Assembly: GCA_947447995.1 (NCBI GenBank)
Contig: CANFLQ010000003.1
Span: forward strand, 2,742 to 66,741
Source: Bacteroidota bacterium
Lineage (GTDB): Bacteria > Bacteroidota > Bacteroidia > 2-12-FULL-35-15
Direction of reading: 5' to 3'
Length of the DNA: 64,000 bases
Part shown: positions 1 to 64,000 of the stretch, in pieces
Layout: each line of letters opens with the position of its first letter
How positions within the stretch are numbered: the first letter of the stretch is position 1
Notes under the pieces: model-generated
Databases searched by the model: none
The model's input: the letters and a program-made list of their open reading frames with translations, nothing else
What the model was told of the DNA's origin: nothing
Program-made: the position numbers and the translations under genes

Positions 1-2235
1 ACGCAAAGTTATTTCGCCGGTCATGGCTAAATTCTTTTTCACTTTGCGTTGTGTAAATGCAGAAGCCAATGCTGTTAACATGGTAATACCTGCGCTTGGT
101 CCATCCTTAGGTGTAGCGCCTTCTGGCACGTGTATGTGTATGTTCCATTGGTCAAATACTTCCGGTTTTAAACCCAAGATGCTGCTGTGGGATCTTAAAT
201 ATTCCAAAGCTATTACGGCTGATTCTTTCATCACATCCCCCAAATTACCTGTTAAGGTTAACTTTCCTGTACCGCGTGTAATGCTGGTTTCAATAAATAA
301 AATATCACCACCCACGGAAGTCCATGCAAGACCTGTTACCACTCCGGCAACATCGTTGCCTTGGTAGCGGTCTTTTGCATGTGCAGGTCCTAATATTTTT
401 ACGAGCTCTTTTTCGGCAACATTAACGCTGTATTTTTGATCCATAGCAATGGATTTAGCAGCATTACGTACAATTTTGGCAATTACTTTTTCCAAACCAC
501 GTACACCCGATTCCCGTGTGTAGTTTTCAATAAGGTATTCCAAAATGTTTTTGTTCAACACCAATTGGTCTTTTTTCAAACCTTGTTCTTTAATTTGTTT
601 TGGCAACAAATGGCGTTTAGCAATTTCCAGTTTTTCCTCGATGGTATAACCTGAAATTTCTATGATCTCCATTCTGTCGCGCAAAGCAGGCTGAATAGAA
701 CTTAAAGAATTAGCGGTAGCCACAAACATTACATTAGACAAATCATAATCCAACTCTACATAATTATCGTAAAAGGCTTTGTTTTGTTCAGGATCCAATA
801 CTTCCAGCAATGCTGAAGATGGGTCGCCATGAAACTCATTTACCACTTTATCAATTTCATCTAAAATAAATACAGGGTTGGAAGTCCCTGCCTTTTTAAT
901 GTTTTGAAGCACTCGCCCCGGCATAGCGCCAATATAGGTTTTACGATGTCCGCGAATCTCCGCTTCATCGCGCAAGCCACCTAAACTCATACGTACATAT
1001 TTACGCCCCAGTGCATCAGCAATACTTTTACCTAAAGATGTTTTACCAACGCCCGGAGGTCCGTACAAACAAATGATGGGCGATTTCATATTGCCTTTTA
1101 GCTTCAACACAGCCAAATGTTCAATAATACGTTCCTTCACTTTGTCCATCCCGAAATGATCTTTGTTCAAAATTTTTTCGGCATGTTTCAGGTCAAAATT
1201 ATCTTGGGAGGTTTCGTCCCAAGGCAGATCCAACAATACTTCCAAGTAATTTGTTTGTATGGAATACTCGGCAGCATTGGGATTCATGCGCTCCAGTTTG
1301 GCAATGGATTTTGCAAATGCTTCGGATGCTTCCTTCGACCATTTTTTTGTCTTTGCACGCTCCTTCATATCCAACACATCCTGAGCAAAGTTGGTTTCAC
1401 CCAACTCTTCCTGAATGGTTTTCATTTGCTGATGCAAAAAATAATCACGTTGTTGTTTGTCCAGATCAACCTTTACTTTGGATTGAATTTGATTTTTCAA
1501 TTCCAGCATTTGCAATTCCTTGGTAAGATGCGACAATACCATTGTTGCTCTTTCTTTAAGATCAGCTACTTCCAACATCGTTTGCTTTTCGGCAACAGAT
1601 GCATTCATATTGGACGAAATGAAGTTGACCAAAAACGAAGGACTTTCGATGTTGCGCAATGCAAAACCTGCTTCACTAGGTATAAGTGGACTTAATTTAA
1701 TGATCTGTAATGCCAAATCCTTTAAGGAAGATGTAAGTGCAAGAAATTCCTGATCGTCCTTAACAGGAGTAGTTTCAACAAATGCAGTTATTGCAGCCTT
1801 TATATACGGATCTGTTTGTTTTACTTCTTTTAATTCAAAACGGCGTTTACCCTGAATGATAACGGTGGTATTGCCATCGGGCATACGCAACATTTTAATG
1901 ATATGTGCTACCGTTCCAATTTTATTAAGGTCTTCCACGTTTGGATCCTCAATGGTATCATTCTTTTGAGATACTACACCTATTATTTTATCGCCTTTGT
2001 AGGCATCTTTAATCAGGTTTATGGATTTATCCCTGCCCACGGTAATAGGAATTACCACGCCTGGAAATAAAACGGTATTGCGTAGTGGTAAAATTGACAG
2101 TTCATCGGGTACCTTTTCCGAATTCATTTGATCTTCATCTTCGGAAGAAAGTAAAGGAATAAACTCGGTATCCTCATCCATTAAAGAATCGCTAAGCATT
2201 GGTACTAAACCGTTTAAATCAAAATTATCAGTCAT
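1..2235 (-). CDS. lon: ATP-dependent protease Lon; N-terminus complete, C-terminal end runs off the window start
   Basis: Absent from the ORF track because it is truncated. My minus-strand translation from the ATG at 2235 gives [14 protein letters not shown]... It contains Walker [14 protein letters not shown] (about 1040-1080) and the catalytic-serine motif [11 protein letters not shown] (about 85-125). The frame stays open to base 1. All + strand ORFs at 23-1753 are antisense shadows. Confidence 0.95.
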
Positions 2236-2340
2236 ATATAGTAGGTAATTTAGTTCGAAAAATAAAATAATTACAGGGTATTTTCAATTGCTATGCCAAG
2301 GGGGAAATTGGGACAATTTGGCATTAAGTGATTTTAAAAA

Positions 2341-2446
2341 AATGGAACGCGGATGACACGGATTGAGCGGATTTACACAGATAAAAAAGAGGTTTAAAAA
2401 TTTAATCCTTTTTAATTCGCTTAATTCGCCCAATCCGCGTTCCATT
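2341..2446. repeat. Long imperfect palindrome (REP-like) between the small membrane protein gene and lon
   Basis: Left arm 2341-2372 is aatggaacgcggatgacacggattgagcggat. The reverse complement of right arm 2415-2446 is aatggaacgcggattgggcgaattaagcgaat. The first 14 nt are perfect and 25/32 match overall. Three further mismatches would be G-U pairs in a + strand RNA. The AT-rich centre is also roughly palindromic. Confidence 0.7.
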
Positions 2447-2449
2447 AAC

Positions 2450-2689
2450 TTATGCTTTATTCTCCTTTACCAGATAATAGCCATTAATGCAAACTATGCA
2501 CGCATTGGTAAGTATTATAGGAATAGAATTGTTGAGCAATACGCCATATACAATAAAGGTTCCGCTACCAATGATGCTTCCAACCCTTAGCTTTTTAATG
2601 TCTTTCATTAAAAAAGAACTTAAAACCAATACAGAACCTATATAACCGATAATTTCGGTATTAGAAAAATTTAAAATAGTTACAATCAT
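2450..2689 (-). CDS. Small (79 aa) three-helix integral membrane protein, possibly YgjV/CBU_0592-like
   Basis: ATG start and three hydrophobic segments (IIGYIGSVLVLSSFL, GSIIGSGTFIVYGVLL, IPIILTNACIVCINGYYL). The family name is recalled from memory only. Confidence 0.55.
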   Translation of the reverse strand: MIVTILNFSNTEIIGYIGSVLVLSSFLMKDIKKLRVGSIIGSGTFIVYGVLLNNSIPIILTNACIVCINGYYLVKENKA

Positions 2690-2694
2690 AAAAT

Positions 2695-3879
2695 TTATTT
2701 CCTGTATTTTTCGGTAATTTCAAAAACGTGTTTTAAAATTTCCTTTTCTGTTTCATTAAATACCAATCCTCTGCGTTCAAAAACACGGTTCGCTACCTCT
2801 AATGCATCGTTCAATTTATATGTTGTAAAACCAGCAGTTCCGCCCCAAAAAAATGATGGAATAAAATTAGGTGGGTAGCCCGATCCAAATATATTAGCGT
2901 TTACGCCAACAACAGTTCCTGTATTAAACATGGTATTAATTCCACATTTACTATGGTCACCCATTATTAATCCGCAAAAAGTTAAGCCTGTATTCACAAA
3001 ACGCTCATCTTTATAATTCCAAAGTTTTACTTGAGAATAATTGTTTTTAAGATTAGAATTGTTGCTGTCTGCCCCAATATTGCACCATTCGCCCAAAACG
3101 GAGTTCCCTAAAAAACCATCGTGTCCTTTATTAGAATAGCCAAAAATTACGGAATTATTTACCTCTCCTCCTACTTTGCTATGCGGACCAATAGTAGTTG
3201 CCCCGTATATTTTTGCACCTAATTTTAAAGCGGAATGTTCGCACAAAGCCAATGGACCACGAACTATAGAACCTTCCATTACTTCGGCATCTTTACCAAT
3301 ATAAATTGGACCTGTACTTGCATTTAAAATGGCACATTCAATTTTTGCCCCCTCTTCCACAAAAATATTTTCTTTACCAATTACCTGATTGGTTGCGCTT
3401 ATCGGTTGCGATTTTCTGCCGTTGGTAATGAGTGTAAAATCTGATATGATGGCAGTCTCGTTCTTTGAAAAAATATCCCAGGGGTTTTCAATATGTAAGG
3501 CTGATGCTTGAGATTCAACGAATGAGTAACCACTCACAGCATTTACATCGTTAATTTTATTAGTTCCTGAATTGATGGCTATAGTAACATTTGAAGATAC
3601 CAATGCCTGACCACTTTTTAACGCCTTTATTTCCTTTTCCAAAACTTCATTCGGACAAAATGAGCCGTTTATCCACATATTTTCAGCATCATTTACCCAC
3701 TTTAATGGAAATTTATTAGCCAAATACTCCTCTGTTTTTGATGAAGTGATTGTGTTCAATACTTTCTCCCATTTTTCACGGATGGTTAATATACCTATCC
3801 TCAGATCAGCTACAGGACGGGTAAAAGTAAGTGGCAATAAGTTTATTCTATTATTATCGTCAAATAAAATATAGTTCAT
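2695..3879 (-). CDS. GlmU-family / putative sugar nucleotidyltransferase with a left-handed beta-helix (hexapeptide) C-terminal half
   Basis: 394 aa. Hexapeptide-repeat region (IGKDAEVMEGSIVRGPLALCEHSALKLGAKIYGATTIGPHSKVGGEVNNSVIFG...). The N-terminus MNYILFDD..LLPLTFTRPVADLRIG is typical of the Bacteroidota GlmU-family protein. Confidence 0.7.
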   Translation of the reverse strand: MNYILFDDNNRINLLPLTFTRPVADLRIGILTIREKWEKVLNTITSSKTEEYLANKFPLKWVNDAENMWINGSFCPNEVLEKEIKALKSGQALVSSNVTIAINSGTNKINDVNAVSGYSFVESQASALHIENPWDIFSKNETAIISDFTLITNGRKSQPISATNQVIGKENIFVEEGAKIECAILNASTGPIYIGKDAEVMEGSIVRGPLALCEHSALKLGAKIYGATTIGPHSKVGGEVNNSVIFGYSNKGHDGFLGNSVLGEWCNIGADSNNSNLKNNYSQVKLWNYKDERFVNTGLTFCGLIMGDHSKCGINTMFNTGTVVGVNANIFGSGYPPNFIPSFFWGGTAGFTTYKLNDALEVANRVFERRGLVFNETEKEILKHVFEITEKYRK

Positions 3880-3907
3880 TTTTAATTCTATTAAATTTTA
3901 ACATTAC

Positions 3908-3977
3908 CGTCATTGAGAGGAACGAAGCAATCTCTAAAAACAAATCAATAAATATTGCTTAGTTCCTCGCAATGACG
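3908..3977. repeat. Intergenic hairpin / REP-like inverted repeat with 24-nt arms
   Basis: cgtcattgagaggaacgaagcaat (3908-3931) pairs with attgcttagttcctcgcaatgacg (3954-3977) at 22/24 positions, with a 22-nt loop. It lies between the stop of ORF 3985-4554 and the start of ORF 2695-3879. Confidence 0.75.
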
Positions 3978-3984
3978 CGGTTAA

Positions 3985-7513
<3,529 letters not shown>

Positions 7514-7565
7514 TTACGCAAAAATAGAAATTCTTCTGCTTAAAAATGCTAAATTTGAATTCGAT

Positions 7566-8615
7566 ATGAACAATGACGAAAAATACATGAGGCATAGCCT
7601 TGACCTTGCAGTGAAAGGTTTGGGAAATGTTGCACCCAACCCAATGGTTGGTTGTGTAATTGTTTGTGACGAAACCATTATTGGTGAAGGTTATCACAAG
7701 CAATACGGACAAGCACATGCCGAAGTAAACGCCATCAATTCTGTTGAAAATAAAGAACTATTAAAAACAGCTACTCTATATGTAAACCTAGAACCCTGCT
7801 CACACTTTGGTAAAACACCACCTTGCTGTGATTTAATCATCAAATATAAAATCCCGGTAGTGGTGATTGGTAATATTGATACCAATCCGCTTGTTGCAGG
7901 AAAAGGCATAAAAAAATTAAAAGATGCCGGTATTGACGTAAAATCAGGCATTTTAGAAGTCGAATGTAAAAAGCTAAACAAACGTTTTTTCACTTTTCAC
8001 GAAAAAAAACGTCCTTACATTATATTAAAATGGGCTCAATCTGCTGATAGTTTTATTGATACAAAACGTGATGAAGAACATAAAGGTATCCCTATTCAAA
8101 TAAGCAATTCGGATTCAAAAAAATTACTACACCTGTGGCGCAGTCAGGAACAGGCTATAATGGTTGGTACTAACACCGCTTTGCTCGACAATCCTAAATT
8201 AACGGCAAGAGGCGTTGAAGGAAAAAATCCACTACGTATTACCATCGATAAATGGTTACGCATACCTAAACATTTTAATCTTTTCGATAAAACTGCACCT
8301 ACGCTTATTTTTACGGCAATGGATGCCGAATCTCAAACCAATTTAGAATATGTAAAAATTGATTTTGAACAAGCTGTTATCCCACAAATATTGCAGGAAT
8401 TATATAATAGAAACATTCAATCCCTTATAGTAGAAGGTGGTGAACGGATACTCAACAATTTTATAGATTTAAATCTTTGGGATTCTGCTCGTGTATTTAT
8501 TGCCGAAAAAAAATTATTAAAAGGAGTAAATGCTCCTGTATTAAATGGACTGCCTGTAGTGAAAGAAAATATTAGCGGTGATAAATTATTGTTTTATTTG
8601 AATGACAAATTATGA
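7566..8615 (+). CDS. ribD: Bifunctional riboflavin biosynthesis protein RibD (pyrimidine deaminase/reductase)
   Basis: Deaminase zinc motifs HAEVNAI and LEPCSHFGKTPPCC, plus a reductase C-terminal domain. The track start at 7497 is TTG and overlaps prmC. The ATG at 7566 (MNNDEKYMRHSLDLA) fits the family N-terminus. Confidence 0.92.
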   Translation: MNNDEKYMRHSLDLAVKGLGNVAPNPMVGCVIVCDETIIGEGYHKQYGQAHAEVNAINSVENKELLKTATLYVNLEPCSHFGKTPPCCDLIIKYKIPVVVIGNIDTNPLVAGKGIKKLKDAGIDVKSGILEVECKKLNKRFFTFHEKKRPYIILKWAQSADSFIDTKRDEEHKGIPIQISNSDSKKLLHLWRSQEQAIMVGTNTALLDNPKLTARGVEGKNPLRITIDKWLRIPKHFNLFDKTAPTLIFTAMDAESQTNLEYVKIDFEQAVIPQILQELYNRNIQSLIVEGGERILNNFIDLNLWDSARVFIAEKKLLKGVNAPVLNGLPVVKENISGDKLLFYLNDKL

Positions 8616-9523
8616 AACTATTAAAACAAATGTGTGCCATTCATGCTCCTTCGGGCAACGAAGTAGCAATGACAGATTTCCTTTTATCTTACATCAATAA
8701 GAACAAAAAAAAATGGAAAGTTCAACCTCAAGTATTTTCAGGAGAAGGATTTCAGGATTGTATCATTTTGGTATTTGGGAAACCAAGAACGGCTATTTTT
8801 GCTCATATTGATAGTATTGGATTTACTGTGAGATACGACAATGAATTGATAAAAATTGGTGGTCCCAGAACTGAAACCGGCTTCGAATTAGTTGGCGAAG
8901 ACAGCAAAGGAAACATTGATTGCAAACTGCACTTTGATAAACATAACAACATTACTTACAAATATAAAAGAGAAATTGACAGAGGAACCGCGTTAACATT
9001 TAAACCCAATTGGAGAGAAACTAAAGAGTTTGTACAATGTTGTTATATGGATAACAGATTGGGAGTTTGGAATGCTTTACAAGTTGCGGAAACATTAAAA
9101 GATGGCATAGTCGTTTTTTCTTGTTGGGAAGAACATGGAGGAGGAAGTGTATCATATCTGCAAAAATTCATTTACGAGAAGTACAAAGTAAAACAAGCGC
9201 TTATTTCTGATATTACATGGGTGACCAAAGGTGTGCCTCATGGCAAAGGAGTTGTTATATCCTTACGTGATAGTTTAATTCCAAGAAAAAGCTATGTAGA
9301 TAAAATAATAGAAATCGCTAAAAAGTCAAAAGTGCCATATCAACTGGAAGTAGAAGGCACAGGAGGAAGTGATGCGAAAGAATTGCAAATGTCCGAACAC
9401 CCTTGGGACTGGTGTTTTATCGGCGCGCCAGAAGATCATGTACATTCTCCAAACGAAAAAGTATTCAAAAAAGACATTGAAGCAATGGTAGATTTATATA
9501 AAGTATTGATGGAGAAAATGTAA
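8612..9523 (+). CDS. M42-family metallopeptidase (aminopeptidase/endoglucanase-like)
   Basis: N-terminus LLKQMCAIHAPSGNE, metal-ligand contexts FAHIDSIGF, DNRLGVW, WEEHGGGS and GGSDAKE. The ATG overlaps the ribD stop (ATGA). Confidence 0.75.
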   Translation: MKLLKQMCAIHAPSGNEVAMTDFLLSYINKNKKKWKVQPQVFSGEGFQDCIILVFGKPRTAIFAHIDSIGFTVRYDNELIKIGGPRTETGFELVGEDSKGNIDCKLHFDKHNNITYKYKREIDRGTALTFKPNWRETKEFVQCCYMDNRLGVWNALQVAETLKDGIVVFSCWEEHGGGSVSYLQKFIYEKYKVKQALISDITWVTKGVPHGKGVVISLRDSLIPRKSYVDKIIEIAKKSKVPYQLEVEGTGGSDAKELQMSEHPWDWCFIGAPEDHVHSPNEKVFKKDIEAMVDLYKVLMEKM

Positions 9524-9560
9524 TAAAAAAAAAGCGTCTCTTTTTATCTAGAGGCGCTTT
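9524..9560. terminator. Bidirectional intrinsic terminator between convergent genes
   Basis: A-run, stem AAGCGTCTC / GAGGCGCTT (one mismatch), then T-rich. Lies between the stops at 9523 (+) and 9583 (-). Confidence 0.65.
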
Positions 9561-9582
9561 GTGATGTTATAGTATTTTTACT

Positions 9583-10242
9583 TTAAAACTTATAGGCAGC
9601 TCCAAAACCAATAGTTTCACCCATACCTCCCAAACTAACTGTTGTGTTAGTAGGAATCAAATTTTTATTATAATTATTAGAAAATGTTAAACTAGGATAA
9701 ACATAATTTATAAAACCTAAGTTTACAAATAATGCAAAATGATCTGTCAAATAAAAACGAGGTGTAAGCATAAAACCGTTATTTGCACCATTATCTTTTA
9801 CTACTGTATTAAAACTATCGTTGTATTTTATATTAATGTTAGAAACACCTAAAAAAAGTGAAATGGGCATTTCAAACCGTTTTGTTTTTATAAAATGGAA
9901 ATTCAAAACAAAATCAAAATCAATCCCCCTATTACTCTTTGCGGAATCGAAATAATTTGAATACGCAAAACGTGCTCCCAATCCAAACCAATTACTGAAA
10001 CCATATTCAGCCTGAATTGGTACAATTATAGAGGTTGCTGATTCTTTTTTGTCAAAATCTTTTTTATTATTTCCAACTACAATGGTTTCTCGCCTTAAGG
10101 TTTTATATCCTGCAACTCCTATTCCGACATCAACAATAATATTCCCTGGCTCAAATATAGTACTCTTACTCTTAGCTTTATCTTGAGCATTAGTAGTTCC
10201 CGAAACAATAAATGCGGATGCTATTAGTATTATTTTTTTCAT
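9583..10242 (-). CDS. Outer-membrane beta-barrel protein (porin-family, 219 aa)
   Basis: Signal peptide MKKIILIASAFIVSGTTNA, alternating beta-strand pattern and a C-terminal aromatic residue (GAAYKF). Confidence 0.75.
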   Translation of the reverse strand: MKKIILIASAFIVSGTTNAQDKAKSKSTIFEPGNIIVDVGIGVAGYKTLRRETIVVGNNKKDFDKKESATSIIVPIQAEYGFSNWFGLGARFAYSNYFDSAKSNRGIDFDFVLNFHFIKTKRFEMPISLFLGVSNINIKYNDSFNTVVKDNGANNGFMLTPRFYLTDHFALFVNLGFINYVYPSLTFSNNYNKNLIPTNTTVSLGGMGETIGFGAAYKF

Positions 10243-10582
10243 ATTGACACATTACATTTATCAAAAATAATTTTACATTTTAATAAAGTTAACATATATT
10301 TTTTAATATTAAAACATTTTTTGGATAAAGTAAGTAGTTACTATTATCAATACGATACCTAAGAAGTTTAAAATAAATTGCAGTAGGCTATAATTTTACC
10401 ATATTATAAATTCTTTTTTGCTTGAATTTCACAAATTTAAGAATTGAACTGAAATTCTTTTTAGTTTTGAAACGGAAAGTCTAACCTTATTAAAAATGGC
10501 TGTAATTAAAACAATTTGAGATAAGAGAATAAAAAAAATAGACGTTATAAAGTAGTAATCAGAAATTAAAAGATATAAAAAA

Positions 10583-11557
10583 ATGAGAATAGTTTTTATG
10601 GGAACGCCGGAGTTTGCTGTGCAGTCGTTAGATATTCTCTTGCGAAATAATTACACTATTGTTGCCGTAATAACAGTTCCTGACAAGCCCGCAGGGCGTG
10701 GACAACAAATCCAACAATCGGCAGTAAAAAAATATGCAGTTGAAAAAGGCTTAACTATTCTTCAACCCGATAAATTAAAAAATGAAGATTTTATCCAACA
10801 ATTAAAAAAACTCAAAGCTGATTTGCAAATTGTTGTAGCATTCCGAATGTTACCAGAAGTAATTTGGAATATGCCACCATTAGGCACTATTAACCTACAT
10901 GGCTCATTATTACCGCAATACAGAGGTGCTGCGCCTATCAATTGGGCAATCATCAATGGAGAAAAGGAAACAGGAGTATCTACATTTTTTTTACAACACG
11001 AAATTGATACCGGTAAAATTATATTTCAAGAAAAAATGCCAATCAATGATAATGAAACCGCGGGTGATATCCATGATAGACTTATGCTGATTGGAGCTAA
11101 ACTGATTTTAAAAACCGTGCAAGCAGTTGAAAATGGGGGGTATCCTCAAATAGACCAAGCGACATTAATTGCCCCTGATATTGAAATTAAGAATGCTCCT
11201 AAAATTTTTAAAGACGATTGTAAAATTGATTGGAACAAATCAATAGATGAAATACACAATTTTATTTGTGGCTTAAGTCCATACCCTACAGCATTTACAG
11301 AGCTTTTATCACCGGACGGAAATAACATCACGTTAAAGATATTTAATTGCAAAAAAGAATATGCGGAAAACGATATGGAATACTCCACTCTTAACAGTGA
11401 TTCTAAAAGCTATCTAAAGCTTACTGTTAAAGGGGGATACATACATATTACTGATTTGCAATTGGCCGGAAAAAAGCGAATGTTAATACACGATTTTCTA
11501 AGAGGATTTCAATTTAATACCAATTGGAAAATAAATTCGTCGAAAATTAGTTCTTGA
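10583..11557 (+). CDS. fmt: Methionyl-tRNA formyltransferase
   Basis: MRIVFMGTPEFAV N-terminus and the formyltransferase motif NLHGSLLPQYRGAAPINWAIING. Confidence 0.95.
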   Translation: MRIVFMGTPEFAVQSLDILLRNNYTIVAVITVPDKPAGRGQQIQQSAVKKYAVEKGLTILQPDKLKNEDFIQQLKKLKADLQIVVAFRMLPEVIWNMPPLGTINLHGSLLPQYRGAAPINWAIINGEKETGVSTFFLQHEIDTGKIIFQEKMPINDNETAGDIHDRLMLIGAKLILKTVQAVENGGYPQIDQATLIAPDIEIKNAPKIFKDDCKIDWNKSIDEIHNFICGLSPYPTAFTELLSPDGNNITLKIFNCKKEYAENDMEYSTLNSDSKSYLKLTVKGGYIHITDLQLAGKKRMLIHDFLRGFQFNTNWKINSSKISS

Positions 11558-11737
11558 AATCAATTTCAACAATGCAACTATATATATAGATACAGACATC
11601 TAAATTGCTGTAAGTAAGTATTAAAAACACATTCCATACATACACCCTCTATAACATAGCAATAAGTCCCATTGCAAGTTCGGTTATTAACAAAAATGCG
11701 ACTTATCAACAAAATCACACTTTTTTAGCTTGGAGCA

Positions 11738-11767
11738 TTGCATTATATATGATTTATTGTAAATTTG
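11738..11767 (+). promoter_or_regulatory. Candidate Bacteroidota-type promoter for the HU gene
   Basis: TAAATTTG (11760-11767) matches the TAnnTTTG -7 consensus. A TTG at 11738-11740 lies 19 nt upstream, and the ATG is 44 nt downstream. Confidence 0.4.
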
Positions 11768-11810
11768 TTTTAATAATTAATTAATGTTTAACCCTTAAAA
11801 ACAAATTAAC

Positions 11811-12086
11811 ATGAACAAAGCAGAATTAGTTGACGCTATCTCTACAGAAGCAAAGTTAACAAAAGCAGATGCTGGTAGAGCATTGGAAGCATTCGTAAAC
11901 GCTACAACAAAAGCACTTAAAAAAGGTGACAGAGTTGCGTTAGTTGGTTTCGGTTCATTCTCTATCTCTAAAAGAGCTGCTAGAGTTGGTCGTAACCCTC
12001 AAACAGGAAAAGCTATTAAAATTGCTGCTAAAAAAGTAGCTAAATTTAAAGCTGGTGCTGACTTAGCTAAAACAGTTAACAAGTAA
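11811..12086 (+). CDS. hup: HU-family DNA-binding protein
   Basis: 91 aa. MNKAELVDAIS..., with the arm motif GFGSFSISKRAARVGRNPQTGKAIKI. Confidence 0.95.
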   Translation: MNKAELVDAISTEAKLTKADAGRALEAFVNATTKALKKGDRVALVGFGSFSISKRAARVGRNPQTGKAIKIAAKKVAKFKAGADLAKTVNK

Positions 12087-12104
12087 TTGTCAACTAAGTA
12101 AATA

Positions 12105-12136
12105 AAAAAGTCTCGCAGTAATGCGGGACTTTTTTG
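12105..12136 (+). terminator. Intrinsic terminator after the HU gene
   Basis: AAAAAGTCTCGC-agtaat-GCGGGACTTTTTT (one G-U pair), followed by a T-run. Confidence 0.8.
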
Positions 12137-12170
12137 TTTATATATCTTTACATTCCAAAAATAAAAAACA

Positions 12171-12860
12171 TTGCACTTGAACAATACAAGTATTCAAAAA
12201 GAATTGATAGACTATTTATCAAACTTAATTTCAGAAAACAGAAGAGCTAAATTTGATGAAGTACTCAACTACCGTACGCGTCATATTACGATAGTACTTG
12301 AAGATTTATATCAACCGCATAATGCAAGTGCGGTATTACGCTCCTGCGATATTTTTGGGATACAGGATATTCACGTAATTGAAAATAAAAATGAATATAC
12401 CATTGCCAGAGATATTGCGCTTGGTTCACCCAAATGGTTAAATATCCATAAATATAACGGAACAGAAAACAATACTGTTAATTGCATTAACACGCTTAAA
12501 GAACAAGGGTACCGCATTGTGGCTACCAGTCCGCACAAAAACGGATGCAGCATTGAAGAACTGTCGGTTGAAAAACCTTTAGCATTAATATTTGGAACTG
12601 AATTAACAGGTATTTCAGACGTAGTAGGAGAACATTCGGATGAATTTGTAACAATACCAATGTTTGGTTTTACCGAAAGTTTTAATATTTCAGTATCTGC
12701 CGCCTTGTGTTTACACTCCTTAACAGCTAAACTTCATCAATCAGCTGCTAATTGGCATTTGAGTGAATTAGAAAAACAAGAATTATTGTTGACCTGGTTA
12801 AGAAATTCAATTAGAAGGGTAGAATTAATTGAACAGTATTTTATAAAAAAAAGAACGTAA
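12171..12860 (+). CDS. trmH: SpoU/TrmH-family RNA 2'-O-methyltransferase (TrmH-like)
   Basis: HITIVLEDLYQPHNASAVLRSCDIFG and the C-terminal knot region IFGTELTGIS...IPMFGFTESFNISVSAA. TTG start, with no in-frame ATG near the N-terminus. Confidence 0.8.
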   Translation: MHLNNTSIQKELIDYLSNLISENRRAKFDEVLNYRTRHITIVLEDLYQPHNASAVLRSCDIFGIQDIHVIENKNEYTIARDIALGSPKWLNIHKYNGTENNTVNCINTLKEQGYRIVATSPHKNGCSIEELSVEKPLALIFGTELTGISDVVGEHSDEFVTIPMFGFTESFNISVSAALCLHSLTAKLHQSAANWHLSELEKQELLLTWLRNSIRRVELIEQYFIKKRT

Positions 12861-12887
12861 GAGATGCTACAAACAAAATATTTTTGC

Positions 12888-12918
12888 TTGTTTGTTTTCT
12901 AAAATAGATGTACGTTTG
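12888..12918 (+). promoter_or_regulatory. Candidate Bacteroidota-type promoter for the THX gene
   Basis: TACGTTTG at 12911-12918 (TAnnTTTG). A TTG at 12888-12890 lies 20 nt upstream, and the ATG is 39 nt downstream. Confidence 0.4.
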
Positions 12919-12956
12919 CAAAAAAAATTTAATCAATACAATAAAAAATACATACA

Positions 12957-13154
12957 ATGGGAAAAGGAGATAAAAAAAGCCTTAAAGGCAAGATTACTAT
13001 GGGCTCTCACGGAGTAACCAGACCGTCTAAAAAAAATAAAGCTAAATTGGCAGCTGTAAAAAGAGCTGATGCACCCAAAAAAAACGATTCACCTAAAAAA
13101 ACTGATGAGAAAAAAGCTGCAGCACCTAAAAAAACTGCAAAAAAAGCTGACTAG
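12957..13154 (+). CDS. 30S ribosomal protein THX with a Lys/Ala/Pro-rich C-terminal tail
   Basis: MGKGDKKSLKGKITMGSHGVTRPSKKNK matches the THX N-terminal signature. The rest is a low-complexity basic tail (PKKNDSPKKTDEKKAAAPKKTAKKAD). Confidence 0.8.
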   Translation: MGKGDKKSLKGKITMGSHGVTRPSKKNKAKLAAVKRADAPKKNDSPKKTDEKKAAAPKKTAKKAD

Positions 13155-13167
13155 TTTTTATAATAAT

Positions 13168-13211
13168 AAAAAAATCCCTCATTAAACTTTATTAATGAGG
13201 GATTTTTTTTT
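13168..13211. terminator. Bidirectional intrinsic terminator
   Basis: AAAAAAATCCCTCATTAA-acttta-TTAATGAGGGATTTTTTTTT lies between convergent stops at 13154 (+) and 13237 (-). Confidence 0.85.
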
Positions 13212-13236
13212 GTTATATCTAACTGCATTAAATTAT

Positions 13237-13755
13237 TCACTCCTTCAAGTTGACATAAAACAAAGCCTTATCACCAATATGACCGCCTGTTTGATCCATT
13301 TTTTTTAATAATAAATCAATTCGAGTTACCTCCTTATGCATTTTAAATGCGTTTTCATCAAAAGTCCATTTTTCTCTCATTCGAATAGTTGATAGATCAT
13401 CTGGTGTAATTTTTTGCGAGGTCATTTCACCCATATTATTTAACTGAATATTATTTAACAGCTCTTGTACTTGCTCAACAGTTAAAACTTGGTCGGTAAT
13501 AATATTATAAGCCTTTTGTTTGCCTGATAATACCGCCTCAACAATTGTTTTAAATATTTTTTCACGATCTACATTTTTATTTACTGAATTCCAGTACTCA
13601 TCATCCCAACCTTCGGGCTTAATCAATACTGTTTTAGACTCAACCAATTCAGCCCAAACAGGGGCATTAGTTAAACCTTTTTTATTGGTTTTATTACATG
13701 ATGAAAAGAGGATGATTGTTAGTGCCCCGATAACAATAGAATGTTTTATTTTCAT
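13237..13755 (-). CDS. Hypothetical lipoprotein (172 aa)
   Basis: Signal peptide with a lipobox (LTIILFSSC). No recognisable domain. Confidence 0.65.
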   Translation of the reverse strand: MKIKHSIVIGALTIILFSSCNKTNKKGLTNAPVWAELVESKTVLIKPEGWDDEYWNSVNKNVDREKIFKTIVEAVLSGKQKAYNIITDQVLTVEQVQELLNNIQLNNMGEMTSQKITPDDLSTIRMREKWTFDENAFKMHKEVTRIDLLLKKMDQTGGHIGDKALFYVNLKE

Positions 13756-13794
13756 AACACTATTTAGATTAAATTTGTTTTAAATTAATGGATA

Positions 13795-14166
13795 TTACTT
13801 TTTAAAAATAAAATAAACTGCTAATATCAAAAATAAAAATCCTATAAAATGGTTCATTTTTAATACTTCGTTTTTAAAAAACAATAATGAAAAAACAGTA
13901 AAAATAACCAATGTTATTACTTCCTGAATTACTTTTAGTTGCCATAAATTAAAAGGTCCACCATTTTCGCTATAACCTAATCTGTTTGCCGGAACTTGCA
14001 ATGAATACTCAAAAAAAGCAATGCCCCAACTAACCAATATAACACCAATTAAGCCTAAATTATTGAACCAGCTCATTTGTTTAAACTTTAAATGTCCGTA
14101 CCATGCAAAGGTCATAAAGGTATTGGATAGAATTAATAATATTATTGTAAAAAGAGCCTTTTTCAT
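13795..14166 (-). CDS. DMT-superfamily small membrane protein (DUF486 family)
   Basis: MKKALFTIILLILSNTFMTFAWYGHLKF...QVPANRLGY..LWQLKVIQEVITL is the signature I recall for DUF486/DMT_6. Four TM segments. Confidence 0.8.
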   Translation of the reverse strand: MKKALFTIILLILSNTFMTFAWYGHLKFKQMSWFNNLGLIGVILVSWGIAFFEYSLQVPANRLGYSENGGPFNLWQLKVIQEVITLVIFTVFSLLFFKNEVLKMNHFIGFLFLILAVYFIFKK

Positions 14167-14245
14167 TTTTGTTGATGCTTAAATTGAGTGTGAAAGTATT
14201 GTAAATATTCTTTCACACAAAATATTTCTTAAATTAGCATTATCA

Positions 14246-14818
14246 ATGGTGTATGATTATTATAAAATATTAGAAATACCTCGCAACGCTAGCTTAGATG
14301 ATATTAAACGAGCATACAGAAACAAAGCTAAAATGTTGCATCCAGATGTAAATAATTCACCAAAAGCAAATGAAGTATTCATTGTGATTAATGAAGCTTA
14401 CCAAGCACTTATTGACGATCGGAAGCGTTATTTGCACGATATTAAATTAAATTACACCGATGCCGTAAAATTAGACATACAACGTAAAAAACACTACTAC
14501 GGCTCTTCTTATGGAGGTTCACATACAGGTTTTGCTAGTAACAGAGATAAAAACTACACTAAAGAAAACTACAAAGTAAAAACAGAAGAAGATTATTACA
14601 ATCAATCTCCATTTTTATACAATTCATTTTTTATAAGCGGAATGTTTGTTGGCTTTTTGATTTTAATAGTAACCGTGAAGGGAACAATAGAACATTATTG
14701 GCCTCCACCTTTTGGATTAATCAGTTTGGCTGGCATTGCACTTATACGTGATGGTTGGAAAGGCTTTTTGGGAAAAAAGACCATCGCAAGTAATTTGGCT
14801 AAATTATTCAGGAAATAA
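14246..14818 (+). CDS. J-domain (DnaJ-like) membrane protein
   Basis: The N-terminal J domain is DYYKILEIPRNASLDDIKRAYRNKAKMLHPDV (HPD motif). Two C-terminal hydrophobic helices. Confidence 0.85.
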   Translation: MVYDYYKILEIPRNASLDDIKRAYRNKAKMLHPDVNNSPKANEVFIVINEAYQALIDDRKRYLHDIKLNYTDAVKLDIQRKKHYYGSSYGGSHTGFASNRDKNYTKENYKVKTEEDYYNQSPFLYNSFFISGMFVGFLILIVTVKGTIEHYWPPPFGLISLAGIALIRDGWKGFLGKKTIASNLAKLFRK

Positions 14819-14851
14819 AAAGCCCCGAAAAATAATTTTTCGGGGCTTTTT
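14817..14851. terminator. Bidirectional intrinsic terminator
   Basis: AAAAGCCCCGAAAAAT-a-ATTTTTCGGGGCTTTTT forms a perfect 13-bp stem between convergent stops at 14818 (+) and 14869 (-). Confidence 0.9.
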
Positions 14852-14868
14852 ATAAATATTTAATTTAA

Positions 14869-15252
14869 CTATTTGTCTAAATCTTCAAAACTAACATCGG
14901 AAAAATGTGAATTACTTTTCACCGCTCCTGAGGCTGTAACTTCGGTATTTGATCGTTCAGATACAACGCCTTCCTCTATTGGAGATACTGATTTAATATA
15001 ATCAACGGCTTCATTTAAACCTTCTGAAAATTTTTCAAAATCTTCTTTATATAAAAACAATTTATGTTTTTCGTAAAAAAATTTACCATCATCACCAAAA
15101 CGTTTTTTACTTTCTGTAACGGTTAGATAATAATCATTCCCTTTAGTGCTTTTTACATCAAAGAAATACGTTCTCTTCCCTGCTCTAACTACTTTTGAGA
15201 AAATTTCTTCTCTATCCGAACCATTTTTTTCAAATCCTTCTTCCATCGCCAT
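14869..15252 (-). CDS. PUR-alpha-like nucleic-acid-binding protein (DUF3276 family)
   Basis: EIFSKVVRAGKRTYFFDVKSTKGNDYYLTVTESKKRF...KHKLFLYKEDFEKFSEGL. The track start at 15291 is TTG. ATGs at 15252 or 15246 are more plausible. Confidence 0.75.
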   Translation of the reverse strand: MAMEEGFEKNGSDREEIFSKVVRAGKRTYFFDVKSTKGNDYYLTVTESKKRFGDDGKFFYEKHKLFLYKEDFEKFSEGLNEAVDYIKSVSPIEEGVVSERSNTEVTASGAVKSNSHFSDVSFEDLDK

Positions 15253-15444
15253 AATGTTATTGTTTATAGTTAAATTTACTTCACTTGGCAAATATTTTAA
15301 AAAAATAAGTTAAAAGCAAGATTTGTTAATAACTTTATATTTTTAAACAGTCCTTTTCTGGGGTTAAGATGTTAAAAAAATGTTTTGGAAACAAAACTGC
15401 TGTATTATTTTTATGTAAGCATTACCATAAACTTATTTCGAAGC

Positions 15445-17232
15445 TTATTTTTCAATTTTTTCTTCTTCCAACAATTGCATTTGGTGCAACTCAAAGTAAA
15501 TTCCCCTTTTATCTAACAGTTGATTGTGGTTGCCTTGTTCAATAATTTCTCCATGATCAAGTACAATTATATTATCGGCATTTTTTACTGTAGAAACGCG
15601 GTGACTTATAATAATAGATGTTTTACCCTTCATCACTTGTTTTAAGTTATGAAGTATCTCTTCTTCTGTTTCGGTATCAACAGCCGAAAGACAATCGTCA
15701 AAAATTAAAAGCTGGGGTTGTTTCAAAATGGCTCTTGCTATTGATATCCTTTGTTTTTGTCCGCCCGAAAGTGTAATACCCCTCTCCCCTACTATTGTTT
15801 CAAAGCCCAAAGGAAAATCTATAATATTGGAATAGATTGCCGCATTTTTTGCAGCTTTTTCAATGGCATCATTATTATTGTCGGTATCTGCGCTAAAAGC
15901 TATGTTATTGGAAATAGTATCTGAAAATAAAAATACCTCCTGAGGCGCATAGCCAATTTGAGATCGAATATCATATAAATTCAACTTTTTAATATCTGTA
16001 TTATTCATGAGTACTTGTCCTGAATTCACATCGTATAACCTGCAAATTAATCCGGCAACGGTAGATTTACCTGAGCCTGTTCGACCAATAATTGCAAGGG
16101 AAGTACCTTTGTTTACTTTAAAGGAGATATTGTTAAGCGCCTTTATACCAGAATCTGAATAGGTGAAATTTACATTTTTAAATTCAATACCGTTTATTCC
16201 TTGCAGTTGTATTAAAGCTTGCTGTTCGGCTGTTGATGTTTCAACATTATTGCGTATTTCGGGAACAGTATGTAAAAATTCATTGATGCGGGTTTGAGAA
16301 GCGGCTGCACGCTGAATGAGCGAAGTTACCCAGCCTAAAGAAGCAATTGGCCAAGTTAACGCATTCACATATAAAATAAACTCTGCAATATTACCATAGC
16401 TTACTTTGCCTTCCATAACTAGTTTACCACCTACAAAAACAATAAATACATTGCTTAATCCTATCAATAATATCATAATGGGTTGAAACAAAGATTCGGT
16501 TTTTACCAAATCAATGGTTCTTTTACGATACTCCAAACTTTGATTTTCAAATTGGTTAACCGAATAATTTTCCCGCCCGTACGCTTTTAATACCCTAATT
16601 CCTGAAAAAGCTTCCTGAGCATAAGTAGTAATATTGGATAACTGTTCCTGTATTTGGGTGCTTTTTTTATTGATAGTATTACTCACATAATAAATTGCAA
16701 CAGCTAGTATTGGCAATGGGAGCAACACATATAATGTAAGTGTTGGGTTTACATGTAACATTACCACAATGGTTAAAATAAACCTAAAAAGGGTGTTTAA
16801 AATATACATAACCGCCGGTCCAATATACATCCTCACCCTACCAACATCTTCGCTAATCCTACTCATCAAATCGCCCGTGTTGTTTCGTTTATAAAAAGCC
16901 ATATCAAGCTGCTGGTAATGCTCATATATTTCGTTTTTAAGATCATACTCAATCAAACGCGACATAACAATAAAACTTTGTCGGGTAAAAAATAAAAAGA
17001 TACCACTCAAAACTGCTAATCCCAGTATTTGTCCGGCATAGATAAGCAATTGATGCAACAAAAACTCTTTATCGGGATTGCCTGAATTGGCTTTTATAAA
17101 GTCAATAGCTTTTCGGGCATAGGTAAAGCCATCAACCGCAAAATAATTGGAAACACCAACAAATACAATCCCCAACAAAAAGCGCCAACGGTATTTATAA
17201 AAATATTTATTAATGTGTTTAAGAGACTTCAA
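15445..17232 (-). CDS. ABC transporter, fused permease/ATPase (MsbA-like exporter)
   Basis: Six N-terminal TM helices, Walker A GRTGSGKST, signature LSGGQKQR and Walker B LLIFDD. TTG start. Confidence 0.9.
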   Translation of the reverse strand: MKSLKHINKYFYKYRWRFLLGIVFVGVSNYFAVDGFTYARKAIDFIKANSGNPDKEFLLHQLLIYAGQILGLAVLSGIFLFFTRQSFIVMSRLIEYDLKNEIYEHYQQLDMAFYKRNNTGDLMSRISEDVGRVRMYIGPAVMYILNTLFRFILTIVVMLHVNPTLTLYVLLPLPILAVAIYYVSNTINKKSTQIQEQLSNITTYAQEAFSGIRVLKAYGRENYSVNQFENQSLEYRKRTIDLVKTESLFQPIMILLIGLSNVFIVFVGGKLVMEGKVSYGNIAEFILYVNALTWPIASLGWVTSLIQRAAASQTRINEFLHTVPEIRNNVETSTAEQQALIQLQGINGIEFKNVNFTYSDSGIKALNNISFKVNKGTSLAIIGRTGSGKSTVAGLICRLYDVNSGQVLMNNTDIKKLNLYDIRSQIGYAPQEVFLFSDTISNNIAFSADTDNNNDAIEKAAKNAAIYSNIIDFPLGFETIVGERGITLSGGQKQRISIARAILKQPQLLIFDDCLSAVDTETEEEILHNLKQVMKGKTSIIISHRVSTVKNADNIIVLDHGEIIEQGNHNQLLDKRGIYFELHQMQLLEEEKIEK

Positions 17233-17317
17233 GGGGAATTAGGTTTATTTAATACAGATATATAAGCTAAATTGGTTATCTTCGTGCCCGCAAATTTAGA
17301 TAAAATTTTATTCGTAT

Positions 17318-18265
17318 ATGTTAAACAGAAGGTATTTAAGAATTAAGGCAATGCAGGCTTTGTATGCATTTTTCCAATCCGACAATAATGATTTGGGAAA
17401 AGGTGAGCGTGAATTGTTTGTTGGAATAAATAAAATTTATGATTTATATATTTATCAACTTGCCTTTTTATTAGAATTACAGCACGTTGCCAATGTTTTG
17501 AGCGAAGATGCCAAAAATAAAAGATTACCAACCAGCAACGATCTTAATCCCAACTTAAAATTTATTGAGAACAAATTTATTGCTCAATTAGCTGAAAACA
17601 TTCACTTAAAACGCGAAATAAATAACCGTAAAATAAGCTGGAACAATGAGTTTGAACTGGTAAAAAAGGTTTTTAACAATATTAAAGTTAGCGATGCTTA
17701 CGGAAAATATATGAATGTAAGCGACAATTCCTATCAAACCGATAAGGATTTTATTTTAGATATTTTTAAAGAACACATTGCCGATTTTGAATTAGTAAAC
17801 CACATTTATGAGGAGAAAAATTTGAATTGGGGTGACGACATCTATCTGGTTAACCCGATGGTAGTAAAAACAATTGAATCCTTCAAGGAAAATTCTATCC
17901 CCGATTTCCAATTAATACCTTTGTATAAGGATAAAGAAGAAGATGAACAATTTGTAAAAGATCTTTTCCGGCAAACCATACTTCAAGAACCGGAAACAAA
18001 AAAATTAATTGCTGATAAAACTCAAAACTGGGAAGTAGAGCGTATTGCCATGATGGATGTTTTATTAATGAAAATGGCTTTAACAGAGATATTATATTTT
18101 TCGGGTATACCTGTTAAAGTTACATTGAATGAGTTTATTGAAATATCAAAAATGTACAGCACTCCTAAAAGTAAAATATTTATCAACGGTATTTTGGATA
18201 AATTGCTTGTTGATTTTAAAACCGAAGGAAAACTTAATAAAATTGGCAGAGGTTTAATGGAATAA
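17318..18265 (+). CDS. nusB: Transcription antitermination factor NusB (long Bacteroidota form)
   Basis: MLNRRYLRIKAMQALYAF N-terminus and a C-terminal NusB core (WEVERIAMMDVLLMKMALTEILYF...FINGILDKL). Confidence 0.85.
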   Translation: MLNRRYLRIKAMQALYAFFQSDNNDLGKGERELFVGINKIYDLYIYQLAFLLELQHVANVLSEDAKNKRLPTSNDLNPNLKFIENKFIAQLAENIHLKREINNRKISWNNEFELVKKVFNNIKVSDAYGKYMNVSDNSYQTDKDFILDIFKEHIADFELVNHIYEEKNLNWGDDIYLVNPMVVKTIESFKENSIPDFQLIPLYKDKEEDEQFVKDLFRQTILQEPETKKLIADKTQNWEVERIAMMDVLLMKMALTEILYFSGIPVKVTLNEFIEISKMYSTPKSKIFINGILDKLLVDFKTEGKLNKIGRGLME

Positions 18266-18310
18266 GTAATAAGAAAGGTAGAATGTAGAAGTCAGAAAAA
18301 AAATCATAAA

Positions 18311-18754
18311 ATGAAAATAAAAACATTTCCCATACTCATTATCCCCTCAATTGCATGTTTACTAGCCTTTTCTGCTTGTAATAGTAAAAAAAACGCAGAG
18401 TCTGGTACTTTAATTAATTCGGACACAACTGCTGTTATAACCTTTACGGAAGTTGAACATGATTTTGGCACTATTACACAAGGCGAAAAAGTTACTCATG
18501 CCTTTAAGTTCAAAAATACTGGCAGCACCAATCTGTTAATAATATCCGCTCAAGGAAGTTGCGGTTGCACTGTACCTTCCTATCCAAAAGAACCAATCTC
18601 TCCAGGCAAAGAAGCCAACGTAGATGTAGTATTTGATAGCGATGGTAAATCTGGAAAAGTAGAAAAAACGGTTACGCTTTTAACCAATTGTATACCCAAT
18701 ACCAATGTTTTAACCATACATGCAAATATTAGAGTACCGGAAGAAAATAAATAA
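18311..18754 (+). CDS. DUF1573 domain lipoprotein
   Basis: Signal/lipobox LLAFSAC. DUF1573 core FDFGTITQGEKVTHAFKFKNTGSTNLLI...GSCGCTVP. Confidence 0.8.
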   Translation: MKIKTFPILIIPSIACLLAFSACNSKKNAESGTLINSDTTAVITFTEVEHDFGTITQGEKVTHAFKFKNTGSTNLLIISAQGSCGCTVPSYPKEPISPGKEANVDVVFDSDGKSGKVEKTVTLLTNCIPNTNVLTIHANIRVPEENK

Positions 18755-18796
18755 ACTTTTTAAATTAAACTCTTTAACTTTAAACAAAAATAAACA

Positions 18797-19120
18797 ATGA
18801 ACACAACAAACATTTTATTAATGGCAGGCGGCGGTCAAGCCGGATTATTAGAACAATTTGGCCCCTTAGTTTTAATTATCGTAGTATTTTATTTTTTTAT
18901 GATACGCCCTCAATTGAAAAAAACAAAAGATCAAAAAAAGTTTCGTGAAAATATCTCAAAAGGTGATAAAATTGTAACTATTGGCGGTATTCACGGAAGA
19001 ATTGTAGATGTACAAGAAAAAACATTTATTATTGAAGTAGAAGGCGGTCACAAATTAAAAATTGAAAAAGGTGCCGTTTCAATGGATTCATCATCGATGC
19101 TTACTGAAGAACAAAAATAA
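18797..19120 (+). CDS. yajC: Preprotein translocase subunit YajC
   Basis: 107 aa. One TM then FFMIRPQLKKTKDQKKFRENISKGDKIVTIGGIHGRIV. Confidence 0.9.
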   Translation: MNTTNILLMAGGGQAGLLEQFGPLVLIIVVFYFFMIRPQLKKTKDQKKFRENISKGDKIVTIGGIHGRIVDVQEKTFIIEVEGGHKLKIEKGAVSMDSSSMLTEEQK

Positions 19121-19126
19121 AAGCAC

Positions 19127-20119
19127 TTGAAGTCACCACTCTTTAAAAATATTAGCAATACTCCCAGCAAGGAGGGTGTTCGTATTAACAGACGAGTGGT
19201 GACCTTTATGTTTTGTTTAATTGTTTCCGCTTTTTTTTGGGTAATGATGTCGCTTTCAAAAGAGTATAGCATCGAAATTAAATTCCCTGTTAGTTATATT
19301 AATTTCCCCATTGATAAAGTTATATCCAACCAATTACCCGCAACAATTGATATCGAAATAAAATCAACAGGATTTAATTTGCTGGTATACAAGATTAAAC
19401 AAAAACGCGATACTGTATTTATAGATGCGAAAGACTCTAAACATCTGCCAAAAAAAAATAATTTTTACATTTTACCCAATGCTCGAATTGATAAAATAGC
19501 CGCTCAGTTTAATAATAATATTAAGATAATAAAGATTTATCCCGACACTATCTTCCTTAATTATAATAAAAAAAAATCCAAGCTAGTTCCTGTAAAAGCG
19601 AATATTAAAATTGATTTTGCCAATCAATATCAACAAAGTGATTCTATTCAACTTACACCAAATTTTATAACTGTTTCTGGAGCATCTGAATTGGTAGATA
19701 GAATCAAATTTATTGAAACTAAAACAATAAAATTAAAAAAAGTGTCTGACACTATTTCGATACAACTTCAAATTAATAAAACACCTAATTTAAAATTAGT
19801 TGATGTATCCCAATTAACCGTTAAAGCTAAAATAAATGTAACTAAATTTACAGAAGCCAGTATTGAACTGCCAATTGAAGTTGCAAACTTACCTTCGGGT
19901 TTTACACTAAAAACCTTCCCTGATAAAATAACTGTTAAATATAATGTGGCATTTAAAAAATATGAAAGCATTACCCCTCTACAATTTAAAGCAATTGTAG
20001 ATTATTCTAAAATTGAAAGCAAAAATAATAAACTAAAAATTCAACTGGTTAAGTACCCATCCGATATTAGGTCTATAAAAATTAGTCCGGAAAAGGTTGA
20101 ATATATTATCAGAAAATAA
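19127..20119 (+). CDS. YbbR-like domain protein
   Basis: N-terminal TM (VVTFMFCLIVSAFFWVMMSL) followed by repeated beta-rich modules. Sits in the conserved yajC-ybbR-coaE position. TTG start. Confidence 0.6.
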   Translation: MKSPLFKNISNTPSKEGVRINRRVVTFMFCLIVSAFFWVMMSLSKEYSIEIKFPVSYINFPIDKVISNQLPATIDIEIKSTGFNLLVYKIKQKRDTVFIDAKDSKHLPKKNNFYILPNARIDKIAAQFNNNIKIIKIYPDTIFLNYNKKKSKLVPVKANIKIDFANQYQQSDSIQLTPNFITVSGASELVDRIKFIETKTIKLKKVSDTISIQLQINKTPNLKLVDVSQLTVKAKINVTKFTEASIELPIEVANLPSGFTLKTFPDKITVKYNVAFKKYESITPLQFKAIVDYSKIESKNNKLKIQLVKYPSDIRSIKISPEKVEYIIRK

Positions 20120-20168
20120 ATACATTTTTTTCTTACTAACTTAGACCAACAATATAAATATTCCAAAC

Positions 20169-20759
20169 ATGTTAAAAATAGGAATAACAGGCGGTATAGG
20201 CAGCGGTAAAACTACTATATGCAAAGTATTTCAATTACTTGGCATACCTGTATATTTTGCCGATGATGAAGCTAAAAAATTATTGGATACTTCTTTTGAA
20301 GTAAAAATAAATATCATCAGCACTTTTGGCAAGGAGGTTATTGATGCCAATGGAATAATTGATAGAAAGATACTAGCATCAAAGGTTTTTAATAACAAAG
20401 AAAATCTCGAAAAATTAAATAGTATCGTACATCCCGCGGTTGCTAAACATTTCGAGAATTGGTTGCACGAAAATAAATCTGCTAAATACATTTTAAAAGA
20501 AGCCGCTATTTTATTTGAAAGCAATGCCAATAAAGCTGTTGACAAAATAATAACAGTTACCGCTCCAATTGAATTAAAAATACAACGAGCCATGCAACGT
20601 GATAATACGGATAGAACTGCCATTGAACAACGCATCAAAAATCAACAGAGTGATGAAGAAAAAATTAAGCGATCACATTTTGTAATTTATAACGATGAAC
20701 AACAATTGTTGATTCCTCAAATAATTGACATTCATCATAAACTTATCAAGTTGCAATAG
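20169..20759 (+). CDS. coaE: Dephospho-CoA kinase
   Basis: P-loop IGITGGIGSGKTT, and 196 aa is the typical length. Confidence 0.92.
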   Translation: MLKIGITGGIGSGKTTICKVFQLLGIPVYFADDEAKKLLDTSFEVKINIISTFGKEVIDANGIIDRKILASKVFNNKENLEKLNSIVHPAVAKHFENWLHENKSAKYILKEAAILFESNANKAVDKIITVTAPIELKIQRAMQRDNTDRTAIEQRIKNQQSDEEKIKRSHFVIYNDEQQLLIPQIIDIHHKLIKLQ

Positions 20760-20763
20760 AACA

Positions 20764-21135
20764 ATGGAAAATCAAGAAAATTCATTTCATGAAACCTATC
20801 GTCAACCAAATGGTCAATCCTTTTGGCTACAACCATTACCCAATGCCAATACAGTTTTAATACTTGGTATTATTTCAATTCTTACTTGTTTTTGGTTTAG
20901 TTTTATTGGTTTAACTTTAGGTATAATTGCGCTAGTACTGGCATCCAAGTCAAATAAATTATATCAGCAAAACCCAAATATGTATACTCCAGCTTCCTAT
21001 ACAAACTTAAAAGCCGGCAAAATTTGCGCAATCATTGGCACCTGCCTTTCTGCAATTTATTTGTTAATTATTACCATTTTTCTTGCATCAATTGTTGCCA
21101 TTTTTGCAAATATGCCTTGGGACATGATGAAATAA
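20764..21135 (+). CDS. Small membrane protein (DUF4190 / CCC-motif-like)
   Basis: Hydrophobic helices (LILGIISILTCFWFSFIGLTLGIIALVLA; ICAIIGTCLSAIYLLIITIFLASIVAIF). The track start at 20725 is TTG inside coaE. The ATG at 20764 (MENQENSF) is preferred. Confidence 0.6.
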   Translation: MENQENSFHETYRQPNGQSFWLQPLPNANTVLILGIISILTCFWFSFIGLTLGIIALVLASKSNKLYQQNPNMYTPASYTNLKAGKICAIIGTCLSAIYLLIITIFLASIVAIFANMPWDMMK

Positions 21136-21160
21136 TATTTTTTTTAGACCCAATACATAG

Positions 21161-22687
21161 ATGAAAATAATTGACGTAAGCCAAATCAGAGAGCTCGATA
21201 AATTTACAATCGAACACGAGCCCATCTCTTCTATTAATTTGATGGAAAGAGCTGCTTTGAGTTGTGTAAATTGGGTTTTACAAAAATATGATGAACGTAC
21301 GCACTTAACAATTATTTGCGGACAAGGAAATAATGGCGGTGATGGTTTAGCAATTGCTCGCCTTTTAGTCGAAAAAAAATATTCTGTTCAGGTACTTATC
21401 ATTCATCACTCCGAAATTTTTTCGGCTGATTTTACGGTAAACTATGAACGATTAAAACTTATTTCAAAACCTAATTTAAGTGTTCAGGAAATTAAAAGTA
21501 TAGAACAGTTGGTTGATAATTTAAACATTCACCAACCCAATGTTTTGATTGATGCACTAATTGGAGCAGGCTTAAACAAACCTATTAATGGTATAATTAA
21601 AGATGTAATTCACTTCATTAACAGGAATCATTTCCCTGTAATTTCAATTGACATACCAACAGGATTATATACTGACACGTTGAATAACATAAACGATTCG
21701 ATTGTAAAAGCTTCGTTCACACTTAGTTTTCAATTTCCAAAATTATCATTTATGTTTCCAGAAAACGCAGGTTATATAGGCGAGTTCAGCGTTTTAGATA
21801 TTGGATTAAATAATGATTATATTAACTATTTGCCTACTAAAAATTTCTTCATTACAAAAAACGACATCCATACATTTTTTAAAACAAGAAACAAAGTAGC
21901 CCACAAAGGCAATTTTGGTCACGCTTTAATTGTTGCCGGTAGTTTTGGGAAAATAGGTGCAGCTGTACTTTCGGCTAAAGCCTGCATGCATTCAGGTGTT
22001 GGATTACTTAGCGTTCATATTCCTAAATGTGGTTATGAAATTTTACAAACAACCTTACCTGAGGCTATGGTAGATGCGGATAGTGAAAATAATTTTATTT
22101 CAGATAATTTCCGCTTAGAAAAATACAACGCCATTGGCATTGGACCGGGAATTGGTATCGAAAAACAAACACAAAATGCACTTAAATTATTGATCCAAAA
22201 TACTACCGTGCCTGTTGTGTTTGATGCTGATGCGCTTAATATCATTGCTGAGAATAAAACATGGTTGGCTTTTTTGCCTGCTAATAGCATTTTTACCCCA
22301 CATCCAAAAGAGTTTGAACGCCTTGCGGGTAAATCAGAAAAAAGTGTTGAACGTTTAAAAATACTACGTGAATTTTCTTTCAAGAACAAAGTTTACGTTG
22401 TTTTAAAAGGCGCTCATACTTCAATTGCTTGTCCTAATGGTGATATGTATTTTAATTCAACCGGCAACCCGGGTATGGCAACCGGAGGTTCCGGCGATGT
22501 ACTTACAGGTATTATCACCGCATTATTAGCTCAAGGTTATTCTTCGGAAGAAGCTTGTATCTTAGGAGTTTATTTACATGGATTAGCGGGCGACTTTGCT
22601 GCACAACACAAATCCGAAGAAAGCATGATTGCTTCAGATATTATTGAAGGTTTGAGTGCTGGATTCAATTATTTACGGACAATATAA
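21161..22687 (+). CDS. nnr: Bifunctional NAD(P)H-hydrate repair enzyme Nnr (epimerase + ADP-dependent dehydratase)
   Basis: The YjeF_N part has CGQGNNGGDGLAIARLL. The C-terminal carbohydrate-kinase part has HKGNFGHALIVAGS...GNPGMATGGSGDVLTGI. Confidence 0.92.
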   Translation: MKIIDVSQIRELDKFTIEHEPISSINLMERAALSCVNWVLQKYDERTHLTIICGQGNNGGDGLAIARLLVEKKYSVQVLIIHHSEIFSADFTVNYERLKLISKPNLSVQEIKSIEQLVDNLNIHQPNVLIDALIGAGLNKPINGIIKDVIHFINRNHFPVISIDIPTGLYTDTLNNINDSIVKASFTLSFQFPKLSFMFPENAGYIGEFSVLDIGLNNDYINYLPTKNFFITKNDIHTFFKTRNKVAHKGNFGHALIVAGSFGKIGAAVLSAKACMHSGVGLLSVHIPKCGYEILQTTLPEAMVDADSENNFISDNFRLEKYNAIGIGPGIGIEKQTQNALKLLIQNTTVPVVFDADALNIIAENKTWLAFLPANSIFTPHPKEFERLAGKSEKSVERLKILREFSFKNKVYVVLKGAHTSIACPNGDMYFNSTGNPGMATGGSGDVLTGIITALLAQGYSSEEACILGVYLHGLAGDFAAQHKSEESMIASDIIEGLSAGFNYLRTI

Positions 22688-22747
22688 TTTTAAATGAACC
22701 ACATTTAATCTTTACTATTTATTATGTAAGCGTAAAATCTAACTATA

Positions 22748-23347
22748 TCACTTACCTTTTCTCAAAGGAAACATTCTTCTAATATTTGAAAAGCTAGGTG
22801 TATCGTCAGTGGTAAAAACACCTTGTTTGGTATTTTTTACATCCTCTATAGAATAAAATGCTGAAGGATTATACTGGCGTATCAATTGAACTACGTCTCT
22901 TACATTTTTACGCTTTATTATGGTAAACACCATTTTAACCGGCCCTGTTGCCCCTTCAGCATCTACAACCGTTATTCCGTGATTATGCTGTACAAGTGCC
23001 TTTAACAACTCATCACAATTTTGATTGGTAATGATACGTATAACCTGCAAACCAAGTGCTAATTTTTCTTCAATAAACAGTCCTACATAAGTACCTGTGG
23101 CAAAACCTCCGGCAAAGGCAAAATAACAAGCAACGTTATTAAGGTTTTTCATTACCTGTGCCACTACAATAATCCAAATAAGTACTTCAAAAAAACCTAA
23201 AATTGGAACTATGGTTCGATAACCTTTAGAAATAAAAACATGCCGCAAGGTTCCTAAACTAACATCACAAACCCTTGAAAAAAATATGAGTAATGGTAAT
23301 ATTACCCAGTCATAATAATCAAAATTTTCCAAAATAGAACCCGACAT
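22748..23347 (-). CDS. UPF0316 / DUF2179 membrane protein
   Basis: LLIFFSRVCDVSLGTLRHVFISKGYRTIVPILGFFEVLIWIIVVAQV plus a C-terminal DUF2179-like soluble domain. The track start at 23353 is GTG and an ATG lies at 23347. Confidence 0.8.
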   Translation of the reverse strand: MSGSILENFDYYDWVILPLLIFFSRVCDVSLGTLRHVFISKGYRTIVPILGFFEVLIWIIVVAQVMKNLNNVACYFAFAGGFATGTYVGLFIEEKLALGLQVIRIITNQNCDELLKALVQHNHGITVVDAEGATGPVKMVFTIIKRKNVRDVVQLIRQYNPSAFYSIEDVKNTKQGVFTTDDTPSFSNIRRMFPLRKGK

Positions 23348-23374
23348 ATTCACGCCACAAGTATTGATAGTTTA

Positions 23375-23382
23375 CAAAGGTA
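23375..23382 (-). promoter_or_regulatory. Candidate -7 box for the UPF0316 gene
   Basis: Minus-strand TACCTTTG (TAnnTTTG) lies 21-27 nt upstream of the start. No good -33 TTG at canonical spacing. Confidence 0.3.
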
Positions 23383-23652
23383 TTTAAAAAAACTCACAAT
23401 TCTTTTTTTGCAGGTAATGGATTTTTACTACTTTCGCGTCTTAGTAATTTATAAAAAAGGTTTAAAAATAAGTGTAAATTAAATACATCTAAAAAAAAAT
23501 TTAGATGAAGCATATACTGCTTTAGGTAATCAAATCATTAGCTAAAAAGCTACGTTTACTCCTTAGCCGATGCAATTTTAGATTAAATTTCATACAAGTA
23601 CGACACAAAATTTGATTCTTAAAAAAACAAGTACACTTAAGTTAGTTAAATT

Positions 23653-25200
23653 ATGAAGGTAGGAATTCCATCGGAAATTTTTCCAAATGAATTAAGGGTT
23701 GCGGCTACGCCAAAAACCGTTAAACGTTTACAGAAACAAGGGTTTGAAGTTTTTATTCAGCATAACGCTGGAGTAAAAGCAAATTTTTCTGATAAAGATT
23801 TTGAAGAAGCGGGTGCTAAAATAGTTGCTACGGCTGCTGATATATATGGTAAATCGGATATTGTGCTAAAGGTTAAAGAACCTTCCATGGAAGAAGTTGA
23901 CATGATGAAAGAAGGTTTGGTGATGCTGAGTTATTTGTGGCCAGCTCAAAACCAACCTTTACTTCAAAAATTAGCCGATAAAAAAGTAAATGCGGTGGCG
24001 ATGGATGCGATACCTCGTATTTCCAGAGCACAAAAAATGGATGTATTGTCATCCATGGCAAACATTGCAGGATACAGAGCTGTAATAGAAGGAGCTTACC
24101 ATTTTGGAAGATTCCTTAATGGACAAATTACTGCGGCAGGTAAAGTAGAGCCTGCAAAGGTTTTGGTGATTGGTGCTGGAGTAGCTGGTTTAGCTGCTAT
24201 TGGAGCCGCTAATTCATTAGGTGCTATTGTTAGAGCCTTTGATACGCGTAAAGAAGTTGCGGAACAAATTGAATCAATGGGTGCGCAATTCTTAACTGTT
24301 GAAATAAATGAAGATGGTGCAACATCATCTGGTTACTCAAAAGAAATGAGTAAGGAATTTATTGAAGCTGAGATGAAATTATTTTCAGAGCAAGCTAAAG
24401 AAGTTGATATAGTAATTACCACTGCACAAATTCCCGGTAGACCTGCTCCTAAATTATGGATGGATTATCACGTAGCTGCAATGAAACCAGGTTCTGTTAT
24501 TGTTGATTTAGCAGCATCTTCAGGAGGAAATTGTGATTTAACTAAAAACGGGGAAGTTTACACAACCGATAATGGAGTTATTATGGTTGGTAAATTAAAT
24601 CAATTACCTAGTCAGGCGTCACAGTTATATGGAAACAACTTATGTCATTTATTAGATGATATGGGGAAAGCCGAAAAATGGAAAATAGATATGGAAGACG
24701 CTGTTGTTTCAAGAGCAATGGTAACTTACAATGGTAAAATTAATTGGCCACCAGCACCACTTCCTGTTAGTCCGACAGCAGGTGGTGGAGCTAAAAAAAA
24801 TTTAGCACCAACTGCAGAAAAAGTGAAAATATCTGAAGCTGAAAAAGCAAAAAAAGCAGCTACTTCAACAATAATTAGTATAGGTGTAGTTGGTGGATTA
24901 TTATTGTTGGTAGGTAATTCTGCACCACCCGAATTTATACAACATTTTACCGTATTTATATTGGCCGTTTTTGTGGGTTGGCAACTAATAACAAATGTTG
25001 CTCATTCATTACATACACCTTTAATGGCGGTAACAAATGCTATCAGCGGTATTATAGTTGTTGGAGGTTTATTACAAACAACTGAAGACCCAACAAACCC
25101 AATGACCATTTTAGCTTTTATAGCCATTTTAGTTGCCAGCATTAATATTGTTGGAGGTTTTGTGGTTACTCACCGTATGTTGAACATGTTTAAAAAATAA
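23653..25200 (+). CDS. pntA: NAD(P) transhydrogenase subunit alpha (PntA, dI plus membrane dII-alpha)
   Basis: Alanine-dehydrogenase-like N-terminal domain with [17 protein letters not shown], and C-terminal TM helices. Confidence 0.93.
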
Positions 25201-25248
25201 GAAAACCGTCTTCGTACAAACTTTGGTAGATAAATAAAATATATTATT

Positions 25249-26646
25249 ATGGCTATAGGAATTCAAACAGCAGCATATCTATTTGCAAGTATTCTGTTTA
25301 TTTTAAGTTTAGGAGGCTTATCCTCTCAAGAATCCGCAAAACGCGGTGTGTTTTATGGTATTACAGGAATGGCTATCGCTATTTTAGCTACAATAATGGG
25401 GCAACATGTACATGGACATGTTTATATTATTTCAGCTATTACTATAGCATCGGTTATTGGAATTTTATTGGCTCGTAAAGTTGAAATGACTTCAATGCCT
25501 CAGTTAGTTGCAATTTTACATAGTTTTGTTGGTTTAGCGGCGGTGTTGGTTGGATTTGGTTCGTATTTAGACCCACATACGCATACACTTCAAGGTGCGG
25601 CGCATAATATTCATTTAACGGAAGTTTACATTGGTATTTTTATTGGATCAGTAACCTTTACTGGTTCAATTATAGCTTGGGGTAAATTGGAAGGTAAAAT
25701 ACGTAGTAAAGCTTTATTGTATACTGGCAGACATGCAGTAAATTTAATATTACTATTAATTACCATTGTTTTAGGTGTTTTATTTGCACAGCAAGAAGGT
25801 ACTGACGGTTTGCTTTATTTAATTATAATGACTGCTATTGCTTGTTTTATTGGAGTAATGTTGGTTATGGCAATTGGCGGTGGAGATATGCCAGTAGTAG
25901 TTAGTATGCTTAACTCCTATTCAGGCTGGGCTGCATCAGCAGCAGGATTTATGTTGGGTAACGATTTGTTAATTGTTACAGGAGCATTAGTTGGTAGCTC
26001 TGGTGCAATACTTTCTATACACATGTGTCATGCTATGAATCGCTCTTTCATTTCTGTAATATTAGGTGGTTTTGGGAATGCTCCTGCTGTTAAAGGAGAG
26101 GCAAAAACTATTGAAGGCGAAGTAACATCATTAAATCATGAAGAAGTAGCGGCTTTATTAAAAGAAGCAAAATCGGTAGTTATTGTTCCTGGTTATGGAA
26201 TGGCTGTAGCAAAAGCACAATATCCTATTTATGAAATGGTACAAACGTTGCGCAAAGCTGGAAAAAATGTACGTTTTGCTATTCATCCAGTTGCTGGTCG
26301 TTTACCAGGACACATGAATGTATTATTAGCAGAAGCAAATGTACCTTACGATATTGTATTAGAGATGGATGAAATTAATGAAGATATGCCTGATACAGAT
26401 GTTGTAATGGTAATTGGAGCAAACGATGTGGTAAACCCTAGCGCTTTAGATGATCCTGCTAGTTCTATTTATGGAATGCCTGTAATACAAGTATGGAAGG
26501 CTGAAAAAGTAATCATTATGAAACGTTCTATGTCTGCCGGGTATTCAGGTGAAGACAATCCATTGTTTTACAAACCAAATTCTGAAATGCTTTATGGTGA
26601 TGCTAAAGATAGTGTTGAAAAAATATTAGGCTTTTTAAAAGCTTAA
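25249..26646 (+). CDS. pntB: NAD(P) transhydrogenase subunit beta (PntB)
   Basis: Multi-TM N-terminal half and a dIII NADP(H) domain ([14 protein letters not shown]...[18 protein letters not shown]). Confidence 0.95.
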
Positions 26647-26708
26647 AAAAATATTATATCATAAAAAAGTCCTGCTACATTTAAGTAAAGGGCTAATTTC
26701 GCTCCAGT

Positions 26709-26753
26709 AAAAAAGCCTGTTCAAAATCATTCAATTTTAAACAGGCTTTTATT
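26709..26753. terminator. Bidirectional intrinsic terminator between pntB and recA
   Basis: AAAAGCCTGTT (26711-26721) pairs with AACAGGCTTTT (26740-26750). The loop is 18 nt, with an A-run before the stem and a T-run after. Confidence 0.7.
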
Positions 26754-26767
26754 AAATCATTTTAAAT

Positions 26768-27835
26768 TTACTTTGCTGTAGCTAACTCCAAAACAGGAGC
26801 AACTGCATCACTACTCAAAGCTATTCTAATTTTCGCTTCAATTTCATCACATAGCTCTGTATTATCTAAAAATAATGTTTTCACGGCATCGCGTCCTTGA
26901 CCTAATTTAATGTCGCCATAACTGAACCATGAACCACTCTTTTTAATGATGTTGTGTTCTACACCAAGATCAACAATTTCGCCTATCTTAGAAATACCTT
27001 CGCCATACATAATGTCAAATTCTGCCTGACGGAAAGGAGGTGCTAATTTATTTTTCACCACTTTAACACGGGTACGGTTACCAACAATAGAATCGCCATC
27101 TTTTATTTGTCCAATGCGGCGAATATCTAAACGAACAGAAGCATAAAATTTTAGAGCATTACCACCAGTGGTTGTTTCGGGGTTACCAAACATAACACCA
27201 ATTTTTTCACGCAATTGATTGATAAAAATGCAGCAGCACCCTGTTTTATTAATAGTCCCTGTTAACTTACGTAATGCTTGTGACATTAAACGTGCATGTA
27301 ATCCCATTTTAGAATCACCCATTTCGCCTTCTATCTCGCTTTTTGGAACCAAAGCCGCAACGGAGTCAATTACAATAATATCAATTGCTCCTGAACGAAT
27401 TAAGTTTTCTGCAATCTCCAAAGCTTGTTCACCGTTATCGGGTTGAGAAATTAAAAGGTTCTCCGTATCAATACCTAATTTATCAGCGTAAGCGCGATCA
27501 AAAGCATGTTCTGCATCAATAAAAGCTGCAATACCACCAGCTCTTTGAACTTCGGCAATGGCATGTAATGTTAAAGTTGTTTTACCGGATGATTCTGGTC
27601 CGTAAATTTCAATTACTCTGCCTTTTGGTAATCCGCCAATACCTAAAGCTATATCCAACGACAATGATCCTGTAGGAATTACTTCTACATTTTCCACTGC
27701 TTTATCGCCCATTTTCATAATGGAACCTTTACCATACGTTTTTTCCAGTTTTTCAAGAGTTAGCTGTAATGCTTTTAATTTTTCTTTGTTTATCGACTCT
27801 TTTGCGCCTTTGGCTTCTTTGGTTTCTTTGCTCAT
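26768..27835 (-). CDS. recA: Recombinase RecA
   Basis: Walker [10 protein letters not shown], then [11 protein letters not shown] and the L2 region [32 protein letters not shown]. Confidence 0.98.
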
Positions 27836-27863
27836 TATGTATGTGGTTTTAATTGTTACGAGT

Positions 27864-28334
27864 TTATTTACTAGTTAATATTTGTTGTGTATGATCTTTC
27901 ACAATTACATCGGTAATTATTTTTTCTAATATTCCTTTTTCATCAATTACAAATGTGGTTCTAAAGATACCGTCGTATTCTTTTCCCATGAATTTTTTCT
28001 TGCCCCACACACCATAAGCATTGATAACTTCTCGCTCAACATCTGCAATAAGCGGAAAAGGCAATTCATATTTTTCAATGAATTTTAAATGTTTTTTTTC
28101 ATCGTCGGCACTAACCCCAACAACGGCATATCCTTTTTTTAATAAATCGGAATAGTTATCACGCAAATTACAAGATTCTGCTGTGCATCCCGGAGTATCA
28201 TCTTTCGGATAAAAATACAATACCAGTTTTTTACCTTTAAAATCTTTTAAGGAGATATTATTTCCTTTTTCGTCTTTACCTTTAAAATTTGGTGCTTTAT
28301 CTCCAACTTTTAAACTTATAGTATGATTTGCCAT
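27864..28334 (-). CDS. bcp: Thioredoxin-dependent peroxiredoxin Bcp
   Basis: [16 protein letters not shown] active-site motif; 156 aa. Confidence 0.92.
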
Positions 28335-28697
28335 TGATATTATATTATTATTTCAAAACTAACTAAATTAAGTACAAACTTAAATCCTAATTATTAACAA
28401 TTATCAACAAAAAAACTATACACTACAAATATTAGCAAATAATTTATTTATATAAAAAAACAAGTACAAAAAATAAAACATTTCAAATCTAAATCTCCTA
28501 AACTTTCTTTTATTTGCAAACATAATATCTTATTTTAAATAATCTACAATAAAAAACACTTTACTATAAATTGTAGTTTTTTTTAAATAAGTAAAAAAAA
28601 AATCAAACTTTTAACTTATCGCCTTGATAAATTAAACCTGTTGTTTTTTTATCAAATAATAAGTTACTTTTACAAAAAAATATACCAATAAAGTAAT

Positions 28698-29459
28698 ATG
28701 AGTAATCAAAAATCGAAAAAAATATTCCTAATTTTAGGTATTGCGAGGGAAAAACGTAATTGGAGTAAACCTATAAAAGTGCTTCAAGTAACATTTCCTG
28801 ATTTTGAAGTAATTGCATTGGATAATCCAGGAATGGGAGAATACCATAAAACAGCTGTACCTCTTTCGATTGAAAAGAATGTTGATTTTTTGAAAACAAG
28901 TTTTGACAAATTAAAAGGGGACGAAAATTATTTTATTGGTTGGTCGCTAGGTGGTATGATTGTTTCTAAATGGAGTCAACTTTACCCAAAAGACATGAAT
29001 GGAATAGTTTTAATAACCAGTAGTTATGGTTCGTTGTCGATGGTTTGGCAACGATTACGCACCTTAATTATACCGTTGGTAGTATTTGCTATTATAAGTA
29101 AAGGGAAAAGACGAGAAAACGGCATGTTTAATACCACTTGTAAAAATGAACAAAATAGAGAACGATTGGTAAATGAATGGATAAAAATTGATGAGGAAAG
29201 CCCTGTAACGGTTATAAATATTATTCGCCAGTTAATTGCAGCCACCTTGTTTTATACTAAATCTTTTAAAAAATTACACCCTACTTTAGTTTTAGGTGCC
29301 CCCAATGATCAGTTGGTAAATAATAAATGCTCGAAAGCTATTGCTACGTTTTTGGATGCTCCTTATAAGGAACATCCTACTGCGGGGCATGATGTTTTTA
29401 ATGATGAACCAGAATGGGTAGCCAAAGAGGTGCTTTTTTTTATAAATGAGTATAAATAA
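28698..29459 (+). CDS. Alpha/beta-fold hydrolase
   Basis: Nucleophile elbow GWSLGG, a C-terminal His context (HPTAGHDVF), 253 aa. Confidence 0.7.
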   Translation: MSNQKSKKIFLILGIAREKRNWSKPIKVLQVTFPDFEVIALDNPGMGEYHKTAVPLSIEKNVDFLKTSFDKLKGDENYFIGWSLGGMIVSKWSQLYPKDMNGIVLITSSYGSLSMVWQRLRTLIIPLVVFAIISKGKRRENGMFNTTCKNEQNRERLVNEWIKIDEESPVTVINIIRQLIAATLFYTKSFKKLHPTLVLGAPNDQLVNNKCSKAIATFLDAPYKEHPTAGHDVFNDEPEWVAKEVLFFINEYK

Positions 29460-29473
29460 TTTTGTAAAAAAGT

Positions 29474-32400
29474 TTAATTGAATTTATATTCCAAAGCATT
29501 AATATTGAATAATTGAAGTAGTTCATTATTAGGATTGACTTTAATTTTTTTTGAAGGCATTAAAACCGAAATATTTTCATCAATATCTAACACCTTAAAT
29601 TGTAATATACAGTTTTTGGGTTGCGCTTCGCTATTAGCTTGAAGTATCTCGTTTATTTTTAGAATAAAATCATCATCTAATTCGTTTATTTTAACATTTA
29701 CAGTTATGCTTCTTGCTAACTTATCACGTAATTCTGAAAGAAGTTGAATGTTATTTACTTTAAATTCAAAATTCCCTGAATTGCGATAACGTTCTTCTAT
29801 TTTACCTTTTACAAATAAAAACAAACCATTAATCATATATGGTTTGAATTTTACATATTGTTCTCCAAAAAATGCTAATTCACTAGATTCTCTATAATCT
29901 TCAATAGTTATTTTGCCCCATGGCTCCCCCTTTTTAGTTACGCCATTATGCACATTGGTAACAATACCTCCAAAGGCTAAATCCTTTCCTTTATTTTCGT
30001 CAATTTTCTTTATTTCATTAATGGAATTTTTACAGAAATTATCCATTTCCAATTTATAAGTATCCAATGGATGTCCAGAAATAAAAAAACCCACAACATC
30101 TTTTTCATTTTTTAATTGCTCTAAGTTTCCCCAAGCTTCACAAACTGGAATTTTAGGTTCAGGCATATCAACCGTTGATTCCTCCCCAAATAATGACACT
30201 TGAGAGGAACTTACGCCTTCTTGATGCGCATTTCCATATCGAATTGCTTTCTCAAGAAAATTGACATTGTCGTTACCCTCAGTAAAAAAGTAGATGGCAC
30301 GATGAATTCCAAAGGAGTCTAAACCTCCTGCAAAAGCTAAACTTTCAAATGTTTTTTTATTTGCTGCTCTTAAATTTATTCTACGTACCAAATCAAATAC
30401 CGATTTGTATGAACCATTTAAGTTACGTTCATCAACAATGGAAATAACGGCTGCCTCTCCTACTCCCTTTACAGCACCCATTCCAAATCTAATTTGCCCA
30501 TTTTTATTAACGGAAAACTGATATTGACTTTCATTTACATCTGGACCAAGTACAGAAACGCCCATGCGTTTACACTCATCCATAAAAAATGTAATTTTAT
30601 CAATATTGCTTAAATTATGTGTTAATACCGACGACATGTATTCACCGGGATAATGCGCCTTTAAATAAGCTGTTTGAAAAGCTACAAAGGCATAGCAGGT
30701 TGAATGTGATTTATTGAACGCATATTGGGCAAATTTTTCCCAATCTGTCCAAATTTTCTCCAATTTATCTTTTGGTAAACCTTTAGCGGTTGCCCCTTCC
30801 ATAAATTGCCCTTTCATTTTATCCAGTGTATATCTATCCTTTTTTCCCATTGCTTTTCGCAATATATCAGCATCACCTTTTGAAAAACCTGCCAACTTTT
30901 GCGATAATAGCATTACTTGCTCTTGATAAACAGTAATACCGTAGGTATCTGCCAAATACTCCTCCATTTCAGGAAGATCATATTCAATAGGCTCACGACC
31001 ATGTTTACGAGCAATAAATTTGGGAATATACTCAATTGGACCTGGTCTATACAAGGCATTCATTGCAATGAGATCCGCAAATTTATCAGGTTTTAAACTT
31101 ATTAAATGTTTTTGCATTCCAGCACTTTCAAATTGAAAAGTACCATTGGTATCGCCATGTTGATATAAGTCAAATGTTTTCGGGTCATCTAAAGGAATAT
31201 CATCAATCACTATATCTATACCGTGATTTTCCTTAATCAAACGAAGCGCATCACGCATAATGGTTAGGGTTTTCAAACCAAGAAAATCCATTTTGATAAC
31301 ACCTGCATCCTCAATTACCCGCCCATCGTACTGAGTAATATATAAATCAGTTTCTTTAGATGCAGATATTGGAACTATTTCTGTAAGATCTTTTGGTGCA
31401 ATAATAATAGCTGAAGCATGAATACCTGTACCTCGCACAGAACCTTCTAATATCAAAGCTTCTTTCAATACAGTTGCTTGAAGATCATTGCCAGCAAGGA
31501 TTGCACGTAATTTTTTTACATCTTCAATATCTTCTTTTGTTAATCCTTCTTTTGTTTCAAGGCTCGCCTCCCCTGTTAATGGGGCTCTTAATACGCGTTT
31601 CAATTCAATTCCAGGCTTATCGGGAACTAATTTTGCAAGCATGTTAGATTCCTGTAGTGGTAAATCCATTACTCGAGCCACATCCTTAATACTCATTTTA
31701 GCTGCCATTGTACCATAAGTAACAATTTGAGCTACTTGATTTTTCCCATATTTATCAACTACATAATCAATAACTTTTTGGCGACCTTCATCATCAAAAT
31801 CGGTATCAATATCGGGCATCGACTTACGATCGGGATTTAAGAAACGCTCAAATAGTAAATTGTATTTGATCGGATCAATATTGGTAATACCAATACAATA
31901 AGCTACCGCAGAACCAGCTGCTGAACCACGACCAGGGCCAATAAATACGCCAATATCGCGACCAGCTTTTATAAAATCAGCTACAATTAAAAAGTAGCCA
32001 GCAAAACCCATTATTCGAATTGTATTCAACTCAAAATTAAGCCGCTCCTCCACTTCTGGAGTAATATCGCGGTAACGCTCCTTAGCACCTGTAAATGTTA
32101 AATGATGAAGATAATCATCCTGACTTAAAAACGTAGTAGGAATTTGAAAAGCAGGTAAAAGTATGTCCTGCTTTAGCTTTAAGGGTGTAATTTTATCTAC
32201 AATTTCGTTGGTATTATCAATTGCTTGCGGTAAATCGCTAAACAATTGACTCATTTCAGATGTAGTTTTAAAATAAAACTGATCGTTATAAAAAGCAAAA
32301 CGTTTTCCTTTTGAAGATGAAGAATCACCATCCCCAAAATCCTTCATAATAGGCGTACTTTGCTTTTCTCCGGTATTGATACACAACAAAATGTCATGTG

Positions 32401-33073
32401 CATTGGAATCGCCCTGATCCACGTAATGCGAATCATTAGATGCAATTACCTTTACATTGTATTTTTTAGCAAACCTTAATAGGACTTCATTTACAGTGTT
32501 TTGCTCCGGAATATCGTGACGTTGTAATTCAACATAATAATCTTCCCCAAAAATATCTAACCACCATTTAAACTCCTTTTCCCCCTCCTCTTCGCCTTTT
32601 CTTAAAATAGTTCGAGGTACGGATGCACCCAAACAGCAAGTGGTTGCAATTAAACCTTTGTGATATTGTAATACCAATTCCTTATCAATACGAGGATACT
32701 TACCATATAAACCCTCCATGTATCCCAAAGAACATAGTTTTACAAGGTTTTTATACCCTTCTGCATCTTTTGCAAGTAACAGTTGGTGGTAACGAACATC
32801 TTTATCTTCCTTTGTAAATTGGTGTTTGTGCCGGTTTTCAACAACATAAAATTCACAACCTACAATGGGCTTAATTTTATTAGGATTTTCCTTTGTATTA
32901 TGCTTTGCAGCCTCTGCAACAAATTTGAATACACCAAACATATTACCATGATCGGTAATTGCCAATGCACGCATATTATCATTCACGGCTTTTTTATAAA
33001 GTGATGAAATATCGGCGGCTCCATCTAACAATGAAAACTGAGTATGTACGTGAAGGTGTGAGAAAGAAGTCAT
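29474..33073 (-). CDS. dnaE: DNA polymerase III alpha subunit DnaE
   Basis: PHP domain HLHVHTQFSLLDGA. The polymerase core has GPGRGSAAGS and PDIDTDF. An OB-fold lies near the C-terminus. 1199 aa. Confidence 0.97.
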   Translation of the reverse strand: MTSFSHLHVHTQFSLLDGAADISSLYKKAVNDNMRALAITDHGNMFGVFKFVAEAAKHNTKENPNKIKPIVGCEFYVVENRHKHQFTKEDKDVRYHQLLLAKDAEGYKNLVKLCSLGYMEGLYGKYPRIDKELVLQYHKGLIATTCCLGASVPRTILRKGEEEGEKEFKWWLDIFGEDYYVELQRHDIPEQNTVNEVLLRFAKKYNVKVIASNDSHYVDQGDSNAHDILLCINTGEKQSTPIMKDFGDGDSSSSKGKRFAFYNDQFYFKTTSEMSQLFSDLPQAIDNTNEIVDKITPLKLKQDILLPAFQIPTTFLSQDDYLHHLTFTGAKERYRDITPEVEERLNFELNTIRIMGFAGYFLIVADFIKAGRDIGVFIGPGRGSAAGSAVAYCIGITNIDPIKYNLLFERFLNPDRKSMPDIDTDFDDEGRQKVIDYVVDKYGKNQVAQIVTYGTMAAKMSIKDVARVMDLPLQESNMLAKLVPDKPGIELKRVLRAPLTGEASLETKEGLTKEDIEDVKKLRAILAGNDLQATVLKEALILEGSVRGTGIHASAIIIAPKDLTEIVPISASKETDLYITQYDGRVIEDAGVIKMDFLGLKTLTIMRDALRLIKENHGIDIVIDDIPLDDPKTFDLYQHGDTNGTFQFESAGMQKHLISLKPDKFADLIAMNALYRPGPIEYIPKFIARKHGREPIEYDLPEMEEYLADTYGITVYQEQVMLLSQKLAGFSKGDADILRKAMGKKDRYTLDKMKGQFMEGATAKGLPKDKLEKIWTDWEKFAQYAFNKSHSTCYAFVAFQTAYLKAHYPGEYMSSVLTHNLSNIDKITFFMDECKRMGVSVLGPDVNESQYQFSVNKNGQIRFGMGAVKGVGEAAVISIVDERNLNGSYKSVFDLVRRINLRAANKKTFESLAFAGGLDSFGIHRAIYFFTEGNDNVNFLEKAIRYGNAHQEGVSSSQVSLFGEESTVDMPEPKIPVCEAWGNLEQLKNEKDVVGFFISGHPLDTYKLEMDNFCKNSINEIKKIDENKGKDLAFGGIVTNVHNGVTKKGEPWGKITIEDYRESSELAFFGEQYVKFKPYMINGLFLFVKGKIEERYRNSGNFEFKVNNIQLLSELRDKLARSITVNVKINELDDDFILKINEILQANSEAQPKNCILQFKVLDIDENISVLMPSKKIKVNPNNELLQLFNINALEYKFN

Positions 33074-33225
33074 TATTTTTCAATCAAAATTTTACTAATC
33101 CTAAGAATTGTAAAGTTAACCAATAAAAAGAGTATTTTTTCAGGTGTTGAAAAGTTAAGTTTGGGGTATATTTATATTGATTGAAGTTGAAATAGTTAAA
33201 TTAATCGCAAAAAAAAATTGACAAC

Positions 33226-33255
33226 AAAAAAGCCCTCTCAAATTAAGAGAAGGCT
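33226..33255 (-). terminator. Intrinsic terminator after the Usp gene
   Basis: AGCCCTCTC-aaattaa-GAGAAGGCT (one mismatch), with an A-run on the + strand that reads as a T-run on the minus strand. Lies 22 nt past the stop at 33277. Confidence 0.6.
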
Positions 33256-33276
33256 TCTTTTTATTTTATTAATAAA

Positions 33277-34113
33277 TTAATAGGCTCCTGTGCCAACACC
33301 TATAGTCGTATCTTTTCGCGGCATTGGACGGAAGCTTAATACAGGTATATCACTTTCGTTAATTACTCTTTGAGCAACTGTGCCAACAGTAAATAAATCG
33401 GAAAGTTGAAGTTTTTCTTGACTCATAATTACAATTAAATCGGCATTAATCTCGTGCCCATAGTCAATTACCATTTTAGGTACATCTTTACCAATCATTG
33501 TCTTTTCAGTACATTTTATACCGTGATCTTTAATGTATTTTATCGCTTGATTTGTATACGCGTGTAATTTATTCTCTTCCATTTTATTTTCATGTTCTAA
33601 AATTGAGATTATATGAATCTCTGAATTAAAAAGTTTTGCCAATTCTACAGACCTCTCCACTTTTTCACGCGTTTCACGTGTAAGATCAAGCGGTAATAAA
33701 ATATGTTTACAACCCTCTCTATGCACATCACCTTTGATAGTAATTACAGCATGTTTGGATTCTCGAACCATTTTGAATGCGTTTTTTCCAATAATTTTAT
33801 CAACCGATAGGTTTTGACTAATACCCATGATGATAAACATTGGATTTAAAACATTAGCTACTGTAGTTATTTCATCATAAATATTTCCGCTACGAATCAT
33901 TGTTTCTACACGAACTCCTGACTTTTCTTTAACATCAGCTACTATAGCATCAAATCTTTTTTGGTCAAAGGGGTGATGACTTGTTTCTACACCCAACAAT
34001 ACAATTTTAGATTTTGTTAAACGTGCTAATCCGTACGACTGACTTATTGCAATCATAGCTTTAGAGGTAGCGCCCACAGGCACTAAAATGGATTTTTCAG
34101 ATGTAGAATACAT
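33277..34113 (-). CDS. Universal stress protein (tandem Usp domains)
   Basis: 278 aa with two Usp-like halves. The second ends with the typical VAQRVINESDIPVLSF. Confidence 0.8.
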   Translation of the reverse strand: MYSTSEKSILVPVGATSKAMIAISQSYGLARLTKSKIVLLGVETSHHPFDQKRFDAIVADVKEKSGVRVETMIRSGNIYDEITTVANVLNPMFIIMGISQNLSVDKIIGKNAFKMVRESKHAVITIKGDVHREGCKHILLPLDLTRETREKVERSVELAKLFNSEIHIISILEHENKMEENKLHAYTNQAIKYIKDHGIKCTEKTMIGKDVPKMVIDYGHEINADLIVIMSQEKLQLSDLFTVGTVAQRVINESDIPVLSFRPMPRKDTTIGVGTGAY

Positions 34114-34194
34114 AATATTTTATGATTTTTTTTGCAAAGTTAAGAACTTATCGATTGTAATGAAATTTTAATCCTATTTTTTTGAGCTTTCTGC

Positions 34195-34240
34195 AAAAAA
34201 ATAGGTTATAATACCCCAAATAATATGGGGTTATTATAAA
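34195..34240 (-). terminator. Intrinsic terminator after pyrB
   Basis: Minus-strand hairpin TTATAATAACCCCA / TGGGGTATTATAA (bulged), followed 4 nt later by T7. It starts 26 nt after the pyrB stop. Confidence 0.55.
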
Positions 34241-34264
34241 AAACACTGAAAATAATATGTAAAA

Positions 34265-35188
34265 TTAAACTCTTCCAGCTAACAGGAATAAAACTGCCAT
34301 CCGTACGGCAATTCCATTTTCTACCTGATTTAAAATGATACTTTGGTCGCTATCGGCAACATCACTTGTTATTTCAACACCACGATTGATTGGTCCCGGA
34401 TGCATAATCACAATTTTTTTTGAGAGAGAATCCAATAAATCTTTATTTAATCCAAAAAGCATTGTATATTCCCGCAACGATGGAAAATATTTAATATCCT
34501 GACGTTCCATTTGTATTCGAAGCATATTAGCAACATCACACCATTCTAAGGCTTTTCGCAGGTCATGTTCCACTTTTACTCCTAAACTACTAATATATTT
34601 AGGCATTAAAGTTGTTGGGCCACAAACCATAACTTCGGCACCTAATTTTTGCAAACAAAATATGTTTGACAATGCCACTCGGGAATGCAAAATATCGCCA
34701 ATTATTGCTATTTTTTTTCCTTTAATTGTACCTAACTTTTCCTTTATAGAATATGCGTCCAATAAAGCTTGTGTGGGATGTTCATGAGCTCCATCTCCTG
34801 CATTAATTATTTTAGCATCTACATGTTTTGCTAAAAATGCCGCAGCTCCTGGATTGGGGTGGCGCATTACCACCATATCAACCTTCATTGCTAATATATT
34901 ATTTACAGTATCAATTAAGGTTTCACCTTTTTTTACTGATGATCCAGAAGACGAAAAGTTTAAGACATCGGCGCTTAACCTTTTTTGAGCAAGTTCGAAG
35001 GATAATTTTGTACGGGTTGAATTTTCAAAAAATAAATTAGCAATGGTAATGTCTCTTAACGAAGGGACTTTTTTAATTGGGCGATTGATAACTTCTTTAA
35101 AACTATCTGCGGTAGTTAATATGAGATTTATATCATCTGTGCTGATATCTTTTATTCCTAGTAAGTGTTTGGTACTTAGTTTAGTCAT
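34265..35188 (-). CDS. pyrB: Aspartate carbamoyltransferase catalytic subunit
   Basis: Carbamoyl-phosphate motif ENSTRTKLSFE, then MRHP, HEHPTQALLD and HPGPINRG. Confidence 0.96.
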   Translation of the reverse strand: MTKLSTKHLLGIKDISTDDINLILTTADSFKEVINRPIKKVPSLRDITIANLFFENSTRTKLSFELAQKRLSADVLNFSSSGSSVKKGETLIDTVNNILAMKVDMVVMRHPNPGAAAFLAKHVDAKIINAGDGAHEHPTQALLDAYSIKEKLGTIKGKKIAIIGDILHSRVALSNIFCLQKLGAEVMVCGPTTLMPKYISSLGVKVEHDLRKALEWCDVANMLRIQMERQDIKYFPSLREYTMLFGLNKDLLDSLSKKIVIMHPGPINRGVEITSDVADSDQSIILNQVENGIAVRMAVLFLLAGRV

Positions 35189-35229
35189 TTTTTTTAATCA
35201 GATATCTATTTTGGTTATCTTTATGAACA

Positions 35230-35760
35230 TTAAAGCAATGTTACTTTATCTTCTCCATCTACTTCTTTCCAATCAACTTTTACTTTTTCCGACGCTATTG
35301 AGTCTATTGTTTTTCCTATATACTTTGCCTGAATAGGCAAATGGCGACTTAATCTTCTATCAATTAAAACAAGAAGTTCCACAAAATTAGGTCTTCCAAA
35401 GGCTAACATAGCATCTAATCCAGCCCTTATTGTTCTTCCAGTATACAAAACATCATCCACCATAATCACATTTTTATTTTCAATAATAAAATTGATCTCC
35501 GTAGCATTTGGAACCAATTCCTTTTGTCTAAAATCATCACGATAAAAGGTAATATCAAGGCTTCCGCATTTGATATCTTTTTTATTTAAAATTTCCTGAA
35601 GTTTTTTTTGGATGCGTTTTGCTAGAAATATTCCGCGAGGTTGAAGACCTATAATAACAGTATGAGAAAAATCATTATGAACCTCAATTAATTGATAACA
35701 AAGCCGGGTAATTGTTATTTCCAGATGTTTTTTATCTAAAATAATCCGAGGGTGTAACAT
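35230..35760 (-). CDS. pyrR: PyrR, bifunctional pyr regulator / uracil phosphoribosyltransferase
   Basis: 176 aa with PRPP-binding loop VIMVDDVLYTGRTIRA. The N-terminus ILDKKHLEITITRLCYQLIE is typical of PyrR. Confidence 0.9.
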   Translation of the reverse strand: MLHPRIILDKKHLEITITRLCYQLIEVHNDFSHTVIIGLQPRGIFLAKRIQKKLQEILNKKDIKCGSLDITFYRDDFRQKELVPNATEINFIIENKNVIMVDDVLYTGRTIRAGLDAMLAFGRPNFVELLVLIDRRLSRHLPIQAKYIGKTIDSIASEKVKVDWKEVDGEDKVTLL

Positions 35761-35789
35761 ATTTAGGATGCAAAGGTATAATAAAAAGC

Positions 35790-36857
35790 TTACATTTTTT
35801 TACTTAACTCTACTTCAAGCATTAAATCAGCATATTTTTTTCGTATAAAGATAAATATTAGAGAAAATATAAATCCTATAATACTACCAAAAATCAAACC
35901 TTTTAATGCTGAAATTTTCCCCGAAGGTTCAATTGGAAAACTTGGTTGGTCTATAATTTGAAGGAATGGTGTATCTTGTAACAATGTAAATTTGGAAACT
36001 TCTAATTGTTTAATACCCTCAATATATATTGAGTTAGATACTTCTATATTTCTTCTTAATTGCATCTCCCCTATCATCCCTTGCGCTTTTACTAATTGAA
36101 AATTAGAGTCTTTCCATCTAGCAAGAGCGAATTCTGCATTCTTTAGGGCTATTGCTATTGAATCAACTCTATTTTGAATAATACTTAAATTTACTTTTCC
36201 TTTTTGGGTAATTCTATTGACATAAAACTCTGTTAATGCTTCTACCAAATATTGGTTAAAATATTTTGAAAATGATTCCGATGTTGAATTTGTTGTAATT
36301 GTAATTATTCCACTTTTTGATTTTTCAGTTGTTAATATGTTTTTTAATATTTGGGAATTAAACATTTTAAAAATTTGATTCTCTAAAATGGTTAAATTTT
36401 CTTTGTCATGTGTAAATCTAAATTTTTTTAATGAATCATTCAATTCCCAAGTTTTTTTATATCCAAATAAATCGATAAAATGATTTGCTAATAAATCATT
36501 TTTTGAATTAATTGCTGCTGTTTTAAATAAGGCTGTTTTAATAATTGTTTCTGCTTTAATTATTTCAATTAATTTTTCATCATTTATTTCTGACGAAGAC
36601 CCTCCGTTCATTAAACCAAACTGGCTGGCTAAAGCAAGTGCTCCTCCCATAGACCCGCCTTTATTAGAAGTTTCCAACATCATGGTAGAGCTTGCAGTAT
36701 ATTTAGGTTTTGAATTGTAAGCATATAAAAAACCTACTATTGCACTAAAACTGATAAAAACAAGTATAATGTACCATTTGTTTTTAAATTCTGTAAATAA
36801 GTCCTTTATACTTTTTAGTATATCAATTAAACTCAATTCATCCTCTTCTTGCTCCAT
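35790..36857 (-). CDS. wzz: Wzz-type chain-length determinant protein (no kinase domain)
   Basis: EDELSLIDIL then TM1 (WYIILVFISFSAIVGFLYAY), a long coiled periplasmic region and a C-terminal TM2 (LIFGSIIGFIFSLIFIFI). This is PCP topology. Confidence 0.8.
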   Translation of the reverse strand: MEQEEDELSLIDILKSIKDLFTEFKNKWYIILVFISFSAIVGFLYAYNSKPKYTASSTMMLETSNKGGSMGGALALASQFGLMNGGSSSEINDEKLIEIIKAETIIKTALFKTAAINSKNDLLANHFIDLFGYKKTWELNDSLKKFRFTHDKENLTILENQIFKMFNSQILKNILTTEKSKSGIITITTNSTSESFSKYFNQYLVEALTEFYVNRITQKGKVNLSIIQNRVDSIAIALKNAEFALARWKDSNFQLVKAQGMIGEMQLRRNIEVSNSIYIEGIKQLEVSKFTLLQDTPFLQIIDQPSFPIEPSGKISALKGLIFGSIIGFIFSLIFIFIRKKYADLMLEVELSKKM

Positions 36858-36872
36858 GTGTTTGTTCTAAAT

Positions 36873-39272
36873 TTATTTTATTGTTATTCTAGAAATTAAC
36901 AAATACAAGGTTATTAATCCTGTTAATTTAATAGTGCCTTTTTCAATTGCATTATTCCAATCTACTGTTTCACCCTCCCCTTTTTTTCTTTTTTCTTGTT
37001 TTAGTTTCTTCTTTTCTACCACAGTTATACTTGACCCTTTGGGTACTTTTGGGTAAATTCTAAAAAAAAGAAAATGATGTGTTCTTTTAATAACTCCTCC
37101 ACCTGAAGTTAAATAAGTACGTTTTTTATCGGCTTTTTCACTAAAACCTAATCCGTAGTTTTTTATGTAATATTTTACATTTTTTTCTTCACTATATGGA
37201 GCATTTATTTGATGTAAAGAATCAATATTCGGATAATTTATACTACCCATAATTTGAATCAAATCAATAGCTTTAGGTATAGTTAATTTATCTCCATCTC
37301 TAAGTATATAATTGTATTTAGATGTACTATCTTTTAAAACCGCATCTAATTTTAGAACAAGCGAACCTACATTATTTTCATTTCTAACTAATTTAGCTCC
37401 TTCAGAAAAGCCCCATTTTGTTAATCCTCCAGCTCTATTTATTACATCGGATATTTTTTCGTCTTTACTTAACAATGTATAAACCCCTGGATACATGACT
37501 TCCCCCTCAAGAACAATGTTTTTTTGTAATTCAAATTCAGGATCTGTTCTAATTAAAATTTGATCATAAGGTTGAATCAAGAAATCTTCAGAAGCTTTAT
37601 CTATTGTTAAATCATTTCCAATTTGAATTGTTTTTACTAATGTTCTTATCGGAAAAAAAGTTTTTGAACTTTTATCAAAATCAATTGCTCTTGATATTTC
37701 AATTCGTGTTCTCGATGCTTCTTTCTTTAACCTTCCTGCAAGATACAATGCGTCTTTAAGCGTCAAACCTTCTCCATAAACAAATTTACCGGGACTTCTA
37801 ATAGCTCCCAACACTTCAAAAGTAAATTCATCCTTAAAATAGGATTTAGAAAATATTTTAATTATATCAAAATTTTGTAGTTTAATATTGTCTCTTGAAG
37901 AAGTATCCTTTAATACATTTTTTAAACTAAAAGGAATATATTTTTTTGACATATCATCGCTAAGGCGAATAATGTATGCTCTGCTATCAAACACATCATA
38001 TAAAACGCCCTCTGCTCTTTTTAGAATGTCCGATACTCTATCACCCAATTTTATTTCATATTGACCAGGTAATTTTACGGGGCCAATTAAATCAACATAA
38101 TTATTGTATCCTTTTTGAATTTCCCTTACCATAACTTCGTCCCCATTCAATAGCGTAAAATCTTTTTTTGCAATCATTAAACTATCATAATTAACATCTA
38201 TAATTATTTGCTGTTCATTCAAATAACGTTTTATTTGAATGCTATTTCTTGAAGCATTTGCTTCAAACCCTCCTGCAAAATTTATTAATGTTTCTAAATT
38301 TTCGTTTCCAATTAGTTCATAACCAATTGGCCTTTTTACCTGACCAGTAATTTTTACTATACGTTCAGCAGTTGAAATAAATAAATAATCATTGTTTTCT
38401 AAGAAATAGTCTTGTTTGCTATCCGGATTTAAAAGGTATTCATAAACATCCAATGTTTTTATAGTTTGCCCTCCTCTTTTTAGATATATTTTACGAACTG
38501 AACCAATTTTACGTATACCACCAACGGTAACTAATGCATTAAATGCTGTATTTACTGATGGTATAGTAAAAGCCCCTGGATTATTTACTTCTCCTACCAC
38601 GTTAACTGTAATTACTTTGGAATAAGTAAGAGTTACGTCAATCTGCGAATTATTTAAGTCGTAAACTCTCGAAAATTTACTTGTAATTAAAGCTTTTGCA
38701 TTTTTGAAAGTTAATCCACTCAAATAAATTCGCCCTACTAATTTTGGATTAATTGCTCCATTTTCATCAATTAAAAATGCTTCATTGTAATCAGAATATC
38801 CCCAAATTGCTATACTTAAGTTATCTCCAACACCAAGTATGTAATTATCTGGCGCTTTAAGCTGATTTGATTTGTCATAGAATTTGATATTGTTATTTTT
38901 AAAAAAAGAATGTCCAAAAATGGTTTCACTATCTGTGCTAACTGTCAGTATTGCTTTTTCAACACCAGTAATTATAGTTTGTTCTTTTTGTTGTTTTAAA
39001 TTTAAACTATCTTGCTTTAAATCTTGGTTAGATTTAAGATTTTTTTGTTGAGCTGTATTTCTATTTTTTTCAGCTAACTTTCTAGCTTTAAACGCTGTAA
39101 TTTGTTTTACCTCATCATCCGTTGCTCCCATCGCTTTTAATTTTAAAGGACTTGGGATATCTTGTGGATTTATGGTATTTGTGTCAATTGTTGATGGTAA
39201 TTGTCGTACTTGAGAAAAAGAATTTAAGGAGAAAACTACTCCGAACAAATAAATAATAAAAAGATGTTTCAT
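36873..39272 (-). CDS. Polysaccharide export outer-membrane protein (Wza-like, multi-SLBB)
   Basis: Signal peptide, Poly_export-like YILGVGDNLSIAIWG and several SLBB-like repeats. 799 aa is the typical Bacteroidota size. Confidence 0.85.
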   Translation of the reverse strand: MKHLFIIYLFGVVFSLNSFSQVRQLPSTIDTNTINPQDIPSPLKLKAMGATDDEVKQITAFKARKLAEKNRNTAQQKNLKSNQDLKQDSLNLKQQKEQTIITGVEKAILTVSTDSETIFGHSFFKNNNIKFYDKSNQLKAPDNYILGVGDNLSIAIWGYSDYNEAFLIDENGAINPKLVGRIYLSGLTFKNAKALITSKFSRVYDLNNSQIDVTLTYSKVITVNVVGEVNNPGAFTIPSVNTAFNALVTVGGIRKIGSVRKIYLKRGGQTIKTLDVYEYLLNPDSKQDYFLENNDYLFISTAERIVKITGQVKRPIGYELIGNENLETLINFAGGFEANASRNSIQIKRYLNEQQIIIDVNYDSLMIAKKDFTLLNGDEVMVREIQKGYNNYVDLIGPVKLPGQYEIKLGDRVSDILKRAEGVLYDVFDSRAYIIRLSDDMSKKYIPFSLKNVLKDTSSRDNIKLQNFDIIKIFSKSYFKDEFTFEVLGAIRSPGKFVYGEGLTLKDALYLAGRLKKEASRTRIEISRAIDFDKSSKTFFPIRTLVKTIQIGNDLTIDKASEDFLIQPYDQILIRTDPEFELQKNIVLEGEVMYPGVYTLLSKDEKISDVINRAGGLTKWGFSEGAKLVRNENNVGSLVLKLDAVLKDSTSKYNYILRDGDKLTIPKAIDLIQIMGSINYPNIDSLHQINAPYSEEKNVKYYIKNYGLGFSEKADKKRTYLTSGGGVIKRTHHFLFFRIYPKVPKGSSITVVEKKKLKQEKRKKGEGETVDWNNAIEKGTIKLTGLITLYLLISRITIK

Positions 39273-39397
39273 ATATAATATTTTTGAAGTGGTATGCGTA
39301 TAATTAAAAATTGAATAATAATCCCTTTAAGAATGTTAAATTAAAATACTATTAATGTTTAATTTATAATCTCTCATTAATATTATTTAGTCATAAA

Positions 39398-40522
39398 TTA
39401 AGCTTTCGTTTTAAATTTTTTTATTTTTTTTTGCAACCACAATTTTCTTCGTAAATTATTAAAAGAAAGATTAATGCGATAAAAGAAATAAATAAGACAA
39501 AGTATAAAAAAAAATAGCACTCCTATCAAATAAAGATGAGTAATTTTAGTAGCCAAAAAAACGACTCCTGCAATAAATAATATATTAAAAACTCCTATAA
39601 AAAAACTCGCACGACGGTGCGACAAACTTAAATAATCTATCAAAAGGTGGTGTATATGATTTCTGTCGGGGGAAAATGGTCCTTTTTTATTTATAATTCG
39701 AATTGTAAACACGCGCGCTGTATCAAAAATTGGTACAATTAAGATAGCCATGACCACCAATGGTAAGTTTTCTAAAAGAAAAGGCAATTGTTGCAAATGG
39801 AAGGATGGAACGGCGAATAAACGAATTACTTGAAAAGCAATAACAAAACCTATAATTAGAGATCCTGTATCTCCCATAAATATTTTTTTTTTCGAAGATA
39901 TATTAAAACGCAGAAAGGCTGATAAACTTCCTGTCATTATCAAACTTATTCCGAAGAAAAAATACAGATGTAACACATAAAAAAATGCCCCAATAACTCC
40001 AAAGATAATTATACCTACAACTGAAGCTAATCCATCTATTCCATCAATCAAATTAAAGGCATTTATGATTGCAAGCATAATAAAGGCACTTAATGGGAGT
40101 GAAATATAAAGAGCTATATTTTCGATACCCAAAAAGCCATGAAGACTTAGGATTTGAAAGTCTGGATGTTGTAATATAAAAATTATTGCCAATAATTCGG
40201 CTCCAATCTTAGTAAATGGCGACAAAACAATTAAATCATCTTTTAAACCAATAATAAACAATATGAGCAATCCTGGAATTAACGAGATTGAATTATTGGT
40301 TTTATCCCAAATCTCCAAAAAATAAATTCCCAATACAATAACGATGTAAAAGGCTATTCCACCAAGACTTGGAACTTTTTTAATATGAGAGCTCCTGTGA
40401 TTGGGATTTTCCATTAAACGTTTATAGGTCACCACATTAATAATTCTTGGAATTATAAAGTATGTAGTAAAAAAACTACCTATTAGCAACCCTGAAAAAT
40501 ATAAATAATATAAATCCTGCAT
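39398..40522 (-). CDS. Undecaprenyl-phosphate HexNAc-1-phosphate transferase (MraY/WecA family, initiating transferase)
   Basis: About 10-11 TM helices, motifs GLKDDL and NAFNLIDGIDGLA, and FMGDTGSL. Confidence 0.88.
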   Translation of the reverse strand: MQDLYYLYFSGLLIGSFFTTYFIIPRIINVVTYKRLMENPNHRSSHIKKVPSLGGIAFYIVIVLGIYFLEIWDKTNNSISLIPGLLILFIIGLKDDLIVLSPFTKIGAELLAIIFILQHPDFQILSLHGFLGIENIALYISLPLSAFIMLAIINAFNLIDGIDGLASVVGIIIFGVIGAFFYVLHLYFFFGISLIMTGSLSAFLRFNISSKKKIFMGDTGSLIIGFVIAFQVIRLFAVPSFHLQQLPFLLENLPLVVMAILIVPIFDTARVFTIRIINKKGPFSPDRNHIHHLLIDYLSLSHRRASFFIGVFNILFIAGVVFLATKITHLYLIGVLFFFILCLIYFFYRINLSFNNLRRKLWLQKKIKKFKTKA

Positions 40523-40535
40523 ATATCTAGTAAAT

Positions 40536-40559
40536 ATTTCAAGCTTTAGAGCTTGAAAT
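40536..40559. repeat. Perfect 10-bp hairpin 13 nt upstream of the WecA-like start codon
   Basis: ATTTCAAGCT-ttag-AGCTTGAAAT. Confidence 0.8.
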
Positions 40560-40764
40560 TACCAAAACCACCTTTAAAATCAATCATGAAAAATATATTT
40601 AATCTTGGAATTAAATTAAAGTTTACAAAGTTAATACTTTTCATTTATTCATAGAGCTAAAGTATCCTTTATTGATATTTAAAAGCTATATAGGTATTAA
40701 TCACAAAGGTAATTTTATTTTTTTATATACTATGAGCCTGTTTAAATATTCTTTAAAATTATTT

Positions 40765-41160
40765 ATACGCCGTCCCTAAGGGCTTAAAATTATATTAATT
40801 ACCCATTTATATTTTGATAGCTTATTGTTGATTTAGATGGAGCCCTGTCAATTTCCATGTGGTTAAGGTTCTCAGTTGCGAAACGCAATCCATTACTAAT
40901 ATCCCGAACAGATTGACTTTTTGCAAACTGACAGAAAAGCATTAAAACCAAATGCGTCCAGCTATTAAAACTCTTTTGATGTTTATCGGTTTGACGCTCT
41001 TTTACAAGTTTCGAGAATTTTGTGCGGTCTAATTTTGATATGATTTGAGAAAACAAAGTTATCTTTGTCGTAAGAAAGGGGGAGTTTTTTTTTCTGCACC
41101 TCAAAGATAATCTTTGAGGTGAAAAACTACCCTTTCTTATTTAATCGTTTAGGACGCTAT
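40765..41160 (-). mobile_element. Internally deleted IS4-family insertion sequence remnant (about 400 bp) with degenerate terminal inverted repeats
   Basis: Contains the truncated transposase ORF. The ends ATACGCCGTCCCTAAGGGCTTAAAAT (40765-40790) and the reverse complement of 41138-41160 (ATAGCGTCCTAAACGATTAAATA) align with three 1-nt gaps. A perfect 11-bp hairpin CACCTCAAAGA-taa-TCTTTGAGGTG lies at 41097-41121. Confidence 0.45.
40799..41104 (-). pseudogene. N-terminal fragment (about 90 of about 390 aa) of an IS4-family transposase (DUF4372 N-terminal domain)
   Basis: ITLFSQIISKLDRTKFSKLVKERQTDKHQKSFNSWTHLVLMLFCQFAKSQSVRDISNGL...SKSTISYQN matches the DUF4372 N-terminal region as I recall it. 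No ATG start (TTG in the track), no DDE domain, and a premature stop. Confidence 0.7.
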
Positions 41161-41190
41161 TAATTTCTAACTTATAAATTAATTAAACTT

Positions 41191-41964
41191 TCATACCCAG
41201 CCCCACTTATTGAAGTATTTTACTGCGGATTGTACATGTATTCTCAATAATTTTATATTTCTGTATGATTCTTTATTAAAAGAATGTATTATTTGAACGT
41301 GAGGGTAATATACAGTTTTATATATTTGTCCAATTCTTTTTACCAAATCTGCATCTTCACAATACATAAAAAAACGTTCATCAAACATGCCTTTTTCTAT
41401 GAGTGCTTTGGTTCTCATAAACATGAAGCATCCCGAAAGATTAGGCACTTCCATAATCGTATTATAATTACGGTCTTTAAATTCATATAAGTCATTTTTT
41501 TTTCGAAAAAACTGTTTTATCCAACTCGGCAAAAAGCGTCTCCTAATTAAATTAAATGGGGTTTGTTCCTGTTTACATAAATATTGGAGAGATCCATCGG
41601 GATACAATACTTTAGGCATAACTAAACCTACTTCATTGTTATTATCCATGTATGTCATCAAGCCTTCAATAACTCCTATATCAAAATATATATCTGGATT
41701 TAAAACAACATGATACTTAATCTTAATTTGTATGCTTTTTCGAATTGCAATATTATGTGCTGCACCATAACCAAGATTAGCATTATTAAAGTAATATTCA
41801 ATTCTAGGATCTTTCTCTGATAGACATTGTAACTTATTAGTTGGTGAATTATCTATTAAATACAATTTGACATTTAATTTTGTATTTAAAAAACTATTTA
41901 TTGCCTTTAATACTAATTCTTCAGGGGTATTAAATAATATTATTGAAGCCGTTATATCAAACAT
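41191..41964 (-). CDS. Family 2 glycosyltransferase (rhamnosyltransferase-like)
   Basis: ASIILFNTPEE...LYLIDNSPTN, GYGAAHN and the FMYCEDADLVKR motifs are typical of this GT2 subgroup. Confidence 0.8.
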   Translation of the reverse strand: MFDITASIILFNTPEELVLKAINSFLNTKLNVKLYLIDNSPTNKLQCLSEKDPRIEYYFNNANLGYGAAHNIAIRKSIQIKIKYHVVLNPDIYFDIGVIEGLMTYMDNNNEVGLVMPKVLYPDGSLQYLCKQEQTPFNLIRRRFLPSWIKQFFRKKNDLYEFKDRNYNTIMEVPNLSGCFMFMRTKALIEKGMFDERFFMYCEDADLVKRIGQIYKTVYYPHVQIIHSFNKESYRNIKLLRIHVQSAVKYFNKWGWV

Positions 41965-41988
41965 GAGTATATGGATAATTGAATGAGA

Positions 41989-42867
41989 TTAATTTATTGG
42001 TTTTAACAAAAAATGAAGTAAATAATAGCCACGAACAAAAAAAGCTTCAAAGTATGCAAAAGAAATTTTAGGCTTACCTTTTCTCAAATAAAAAGCACTT
42101 CCAAGTATTGCTCTAATTAGAACAATAAATGCCTGTTTATACATTCTATGTTTTGACAATAAGGCAATAACGCCACATCCATAAGTACTTAACCTTTTTC
42201 TAAGTTGTTTAAATGTAAAAGATAAGTATTTTGTTTCATTTGAAGGATGGTAAGAGTATAACTCCTTATTGTAATAAAATGGATAAAATTTCGTTGCTCT
42301 TATAAAATAGTCTCCATCTTCACCTGCCCCATATTTTGCATTAATACCATATCTTGAATCAAAATAACCTACAGAAATAAAGGTTTGAAAATTTAAAACA
42401 AGATTTACAGCCCCAACTATATTATAATCATATTTACTTAACAGTGCATTGTTTTGATATTTAATTTTTCTGAAAAGATTATTAGTGCCTGTGCAATAAA
42501 CATCAGTTATAATATTGTAATTATCGCCCTTGACTATTTTGTCTTTAATACCTTCGAAAAAAAAATTGTCATAAGACGAATCATCATCAGGGAAGGCAAT
42601 AAATTTTGCCTCAATGCCTTGTTTTAAAATATAACTAATTCCAATATTTCTTGCAACTGAAGAATTCTCCATTTTATTATGCTCAATTACTATAATATTT
42701 GATATGGACAAGCCAACAGGAATTTGCAGTATAATGTTATGCTGATTTACAATCAACAAACAAGTGGATAATTCTACGTTGGAAGACACTACACTATTAA
42801 TCAAATTATAAATATGGTTATGATTACAACAAGTGGATATTAGAATGAGTTCAAACTTTTTATTCAT
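41989..42867 (-). CDS. GT-A fold glycosyltransferase (GT2-like)
   Basis: FELILISTC N-terminal strand, a DxD-like FPDDDSSYD and GAGEDGDYFIR. Confidence 0.6.
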   Translation of the reverse strand: MNKKFELILISTCCNHNHIYNLINSVVSSNVELSTCLLIVNQHNIILQIPVGLSISNIIVIEHNKMENSSVARNIGISYILKQGIEAKFIAFPDDDSSYDNFFFEGIKDKIVKGDNYNIITDVYCTGTNNLFRKIKYQNNALLSKYDYNIVGAVNLVLNFQTFISVGYFDSRYGINAKYGAGEDGDYFIRATKFYPFYYNKELYSYHPSNETKYLSFTFKQLRKRLSTYGCGVIALLSKHRMYKQAFIVLIRAILGSAFYLRKGKPKISFAYFEAFFVRGYYLLHFLLKPIN

Positions 42868-43979
42868 TTTTTTTTATCTAAAATAGTACGATAAGGAACA
42901 TAATATGGGTAGTTTCCTGGTAAATAAAAATTAGTAAGCATCATTGAAAATGACCAAAGTGCTACTAGTAAAAGAACTAAATTTTTGAACAAATTCTCCT
43001 TTAAAAAAATTAGAAAATAAGGGATAAGTAATGCGTCAAATATTTTGATATTCATACTAATCCTAGTCGCTAAAATATATCCTAAAGGAAGTAAAACAAA
43101 ATATAGTATAGCACTCCAAAAATAAATGTTAGATATTTTTTTAAATAGGAGTGATTCAGTTGACAAACTTGAAAAATACAGAGCTAGCATTAAAATAACT
43201 AAACGATGCAATACGGAAATACTAAAAAGTTGTACTTTTGTTCCAAATGCTTCACTTTGTGTGTAAAAATCTATCACACTTAAAAATGAACTCTCTTTAA
43301 CAACAGACAATCCGCCTATTTTTACTAAAATATCACCTACCCCACTAAAACCCCATATTAATGAAATAAAAAGTATTATATACTTCATCCTTATTGTTGG
43401 ATTCAATAAACATAATAAATAAATTACGGGCAAGAATAATGCTGTTTTATGAACAAAATTTGCCATTAAAGCCGATAATATTAATACCCGTACGAAATTT
43501 CCTTTTTTTTTCTCTAAAAGAATTGGCAAAAGGTATAAAAGTATAGCAATAAATAAACCTTGTCTAATACCATTAAATAACAAATTAGCATAGTAAACTC
43601 CATAAATTATTAACCACGAAATAAATGCATTATTAGAATATTTAACTATTGCCTTTTGTATAAAATACAAAGAAATAATCATGTGTAACGCAAATAATCC
43701 AACACTTCCAAAACCTATGTATTTTAAACTAGATATTAAAAATGCATACCCTGGTTCAACAAAAGCCTCTCCTTTTAAATCTAAATTAAAAGGTTCATTA
43801 CCTATTGCGCTAAATATTGATTCGTAACTCTCGTAATCCATCCCAATTTTATATCTTAAAGAGCCAAATAAAGCCATTAAAAAAAATATTACAAGAGAAT
43901 ATTTCTTGTTTATTTTTATAAAAATTGAGACTGAACTTATTATTAATAAAATGATAAACAGTATAATGTATATTGCCAT
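42864..43979 (-). CDS. EpsG-family membrane protein, putative Wzy-type repeat-unit polymerase
   Basis: About 11 TM helices and an early GMDYESYESIF motif typical of the EpsG family. 371 aa. Confidence 0.75.
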   Translation of the reverse strand: MAIYIILFIILLIISSVSIFIKINKKYSLVIFFLMALFGSLRYKIGMDYESYESIFSAIGNEPFNLDLKGEAFVEPGYAFLISSLKYIGFGSVGLFALHMIISLYFIQKAIVKYSNNAFISWLIIYGVYYANLLFNGIRQGLFIAILLYLLPILLEKKKGNFVRVLILSALMANFVHKTALFLPVIYLLCLLNPTIRMKYIILFISLIWGFSGVGDILVKIGGLSVVKESSFLSVIDFYTQSEAFGTKVQLFSISVLHRLVILMLALYFSSLSTESLLFKKISNIYFWSAILYFVLLPLGYILATRISMNIKIFDALLIPYFLIFLKENLFKNLVLLLVALWSFSMMLTNFYLPGNYPYYVPYRTILDKKK

Positions 43980-44701
43980 TATAATTTATTAAGTATGTGT
44001 TTCAAAAAAAAATATAGTTTTATTTTAATAATAGATATTACTCCTATATTATTTTCTAAAGATATTTTTTCATATTCGTTTAGTTGAATATTGTTGTTAT
44101 GATGAGAGAAACCATTGTTATCATAAATGCTTATAATTTCATCAGTTAACTTAAAGTAGACTCCGATATTTTTTAATTTAAAATATTGATCATAATCCGC
44201 AGCTATTTTATACGATATATTAAATAAATTCTCCGCTAATAACGTTCTTTTTATAAACACACTTTGGTGGCAATATGGTATAACCTTCCAATCTAAATGG
44301 ATAGGATATGCTTTTCTGATGATTGTATTCACTTCATCTTTTGCAATACATGTGTTTCCGTATAATACATCGCAATCTTTTAATAAGGATGAAATTCTAT
44401 CTAAAACACCTTTAGAATGAAATTTATCACCTGCGTTTAAAAACAAAATCCATTCGCCACTGGAAACTATAATACCTTTATTCATAGCATCATAAATACC
44501 TTTATCTGGCTCACTCAACCATTTATCTATTTTGTTTTCATATTTTTTTATAATATCTATTGTACCATCATTCGATCCTCCATCAATAATGATATACTGG
44601 ATATTGGGATATGATTGTGATATTACACTTTGAATTGTCTTTTCGATATATCCTATACAATTATACACAACTGTAATAATTGTTATTTGTGGGGATGTCA
44701 T
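43979..44701 (-). CDS. Family 2 glycosyltransferase
   Basis: ITIITVVYNC...YIIIDGGSNDGT...DKGIYDAMNKG...FLNAGD. Confidence 0.85.
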   Translation of the reverse strand: MTSPQITIITVVYNCIGYIEKTIQSVISQSYPNIQYIIIDGGSNDGTIDIIKKYENKIDKWLSEPDKGIYDAMNKGIIVSSGEWILFLNAGDKFHSKGVLDRISSLLKDCDVLYGNTCIAKDEVNTIIRKAYPIHLDWKVIPYCHQSVFIKRTLLAENLFNISYKIAADYDQYFKLKNIGVYFKLTDEIISIYDNNGFSHHNNNIQLNEYEKISLENNIGVISIIKIKLYFFLKHILNKL

Positions 44702-44783
44702 TTCTTAATCGTCAGGTTTATATTTAAAAATTATATGAAAATGTTATTACGTTAACATGATATTAAAAAAAATGTAAATCTTT

Positions 44784-45821
44784 TTAGATTTTTGATGCTA
44801 TTTCATTCAACTCTTCAATTGAATTACAAAAACTCATTTTATCATTCGACTGCTGTTTTAAATAATTAATATTTATATCATATGTTTTTTTGTTACTATA
44901 AGGAAACAGATTTATTATAGAATAGGTTGGCAAATTTGTGTTTTTTGAAAAATGACAGATGGTCACAGTCTCTAGACCTAAACATAAATTAAAAATAGCT
45001 GGATCAATAAATTCACCTGGGATATAACTGGGAATTATATAATCTGCCAATTCTTTAATAGACTTTGGAATTCCTAAACGTGGATGACCTTTTACTATCA
45101 CGCTATATTTTTTTTCTTTAAATAATTCTATAACATTAATTAGCTGAGCATCAAAAAAAATTGGGTTAAATATTTTACTTTCACATGGTGAAACAAAAAT
45201 AAGTAAATAGGGATTTTTAATATTAATAAAATCCAATTTAGCTTTATACTTGCTAAGAATTTCAAGTTTTTTTTCTACATTAAATATCTTAATATTGTAA
45301 TTTTCAATTGGGAATTCTGGGGTCTTTTCCTTTATTTCTACTTTAAAACGTATATCAGTTAATAACTCTAGAATTAATAAATATATTTTGTGTTTAAATG
45401 AAATGTAGTTGCTTTTAATGTATAAAGAAGATGAGTTATCATAATGATTTAAATAATTAATCGCAACCATCCTGTTTTTTGATAATTTGTGAATAAAAGC
45501 AGATGTTAGCCAGTCTTCAAATTTTGAAAAAAAAAACACTTCTGCATGTTTGATTTCAATAAAATATTTTTTCCATAAATTATTTATTCGTCTTCTTTCC
45601 TTTATAAGCAAACTCATTTTATTTAAACTAATAAAATAAGATGGTATAAAAACTAACTGATTTAATTTTAGATTTAAACTAATTAGAAATTTATACATCC
45701 CTTCGACATTGATTACAAAAATAGAAATTTTTTTTTTTTCTTTATTTATATCATATAAATCTAAAACATAAGGCATGTCAGCAGGTGCTTGGCAAAATAT
45801 TATTAACGCATCTTGATTCAT
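44784..45821 (-). CDS. Unassigned glycosyltransferase-like protein; candidate nonulosonic-acid (legionaminic acid) transferase
   Basis: 345 aa, no TM, predicted two alpha/beta halves. It carries VIVKGHPRLG, resembling the HP motif of bacterial GT-B sialyltransferases (GT38/GT52/GT80). It lies between an acetyltransferase and GT genes in a NulO locus. I did not find a clean D/E-D/E-G motif. Confidence 0.35.
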   Translation of the reverse strand: MNQDALIIFCQAPADMPYVLDLYDINKEKKKISIFVINVEGMYKFLISLNLKLNQLVFIPSYFISLNKMSLLIKERRRINNLWKKYFIEIKHAEVFFFSKFEDWLTSAFIHKLSKNRMVAINYLNHYDNSSSLYIKSNYISFKHKIYLLILELLTDIRFKVEIKEKTPEFPIENYNIKIFNVEKKLEILSKYKAKLDFINIKNPYLLIFVSPCESKIFNPIFFDAQLINVIELFKEKKYSVIVKGHPRLGIPKSIKELADYIIPSYIPGEFIDPAIFNLCLGLETVTICHFSKNTNLPTYSIINLFPYSNKKTYDININYLKQQSNDKMSFCNSIEELNEIASKI

Positions 45822-45832
45822 TTCGGGATAAT

Positions 45833-46390
45833 TTAGTAAAATTTTTTTTCGTTTTTTAAGTGTTGGAAGGATTCGATATTTCGATATTTTATAATTTTAT
45901 GAGGATTTCCTCCAATAACGGCATAATCGGGTATATCTTTTGTTACAACAGTACCAGCTGCAACAACAACCCCTTCACCAATTGTTACTCCAGGAACAAT
46001 TGTAACATTTGAACCACACCAAACAAAATCTTTTATTATAACAGGTGCTTCAATTTCAATATCATCATATGGTATTGAATTTAAGTTTTCATAGTTGTGA
46101 TTGGTTGAAAATATTGTTAATCCTCTACCAGTATGAAAATATCTACCAATGCTCACTCCTCCAGAACAATCAATGAATGTATCAGATTTTAAATGGCTAG
46201 TGTTGTCAATTGAAAATTTCTTAATATCTCCTGCAATGGTAAATCCGCCGTTCCCTTGGTTTATAAAATTTAAGTTAATCCCTTCTTGTCTTAAACGCAT
46301 TTCTTGACAAGATTCCAATAGATATTTCAATTTATTGATTAAAATATCTATATTAAAAATCAAAAACAGCTTAATAATTATCCGTCTCAT
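45833..46390 (-). CDS. Hexapeptide-repeat (LbH) O-acetyltransferase
   Basis: The C-terminal half is WCGSNVTIVPGVTIGEGVVVAAGTVVTKDIPDYAVIGGNPHKIIK, like maltose/galactoside acetyltransferases. Confidence 0.85.
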   Translation of the reverse strand: MRRIIIKLFLIFNIDILINKLKYLLESCQEMRLRQEGINLNFINQGNGGFTIAGDIKKFSIDNTSHLKSDTFIDCSGGVSIGRYFHTGRGLTIFSTNHNYENLNSIPYDDIEIEAPVIIKDFVWCGSNVTIVPGVTIGEGVVVAAGTVVTKDIPDYAVIGGNPHKIIKYRNIESFQHLKNEKKFY

Positions 46391-46393
46391 TAT

Positions 46394-47671
46394 TTATTGT
46401 AGTTTTTCTAATTTAGAAAGTTCTTTATTAGTGAAATAATAAGTTAATGAGGCTAGAAGAATAAAAGAAATTAAATTTCCTAGTGCTGGTGCTTTAATAT
46501 CAAACCAAGGGATTAATATTATCCCTGTAATTAAACAACTTAAAGCAGATAAACTCATTATAACCGATTTTAAATTATTCAGTTTAAGATAATCGATTAC
46601 TAAACCAACAATTTGATACATCCCAAAAAAGGCTTGAGCCATTGTTAAAATACAAATAACCCATTTAGATGCTAAATACTTTTCTCCAAAAAAATAAGGT
46701 AAAAAAAACAAAACAGCTATACATATAGACAATGCTAATACCAAAATTAAAACAGTATATATTTTAAATAATTTCAATATAAATTTTTTATCCTGTTTTT
46801 CATTCAAAGCTTTATAAATAAGTGGGGCTATTACTTTAGCCATAGTGCCGTTGATGGTCATTACAAATCCACTAATTCCAGCACCGGCTGAATAAATCCC
46901 TACATCTTCGATTGTAAGATAGTGCAGAAGAATAAATCGATCCGATTGGTTTATAACCCAGCCAGCTATTGCTCCAATCCATATTGTCATTCCATATTTT
47001 AAAAAACATTTCCATTCTATTTTATTTGCAGTAATTTTAAATTTCTTGCCGATATCGCTAAAATAGGCTAATCTTAAAAACAAAAAAAAACCTTCGGAAA
47101 TAAGAAAAGAAAGAACTCTTCCTTCCCAATTAAAATTGAAAATTGAAATTAATATATAGGTTATTAATAGAGATAAAGCACTGGTACCAAAATTTAAAAT
47201 TCCAAATTGGGTTGCTTTGCTTTTTTGTATTAATTCACTGTTGTGAATGGAAGATAACAGAAGTAGAAATCCATAAATAATAGAAAAATGTACAATTGAA
47301 TTATATTCGCCCCAGAGACTTGTAAAAGCAAACGCGAGTAGTTCAAAAAGCAAAAACAGTGCAATGCAAAAAGTTAAAAAATTATTTCGAAAATAAACAT
47401 ACTTTTCATACGAATAATTTACAATGTTGATTTGAATTAGTCCTATTGCCTGAAATGATAAAAAACTAGGCATTAAAAATGAGATGCTAATGAATATACC
47501 TAAATGTCCATACCCAGATTCAGGTAATGTATGCGTAAGATACGAAATGGAAGAAATAGAAATAACAGCTGATAAAATAGTGAATATATAATAATTCAAA
47601 AAACTAAAAAGTAATTTCTTATTTATCTTAATTGAATTAACCAGCTTTTTGATTTTAAATTGGTAACTCAT
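46394..47671 (-). CDS. wzx: Wzx-type oligosaccharide flippase (MOP superfamily)
   Basis: 425 aa with about 12 TM helices. Its position in the locus fits, and its stop overlaps the next gene. Confidence 0.8.
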   Translation of the reverse strand: MSYQFKIKKLVNSIKINKKLLFSFLNYYIFTILSAVISISSISYLTHTLPESGYGHLGIFISISFLMPSFLSFQAIGLIQINIVNYSYEKYVYFRNNFLTFCIALFLLFELLAFAFTSLWGEYNSIVHFSIIYGFLLLLSSIHNSELIQKSKATQFGILNFGTSALSLLITYILISIFNFNWEGRVLSFLISEGFFLFLRLAYFSDIGKKFKITANKIEWKCFLKYGMTIWIGAIAGWVINQSDRFILLHYLTIEDVGIYSAGAGISGFVMTINGTMAKVIAPLIYKALNEKQDKKFILKLFKIYTVLILVLALSICIAVLFFLPYFFGEKYLASKWVICILTMAQAFFGMYQIVGLVIDYLKLNNLKSVIMSLSALSCLITGIILIPWFDIKAPALGNLISFILLASLTYYFTNKELSKLEKLQ

Positions 47672-48384
47672 TATACATTGTATTTTATTATTGCTTCGAT
47701 TATTTCCTGATAAACAAGTTGATTTCCTAAAGTATTCGGATGGTACCCATCTTCGTATATTTCTTCTTTGTATTTTCTACAATCTAATGGAGTTATCACT
47801 TTAACAAAAGAATGTTTTTTTGAAAAATCAGATATTAATTCATTGTATTTTTCTACATTAATTCCCACTTCTTTGTTCTTTCTTACCATCGCTTCACTTG
47901 GGTAAGGTATTGAAATCAAAATTAAAAGGCTAAGTTCAATAAAAGAGCATCTTTCAATATATTTTTTTAAATTTTCAACAAACTGATTTTGGGAAACAAC
48001 AGTATTTGTCACTTTCCTTTTTCTAATTTTCTTAATAATATTTATATATTTTTTTTTTGATGATTCTGCTAATATTTTCAAGACTAGTTTATCAAAATTA
48101 TTTAGTAATCGAGGGGAGCAATCAACAATACCTAGTTGAATTATAACTATACTTGGGTTATAAAATTCCAAACAATCGGCTCCTAATGGTAATTTATCAA
48201 TTCCTTCAGTTCCTCCACCTTCAGTAACTAATATATTTGTGGAAATAGAACGTCTAAAAATACTGTTAAAATCATTATTGGGTAACGCTTGTTTAAGTTT
48301 AAAAAACCATGTATCTTCATAGGCATTCATATGCCCAGGAAGTGAAGTAGAGTCTCCAATACATAGAATTTTATTATTTTTCAT
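47671..48384 (-). CDS. SGNH/GDSL-family hydrolase (esterase or acyl-transfer domain)
   Basis: Block I is ILCIGDSTS and block V is EDGYHPN (DxxH). 237 aa with no signal peptide. Confidence 0.75.
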   Translation of the reverse strand: MKNNKILCIGDSTSLPGHMNAYEDTWFFKLKQALPNNDFNSIFRRSISTNILVTEGGGTEGIDKLPLGADCLEFYNPSIVIIQLGIVDCSPRLLNNFDKLVLKILAESSKKKYINIIKKIRKRKVTNTVVSQNQFVENLKKYIERCSFIELSLLILISIPYPSEAMVRKNKEVGINVEKYNELISDFSKKHSFVKVITPLDCRKYKEEIYEDGYHPNTLGNQLVYQEIIEAIIKYNV

Positions 48385-48442
48385 ATTGTTTAATTATGTT
48401 GAAATCGAGAATACTTTTACCATTTGCTAGAATAGTTAATTA

Positions 48443-49396
48443 TCAACTTTTATATCCTGCAATTTTTTCGTAGAATTCAAAATTTGCTTGATGTTCTTCT
48501 ATTGTACAAATTAGATTAGAATCTATTCTTTTCAAAAATGCTTCTGTTTGTAAATAAAGCCCTGGTTTAAAATTTATATCTATGTCGTATGGTTTATCCA
48601 TTTCCTCTATTGCAATAGATCCCAATTTTTGTATTGACAACTTCTCCATAGGTTTTAAATAAATTCTATGTTTTAAAGTTAAAATTTCAATACTCCAACG
48701 TCCTGCAGATTCCCAATTAGAATGGTATGAAAAAGGAATGTCATTTATGGTTATTCCGCTTCCGCAAAATATAGAACCGGAAGTGTGCCATTTTATATTG
48801 TTTCCTTTTATTATAGTACTTATTTCTTTAGGTCTTCCTGCTAAATGAAAGACCGTATCAATAACATGTGACGAATTTCCAATTAAGAATTTATCTAGAA
48901 CATGTGGCAAAAATTTATCTTGGTCAATTGTATGTATCCATTCTGTAAATTCAAAATGAATTGACGAAATTCCACCATCTTGTTCTATTAAATTTCTCGC
49001 ATATTTTAGTGATTGATAAAACCGTCTATTGTATGCAACAAGTAATCGAACATTACCGTTACTTGCGAGTGTTTTTAAATCGTCTATTTCTTTTTGGCAT
49101 AGCCCAGCAGGTTTCTCCGTTAAAATATTTTTTGCTCCATTAATAATAAATGCTTTTGCTGCCTGATAGCCTGTTTCTAATGACGAAGCAATTATTACGT
49201 TATCTAAAGGTTTATAATTTTGGAGATATAACTCATAGCCACCTTCATAAGTCTTGACGTTAGGATAGATTTTTTTAAATTCATTTAATTTCTCAGGTCT
49301 GTTTCCAATAATTTCAAAGCTGATATTTTGTGCCTGTAATACTTTAGCATATTCTAATGCCATGTATCCACTTCCTACTATTAAGACTTTATTCAT
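48443..49396 (-). CDS. Gfo/Idh/MocA-family NAD(P) oxidoreductase
   Basis: N-terminal Rossmann VLIVGSGYMALEYA and the family motif LTEKPAG. Confidence 0.8.
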   Translation of the reverse strand: MNKVLIVGSGYMALEYAKVLQAQNISFEIIGNRPEKLNEFKKIYPNVKTYEGGYELYLQNYKPLDNVIIASSLETGYQAAKAFIINGAKNILTEKPAGLCQKEIDDLKTLASNGNVRLLVAYNRRFYQSLKYARNLIEQDGGISSIHFEFTEWIHTIDQDKFLPHVLDKFLIGNSSHVIDTVFHLAGRPKEISTIIKGNNIKWHTSGSIFCGSGITINDIPFSYHSNWESAGRWSIEILTLKHRIYLKPMEKLSIQKLGSIAIEEMDKPYDIDINFKPGLYLQTEAFLKRIDSNLICTIEEHQANFEFYEKIAGYKS

Positions 49397-49402
49397 TCTT
49401 TT

Positions 49403-50383
49403 TTAGGTTAAAGGACAAGTGTCCGTTGATATTTTTAATGAATTGTTATAGAATTCTAGTAGAGATGAAATATACGAAATATGCATTTTTGCAGAGTCAT
49501 CAAATGACGTTAATCCACAATTTCCTTTTAAAAGGATTTCTTGAGTGACGTCTCCTGTAAGATCACTTTGAAAAAAAACTTTCAATTTTTTATTTTCCCA
49601 TTTCCAATTATTTTCTAATAAGGACATTTTAAAATCTCCATTTGTTTCATCAATTATAAAAATGGACTTTTCTCCCATAATAGTTATAATATGAGGTGCT
49701 GTAGACCCGTTTCGGGCATTAATAATAATTTCACTTCCATTGCTCTGTTCTCCTTGAAGTGTACCTGTAAATTCAACAAAACCCATTCTTTTACTATCGT
49801 GTACTACTTTATCAAGATGGGAAGTGGATAACTTAAAATCATAATTATCATTTAGATACGCTAAAAAGTCTATGAAATGAATTCCATTGCTTCCTAGCCC
49901 CCAATTTCCACCAGTTAACAAAAACGTTAATTTCTCATTTTTTGAAATGTGTTTTTTTATTTCTGCATAATCAGGAAATAATCTTCTTGGGCAATTTATC
50001 CAGGCTTTTATATTGTTCTTTCTAAGGAGACTCTTAATTAATTCATAATCTGCAATCTTTTGGAACAATACTTTTTCAAATATAATTGCCTTTACCTTCT
50101 TTTTTTGTATTATTTGATAGGTTGCAAAAGCTCTTACATTTGAATTGGTTGCAATAATGCATAAATCAATATTTTCATTCAAGTTTTCTATTGAGTTTAT
50201 GAATTTAATATTTTTTATATTTTCATTATCGCCAATTTCCTTATACCTTTCTTTTGCAATTAATAATGACTCCTCGTTTGGATCTACTACCTCTATATTT
50301 ACTGGAAGATTTATTTTTTTTAAACCTTGTAAGTGCCTACTTCCTAATTGACCAGCACCTATTAATGCTATATTATAAACCAT
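49403..50383 (-). CDS. Gfo/Idh/MocA-family NAD(P) oxidoreductase
   Basis: IALIGAGQLGSRH Rossmann and an EKV variant of the EKP motif (IIFEKVLF). Confidence 0.75.
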   Translation of the reverse strand: MVYNIALIGAGQLGSRHLQGLKKINLPVNIEVVDPNEESLLIAKERYKEIGDNENIKNIKFINSIENLNENIDLCIIATNSNVRAFATYQIIQKKKVKAIIFEKVLFQKIADYELIKSLLRKNNIKAWINCPRRLFPDYAEIKKHISKNEKLTFLLTGGNWGLGSNGIHFIDFLAYLNDNYDFKLSTSHLDKVVHDSKRMGFVEFTGTLQGEQSNGSEIIINARNGSTAPHIITIMGEKSIFIIDETNGDFKMSLLENNWKWENKKLKVFFQSDLTGDVTQEILLKGNCGLTSFDDSAKMHISYISSLLEFYNNSLKISTDTCPLT

Positions 50384-50427
50384 TATCTATTACGTTGTTT
50401 AATTACTTAAATTTATTAAATTATACC

Positions 50428-51267
50428 TTAACTTTTTCCAAACTTCTTTAATACAAAAAATTTAAAGACCTTAAACACATCTTTGAAATTTGAACCGGCA
50501 AAGGGTTTGTAAAATTTATAAAAATCAGCGGTATTTACAGATTTGGTATTGGATTTAACTCCATTTCTAAATAATTCAATATTATCCAAAACTTTAGTAG
50601 TCAATCTGGAACTGGATAGAAGGATTTCTGCAGAAACATCATTTGGATTTGCAATTACATATTCAGCAGGTAAAAAATCGAACATTAAAGATACTCTTGT
50701 GTCATTACAAACACACTTACTATGATACCCGATGGTGTTGATTAAAAATAATGTTCCATTTGGCTTATTGCAAATAACAATTTCATCCTTGTGTTGCTCT
50801 AAATAACCTTTTGGAGGAAAAGGTTCTTTGATTTTCAACACCTGTGAGCCTGTTACATATTTAAAAGCTCCACTATTCAAATCTCCTCCTTCAATAACTA
50901 TTTGAGCTCTAATTAATCCTCCATTCCTTAAATCAGAATGCCAAACTAATTCCTTATTATTTTTATTTTCATGGTATAAGGCAACATGAGCAAACTTGTA
51001 ATTTTTATAACCTAATTTCTCAATTTCTATAGCAATATCAATGGCAACCTCTAATAAATTAACACTTTCAATTATAACAGTAGGATTCGGAATTTCTAAA
51101 ACAAATTTACTTAACCTTATTGCATAACCGGGACCCAATAATTTTGTAAATGAAAACAATTTATTACATTCTGTTCTTAATGCCTCTATTTGTTCTTTGC
51201 TAAGGAATTTAAAATTTGTTTGGAGTCCATCTTGGATAAAATTGAGCTCTTTTTGATTTACTTTCAT
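50428..51267 (-). CDS. Fe(II)/2-oxoglutarate-dependent oxygenase-like protein (PhyH-like)
   Basis: HxD in VWHSDLRNG, a distal His in TIGYHSK, and RxS in DTRVSLMFDF about 10 residues later. This is the facial-triad plus 2OG-anchoring pattern. Confidence 0.6.
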   Translation of the reverse strand: MKVNQKELNFIQDGLQTNFKFLSKEQIEALRTECNKLFSFTKLLGPGYAIRLSKFVLEIPNPTVIIESVNLLEVAIDIAIEIEKLGYKNYKFAHVALYHENKNNKELVWHSDLRNGGLIRAQIVIEGGDLNSGAFKYVTGSQVLKIKEPFPPKGYLEQHKDEIVICNKPNGTLFLINTIGYHSKCVCNDTRVSLMFDFLPAEYVIANPNDVSAEILLSSSRLTTKVLDNIELFRNGVKSNTKSVNTADFYKFYKPFAGSNFKDVFKVFKFFVLKKFGKS

Positions 51268-51381
51268 TTATTTTTGAGTTTTTAATATAAATAAGTTACA
51301 ACCTTTAATAAATCGGTATAGAACTAATGTAGTTCTAATATTTTATACCACACTAAACCCATTGCGCTATAACTTGTTGGT

Positions 51382-52122
51382 TCATATAGCAGTCCAGCCA
51401 CCATCAACTAACAAATTATGTCCTGTAACGTATGAAGCTTCGTCAGAAAGTAAATAATGGACAGCTGAAACAATATCTTTTGAAGTTCCCATTCTTCTAA
51501 GGGGAACTTTTTTATTATAATTGATTACAAATGACTCTGGTTGTTTATTATCAAATATCCCCCCAGGTGAAATAGTATTAACCCTCACTTGGTATGGACC
51601 ATAATAAGCAGCTAAATATCGGGTTAAATTATTAAGCCCTCCTTTAATTGCAGAATACGCAGCTGGCATGGTCATTTCAGTTCCGTCATAAACAGTAAAA
51701 TCTGGAGCAATTATTCCGTAGATGGAAGACATATTAATTAGTGAACCCAATTGTTGTTTTTTCATTTCCTCTAACACTATTTTGCAGCAAAGAAAATATC
51801 CATTCAAATGCATATCCACATTCTGACGCCAAGAATCAATTGTAATATTTTCAAATTTATTTCCCCAATCTTTAGTTCTTGGATAAGCGTTATTTAACCA
51901 TCCGTCTATCCGTCCATATTTTTTTACTATAATCCCCACTACTGAATTTACTGAATTTTCATTTGTTATATCCATTACATAATCATGCGATGTTTGATTT
52001 TCAAAAAACAAATCAACACCAATTGCTTGAGCACCTTCATTTCTTAAAGAAGTGACAATTTCTCGACCAAGTAGCCCATTACTACCTGTAATAACAATAA
52101 CTTTATCTTTAACTGAAAACAT
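51382..52122 (-). CDS. ptmA: Short-chain dehydrogenase/reductase, PtmA-like (flagellin modification protein A type)
   Basis: VITGSNGLLGRE (TGxxxGxG), NNAYPR and a catalytic YSAIK (YxxxK). Confidence 0.7.
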   Translation of the reverse strand: MFSVKDKVIVITGSNGLLGREIVTSLRNEGAQAIGVDLFFENQTSHDYVMDITNENSVNSVVGIIVKKYGRIDGWLNNAYPRTKDWGNKFENITIDSWRQNVDMHLNGYFLCCKIVLEEMKKQQLGSLINMSSIYGIIAPDFTVYDGTEMTMPAAYSAIKGGLNNLTRYLAAYYGPYQVRVNTISPGGIFDNKQPESFVINYNKKVPLRRMGTSKDIVSAVHYLLSDEASYVTGHNLLVDGGWTAI

Positions 52123-52127
52123 ATTTT

Positions 52128-54200
52128 TTAATTATATTTACGAAATACAGGCTTAATAATTGGTGATTTTAAATATTTTTCAATACCATTTTCCAATGCG
52201 TATTTGTATATACTTAATGAGGCTTTAACTGCTGACAAGGTTAAATCTAACTCTGGTTCCTGATGAGCATAAGATACGGCAATATAAGGCATCATAACTC
52301 CCTGATTGATCATTTCCTGAGCAAATAAAGTACGCATAGCTAAAGATACATTCCCTTCTTTGTCTTTAGTAACATAGTTGGGAGAACAAGAATACCCTTC
52401 AACATAAAAATAATCATTAATTCCTAAATCTTTAGCAATGTTGTTCATTCCGTTTACAAGTTTTTCTCCATAAGTCCAGAAATGTTCTACAACTTTATCT
52501 CTTTGTAAAATTTCCATTGTTTTTATAAAAGCACCCAATCCACACATTTCTGCACCATGAGTTGTAGATGTTAAAAATATTCTTTCCTTACCTTCTTCTA
52601 AAATCCCTCCTAACTGCATGATTTCTCTTTTACCAGCAAGTGCCGCCACGGCAAAACCATTAGCCATAGCTTTACCAAAAGTACATAAATCAGGCTCTAC
52701 ACCAAAATAGGTTTGAGCACCTTGAAAATGCCAACGGAAGCCTGTAATCATTTCATCCAAAATAAACACCGTATTATTTTTTTTACATAAGTTCTTTACT
52801 TGATGTAAAAAATCATCCTTAGGACCAACAGAAGTTGCGGCCTCTAACATAACGCCTGCAATTTGATTAGGGTATTTGTCAAATAATTGTTCTAAAGAAT
52901 TTAAGTTATTGTAATTAAATTTTAAAGTTAAAGTCCTTAATTCTTCAGGAATTCCCCTTTGTATAACAGTAGAACCTATAAACCAATCATCAAATGAGAA
53001 GAATGGGTGTTCTGCTGCTACTACAATATATTTTCGCCCCGTATAAGCTCTTGCTAGTTTCATTGCAGCAGATGTCACATTTGACCCATGTTTTGCAAAT
53101 TTAACCATATCTACCGATGGTATAATTTCCGCTAATAACTCTGCCGCTTTTAACTCTGTTAAGGATGCTCGAGTAAGATTGTTTCCTTTTAAAATCTCTT
53201 GGTAACAAGCATCGGCGATTTCTTTATTAGCATAACCAATATTAACAGAACGTAAGCCCATCCCATAATCTAAATATTTTTCACCATCTGGGCTAAACAC
53301 GTATGCGCCTTCCCCTCTTTCAAGAATAGCAGGTGCATTTGAAGGAAATTGATCATCGCCCCTGGAATAAGTGTGGGCTCCACCTGGAATTACATGATGC
53401 AACCTCTCCTTAAATGTAATCATATTCTTATTTTTAAAATTCATATTATTTTCTTGACTGATTAAAGTATTAAAATTTGACCAATAGATAGTATTTAAGT
53501 GGGAATTGATTTTATAAATCTTATTTTCAATTACAAAATTAATAACATCATTATCTGAAATTTTACCTGGATTCAAATTATTTTGTTCAATAAGTTGCTT
53601 TAAAAACTTTATATCATCTGGATAATCGCAGGTAAACCTTAAATGTTCTTCTTTTTGGTAATCTCCCAACTGGAGAGTTTTAACTTTATTAAGATCAAAT
53701 ATTCTACCCCAACCTGTTTCCAAAAAAGAAGTTTCAGCAATATTATTCAATACATTTTTCAAAAATAACGATGAATATCCAAAAACATTCATTCCTAAGG
53801 GTAAACCTATAGTTTTTACTAGATCTTCCCCTTCATTAAGTGCATTATATATACTTTTTATGGCTACAGTAGATATAAACACATTATCTCCATCAATAGA
53901 AATAATATTATTAAATCCTAAATCATCCGTACAATTTAATTCTCTATAAGGTATATTATGAACATTACCATAATATACAGAAACTGGATAATCAAAATGA
54001 ATCTCTTCAAATTTTCTATTCTCTATTTCATCAGAAGTACATATAATTATTTTGCATTTTTGTTTTATTAATTCCTCTGATAATGCAAAACCTACTCTAT
54101 TTACAATATGCTCAATAATTTTTTTACCCTTAATTTCAATAAGATGCTTACCAGGCAATCTATATGATCCTAATCTTGCGATTATTAAAACACCTACCAT
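52128..54200 (-). CDS. Fusion protein: N-terminal CTP_transf_3 cytidylyltransferase-like domain plus C-terminal class-III (glutamate-1-semialdehyde aminomutase-like) PLP aminotransferase
   Basis: Residues 1 to about 250 are paralogous to ORF 54249-55001 (IIARLGSYRLPGKHL, ISIDGDN, LETGWGRIF). Residues from about 265 to 690 carry VIPGGAHTYSRG, FILDEMITGFR and the PLP-Lys context DLCTFGKAMANGF. It is a single uninterrupted 690-aa frame. Confidence 0.8.
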   Translation of the reverse strand: MVGVLIIARLGSYRLPGKHLIEIKGKKIIEHIVNRVGFALSEELIKQKCKIIICTSDEIENRKFEEIHFDYPVSVYYGNVHNIPYRELNCTDDLGFNNIISIDGDNVFISTVAIKSIYNALNEGEDLVKTIGLPLGMNVFGYSSLFLKNVLNNIAETSFLETGWGRIFDLNKVKTLQLGDYQKEEHLRFTCDYPDDIKFLKQLIEQNNLNPGKISDNDVINFVIENKIYKINSHLNTIYWSNFNTLISQENNMNFKNKNMITFKERLHHVIPGGAHTYSRGDDQFPSNAPAILERGEGAYVFSPDGEKYLDYGMGLRSVNIGYANKEIADACYQEILKGNNLTRASLTELKAAELLAEIIPSVDMVKFAKHGSNVTSAAMKLARAYTGRKYIVVAAEHPFFSFDDWFIGSTVIQRGIPEELRTLTLKFNYNNLNSLEQLFDKYPNQIAGVMLEAATSVGPKDDFLHQVKNLCKKNNTVFILDEMITGFRWHFQGAQTYFGVEPDLCTFGKAMANGFAVAALAGKREIMQLGGILEEGKERIFLTSTTHGAEMCGLGAFIKTMEILQRDKVVEHFWTYGEKLVNGMNNIAKDLGINDYFYVEGYSCSPNYVTKDKEGNVSLAMRTLFAQEMINQGVMMPYIAVSYAHQEPELDLTLSAVKASLSIYKYALENGIEKYLKSPIIKPVFRKYN

Positions 54201-54248
54201 TTTTTTCTTCTCCTAATAGTCAACTATCGTTTAAGTTTTCAATTTTTT

Positions 54249-55001
54249 TTACAATTCATTATTCTTCTGTTTATTAAAATTAGCCCAATATTGATCGTGA
54301 AGTGATTTATTTATTTTAAAAAATTGTTTCTCTAAAATTAAATTAATTAAATCGTCATCATTTAATGCTACAATACTGTTTCCACAATAAGAAATTACGG
54401 CTTTAAAAAACTCTGCGTCTAAATCGTAATCTAAAGTTAGCCGAAGATCTTTGTTTTCTGAATTCGTACCCATATTAATTTCGTAAATGGGCTCGTTTTC
54501 AAATATTCTGCCCCAGCCTGTTTCTAACTTTCCCGAAATTTGAGAAACTTTTTTTTTCAAAAAATCAGACGTGTAACCCACTACATTCATACCAAAGGCC
54601 AAACCTGTGGTTTTTACAAAAGGATTTATATTTTCAATAAGCTGATTATAAGTATTTCTAGCTGCCTTTGTCGAACATAAAATATCATCCCCATCAATAG
54701 AAATAATGTTTTTCAACATGTATTTTTCTGCACATTCAGTCTGCCGCAATGGAATATTTTGATCATCCCCATAAAAAATAGTTATGGGTAAATTATTTAA
54801 TACGGTTTCAAATTTTTTATTTTCAGGCATATTAGAAGTTGCCAAAAACAGTTTAACTTTTCCATTTTCTATTTCTTTTTTAAACTCAAAAGTATATCTA
54901 GTTACCAACCATTCTACAAAGCTTTTACCATTTACCTCAATTAAATGTTTATTAGACAATCGTGTTGACCCTAACCTAGCTATGAAAAGTATTCCCGTCA
55001 T
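54249..55001 (-). CDS. legF: CTP_transf_3-family cytidylyltransferase (SpsF/LegF-like), candidate CMP-legionaminic acid synthetase
   Basis: ILFIARLGSTRLSNKHL (ARxGSxRLxxK motif), ISIDGDD, 250 aa. It sits directly after the PtmF-like gene, as in Leg clusters. Confidence 0.6.
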   Translation of the reverse strand: MTGILFIARLGSTRLSNKHLIEVNGKSFVEWLVTRYTFEFKKEIENGKVKLFLATSNMPENKKFETVLNNLPITIFYGDDQNIPLRQTECAEKYMLKNIISIDGDDILCSTKAARNTYNQLIENINPFVKTTGLAFGMNVVGYTSDFLKKKVSQISGKLETGWGRIFENEPIYEINMGTNSENKDLRLTLDYDLDAEFFKAVISYCGNSIVALNDDDLINLILEKQFFKINKSLHDQYWANFNKQKNNEL

Positions 55002-55005
55002 TTAA

Positions 55006-56043
55006 TTAGTTTTCAAAATTTTCAAATTTACTTTCTTGAGATGACTTTTCTATAGCGTATAGTAATTTTAATATTTTATGATCATATTCCATAGAATTAA
55101 AAAAATCTTTTTTACCTTCTATTGCTTCGAAAAAATTAATAAGTTCATCCATATACATTTGCTCAGTAATATTTTTATTATATCCTAATGCTGCTAAATT
55201 GATTTTATATTCCCATAATTCCCACTTTTCTGTTTTAGAATCGTATATTTTAATACAATTGTCATCCCAGTTCCACACTAATTGTTTTTCTGAACCATTA
55301 ATTAATAATTTTCGAGTAGCGTGCCTAGAAACTACATCAATACTAAGATTTAAAATAAAACCATTGTAATTTAATAACGCATTATATGTATCGTCAATGT
55401 TTTCCGCTCCATCAATATCAATTGTTTTTTTTACAATGCCTGCAACCTGTTTAGGGAAACCTAATATTTTTGTAATCCATGTTAATTCGAAAGGAACAAT
55501 CTCTCGAGCTCCTCCCGTTTCTTTTTTTGAAACATAATATTCTTGTACTTTTTCATAAGAATGCCAATCTGGTAAATACTGACCAGATTGATAAATAAAA
55601 TTAGTAATAGTTCCCAGCTCTCTATTCCTAATAATTGTAAATATTTTTTGAATAGCGGGATGAAAATACAATGTACTTGAAGGTGCTGCAATTATTTTGC
55701 TACTTTTTAGTTTATCTATTATTTGATCCATTCCATAATCTACAACACTAGCCTCAACAAAAAAGTGTATATTATTGTCAATAGCTTTATTAATATAGAA
55801 ATGATGAATATCTGGAGGAACTGAAATTATTATCGCTTCTATGTTTAATGTTTTTATCGCCTCATCTACATTGTCTATAATAACAACATCTTTCAAATCA
55901 TTATCGCCACCTCGTCTGTCAACACGTATATCAAACCCGTAAATATTTTTATAACCAAGGGCTTTTATGTTTCTGATTCGCCTTTTCCCCATTGAACCTA
56001 AACCCACAACTAATATCTTATATTGCAACTCTTGTTTTATCAT
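55006..56043 (-). CDS. ptmF: Gfo/Idh/MocA-like oxidoreductase, PtmF-like
   Basis: ILVVGLGSMGKRRIRN Rossmann and a position immediately after the PtmE-like gene. Confidence 0.6.
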   Translation of the reverse strand: MIKQELQYKILVVGLGSMGKRRIRNIKALGYKNIYGFDIRVDRRGGDNDLKDVVIIDNVDEAIKTLNIEAIIISVPPDIHHFYINKAIDNNIHFFVEASVVDYGMDQIIDKLKSSKIIAAPSSTLYFHPAIQKIFTIIRNRELGTITNFIYQSGQYLPDWHSYEKVQEYYVSKKETGGAREIVPFELTWITKILGFPKQVAGIVKKTIDIDGAENIDDTYNALLNYNGFILNLSIDVVSRHATRKLLINGSEKQLVWNWDDNCIKIYDSKTEKWELWEYKINLAALGYNKNITEQMYMDELINFFEAIEGKKDFFNSMEYDHKILKLLYAIEKSSQESKFENFEN

Positions 56044-56044
56044 T

Positions 56045-57100
56045 TTATATTTTTATATGTTTTATATCTTCCTGAGCTTTTAAATAATCATGATGTTTTC
56101 CAATATCTAACCAATATTCAATAACAGGGTAATGAATTAGTGATAAATTTTTTTGAGATATAATATAATCCATTAAATCAGTTGCATTAAAAAACTGTCC
56201 CTTTTTAATACACTCTTTTAATGCAAAATTGAATATATATATGCCTCCATTTGAATAATAAGTATAAGTGGGTTTTTCTGAAAATGAAGATACTTTATCA
56301 TCAATTGTTTCTAATACAGCATAAGGAATAGTTACTTGATATGGAATACTAGCTAAAGCCATGGTAGCATTTTTTTTCTTAAAAAAAGTAAAAAATTCTT
56401 CAAAATCAATATTGGTTAAAATATCAGAATTAATTACTAAAATATCCTTATATTTTGAAGATTCAATGTATGATAATGATCCAAGAGTTCCTAAAGGTTC
56501 TTCTTCTGTTATATAGTTAATTTGAACACCTTTTGAAGAGCCATCCCCAAAATAATCTATAATTTGTTCTTTTAAATACTTAACGCTTATATAAATATCT
56601 TTTATTCCGAAAGAGATTAATCGGTCAACGGTATGTTCAATAATGGGTTTTCCCCCAACGAATAACATTGATTTTGGAACACTATCTGTAAGTGGTTTTA
56701 GGCGCTCACCTCGCCCTCCGGCCATAATCAAAGCAGTTAAAGGTAATAATGTAATTAATTGCTCGAAATTCAAAATTTCTACTAAACAATTATTACCATC
56801 TACCACAGGCACTAAAAAAACTCCCTCATTTTTAAACTCTTTGATTTTTTCTAAATCTTCCTCTCCCTTTTTTAGGTATTTGAATTTTGTATTGATATAT
56901 TTTGAAATATTATCCGAGATAAGAAATCCGTTTAAAAGACCTCTACGAATATCTCCATCAGATAATGTTCCAAGCATTTTATTTTTTTCATCTGTAACAA
57001 ACAAAATTCTTATAGCATTACTTGGCAGTTCTTCCAAAGACTTTAAGGCATTTCTAACCTCTTCCTTTATTAAAATTATATGTTGTTTATTATTCTTCAT
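56045..57100 (-). CDS. ptmE: CBS-pair plus sugar-phosphate nucleotidyltransferase, PtmE-like
   Basis: N-terminal CBS region (MLGTLSDGDIRRGLL) then ALIMAGGRGERLKPLTDSVPKSML (GxGxRLxPLT signature). Confidence 0.8.
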   Translation of the reverse strand: MKNNKQHIILIKEEVRNALKSLEELPSNAIRILFVTDEKNKMLGTLSDGDIRRGLLNGFLISDNISKYINTKFKYLKKGEEDLEKIKEFKNEGVFLVPVVDGNNCLVEILNFEQLITLLPLTALIMAGGRGERLKPLTDSVPKSMLFVGGKPIIEHTVDRLISFGIKDIYISVKYLKEQIIDYFGDGSSKGVQINYITEEEPLGTLGSLSYIESSKYKDILVINSDILTNIDFEEFFTFFKKKNATMALASIPYQVTIPYAVLETIDDKVSSFSEKPTYTYYSNGGIYIFNFALKECIKKGQFFNATDLMDYIISQKNLSLIHYPVIEYWLDIGKHHDYLKAQEDIKHIKI

Positions 57101-58211
57101 TTATGTTCAATGCTTTTAATGTAGCAACAATTTTATTACTTGCTCCACCGTTGTAGTATATATTTTCTTCTACAAATGGAGGCTGATTTACAATTTTTTG
57201 AATGGACAAATTAATTTCGTTTTCAAGAATTGGTATATGAATTACATTTTTCCCGCATAATCGCCCTTTTTGTCTATCACCTAAATTTATTACATATTTA
57301 CCAAATGATGCTGCTTCTATAATACCACTAGAGGTATTTCCTAATAAGAAACTGCAATTTTTTATTGCAGAAAAATAACTTTGTGTGCCTAAATTTTCAA
57401 TTAAAAACACCTTTTTATTATTTGTTAATTGTTTAATAAAAAGATTCCTGATTACATTGCCGGCAGTATCGGCGTTTGGCATTGTAATTAAAAACTGAAG
57501 TGCCGGATTACTATAAATTGAATTTATTATTTCTTGAGCATAAAAAGCATTTTTATCCGAATTAACCGTTTCGGGATGAAAGGTAATTAAGCCTGTTGTT
57601 GGTTGGTTTAAATTAATCCCCCACTTCTGTTCAAATTCTTTGTTATCTAATAAGGGTATTTGTAAAATATTATCTAAACTCAGCGCACCAACATTATAAA
57701 CATTATTGGGTTCATCTAGCAATGTGTAAATCCTATTTTTATATTCTTCAGTTGAAGTAAAATGAATTGATGAAGCAAGAGAAATTGAATGCCTGAAAAC
57801 ATTATCAATTGCACCTAATGTTTTTTCTCCTCCATGTAAATGAGCAAATTTTACATGAAAAGGTAAGGCAGAAAGTACAGCAGCAAACATTTCATATCTA
57901 TCCCCTAAACAAAATACAAGATCAAATTGTTTATGATGTTCTTTCCAAAAGGAGGAAAATTTTATCATTGTTAAGCCCATAGCTGATGAAATGGCATCTT
58001 GACTATCGGACAAAACCAGGCTTTCAATTTTGTAGTTTGCTTCAAACCCCTCTTTTATAATTTGATCTATCGTAAATCCATGGAAAGGGGATAAATGTGT
58101 TCCAAAAGCAATTATTTTTAAATCAAAAAAAGGGTCTTCCTTTAATTTTTTTAAAAGAGGAAGATATATTCCAAAATCGGCTCTTGAACTAGTTAATATG
58201 GCAATTCTCAT
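57090..58211 (-). CDS. legG: Hydrolysing nucleotide-sugar 2-epimerase (NeuC/LegG type)
   Basis: MRIAILTSSRADFGIYLPLLKKL, LGDRYEMFAA and HLHGGE, typical of hydrolysing NeuC-family epimerases. 373 aa. Confidence 0.85.
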   Translation of the reverse strand: MRIAILTSSRADFGIYLPLLKKLKEDPFFDLKIIAFGTHLSPFHGFTIDQIIKEGFEANYKIESLVLSDSQDAISSAMGLTMIKFSSFWKEHHKQFDLVFCLGDRYEMFAAVLSALPFHVKFAHLHGGEKTLGAIDNVFRHSISLASSIHFTSTEEYKNRIYTLLDEPNNVYNVGALSLDNILQIPLLDNKEFEQKWGINLNQPTTGLITFHPETVNSDKNAFYAQEIINSIYSNPALQFLITMPNADTAGNVIRNLFIKQLTNNKKVFLIENLGTQSYFSAIKNCSFLLGNTSSGIIEAASFGKYVINLGDRQKGRLCGKNVIHIPILENEINLSIQKIVNQPPFVEENIYYNGGASNKIVATLKALNINEE

Positions 58212-58212
58212 T

Positions 58213-59235
58213 TTATTTTAAATCTTCCCATTTTAACTTATCACCAACAACTAAATTTGTTGTAACATTTTTACCTACAATATTTTCTAGTTCCATTGGT
58301 GAAATACCATCACCAGGCCTTAAACAAATTAAATCATCTTCAGTAATTTTATCCCCTTCGTTTATTGTTTTATTAATATGAATGCTTTTTCTTGCAACAA
58401 GTATATTTTTCTTTTCGGTTTCAGATGGCTTTTTCTCGATTGAACCTAATGCTTTCTCTATATTTCTAATCGATTCTACCATTAATTTTAACTCTTCAGG
58501 TTCAAGCGACGCTTTGTGATCGGGACCTGGCAATGTTTTATCCAATGTAAAATGTTTCTCAATTATTGTTGCTCCCATTGCCACAGCAGCAATAGGAACT
58601 TCAATACCTAATGTATGATCGGAATATCCAATTGGTACATTTAATTTTTTTTGAATAGTTAACATGGCATTCAAATTAACATCCTCCATTGCTGTTGGAT
58701 AATCAGTTGTGCAATGTAAAACTGTTATTTTTTCTTTAGGTGTTCCTGATTTAATTAATACATCAATTGCATCTTGAATTTCACTCATCACACACATACC
58801 GGTAGATACAATTACTTTTTTGTTTAATGCGCCAATTTTTTTGAGATATGGTAAATTAGTTATTTCTCCGGAAGGTATTTTAAATAAATCAATGCCTAAA
58901 GAATTTAATAAATCAATGCTTTCAAGATCAAATGCAGTAGAAAGAAATTGTATTTTTTTTAGCTTACAATATTCTATTAATTCATGATGTTGTTCAATGC
59001 TTAGTTCCAATTTTTTTAACATTTCAAATTGCGTATTTGAAACTACATCATTCATGTTTTTTTGCTGATAGTCTGCTTTCTTAGCTGTTAAACTAACAAG
59101 ATTTTCTGTTTTAAATGTTTGAAATTTAACGTAATCTGCATTTGCTTGAGCAGCAGCATCAATTAATTTTTTTGCTGTTTCAATATCCCCATTGTGGTTA
59201 ACTCCGGCTTCGGCAATTATAATTACTTTTTTCAT
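58213..59235 (-). CDS. legI: Nonulosonic acid synthase (NeuB/LegI type) with a C-terminal SAF domain
   Basis: MKKVIIIAEAGVNHNGD, KFQTF and IGYSDHT, plus a SAF-like C-terminus. The ATG at 59235 overlaps the upstream stop (TAATG). The track start at 59268 is upstream and less likely. Confidence 0.9.
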   Translation of the reverse strand: MKKVIIIAEAGVNHNGDIETAKKLIDAAAQANADYVKFQTFKTENLVSLTAKKADYQQKNMNDVVSNTQFEMLKKLELSIEQHHELIEYCKLKKIQFLSTAFDLESIDLLNSLGIDLFKIPSGEITNLPYLKKIGALNKKVIVSTGMCVMSEIQDAIDVLIKSGTPKEKITVLHCTTDYPTAMEDVNLNAMLTIQKKLNVPIGYSDHTLGIEVPIAAVAMGATIIEKHFTLDKTLPGPDHKASLEPEELKLMVESIRNIEKALGSIEKKPSETEKKNILVARKSIHINKTINEGDKITEDDLICLRPGDGISPMELENIVGKNVTTNLVVGDKLKWEDLK

Positions 59236-59846
59236 TATTTTATTTTTTTTGCCGGATTCCCAAACCATGTTTCATTATCAGGAATGTCACATACAACTAC
59301 TGAACCTGCACCAACAATTACATTATTCCCAATTTTTTGTCCTTGTTTAAAAACTGAATTAGCGCCAATAAATGTTTCATATCCAACTGTTACATTTCCA
59401 GCCAATACTGCACCAGGTGCAATATGACTAAAATCTCCTATTGTACATTCATGTTCTATTATAGCTCCGGAATTAATTATACATCCCTTACCTATTTTAG
59501 CTAATGAGTTTACTATTGCACCTGGACCTATAAAGGAAGATTGACCTATTGTACTTGCCGATGAAATTATTGCGGATTTATGCTTAATAGTTGTTTGTTT
59601 TACATTCAAATTTTCCAAATGGGATATTATTTTTTTTCGAATACTATTTGATCCTATGCAAGGAAAAACAGCATTATTGGCTACTTTTTCTTTAAAATCT
59701 ATTTCGTCCTCTGATCCAAAATAGGTTAAACTGTAAGGATTATTGACTACTTCTTTTTGATCAAAATATCCAATTACTTTATTGTTTTCCGATTGAATGG
59801 AATCTAAAACTACAAAAGCATGTCCTGAATACCCTAAAATAAACAT
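59235..59846 (-). CDS. legH: NeuD/PglD-type hexapeptide N-acetyltransferase (LegH-like)
   Basis: MFILGYSGHAFVVLD Rossmann-like N-terminal domain then the LbH repeats IGKGCIINSGAIIEHECTIGDFSHIAPGAVLAGNVTVG. The track start at 59864 is GTG. The ATG at 59846 is preferred. Confidence 0.85.
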   Translation of the reverse strand: MFILGYSGHAFVVLDSIQSENNKVIGYFDQKEVVNNPYSLTYFGSEDEIDFKEKVANNAVFPCIGSNSIRKKIISHLENLNVKQTTIKHKSAIISSASTIGQSSFIGPGAIVNSLAKIGKGCIINSGAIIEHECTIGDFSHIAPGAVLAGNVTVGYETFIGANSVFKQGQKIGNNVIVGAGSVVVCDIPDNETWFGNPAKKIK

Positions 59847-59850
59847 ATAA

Positions 59851-61002
59851 TTACAATCTAACACTACTTGGAATATTTACTAATCTATCTTCAATCCATT
59901 CTGAATTAGCTAAATTTCCAGTTAATGAGTCCTTAAACATCTCTAGTTTATTCATTAATATCCAAACTGGACGAGTCATAACACCGTTATTGTTGGTATA
60001 TGTTAAAAATCGGTCTCTTTCGTTTTTATCTTTTAATAAAATACAATTTAACCAAAAATTAGCCTTAGAGTCCTCTATTTCATCGAAAAATTTAATGTTT
60101 GATTTACTAAAAAACAAATTGTACTGCTGAGCTAATTCTCTTTTTTTACTAACATAATTATCTAGCTGTTCCAACTGAGCGCAAGCCATTGCCGCGTTTA
60201 AGTTAGGCATACGATAATTATATCCAATATAGTCGTGCCTAAATTCCCATGCGTGAGGTACTTTAGCTTGAGTTGTAAGGTGTTTTGCTAATTTAGCTAT
60301 TGCTTCGTCATTTGTAACCAAAGCCCCACCACCACCGCATGTTATTGTTTTATTACCGTTAAAACTAAAAACTCCCATTAACCCAAAACTACCAGTGTGT
60401 TTGCCTTTATAATAACTTCCAATTGATTCAGCCGAATCTTCTACCAAAATAATATTCCATTTTTCACAAATTGTAACTAGCTCATCTATTCGACAAGGAA
60501 AGCCAAATGTATGCATAGGTACACAGGCTTTTATTCTTTTGCCTGATAATTTATTGTAAGTATAACCATCATTACGTATTTCTCCATTTTCTTCCAAAAA
60601 TGAAATTAATTTATTTGGGGACATACCCATTGTATCTATATCCACATCAATAAATACTGGTTTTGCACCAATATAGGAAATTGCATTTGCGGTTGCAATA
60701 AATGTAAGTGCCTGTGTCAGCACTTCATCATCTGTTTTCACTTCAGCAAGAATCAAAGATATATGCAATGCCGATGTTCCATTAACCAAAGCCACGGCAT
60801 ATTTTGTTCCAGTTACTTCTGCCATCATTTTTTCAAACCGATTTACATATTCCCCAACTGAAGAAACAAAAGTAGAATCAATCGCATCTAAAACATAGTT
60901 ACGTTCATTACCAATGAAAACAGGTTCATGTAAGTGAACAAATTCTTTGTCAGGGAACAAACTTTTTATAAAGGAAACAGTATTTTTATTTTCGGTCATC
61001 AT
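59851..61002 (-). CDS. legC: LegC-family DegT/DnrJ/EryC1 aminotransferase
   Basis: HLHEPVFIGNERNYVLDAIDSTFVSSVGEYVNRFE is the LegC-family N-terminus as I recall it. The PLP-Lys context is FSFNGNKTITCGGGG. Confidence 0.85.
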   Translation of the reverse strand: MMTENKNTVSFIKSLFPDKEFVHLHEPVFIGNERNYVLDAIDSTFVSSVGEYVNRFEKMMAEVTGTKYAVALVNGTSALHISLILAEVKTDDEVLTQALTFIATANAISYIGAKPVFIDVDIDTMGMSPNKLISFLEENGEIRNDGYTYNKLSGKRIKACVPMHTFGFPCRIDELVTICEKWNIILVEDSAESIGSYYKGKHTGSFGLMGVFSFNGNKTITCGGGGALVTNDEAIAKLAKHLTTQAKVPHAWEFRHDYIGYNYRMPNLNAAMACAQLEQLDNYVSKKRELAQQYNLFFSKSNIKFFDEIEDSKANFWLNCILLKDKNERDRFLTYTNNNGVMTRPVWILMNKLEMFKDSLTGNLANSEWIEDRLVNIPSSVRL

Positions 61003-62189
61003 TACATTTTAGCATCTAAATATTTTCCAGTTTCCTTATGTCCAAAATCAGGAATCATTGTATGAAATAAATCAACAATTTCAGATTTTGTCCATTTCAT
61101 TTCTGATTTCATTTTGTTAATAGTTTGACTAAAGTGGTTTAATAAATCTTCTTGAATGCTTAAATCATTTTTAATTATGCCTAAATTTTCAAAACGATTC
61201 ATTTCTAAAACTTCCTTTTCAGTAAAAAACTCTTCAAAATCTTTTTCTCCAGTTGTATCAGATGTGGTGAATAAACATGGCCATATTTTTTTTTCAGGAA
61301 GGGTTTTTGCCAAGTCTCTGGCTTCTTCTTCACTTGAACATAAATAGGGTTTTAATCCAAGTTCATTTAAGTACTTTATAGCAATGTCGGCAAAGGTTAT
61401 TAGATGTAAATTTTCGCTTAATTTAGGAAAAAAAACATCTCTATTCTCCCCAAATATGCAACTCATTAAACAAAGTTCACCAGATTCTTGTGGTGTAACA
61501 AAATATCTTTTAATATCATTTGGAGCAACGATTGGTTGTTGTTTTTGTATACGTTGATTAAATCCATGAAGCAAAGATCCATCGGAAAACGCAACATTCG
61601 CAAACCGTGCAGTAGAGATTTTAATTTCTTTGCTTTTTTGCATTAAATACATTTCCATTATCCTTTTTGAAGCCCCCATCATATTCACTGGATTAGCCGC
61701 TTTATCAGTGGATACACAAAAATATTTTTTAGTTCCTTTTTTTATAGATTGATCAATTGTTTTAACTGTGTTAAATACATTTACGTTTATCATTCTCATT
61801 AACGTAAATGGATCTTTTTCACTTCTAACATGTTTTAATGCTGAGAGGTTTAGAACATAATCATACTTACCATCGGCTTCAATAAATGCATCATATTCTA
61901 CCGACCCAATATCCAGGGCAAATGTTTGAAAATCTCCATCAATATAACCGTAAGAACTTCTGATATCTCTCACTAATTCCACCATATTGTTTTCACTAAT
62001 ATCTACAACATGTAATTTTAATGGTTTTCGCTTAAATATTTCCTTTGTAACAGCCTGACCGATTGAACCAGCTCCACCAACAACTAAAAAGGATGAGTTG
62101 ACAACAATCTTAGATAATTCTAATTCATGAACCTTTATATCAGCTTCAAAAAGTTTGTTTTTTCTTCCGATTAATTGTAAAATATCCAT
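61002..62189 (-). CDS. legB: Nucleotide-sugar 4,6-dehydratase of the CapD/Polysacc_synt_2 type (LegB-like)
   Basis: FLVVGGAGSIGQAV Rossmann, STDKAANPVNMMGASKR (catalytic region), 395 aa, soluble. Confidence 0.75.
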   Translation of the reverse strand: MDILQLIGRKNKLFEADIKVHELELSKIVVNSSFLVVGGAGSIGQAVTKEIFKRKPLKLHVVDISENNMVELVRDIRSSYGYIDGDFQTFALDIGSVEYDAFIEADGKYDYVLNLSALKHVRSEKDPFTLMRMINVNVFNTVKTIDQSIKKGTKKYFCVSTDKAANPVNMMGASKRIMEMYLMQKSKEIKISTARFANVAFSDGSLLHGFNQRIQKQQPIVAPNDIKRYFVTPQESGELCLMSCIFGENRDVFFPKLSENLHLITFADIAIKYLNELGLKPYLCSSEEEARDLAKTLPEKKIWPCLFTTSDTTGEKDFEEFFTEKEVLEMNRFENLGIIKNDLSIQEDLLNHFSQTINKMKSEMKWTKSEIVDLFHTMIPDFGHKETGKYLDAKM

Positions 62190-62199
62190 TTTGAAGAAA

Positions 62200-63192
62200 T
62201 TATTTTTTTAGATTTTTAACATACCAATCTACAGCCTCATCTAACCCATTTTCTAAAGTATGAGATGGGGTATAACCTAATATCTTTTTTGCTTTCTCTA
62301 TTGACGCTAAAGAATGAGGAATATCACCTATTCGTTCCAATCCATAAGTAATTTGTACATCCGCTATTTTAGGATCGTATTTACATAAATACTTTTTTAA
62401 TAAATTAGTAAGTTGAGTTAAGTTGGCGCTTTCACCCACAGCAGTATTAAATATTTGACCATACGCAGCTTCATTTTGAGTAAGTGCTGCCAAATGATTC
62501 ATTTGAATTACATTGTCAATATAGGTAAAATCTCTAGAGTTTGTTCCGTTACCGTTTATTAATGGAGACTGATGAGCAATTAGTTGCAACGTAAATTTAG
62601 GTATTGCTGCGGCATAAGCTCCATTAGGGTCTTGGCGTTTACCAAAAACATTAAAATACCGCAATCCTATACACTTTAAACCGTAATTTAATCCAAAAAC
62701 ATGTGCATAAAGTTCATTTACATATTTTGTTACAGCATAAGGAGATAAAGGTTTTCCTATAACATCTTCCTCTTTGGGTAATAATTTAGAATCACCATAA
62801 GTTGAGGAGCTGGCAGCATAAACAACTCTTTTTACTTTAGCGTCACGTGCTGCAACTAATACATTTAAAAAACCTCCAATATTAACTTCGTTGGTTGTAA
62901 TTGGGTCATCTAAGCTTCTAGGAACAGAACCCAATGCTGCTTGTTGTAAAACAATTTGAACGCCCTGCATAGCTTTATGACAATCACTAAGACTACGAAT
63001 ATCGCCAGTAATGAGAGTAAATTTTTTATTCACCATAAAAGAAGATATATTTTCCTCTTTCCCTGTTGAAAAATTATCTAAACAAATTACTTCATTATTA
63101 GTATTTAATAAATCTTCACATAAATTAGACCCAATAAACCCCGCTCCTCCTGTAACTAATACTTTAGAATTTGTAATCCGAGGGTAACTCAT
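62200..63192 (-). CDS. NAD-dependent nucleotide-sugar epimerase (WbpP/TviC-like UDP-HexNAc 4-epimerase type)
   Basis: VLVTGGAGFIGSN, an SST triad context (AASSSTYG) and YAVTK (YxxxK). 330 aa. Confidence 0.75.
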   Translation of the reverse strand: MSYPRITNSKVLVTGGAGFIGSNLCEDLLNTNNEVICLDNFSTGKEENISSFMVNKKFTLITGDIRSLSDCHKAMQGVQIVLQQAALGSVPRSLDDPITTNEVNIGGFLNVLVAARDAKVKRVVYAASSSTYGDSKLLPKEEDVIGKPLSPYAVTKYVNELYAHVFGLNYGLKCIGLRYFNVFGKRQDPNGAYAAAIPKFTLQLIAHQSPLINGNGTNSRDFTYIDNVIQMNHLAALTQNEAAYGQIFNTAVGESANLTQLTNLLKKYLCKYDPKIADVQITYGLERIGDIPHSLASIEKAKKILGYTPSHTLENGLDEAVDWYVKNLKK

Positions 63193-63289
63193 AAAAACAA
63201 CAATTAGATTTTTTTACGGCTTCGCCCTTTCACTCCCATAAAAAATATTTTTTATAGTGTTAGCAATCAGGTAAACTTAACTATGAATG

Positions 63290-63829
63290 TTAGGCAGAAG
63301 CCTTCAATCTAACAGAATTATTTAAGGCTTCTACTTGTGTTTGTCCTATTTCCAAAACAATTCCTTTACCTATAGAATACAAAGAAAGTAACAACTTACC
63401 TTTGCCATTATGGCGTATTATTTGAGCGTAATTATCTTTAAAAGGGCCAGATGTTATCAACACTTCTTGTCCTGGCTCAAATGTTGTATCAATTACTTCT
63501 AATTCAAAATTAGTAGAAATAGCTATTTTAATAGCTTCTAAATGTTTTGAATTAACTGTAGCGTATTTTCCTCCAAAAGAAACAAAACGAACAATCCCAG
63601 GTGTATTTAAAATCTTATAACGTTCATTTTCAGAAAATTGAATAAATAGGTATCCTGGAAATAATGGGACTTCAACTTCTTTTATTCGATCACTCCAAAC
63701 GTTCTTTTTTTTTGTAAGAGGCAGGTATGCTGAGACACCACATTTAATCAAGTAATTAGTGCATTTTTTTTCAAAACGAGAGCGTGTTTGAATAACATAC
63801 CAAGGGCTTTCTACTACTATGCCTTTCAT
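63290..63829 (-). CDS. UpxY-family NusG-like transcription antiterminator
   Basis: 179 aa. WYVIQTRSRFEKK NGN start and a KOW motif GQEVLITSGPFKDNYAQI. It is the first gene of the polysaccharide locus, as in Bacteroides capsule loci. Confidence 0.85.
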   Translation of the reverse strand: MKGIVVESPWYVIQTRSRFEKKCTNYLIKCGVSAYLPLTKKKNVWSDRIKEVEVPLFPGYLFIQFSENERYKILNTPGIVRFVSFGGKYATVNSKHLEAIKIAISTNFELEVIDTTFEPGQEVLITSGPFKDNYAQIIRHNGKGKLLLSLYSIGKGIVLEIGQTQVEALNNSVRLKASA

Positions 63830-63893
63830 GGGGGCAAATGTATGTTTTTTTTCGATTTATGTGATTAGATAATCGAAAAAAATTATAAAAATT

Positions 63894-64000
63894 TTACGCT
63901 GCCGACCAACCTCCATCCATTGGAATAGCAGAACCTGTTATCATTGCAGCATTATCCGATGCTAAAAACAAAGCCAGAGCGCCTAAAGCTTCAATGCTAA
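63894..64000 (-). CDS. C-terminal end of an SDR-family oxidoreductase (gene continues beyond the window)
   Basis: My minus-strand translation gives ...SIEALGALALFLASDNAAMITGSAIPMDGGWSAA*, with the stop at 63894-63896. This is a typical SDR C-terminus. Confidence 0.75.
   Translation of the reverse strand, partial: SIEALGALALFLASDNAAMITGSAIPMDGGWSAA

Follow-up and report, generated by a model that had tools for sequence, protein, structure and literature searches.

A probable mosaic of accessory tailoring genes in a Leg-type nonulosonic acid locus of a Bacteroidota genome

It is an established principle that extra oxidoreductases can modify the stereochemistry of legionaminic (Leg) and pseudaminic (Pse) acids. 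Encoded beside Leg genes, ElaABC and AciABCD turn CMP-Leg into isomers, and EpaAB acts likewise for pseudaminic acid: EpaA, a CTP_transf_3 fusion, and EpaB, an SDR, convert Pse to 8ePse, as seen by NMR. Among the Acinetobacter modules, lgaA-G corresponds to Leg, the addition of elaABC to 8eLeg and the addition of aciABCD to Aci. In the proposed scheme the Gfo/Idh/MocA (Gfo) protein ElaA oxidises CMP-Leg at C8 and the SDR ElaC carries out the reduction, and crystal structures have been read that way. ElaA/ElaC deletions abolished lethality and left capsule production markedly lower. In E. coli, the O161 locus (Leg) has neither a Gfo nor an SDR gene, whereas a locus of the elg-type arrangement has both. 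PtmA is counted among the CMP-Leg pathway enzymes of C. jejuni (as cited in PMC4481668), where the literature places PtmA and PtmF in precursor supply, the first, GDP-GlcNAc segment, and not in epimerisation; a Plesiomonas ptmA mutant loses its flagella (PMC4481668).

We analysed a 64,000-nucleotide stretch of DNA (the window) from a low-GC Bacteroidota genome. It contains a Wzx/Wzy-dependent polysaccharide locus that is headed by an UpxY-family gene and includes a Leg-type nonulosonic acid (NulO) module. A pair of Gfo/Idh/MocA genes, a class-III aminotransferase and an oxygenase, all of which this locus has, are each missing from the ElaABC, AciABCD and EpaAB modules. Its features are as follows.

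63290..63829, minus strand: UpxY-family antiterminator heading the locus (NCBIfam antiterm_UpxY, 122 bits, cut-off 100)
62200-63192: SDR epimerase gene (several glycosyltransferase genes are present elsewhere in the locus)
61002..62189, minus strand: 4,6-dehydratase (LgaA/PglF-like, Polysacc_synt_2), first Leg-type step (Pfam record on the identical contig)
59851..61002, minus strand: LegC-family aminotransferase (TIGR04181, 537.8 bits, cut-off 420)
59235..59864, minus strand: NeuD/PglD-family N-acetyltransferase, LegH role (TIGR03570, 203 bits, cut-off 160.8)
58213..59268, minus strand: NeuB/LegI nonulosonic acid synthase (TIGR03569, 488 bits, cut-off 399.65)
57090..58211, minus strand: NeuC/LegG-type 2-epimerase, which we take to be of the hydrolysing type (TIGR03568, 368.6 bits, cut-off 235.9)
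56045..57100, minus strand: PtmE/LgaF-like CBS and sugar-1-phosphate nucleotidyltransferase protein (Pfam NTP_transferase, 136 bits, plus CBS)
55006..56043, minus strand: Gfo1, PtmF/ElaA-like Gfo/Idh/MocA protein, variant "type B" (aligned full-length by BLASTP with the E. coli PtmF-position Gfo, E 4e-17)
54249..55001, minus strand: CTP250, divergent CTP_transf_3 cytidylyltransferase, presumed CMP-NulO synthetase (24.3 bits, threshold 22.6)
52128..54200, minus strand: fusion of CTP_transf_3 (residues 1-~245) and class-III aminotransferase (residues ~254-690), putative accessory tailoring enzyme (Pfam matches)
51382..52122, minus strand: SDR246, PtmA/ElaC-family SDR, 246 aa (adh_short_C2, 148 bits)
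50428..51267, minus strand: Oxy279, PhyH-like Fe(II)/2-oxoglutarate dioxygenase, 279 aa, rare mobile accessory gene (HxD...H...RxS invariant)
49403..50383, minus strand: Gfo2, first of a conserved Gfo/Idh/MocA pair, 326 aa (GFO_IDH_MocA, 27.2 bits, threshold 24)
48443..49396, minus strand: Gfo3, second of the pair, 317 aa (GFO_IDH_MocA, 35.8 bits, threshold 24)
47671..48384, minus strand: SGNH/GDSL hydrolase, predicted O-acetyl esterase, 237 aa (Lipase_GDSL, 27.6 bits, threshold 23.6)
46394..47671, minus strand: Wzx flippase (Pfam Polysacc_synt)
45833..46390, minus strand: Hexa185, hexapeptide-repeat O-acetyltransferase, WbbJ/Maa-like (NCBIfam matches)

A preliminary description of this DNA had singled out the five genes from SDR246 to the SGNH hydrolase. 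The limits it gave match minus-strand open reading frames exactly, and its family names (SDR, PhyH-like oxygenase, two Gfo/Idh/MocA proteins and SGNH hydrolase) all held. Because each has full-length homologues in other taxa, the five are real genes and not chance reading frames. Upstream of them, the LegC, NeuB, NeuC and NeuD families all pass their curated cut-offs and a PtmE is also present, with homologues at the equivalent position in E. coli, a Sphingomonad plasmid and A. butzleri; the 4,6-dehydratase is 65% identical to its homologue in locus L013. This upstream set had been regarded as complete and separate, a view we revise: the cytidylyltransferase/aminotransferase fusion and Gfo1 belong with the accessory part.

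On balance, we favour the reading that the accessory tailoring half of the Leg-type module is made up, mosaic-like, of four separable sub-modules and does not form a single five-gene pathway. These would be Gfo2 with Gfo3; Gfo1 with the aminotransferase fusion and SDR246; the SGNH hydrolase with Hexa185; and Oxy279. The likely product is a modified Leg derivative; we infer its chemistry (substrates, positions attacked and final structure) from what was observed: which families the genes belong to, how conserved they are, how often they co-localise and whether their motifs are intact.

The Gfo pair is conserved and linked to NulO genes. As described previously, its two members are dissimilar: no BLASTP similarity at E<1e-3 was found between them, nor between either and Gfo1. 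Nonetheless they travel together: every genome context read, as well as 57 of the 61 metagenomic loci, has Gfo2 directly upstream of Gfo3, and in the window 6 nt separate them. Among loci with at least 6 kb of upstream flank, 26 of 27 carry a NulO marker (NeuB, NeuC, PtmE or cytidylyltransferase) near the pair, and 22 of 27 carry NeuB itself. The pair is thus almost always specific to Leg/Neu-type NulO loci, which bears out the earlier assignment to a NulO pathway and not to a second sugar pathway; common occurrence where a NulO synthase is absent, named beforehand as evidence to the contrary, is not what these loci show. Nor is the combination confined to this genome: the pair is widespread across many phyla, with hosts including Pedobacter, a Chryseobacterium MAG, Gammaproteobacteria, a marine contig, Sediminibacterium, a Sphingomonad plasmid, Aliarcobacter butzleri, a Legionella sp. 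and Sphaerochaeta. In one locus, L085, Gfo3 lies 9 kb from Gfo2 and has no NulO gene inside its 10-kb flanks; its neighbours, which include DegT, formyltransferase and C-methyltransferase genes, are those of an amino sugar with a C-methyl and an N-formyl group. This locus is ambiguous because Gfo2 is right at the limit of the DNA fetched for it.

Both proteins retain the Rossmann motif and the Lys and His/Asp motifs (GAGQLG, EK(V/P) and HxxD in Gfo2). Gfo3 is the most conserved of the five proteins: 238 homologues from several phyla are 37-76% identical to it (median 44%), and E94-K95-P96, N174, S175, H177 and D180 are invariant in a 33-sequence alignment and 99-100% conserved among 239 sequences. 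Its AF2 model (pLDDT 92.5) has the generic Gfo/Idh/MocA fold, and Foldseek placed it in that family generically, with the UDP-sugar enzymes WlbA and GnnA among the matches. This uncharacterised pair probably alters a sugar before its display on the cell surface. As NAD(P)-type enzymes, Gfo2 and Gfo3 could oxidise and then reduce their substrate through a keto intermediate, in parallel with the proposed action of ElaA (Gfo) and ElaC (SDR) at C8; CMP-Leg is the likelier candidate for that substrate, its nucleotide-linked 2,4-diamino-2,4,6-trideoxyhexose precursor the less likely one. The two enzymes might thereby alter a stereocentre or provide the aminotransferase with a keto group.

We tentatively place Gfo1 in the aminotransferase sub-module. 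It retains the family signature GQYLPDW, but VEAS replaces EKP and VPFELTW replaces LSHELDY, and it has neither the catalytic Lys nor the His of ElaA, a lack that counts against the route proposed below. This type B variant also occurs in loci L030, L037, L048 and L072, each time with a class-III aminotransferase; such an aminotransferase thus accompanies type B in five of five loci, as against none of 13 with canonical PtmF-like genes (Fisher p ~1e-4 calculated by hand, for loci that are not phylogenetically independent). The 690-aa fusion scores 653.6 bits against NCBIfam PRK06209 (cut-off 486) but only 205.8 against true HemL (527); its architecture is confined to the lineage of the window among the 15 distinct aminotransferase reading frames found. 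The N-terminal domain is 42% identical to CTP250, and the window holds no cytidylyltransferase other than these two. SDR246 follows the fusion gene after 5 nt, and its family directly follows the aminotransferase wherever the downstream gene is readable, although SDR sequence clades do not track aminotransferase presence. It shows the TGxxxGxG and YxxxK motifs, falls below the cut-offs of NCBIfam PRK09186 (248.6 bits, 255) and of the PtmA model (163 bits, 350), and is 72% identical to a Pedobacter homologue, 38% to the E. coli PtmA/ElaC-position SDR and 40% to a Sphingomonad SDR. Together, Gfo1, the aminotransferase and SDR246 may form an oxidise-then-transaminate route, by which the sugar would gain one more amino group or have a centre that bears one inverted. 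The literature that could be searched yielded neither biochemical nor glycan-structure data on the Gfo2, Gfo3 and Oxy279 families or on this aminotransferase subfamily.

Oxy279 has no Pfam or NCBIfam match, but its remoter relatives exceed the Pfam PhyH threshold, H110, D112, H182, R191 and S193 are invariant in the family, and its AF2 model (pLDDT 81) matched the PhyH-type 2OG dioxygenases MysH, SnoN, HygX, KanJ and EctD in Foldseek (E ~1e-10). The family is rare: 39 relatives in 5.8e9 proteins, three loci in 185,579 species genomes and 124 clusters in 1.84e9 representatives. The five genes had been described as one block; they are not one unit, and the oxygenase is separable. No homologue occurs in 80 metagenomic Gfo3 loci, and in Pedobacter and Nubsella the oxygenase gene lies amid glycosyltransferase genes, between a homologue of a 292-aa protein (or a hexapeptide transferase) and a GT2 gene. 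In our reading Oxy279 is a rare accessory gene that in the window stands inserted between SDR246 and Gfo2; its probable action is hydroxylation, whether of the sugar, of an N-acyl group or of some other residue in the repeat unit.

It is a serious possibility, falling somewhat short of even, that the oxygenase leaves the NulO untouched and instead modifies a different residue, an acyl substituent or the repeat unit once assembled, in which case rearrangement would by chance have put its gene among the redox genes here. Its surroundings in Pedobacter and Nubsella and its absence from the Gfo3 loci point that way, as do the fetched Nubsella stretch, which holds neither the SDR nor the Gfo pair, the gaps of 114 and 44 nt around Oxy279, the largest of the five-gene region, and the Hexa185 homologues (61-69% identity) present in every oxygenase-bearing locus and adjoining the oxygenase in L006, L007 and L010. 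However, a NulO-related substrate is possible because every oxygenase context read carries NulO-pathway genes within the fetched stretch (NeuB in L010, a NeuC-like 2-epimerase in L006, PtmE and a cytidylyltransferase in Nubsella), and the sugar-acting SnoN, KanJ and HygX are among the best structural matches. The Pedobacter context also has the class-III aminotransferase/SDR/Gfo2/Gfo3 cassette.

The remaining alternatives concern the oxidoreductases. Pse and Leg stereochemistry is fixed at the hexose stage, and Gfo2 and Gfo3, along with the SDR and aminotransferase, might remodel nucleotide-linked 2,4-diacetamido-2,4,6-trideoxyhexose so that NeuB condenses a different hexose into a different NulO isomer. 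The use of UDP-sugars by WlbA and GnnA argues for this, as do the genes around the Gfo3 homologue in L085, which are typical of nucleotide-deoxyhexose pathways, ambiguous though that locus is; gene order is compatible with either substrate. We nevertheless consider it unlikely. The pair usually stands at the 3' end of the NulO module, behind the cytidylyltransferase (27 of 42 loci have CTP-Gfo2 or SDR-Gfo2), and ElaA/ElaC and AciB-D, for which CMP-Leg is the proposed substrate, are placed likewise. Less probable still is that the SDR, Gfo1 and class-III aminotransferase supply PtmE with GlcN-6-P or GlcN-1-P for GDP-GlcNAc. They adjoin PtmE, an aminotransferase would presumably be needed to turn a keto sugar-phosphate into an amino sugar, and the C. 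jejuni placement and the Plesiomonas phenotype (PMC4481668) agree with such a role. But gene content tracks product stereochemistry, these genes being present in 8eLeg producers and absent from the Acinetobacter and E. coli O161 Leg modules; the ElaA/ElaC structures have been taken for those of an oxidase and a reductase working at C8 of CMP-Leg; and precursor supply is silent on Gfo2, Gfo3, the SGNH hydrolase and the oxygenase. The same comparison bears on the earlier statement that none of the five genes is required for Leg5Ac7Ac, which is debatable for the SDR: PtmA belongs to the C. jejuni pathway, while Acinetobacter lgaA-G and E. coli O161, both assigned Leg-type sugars, lack a PtmA-like gene. 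Finally, the polysaccharide must contain other sugars, and the SDR epimerase gene and several glycosyltransferase genes are present, but it is very improbable that the five genes form an independent nucleotide-sugar pathway: they include no sugar-1-phosphate nucleotidyltransferase or dehydratase of their own, and NulO genes accompany the Gfo pair nearly throughout. The earlier proposal that the oxidoreductases act on the Leg scaffold finds precedent in ElaABC, AciABCD and EpaAB, which alter sugar stereochemistry.

Within the mosaic that we favour, the SGNH hydrolase and Hexa185, encoded on either side of wzx, may add and remove O-acetyl groups in a cycle, much as NeuD and the esterase domain of NeuA do in sialic acid capsules. 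The GDS and DGxH motifs of the hydrolase are conserved in its homologues from Bacteroidota and one Spirochaete. Its gene directly follows Gfo3 in about one-fifth of metagenomic loci (11 of 59), as well as in L006, L009, L010 and L021, and in the window it overlaps wzx by 1 nt.

Every gene between ~36 kb and 64 kb of the window is encoded by the minus strand. Transcription therefore proceeds towards lower coordinates, from an UpxY antiterminator gene at the head of the locus to WecA-like, Wza-like and Wzz-like genes at its end. In the upstream part, members of the LegC and NeuD families, NeuB and NeuC passed their curated cut-offs and form a legionaminic acid (Leg)-type set. The genes that mark a Leg-type locus were all found: a LegC-family aminotransferase, a NeuD-type acetyltransferase, a NeuC-type 2-epimerase, a NeuB synthase and a cytidylyltransferase. 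Judged by this gene content, the locus is one for Leg-type nonulosonic acid (NulO) biosynthesis. Independent assemblies of this organism, among them MAG GCA_947454875.1, have the same gene order. A preliminary description had named five further genes downstream of the Leg set and upstream of wzx. All five open reading frames are present with exactly the limits it gave, and the families it named hold by Pfam, NCBIfam and motif evidence, the oxygenase being placed by an AF2 model and Foldseek:

51382-52122, minus strand: SDR of 246 aa (SDR246)
50428-51267, minus strand: PhyH-like oxygenase of 279 aa
49403-50383, minus strand: Gfo2, a Gfo/Idh/MocA protein
48443-49396, minus strand: Gfo3, a Gfo/Idh/MocA protein
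47671-48384, minus strand: SGNH hydrolase (Lipase_GDSL)
46394-47671, minus strand: wzx, next after the SGNH gene

The core of our finding is the Gfo2-Gfo3 pair, together with a sub-module of a third Gfo/Idh/MocA gene (Gfo1, 55006-56043), an aminotransferase and an SDR, rather than a five-gene block. Neighbourhoods were read around the oxygenase and Gfo3, and in 80 metagenomic loci encoding Gfo3 relatives, which we annotated using profiles made from the proteins of the window and homologous sequences. Gfo2 lay directly upstream of Gfo3 in 57 of the 61 metagenomic loci with sufficient upstream DNA. All the genome contexts that we read showed this adjacency, namely those of Pedobacter, a Chryseobacterium MAG, a gammaproteobacterium, a marine contig, Sediminibacterium, a sphingomonad plasmid, Aliarcobacter butzleri, a Legionella species and Sphaerochaeta. 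One metagenome scan yielded more than 500 copies of the pair. Among 27 loci whose upstream DNA spanned 6 kb or more, 26 encoded NeuB, NeuC, PtmE or a cytidylyltransferase, and 22 encoded NeuB itself.

A gap of 6 nt separates these two genes in the window. BLASTP found no similarity between their products, nor of either to Gfo1. Across phyla, Gfo2 and Gfo3 homologues are typically 40-50% identical; 238 Gfo3 homologues share 37-76% identity with the window protein (median 44%). Both proteins exceeded the Pfam PF01408 cut-off, and the predicted model of Gfo3 has the Gfo/Idh/MocA fold. The EKP and N-S-x-H-x-x-D motifs are invariant in Gfo3, and Gfo2 retains equivalent motifs; the Rossmann GxGxxG, the EKP-type lysine and the C-terminal His/Asp motif are kept in 10 Gfo2 and 239 Gfo3 sequences. 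By these sequence features both enzymes look catalytically competent. A Foldseek search with the Gfo3 model returned generic Gfo/Idh/MocA matches only and singled out no substrate class. A sequence search of the PDB gave no match for Gfo1 or Gfo2 and only generic family members for Gfo3. With a gammaproteobacterial Gfo3 as query, the best 120 matches contained no Acinetobacter protein, and our literature search found no studied member of the pair.

Two of the fetched loci had unusual arrangements. One metagenomic contig (L033, 149-4255) carries two tandem Gfo2-Gfo3 pairs, with an SGNH gene ~1 kb downstream. Another locus (L085, 3762-17339) is the one informative case in which no NulO gene lies close by: the Gfo3 homologue there is preceded by genes for an unrelated PhyH-family dioxygenase, a formyltransferase, a DegT aminotransferase and a sugar C-methyltransferase, Wzm/Wzt ABC-transporter genes adjoin this region, and the Gfo2 homologue lies 9 kb from Gfo3, at the extreme edge of the fetched DNA.

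The surroundings of the pair were far less constant. The genes on its 5' side were a lone cytidylyltransferase, an SDR, a PtmF-like Gfo with an SDR, or a class-III aminotransferase with an SDR. Pedobacter fastidiosus CCM 8938, for instance, encodes the class-III aminotransferase, the SDR, Gfo2, Gfo3 and the SGNH hydrolase as well as the oxygenase, and Aliarcobacter butzleri encodes a PtmF-like Gfo, the SDR, Gfo2 and Gfo3. The SGNH gene followed Gfo3 in only 11 of 59 loci, with a Spirochaete among the carriers, and the oxygenase was absent from all 80 metagenomic Gfo3 loci. The five genes are therefore not one block, as they had been read before. Of that earlier interpretation, the NulO-tailoring context stands and the grouping does not: the co-occurrence with NulO genes that it proposed to check is borne out for the Gfo pair, and the oxygenase is separable from it. 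The boundary of the "complete" Leg set had also been misplaced, since a 690-aa fusion protein and Gfo1 belong with the accessory genes.

This fusion, encoded at 52128-54200, comprises a CTP_transf_3 domain and a class-III aminotransferase (Pfam), and its gene ends 5 nt before SDR246. The protein passed PRK06209, a model whose name is provisional (653.6 vs 486 bits), and did not pass the HemL model TIGR00713 (205.8 bits, cut-off 527.3). Aminotransferases of this subfamily were found in NulO loci in this study; 15 distinct open reading frames were recovered, and the fusion to CTP_transf_3 was restricted to this lineage. Wherever the gene downstream of the aminotransferase could be read, it was an SDR; clustering of the SDRs gave no sub-clade that tracks the presence of the aminotransferase. 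The N-terminal domain of the fusion is a paralogue of the preceding 250-aa cytidylyltransferase (42% identity). Window positions 52128-55001 (minus strand) thus hold two divergent paralogous cytidylyltransferase domains in tandem, the second fused to the aminotransferase, and no canonical NeuA/LegF-type gene was found in the window. SDR246 carries TGSNGLLG (TGxxxGxG) and YSAIK (YxxxK) motifs and scored 148 bits with adh_short_C2. It remained below the cut-offs of both NF006619 (PRK09186; 248.6 vs 255 bits) and the PtmA equivalog NF050062 (163 vs 350 bits), and is thus a relative, not an equivalog; its best match in the PDB sequence search was an unnamed SDR (6uh2).

Gfo1 directly follows PtmE, the position of PtmF/ElaA. 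It matched the Gfo in the ElaA position of E. coli over its full length (BLASTP, E 4e-17) and has the GQYLPDW signature common to the PtmF/ElaA family. It reads VEAS at the EKP site and VPFELTW at the LSHELDY site, in contrast to the EKP and (S/I)H(E/D) of 13 canonical members. The catalytic residues of ElaA have been named as K91 and H181 (PMC13656337), so Gfo1 lacks both the lysine and the histidine. We found the same variant in four metagenomic loci (L030, L037, L048 and L072), in three of them directly 5' of the aminotransferase gene. All five variant loci had the aminotransferase, and it was missing from each of the 13 loci whose PtmF-like gene is canonical; a Fisher's exact p of ~1e-4, calculated by hand, is indicative only, because the loci are not phylogenetically independent.

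The 279-aa protein itself matched no Pfam or NCBIfam model, including PhyH (PF05721). Distant relatives do pass PhyH (P0299, P0307 and P0339 with 29.8, 32.6 and 40.4 bits; cut-off 22), so its membership is reached through transitive homology and fold. The AF2 model (pLDDT 81) matched MysH, SnoN, HygX and EctD with Foldseek probability 1.0, the sugar-acting SnoN, HygX and KanJ being among the matches, and H110, D112, H182, R191 and S193 are invariant in 18 sequences of the family. Sequence and model together predict a PhyH-like Fe(II)/2-oxoglutarate (2OG) dioxygenase with the HxD...H metal triad and a 2OG-binding arginine on a double-stranded beta-helix. It shares its fold and the HxD...H and RxS motifs with the epimerase SnoN, KanJ and HygX at 12-15% identity; these act on antibiotic glycosides, not on surface-polysaccharide precursors. 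The gene is rare: a collection of 5.8 billion proteins held only 39 relatives, 124 clusters matched among 1.84 billion representatives, and the scan of 185,579 species genomes gave three loci, so that its neighbourhood statistics comprise about six contexts. In Pedobacter and Nubsella the oxygenase lies among glycosyltransferase genes, and the fetched Nubsella stretch contains neither the SDR nor the Gfo pair. Every oxygenase locus had a homologue of the hexapeptide O-acetyltransferase encoded after wzx. In the window, the oxygenase gene stands between gaps of 114 and 44 nt, the widest in the block, which fits an insertion.

How do these genes compare with known NulO modules? In Acinetobacter, lgaABCDEFG leads to Leg5Ac7Ac, lgaABCDEF with elaABC to its 8-epimer, and lgaABCDEF with aciABCD to acinetaminic acid. 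ElaABC of A. baumannii KL49 converts CMP-Leg5Ac7Ac to the C8 epimer: ElaA, a Gfo/Idh/MocA protein, is proposed to oxidize C8 of CMP-Leg, ElaB is a cytidylyltransferase, and ElaC is an SDR proposed to reduce the 8-keto group. Loss of any of the three genes eliminated lethality and caused a marked drop in the amount of capsule made, and all three structures have been solved. An elg-type O-antigen locus of E. coli and the nab cluster of V. vulnificus have the same arrangement. Likewise, the Leg module of the window has a Gfo/Idh/MocA gene, a cytidylyltransferase and an SDR after a PtmE/LgaF-like gene, and SDR246 shares 38% identity with the E. coli SDR in the ElaC position. Unlike ElaA, Gfo1 lacks the catalytic residues. 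Neither Gfo2 (a partial BLASTP match to the E. coli homologue, 4e-6) nor Gfo3 (no match at E up to 0.01) is ElaA-like, and ElaABC comes without the aminotransferase, oxygenase and SGNH genes, all three of which the window has. On the E. coli chromosomes L017 and L018, the O161-family locus has PtmE and a cytidylyltransferase only, whereas the elg-type arrangement has an extra Gfo and SDR, between and after these genes. Leg5Ac7Ala occurs in the O161 antigen and the 8-epimer 8eLeg5Ac7Ac in O108; the contrast is consistent with an epimerase role of PtmF/PtmA-like genes.

AciABCD/AciE (A. baumannii KL12, KL13 and KL73) underlie acinetaminic and 8-epiacinetaminic acid. As in the window, their redox genes follow a Leg-type core (lgaA-F); they are credited with the change in C7/C8 stereochemistry. 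AciB is a 246-aa SDR (741-bp gene), the same length as SDR246, and this prompted us to consider the aminotransferase fusion, SDR246, Gfo2 and Gfo3 as AciA, AciB, AciC and AciD. Domain composition ruled this out. AciA-D are CTP_transf_3, adh_short, GFO_IDH_MocA and adh_short (bioRxiv 10.64898/2026.07.20.739706, Supplementary Table S3), so AciD is an SDR, not a Gfo. The Aci module has one Gfo and two SDRs, and the window has two adjacent Gfo genes in the order cytidylyltransferase, cytidylyltransferase-aminotransferase, SDR, oxygenase, Gfo, Gfo, which does not match the Aci composition. The prophage-borne EpaA/EpaB of A. baumannii convert pseudaminic acid (Pse5Ac7Ac) to 8ePse5Ac7Ac, as established by NMR. 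EpaA fuses CTP_transf_3 to an aldo-keto reductase and EpaB is an SDR; the window also joins CTP_transf_3 to a tailoring enzyme, with an SDR 5 nt on. Its fusion partner is instead a class-III aminotransferase, and its locus is Leg-type where Epa acts on Pse. In C. jejuni, PtmA/PtmF have been placed in the GDP-GlcNAc supply segment of the CMP-Leg pathway, in contrast with the role of Ela. The window shares their families and the relative order PtmE, Gfo, cytidylyltransferase, SDR; SDR246 falls well short of the PtmA equivalog model. No described module (Aci being judged by its domain description) includes a 2OG oxygenase, a class-III aminotransferase or two Gfo genes side by side.

On balance, we favour the reading that these genes are composite NulO-tailoring modules that yield a modified Leg derivative, and we hold any specific position of attack with much less confidence. 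The Leg-type core would make a 5,7-diacylamido NulO, to be activated by one of the two cytidylyltransferases. Gfo2 and Gfo3 would then probably oxidize one hydroxyl-bearing carbon of the CMP-sugar and reduce it again with a different stereochemical outcome, or else they may provide a keto intermediate. The SDR, aminotransferase and Gfo1 would form a second set that converts a hydroxyl to a ketone and then to an amine, by the logic of WbpB/WbpE. In that system (WbpB/WlbA with WbpE/WlbC), a Gfo/Idh/MocA dehydrogenase forms a keto sugar and an aminotransferase turns it into an amino sugar. The substrate there is a UDP-hexuronic acid, and the aminotransferase is DegT-type where that of the window is class III, with no orthology at the sequence level. 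The fused cytidylyltransferase domain could bind or re-activate the CMP-sugar, as in EpaA. Hydroxylation by the oxygenase may fall on the NulO, on an N-acyl group or on another residue. As the position of its gene varies, a NulO-specific role is just one of several possibilities, and for this gene alone we regard a function unrelated to NulO as a serious contender.

The redox enzymes might instead act on a nucleotide-hexose precursor. Enzymes of UDP-sugars occur among the structural matches (WlbA, a UDP-GlcNAcA 3-dehydrogenase, among those of Gfo3), and the locus L085 points the same way. Its Gfo2 homologue, however, sits just where the fetched DNA ends. We consider action on a precursor rather unlikely. 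That the SDR, Gfo1 and the aminotransferase serve precursor supply, as assigned to PtmA/PtmF, seems improbable to us, and an independent second sugar pathway is very improbable, the co-occurrence data counting against it.

A fuller version of the favoured reading can be put forward only tentatively. The Gfo pair would be a widespread, undescribed route to a Leg isomer (for example 4-epi or another stereoisomer with unknown genes) or to a keto intermediate, and in this locus, with the variant Gfo1, aminotransferase and SDR, it would give a NulO with an additional amino group, subsequently hydroxylated by the PhyH-like oxygenase and O-acetylated. A 5,7,8-triamino nonulosonic acid is reportedly made by the flavobacterium Tenacibaculum maritimum; to our knowledge, no genes have been assigned to it. 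Our literature search found no Tenacibaculum NulO gene cluster and no paper joining NulO, MocA, aminotransferase and SDR.

As sugars of the cell surface, NulOs influence immune recognition, phage susceptibility and capsule typing, and the isomers with assigned genes are few (Ela, Aci and Epa). Once the reaction of the Gfo pair is assigned, a further class of NulO structures would become predictable from gene content in many bacteria, both environmental and host-associated. Two other leads, towards amino- or hydroxy-substituted NulOs, are the aminotransferase sub-module and the rare oxygenase. None of this calls for a new principle, redox tailoring of CMP-Leg being already established.

The SGNH hydrolase passed Lipase_GDSL (27.6 vs 23.6 bits). 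Its block I (IGDS) and block V (DGYH, DxxH) are conserved in four homologues, and its sequence had no detectable match to any solved structure. Sialic acid capsules have NeuD/NeuO O-acetyltransferases and an SGNH esterase domain in NeuA. Similarly, the NulO locus of the window has both a hexapeptide O-acetyltransferase (45833-46390) and an SGNH esterase, by prediction, which unlike that of NeuA is free-standing and not a domain. Together the two may set the level of O-acetylation.

Three smaller features of the locus also emerged. A 101-aa open reading frame (40799-41104, minus strand), situated after the last glycosyltransferase gene and before the WecA-like gene, matched DUF4372 with 82.5 bits. 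DUF4372 forms the N-terminal part of IS4-type transposases, and the reading frame is probably what remains of an IS. A 158-aa open reading frame on the plus strand (56643-57119), antisense within the PtmE-like gene, is most likely a chance reading frame in AT-rich DNA. Finally, 3' of the O-acetyltransferase gene lies that of a 345-aa protein (44784-45821, minus strand) without a Pfam or NCBIfam match. In related loci (Pedobacter, Nubsella and the fetched locus L010) its position is taken by an A-2_8-polyST-like gene, and we regard it as a candidate novel NulO transferase.

What the first reader, a model, noticed from the sequence alone, without database searches (positions are those of the whole stretch)
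52128..55001. Tandem cytidylyltransferase paralogs, the second fused in-frame to a class-III (GSA-aminomutase-like) aminotransferase
ORF 54249-55001 (250 aa) and the first 250 aa or so of ORF 52128-54200 align end to end by eye. Examples are MTGILFIARLGSTRLSNKHLIEV vs MVGVLIIARLGSYRLPGKHLIEI, NIISIDGDDILCS vs NIISIDGDNVFIS, LETGWGRIFE vs LETGWGRIFD, and KINKSLHDQYWANFN vs KINSHLNTIYWSNFN. This looks like a local duplication. The downstream copy runs without a stop into about 430 aa of class-III PLP enzyme (VIPGGAHTYSRG, FILDEMITGFR, DLCTFGKAMANGF). One CMP-NulO synthetase is enough for a pathway. The fused copy may therefore serve as a CMP-sugar or CTP binding module that presents a nucleotide-linked keto intermediate to the PLP domain, for example for amination or aminomutase-type chemistry on the side chain. 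From memory, and needing verification, separate CTP_transf_3, class-III aminotransferase and SDR genes accompany Leg genes in Acinetobacter K loci that make Leg isomers (the ela/aci genes). As far as I know their chemistry has not been shown biochemically. Here two of the three are physically fused and the SDR (51382-52122) follows 6 bp later.
Basis: partly seen in the sequence, partly recalled or inferred. Interest (0 to 1): 0.7.

Follow-up and report, generated by a model that had tools for sequence, protein, structure and literature searches.

The report
Cytidylyltransferase–aminotransferase fusion in legionaminic-acid locus
A sugar-activating enzyme domain is fused to a PLP aminotransferase inside a bacterial legionaminic-acid (sialic-acid-like) capsule locus; this gene pair has fused many times in evolution, it probably adds an extra amino group to the nine-carbon sugar, and the second copy next door came from locus shuffling, not from a local duplication.

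Summary
ORF 54249-55001 (250 aa) and residues 1-244 of ORF 52128-54200 (690 aa) are 42% identical (E 3e-63). The 690-aa ORF is SpsF-like CTP_transf_3 plus Aminotran_3, and three assemblies reproduce the junction.

The interpretation needs revision. The copies are not a recent duplication. Each has closer relatives elsewhere (67%, and 49-60%), and the locus is a mosaic with a breakpoint between them.

The fusion is a lost stop codon between abutting genes of a widespread cassette: GFO/IDH/MocA oxidoreductase, cytidylyltransferase, class-III aminotransferase, SDR. This cassette sits downstream of Leg synthesis genes in many phyla. The architecture arose at least four times and fills at least 20 clusters at 50% identity. 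GFO::AT and GFO::CTP::AT fusions also exist beside NeuB. Elsewhere the fused domain is the only cytidylyltransferase.

In this window the fused N-domain is the most deviant of 131 family members (D106N, F200L), while the aminotransferase domain is perfectly conserved. A demoted role for the fused copy cannot be excluded.

Most likely chemistry (inferred): oxidation of C8-OH or C4-OH of (CMP-)Leg5Ac7Ac, then transamination.

ElaABC contains no aminotransferase. The closest described analogue is EpaA/EpaB.

The parts
54249..55001 (-). Paralog A: stand-alone SpsF-like cytidylyltransferase (250 aa). It is probably the resident CMP-nonulosonate synthetase of the left-hand (GFO1-CTP) cassette segment.
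   Evidence: PF02348 at 24.3 bits. Nearest relatives are 64-67% identical stand-alone proteins in the same GFO1-CTP-AT synteny. It deviates at 1 of 61 family-conserved columns.
53445..54200 (-). N-terminal SpsF-like cytidylyltransferase domain of the fusion (residues 1-252).
   Evidence: PF02348 at 47.6 bits. The AF2 model has pLDDT 94.7. Its best PDB match is the cytidylyltransferase 6OEW (TM 0.77-0.80), followed by KdsB, IspD and CMP-NeuAc synthetases. R9, S12, R14, K18, D103, D105, D192 and D196 are kept, but D106N and F200L fall at 100%-invariant columns. It is the most deviant of 131 sequences.
53442..53444 (-). Fusion junction: the retained ancestral ATG of the aminotransferase gene (M253), directly after ...QENN where stand-alone relatives have their stop codon.
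   Evidence: The relative P0145 ends ...TENN*. Stand-alone aminotransferases start 8-13 residues before the KLH..IPGGAHTYSR motif. In L088 and L009 the two genes abut in the same frame. The junction is reproduced in L097 and L001.
52128..53444 (-). Class-III (GSA-aminomutase-like) PLP aminotransferase domain (residues 253-690), including the stop codon. The PLP lysine is K510 (window 52671-52673).
   Evidence: PF00202 at 135 bits. NCBIfam NF004856 scores 653.6 bits (cut-off 486), while HemL TIGR00713 scores only 205.8 (cut-off 527.3). There are 0 deviations in 169 columns conserved at 95% or more. It is 85.5-86% identical to the stand-alone aminotransferase P0003.
51382..52122 (-). SDR oxidoreductase (246 aa, PtmA/PRK09186-like), 5 nt downstream of the fusion.
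   Evidence: adh_short_C2 at 148 bits. NF006619 scores 248.6 (cut-off 255) and the PtmA model 163 (cut-off 350). It is 84% identical to the SDR that follows the stand-alone aminotransferase in L004. AT-SDR are adjacent in 44 of 85 loci and one gene apart in 12.
55006..56043 (-). GFO1: Gfo/Idh/MocA oxidoreductase (345 aa, PtmF position) directly upstream of paralog A. It is the candidate for making the keto intermediate.
   Evidence: Pfam assignment. It is next to the SpsF-like gene in 15 of 16 SpsF-type loci, directly upstream in 14. It aligns over its full length with the N-terminal domain of the GFO::CTP::AT triple fusion P0296 (27% over 341 aa, E 2e-37).
56045..63192 (-). Upstream legionaminic-acid core: epimerase/dehydratase, LegB-like, DegT aminotransferase, PglD-like acetyltransferase, NeuB, NeuC and the CBS-nucleotidyltransferase (PtmE-like).
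   Evidence: Pfam and NCBIfam assignments. NeuB TIGR03569 scores 488 bits and NeuC TIGR03568 scores 368.6 bits.
48443..51267 (-). Downstream genes co-travelling with the cassette: an unknown 279-aa protein (50428-51267) and two further Gfo/Idh/MocA oxidoreductases, GFO2 (49403-50383) and GFO3 (48443-49396).
   Evidence: The GFO2-GFO3 pair also follows the cassette in L022, L028, L086, L090 and L092, and lies upstream of it in L068. The 279-aa protein has no homologue in the other loci.

Best explanation
The 690-aa gene is a genuine bifunctional gene. It formed when the stop codon was lost between two abutting genes of a conserved nonulosonate-tailoring cassette: Gfo/Idh/MocA oxidoreductase, cytidylyltransferase, class-III aminotransferase, SDR. 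This cassette lies just downstream of the legionaminic-acid synthesis genes.

Proposed mechanism, step by step:
1. (Shown by homology and context) The upstream genes make Leg5Ac7Ac.
2. (Inferred) An SpsF-like cytidylyltransferase makes the CMP-sugar. This is paralog A and/or the fused N-domain.
3. (Inferred from fusions and from the ElaABC and EpaAB precedents) GFO1 and/or the SDR oxidise one of the only two free secondary hydroxyls, C8-OH (favoured) or C4-OH, to a ketone.
4. (Inferred) The PLP domain transaminates that ketone. The product is an amino-deoxy nonulosonate, for example a CMP-5,7,8-triamino-pentadeoxy-nonulosonate. The fusion keeps activation and amination together.

The tandem arrangement of two cytidylyltransferase homologues is a by-product of cassette recombination. 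The GFO1-paralog A segment comes from one lineage and the fusion-SDR segment from another. The fused copy appears to be under relaxed or altered constraint.
For: Architecture and reality of the gene.

Cassette census:
- The aminotransferase lies directly after, or fused to, a cytidylyltransferase in 48 of 85 loci and one gene further (CTP-GFO1-AT) in 10.
- An SDR lies within two genes downstream in 56 loci.
- NeuB lies within the flank in 40 loci. The loci span many phyla.

Recurrent fusions:
- Nearest-neighbour analysis of the aminotransferase domain gives at least 4 independent CTP::AT fusions.
- At least 20 clusters at 50% identity are full-length CTP::AT.
- P0296 is GFO::CTP::AT directly after NeuB, and its GFO domain is a GFO1 homologue.
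- P0315 is GFO::AT after NeuB-CTP.
- More distant members of the family are fused to an NDP-sugar 4,6-dehydratase, DegT or GNAT. The clade therefore behaves as a sugar aminotransferase family.

Cytidylyltransferase evidence:
- SpsF-like and NeuA-like cytidylyltransferases are mutually exclusive, and no NeuA-like gene is present in the window.
- A B. subtilis spsF mutant accumulates Leg but does not transfer it (PMC7439481).

Amino-donor hint:
- A YafV-family amidohydrolase lies between the aminotransferase and the SDR in many loci. Its best NCBIfam hit is NF007757 at 148-158 bits, below the cut-off. YafV is an omega-amidase (from knowledge), which fits a glutamine-dependent transaminase.

Precedents:
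- ElaA (GFO), ElaB (CTP) and ElaC (SDR) are proposed to act through CMP-8-keto-Leg (PMC13656337).
- EpaA (CTP_transf_3::aldo-keto reductase) with the SDR EpaB converts Pse to 8ePse (PMC12053666).
- An 8-amino nonulosonate exists in the flavobacterium Tenacibaculum (Flexibacter) maritimum (PMC3210612).

Mosaic origin.

Contrast between domains: the fused N-domain deviates at 8 of 61 conserved columns, the aminotransferase domain at 0 of 169.
Against: - No biochemical datum exists for any member of this aminotransferase family. The substrate, the carbon attacked, the amino donor, and whether the reaction occurs on the free or the CMP-linked sugar are all inferred.
- Only one natural 8-amino nonulosonate is known to me, although the cassette is very widespread.
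- The roles of the SDR, GFO1, GFO2 and GFO3 are more redox steps than a single oxidation-amination needs.
- In Campylobacter the PtmF and PtmA homologues are placed in precursor (GDP-GlcNAc) supply, not tailoring (Schoenhofen 2009 as cited in PMC4481668).
- P0068 and P0080 fused N-domains also deviate at 7 conserved columns while being the sole cytidylyltransferase in their loci. Deviation alone does not show relaxed function.
- The full-length AF2 model (pLDDT 71, pTM 0.42, linker below 50) gives no information on domain contacts.
Confidence: 0.5

Rival explanations
1. First reader's reading, restricted to this genome. Paralog A is the working CMP-nonulosonate synthetase. The fused N-domain has become a non-catalytic (or weakly catalytic) CMP-sugar or CTP docking module that presents the nucleotide-linked keto sugar to the PLP site.
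For: - This window is the only one of 89 loci with two cytidylyltransferases.
- The fused N-domain is the most deviant of 131 family members (8 of 61 conserved columns, against a median of 1 and a 95th percentile of 3).
- Five of these changes are unique relative to its nearest relatives. They include D106N in the invariant DGDD motif and F200L.
- Paralog A deviates at 1 column and the aminotransferase domain of the same polypeptide at 0 of 169.
Against: - The residues expected to bind CTP and Mg are retained: R9, S12, R14, K18, D103, D105, D192, D196.
- D106 aligns with a residue next to, not identical with, the metal-binding Asp of KdsB-type enzymes (my alignment by motif, not tested).
- Other fused N-domains are the sole cytidylyltransferase in their loci and are well conserved.
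- P0068 and P0080 show that 7 deviations are compatible with being the only copy.
Confidence: 0.2
2. The PLP domain does not add a new amine. Together with the oxidoreductases it changes stereochemistry to give a Leg stereoisomer. This could be C7 and/or C8 epimerisation as in acinetaminic acids, or aminomutase-type chemistry.
For: - The closest solved relatives are GSA aminomutases.
- Class-III-fold C-6' aminotransferase/epimerases appear among the PDB hits (9AUE, 9AU3).
- Ela, Epa and Aci modules built from oxidoreductases next to a cytidylyltransferase make epimers (PMC13656337, PMC12053666, PMC5595891).
- The window carries four oxidoreductases (GFO1-3 and the SDR).
Against: - Both amines of Leg5Ac7Ac are N-acetylated (LegH-like acetyltransferase present). 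PLP therefore has no free amine with which to form an aldimine.
- ElaABC and EpaAB achieve epimerisation without any aminotransferase.
- A YafV-like amidase, GNAT or methyltransferase genes sit next to or fused to the aminotransferase. These fit net amination followed by N-tailoring better.
Confidence: 0.12
3. The GFO1-aminotransferase-SDR set works upstream, supplying the hexosamine or GDP-hexosamine precursor. This is the role assigned to PtmF and PtmA in Campylobacter. The fusion to the cytidylyltransferase would then be incidental.
For: - The gene order NeuB-NeuC-PtmE-PtmF-LegF-PtmA is the same as in the Campylobacter and Plesiomonas ptm regions.
- PtmA is treated in the literature as a first-segment (precursor supply) enzyme (PMC4481668, citing Schoenhofen 2009).
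Against: - The aminotransferase is fused to the cytidylyltransferase and/or GFO many times independently. No fusion to PtmE appeared among the ten aminotransferase fusions examined or in the 89 loci.
- The NeuA-AT-SDR trio occurs in many Proteobacteria loci with no PtmE within 8 kb.
- Recent structural and genetic work places the GFO/SDR pair on CMP-Leg (PMC13656337).
Confidence: 0.1
4. Artefact or misannotation: either the fusion is an assembly error, or the C-terminal domain is simply the housekeeping HemL of haem synthesis.
For: NCBIfam's equivalog model NF004856 is named 'glutamate-1-semialdehyde 2,1-aminomutase', and public sources use that name.
Against: - The junction is identical in three assemblies, one of them with an independent SNP.
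- Conserved full-length fusions occur in at least 20 clusters at 50% identity.
- The HemL models score far below their cut-offs (205.8 against 527.3).
- In at least 65 of 85 loci the aminotransferase sits beside a cytidylyltransferase or NeuB, in polysaccharide loci.
Confidence: 0.03

Closest known systems
EpaA/EpaB of Acinetobacter baumannii prophages, and the equivalent SpsF-like::aldo-keto-reductase plus dehydrogenase pair in Vibrionaceae nab clusters
   Same: A CTP_transf_3 (SpsF-like) cytidylyltransferase domain is fused N-terminally to a nonulosonate-tailoring enzyme and followed by an SDR gene. It replaces a separate NeuA. The pair was shown by complementation and NMR to convert Pse to 8ePse (PMC12053666; PMC7371886).
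   Different: The fused partner there is an aldo-keto reductase, not a PLP aminotransferase. The substrate is Pse, not Leg. The outcome is epimerisation, not (predicted) amination. No sequence comparison with EpaA could be made here.
ElaABC (KL49, A. baumannii; Vibrio vulnificus nab) and the syntenic PtmF-LegF(PtmB)-PtmA of Campylobacter and Plesiomonas
   Same: The same three families appear in the same place after the Leg genes: a Gfo/Idh/MocA oxidoreductase, a cytidylyltransferase and an SDR. They are proposed to act on CMP-Leg5Ac7Ac through an 8-keto intermediate (PMC13656337; PMC4481668).
   Different: These systems contain no aminotransferase. Their cytidylyltransferase is NeuA/LegF-type and separate. 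The window SDR reaches only 163 bits on the PtmA model (cut-off 350), and GFO1 has no PDB sequence match.
Kdo8N pathway of Shewanella (KdnB dehydrogenase, KdnA aminotransferase, then KdsB activation)
   Same: This is the same chemical logic as I propose: oxidise the C8 hydroxyl of an ulosonic acid, transaminate it, and activate it with CMP (from my knowledge of the literature; Kdo8N is mentioned in PMC3210612).
   Different: The resemblance is in how it works, not in ancestry. As I recall, KdnA is a DegT-type aminotransferase and KdnB an iron alcohol dehydrogenase. There is no fusion, the sugar has eight carbons, and the pathway acts on the free sugar.
Glutamate-1-semialdehyde 2,1-aminomutase (HemL) and GSAM-like transaminases (GntE, FumI, aminoglycoside C-6' aminotransferases)
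   Same: They share the class-III fold, the PLP Lys and Asp, and the N-terminal Arg motif. The best solved relatives are GSAMs, with E values from 7e-48 to about 1e-38.
   Different: The window domain scores far below the HemL cut-offs. Its genomic context is polysaccharide synthesis, not haem. It belongs to NF004856, whose name appears to be inherited rather than tested.

Membership tests
CTP_transf_3 / SpsF-like (COG1861-type) cytidylyltransferase | Significant match to PF02348 above the gathering score | tested here: met
   The fusion N-domain scores 47.6 bits and paralog A 24.3 bits (cut-off 22.6). Homologues are named SpsF by JGI.
CTP_transf_3 / SpsF-like (COG1861-type) cytidylyltransferase | Cytidylyltransferase fold | tested here: met
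   The AF2 model of the fused N-domain has pLDDT 94.7 and pTM 0.91. The top PDB match is the cytidylyltransferase 6OEW (TM 0.77-0.80), followed by KdsB, IspD and CMP-NeuAc synthetases.
CTP_transf_3 / SpsF-like (COG1861-type) cytidylyltransferase | N-terminal nucleotide-binding motif (A-R-x-G-S-x-R-L-x-x-K) and acidic metal-binding motifs (DGD, D-Y-x-x-D) | tested here: met
   R9, S12, R14, K18, D103, D105, D192 and D196 are present in both copies. The fused copy has D106N and F200L at columns that are 100% conserved in 129 relatives.
CTP_transf_3 / SpsF-like (COG1861-type) cytidylyltransferase | Formation of a CMP-nonulosonate from CTP and the free sugar | not testable with these tools
   Only indirect evidence is available. 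The SpsF-like gene is the sole cytidylyltransferase in 16 loci and is mutually exclusive with the NeuA-like type. The B. subtilis spsF phenotype supports an activation role (PMC7439481).
Class-III (fold-type I) PLP aminotransferase, NF004856 subfamily | PF00202 match and NF004856 score above the curated cut-off | tested here: met
   PF00202 scores 135 bits. NF004856 scores 653.6 bits against a cut-off of 486, over residues 254-690.
Class-III (fold-type I) PLP aminotransferase, NF004856 subfamily | Schiff-base lysine and pyridine-N aspartate | tested here: met
   K510 and D482 align with the GSAM catalytic Lys and Asp. There are 0 deviations in 169 conserved columns.
HemL (true glutamate-1-semialdehyde 2,1-aminomutase) | Score above the HemL equivalog cut-offs, and a haem-pathway role | tested here: not met
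   TIGR00713 scores 205.8 (cut-off 527.3). NF000818 scores 211.2 (cut-off 398). NF009055 scores 172.5 (cut-off 637). The gene sits in nonulosonate/polysaccharide loci wherever context could be read.
ElaABC-type CMP-Leg C8-modification module | Gfo/Idh/MocA oxidoreductase, cytidylyltransferase and SDR encoded together directly after Leg synthesis genes | tested here: met
   GFO1 (55006-56043), the two cytidylyltransferase homologues and the SDR (51382-52122) follow NeuB, NeuC and PtmE.
ElaABC-type CMP-Leg C8-modification module | Orthology to ElaA, ElaB and ElaC, and production of the 8-epimer | not tested
ElaB is NeuA-like whereas the window enzymes are SpsF-like. The extra aminotransferase is not part of Ela (PMC13656337).
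EpaA-type cytidylyltransferase-tailoring enzyme fusion | An N-terminal CTP_transf_3 domain fused to a nonulosonate-modifying domain, followed by an SDR gene | tested here: met
   However, the partner domain is Aminotran_3 instead of Aldo_ket_red (PMC12053666).

The most novel reading that the evidence does not exclude
The GFO-cytidylyltransferase-class-III-aminotransferase-SDR cassette defines a widespread, biochemically undescribed branch of nonulosonate biosynthesis. It would make CMP-activated triamino sugars (8-amino- or 4-amino-deoxy-legionaminic acids) in many phyla, and it would explain the 5,7,8-triamino nonulosonate of Tenacibaculum maritimum. In this particular genome the fused cytidylyltransferase domain would be on its way to becoming a non-catalytic CMP-sugar docking domain for the PLP site.
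Probability: 0.3. Interest if true: 0.75.

Novelty: new variant of a known kind. Interest (0 to 1): 0.55.

Why it matters
Nonulosonic acids decorate capsules, O-antigens and flagella. They shape immune recognition, phage sensitivity and serotype.

This aminotransferase family is uniformly annotated as a haem enzyme (glutamate-1-semialdehyde aminomutase). In at least 65 of the 85 loci examined it sits beside a cytidylyltransferase or NeuB in nonulosonate loci, often fused to the activating enzyme or to an oxidoreductase.

Three consequences would follow:
- If it aminates a keto-nonulosonate, it predicts a large hidden class of amino-modified sialic-acid-like sugars.
- It gives a concrete gene candidate for the only known 8-amino nonulosonate.
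- It corrects a systematic misannotation.

The fusions also bear on an open disagreement about the PtmF/PtmA-type oxidoreductases. One view places them in precursor supply, the other on the CMP-sugar. The fusions support the second view.

Tried and rejected
- **Recent tandem duplication.** Rejected. The copies are only 42% identical, each has closer relatives elsewhere, and per-gene identities show a mosaic.
- **Sequencing artefact.** Rejected. Three assemblies agree at the junction.
- **HemL function.** Rejected from model scores and genomic context.
- **Families of AciA, AciC and AciD.** I could not establish them. Kenyon 2015 is not held. Other Acinetobacter papers and one supplement give only AciB and AciE as SDRs.
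- **Sequence comparison with ElaA and ElaC through the PDB.** This failed. GFO1 and GFO2 have no PDB sequence hits. GFO3 has only weak generic hits, and the SDR only generic ones.
- **Literature linking class-III or GSA-aminomutase-like genes to nonulosonates.** I found only a gene table for Legionella serogroup 6.
- **Tenacibaculum maritimum O-antigen cluster paper.** It does not describe nonulosonate genes in enough detail to test the 8-amino link.
- **Full-length AF2 model.** It was too uncertain to say anything about domain contacts or channelling (pLDDT 71, pTM 0.42, linker below 50).
- **Deviation count as proof of lost catalysis.** Weakened by P0068 and P0080, which deviate at 7 columns while being the sole copy in their loci.

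Full report
**1. What is there**

All genes from about 35.8 to 63.8 kb lie on the minus strand and form one polysaccharide locus at roughly 30% G+C. Read 5' to 3', the locus contains:
- a NusG/UpxY-like regulator;
- an epimerase;
- a LegB-like dehydratase;
- a DegT aminotransferase;
- a PglD-like acetyltransferase;
- NeuB (TIGR03569, 488 bits);
- NeuC (TIGR03568, 369 bits);
- a CBS-nucleotidyltransferase (PtmE-like);
- a Gfo/Idh/MocA oxidoreductase, 'GFO1' (55006-56043);
- the 250-aa ORF, 'paralog A' (54249-55001);
- the 690-aa ORF (52128-54200);
- an SDR (51382-52122);
- an unknown 279-aa protein;
- two more Gfo/Idh/MocA genes;
- then an SGNH hydrolase, a flippase, an acetyltransferase and glycosyltransferases.

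This is a legionaminic-acid (Leg) gene set followed by tailoring genes.

**2.

Paralog A and residues 1-244 of the 690-aa protein are 42% identical (E 3e-63). The 690-aa protein has CTP_transf_3 at residues 4-208 and Aminotran_3 at residues 289-592.

The C-terminal 437 residues score 653.6 bits on NCBIfam NF004856 (cut-off 486). They score only 205.8 on the real HemL model TIGR00713 (cut-off 527.3). K510, D482 and R280 align with the catalytic Lys, the Asp and the N-terminal motif Arg of solved GSA aminomutases.

The junction reads ...YWSNFNTLISQENN|MNFKNKNMITFKERLHHVIPGGAHTYSR.
- The closest full-length stand-alone relative of the N-domain ends ...TENN followed by a stop codon.
- Stand-alone aminotransferases begin with a Met 8-13 residues before the KLH..IPGGAHTYSR motif.
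- The fusion is therefore the loss of a stop codon between abutting genes. The ancestral aminotransferase ATG is kept as M253 (window 53442-53444).
- In related loci (L088, L009) the two genes abut in the same frame, so a single mutation suffices.

Other assemblies reproduce the junction. An ENA contig matches the window at 5,719 of 5,719 bp. An NCBI MAG contig differs by one synonymous SNP in 3,145 bp and keeps the same frame. It is not an assembly artefact.

**3. The fusion is a recurrent event in a conserved cassette**

A scan of GTDB species genomes plus contig look-ups gave 89 loci. The pattern is:

NeuB - NeuC - PtmE - (GFO1) - cytidylyltransferase - class-III aminotransferase - (YafV-like amidohydrolase, or methyltransferase, or nothing) - SDR

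It occurs in Bacteroidota, several proteobacterial classes, Nitrospirota, Acidobacteriota, Firmicutes, Cyanobacteria and others. Counts in 85 non-redundant loci:

| Feature | Loci |
|---|---|
| Cytidylyltransferase directly upstream of, or fused to, the aminotransferase | 48 |
| Cytidylyltransferase one gene further (CTP-GFO1-AT) | 10 |
| SDR adjacent to the aminotransferase | 44 |
| SDR one gene further | 12 |

The cytidylyltransferase is either SpsF-like (16 loci) or NeuA/PseF-like (52 loci). It is never both and never duplicated. The window is the only case with two copies, and it has no NeuA-like gene anywhere.

Evidence on how often the fusion arose:
- Nearest-neighbour analysis of the aminotransferase domain puts the fused proteins in at least four separate groups. 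The neighbours of three of these groups are stand-alone enzymes. The window's neighbour is P0003 at 85.5%.
- In a library clustered at 50% identity, at least 20 of the best 150 representatives are full-length CTP::AT fusions at 29-49% identity.
- P0296 (1,026 aa) is GFO::CTP::AT directly after NeuB. Its GFO domain aligns with window GFO1 over 341 residues (E 2e-37).
- P0315 (770 aa) is GFO::AT after NeuB-CTP.
- More distant family members are fused to an NDP-sugar 4,6-dehydratase, DegT, GNAT, a C-methyltransferase or DUF4910.

Together these are strong Rosetta-stone evidence that GFO1, the cytidylyltransferase and the aminotransferase work as one unit on a nonulosonate. They also show that the family behaves as a sugar aminotransferase family.

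**4. The two copies are not a local duplication**

- Paralog A is 64-67% identical to stand-alone proteins (P0122, P0123) that sit in the same GFO1-CTP-AT synteny.
- The fused N-domain is 60% identical to a truncated protein (P0152) and 49-51% identical to stand-alone proteins such as P0145. The P0145 locus is GFO1-CTP-AT(71%)-SDR(65%)-GFO2-GFO3.
- Per-gene identities show a mosaic. UpxY, the epimerase, LegH, GFO1 and paralog A best match locus L088 (75, 84, 80, 82 and 67%). L088's aminotransferase and SDR are only 63% and 41% identical to the window's. The window's aminotransferase domain and SDR best match L004 (86% and 84%), whose cytidylyltransferase is NeuA-like.
- The simplest reading is recombination between two cassette lineages, with the breakpoint in or near the 48-nt spacer (54201-54248).

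**5. Are both copies functional?**

Both keep the nucleotide-binding motif (R9, S12, R14, K18) and the acidic motifs (D103, D105, D192, D196). A high-confidence model of the fused N-domain (pLDDT 94.7) matches cytidylyltransferase structures. The best match is 6OEW (TM 0.77-0.80), then KdsB, IspD and CMP-NeuAc synthetases.

The copies differ in conservation, measured at 61 columns conserved in at least 93% of 129 relatives:
- Paralog A deviates at 1 column.
- The fused N-domain deviates at 8. That is the highest of 131 sequences (median 1, 95th percentile 3).
- Five of those changes are unique relative to its nearest relatives. They include D106N in the invariant DGDD motif and F200L.
- The aminotransferase domain of the same protein deviates at 0 of 169 conserved columns.

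This contrast fits relaxed or altered constraint on the fused N-domain now that a second copy is present. It is not proof. The P0068/P0080 fusions deviate at 7 columns while being the only cytidylyltransferase in their loci.

**6. Mechanism**

Shown:
- the domain families;
- intact catalytic motifs;
- the cassette context;
- the fusions.

Established elsewhere:
- SpsF is needed after Leg synthesis for its transfer (PMC7439481).
- An SpsF-like::aldo-keto-reductase fusion (EpaA) with an SDR (EpaB) converts Pse to its 8-epimer (PMC12053666; the same architecture is noted in Vibrionaceae, PMC7371886).
- ElaA (Gfo/Idh/MocA), ElaB (cytidylyltransferase) and ElaC (SDR) are proposed, with structures and knockouts, to epimerise CMP-Leg5Ac7Ac through an 8-keto intermediate (PMC13656337).

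Inferred:
- Leg5Ac7Ac has only two free secondary hydroxyls, at C4 and C8.
- An oxidoreductase (GFO1 and/or the SDR) makes the ketone, and the PLP domain transaminates it to an amine.
- C8 is favoured by the Ela and Epa precedents. It is also favoured by the existence of a 5,7,8-triamino-pentadeoxy-nonulosonate in the flavobacterium Tenacibaculum (Flexibacter) maritimum (PMC3210612).
- A YafV-family amidohydrolase is frequently found next to the aminotransferase (best hit NF007757, 148-158 bits, below the cut-off). YafV is an omega-amidase (from knowledge), so this suggests a glutamine donor.
- Neighbouring or fused methyltransferase and GNAT genes fit tailoring of a new amine.

Not resolved:
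- whether the reaction occurs on the free or the CMP-linked sugar;
- what the SDR, GFO2, GFO3 and the 279-aa protein add.

**7.

The cytidylyltransferase, class-III aminotransferase, SDR trio accompanying Leg genes is real and widespread. It is not the ela module, which has no aminotransferase (PMC13656337; ElaA is called a putative oxidoreductase in PMC9676051). For aci I could confirm only that AciB and AciE are SDRs (PMC5595891).

The argument that one synthetase is enough, so the fused copy must be a binding module, fails as a general rule. Elsewhere the fused domain is the sole cytidylyltransferase. The reading remains possible for this genome.

A competing literature view places the PtmF and PtmA homologues in GDP-GlcNAc precursor supply (PMC4481668, citing Schoenhofen 2009). 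The fusion pattern argues for action at the nonulosonate level.

**8. Verdict**

This is a real, in-frame, bifunctional gene. It is a new variant (aminotransferase partner) of a recently recognised kind: an SpsF-like cytidylyltransferase fused to a nonulosonate-tailoring enzyme and followed by an SDR. It belongs to a widespread, uncharacterised and misannotated cassette. The tandem paralogy is a mosaic by-product. I rate interest as moderate to high because the cassette yields a specific, testable prediction of amino-modified legionaminic acids.

Noticed in passing
window 50428-51267 (-): A 279-aa ORF lies between the SDR and GFO2. It has no Pfam or NCBIfam hit and no homologue in any of the other ~90 loci. 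It contains WHSD...GYHSK, reminiscent of an HxD...H Fe(II)/2-oxoglutarate dioxygenase motif.
   Followed up: partly
window 48443-50383 (-); also L022, L028, L068, L086, L090, L092: A pair of further Gfo/Idh/MocA genes (GFO2, GFO3) accompanies the cassette in a subset of loci, downstream of it in all but L068. The full module therefore carries up to three GFO enzymes plus an SDR, more redox steps than one amination needs.
   Followed up: partly
NCBIfam NF004856 (PRK06209); proteins P0002-P0120: The equivalog model and most public names call this family 'glutamate-1-semialdehyde 2,1-aminomutase'. Its members nevertheless sit in nonulosonate/polysaccharide loci and score far below the HemL cut-offs. 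This is probably a systematic misannotation.
   Followed up: partly
L094 1640-4720 (P0296); L095 9001-11313 (P0315): A triple fusion Gfo/Idh/MocA::CTP_transf_3::Aminotran_3 (1,026 aa) lies directly after NeuB. A Gfo/Idh/MocA::Aminotran_3 fusion (770 aa) lies after NeuB-CTP in a locus with a second NeuB, GNATs and HisH/HisF-like genes.
   Followed up: partly
L002 12055-12831; L008 9302-10087; L019 9305-10090; L031 9308-10093: A 258-261-aa CN_hydrolase whose best hit is the YafV family (PRK10438) is inserted between the aminotransferase and the SDR in many loci. Other loci have a BioC/UbiE-like methyltransferase at the same position (L012, L086, L088).
   Followed up: partly
P0248, P0251, P0274, P0275, P0290, P0342, P0350: Relatives of the aminotransferase domain are fused to DUF4910/DUF2172 aminopeptidase-like domains, GNAT, DegT, a C-methyltransferase, an NDP-sugar 4,6-dehydratase and an APH-type kinase. 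This is a broad set of undescribed sugar-pathway fusions.
   Followed up: no
window 53442-53460 (-): The retained internal ATG (M253) is preceded by an A-rich stretch (caagaaaataat). Independent translation of a stand-alone aminotransferase from the fused mRNA is conceivable in a Bacteroidota-type host.
   Followed up: no
window 44784-45821 (-): A 345-aa ORF with no Pfam hit sits among the glycosyltransferases. It could be the nonulosonate transferase of the locus.
   Followed up: no
window 56643-57119 (+): A 158-aa ORF runs antisense inside the PtmE-like gene. It is almost certainly spurious.
   Followed up: no
window 56045-63829 versus L086, L088, L008: The Leg core itself is mosaic. The epimerase, LegC, LegH and GFO1 are 68-84% identical to L086 or L088. 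NeuB, NeuC and PtmE are only 48-66% identical to any locus sampled.
   Followed up: partly
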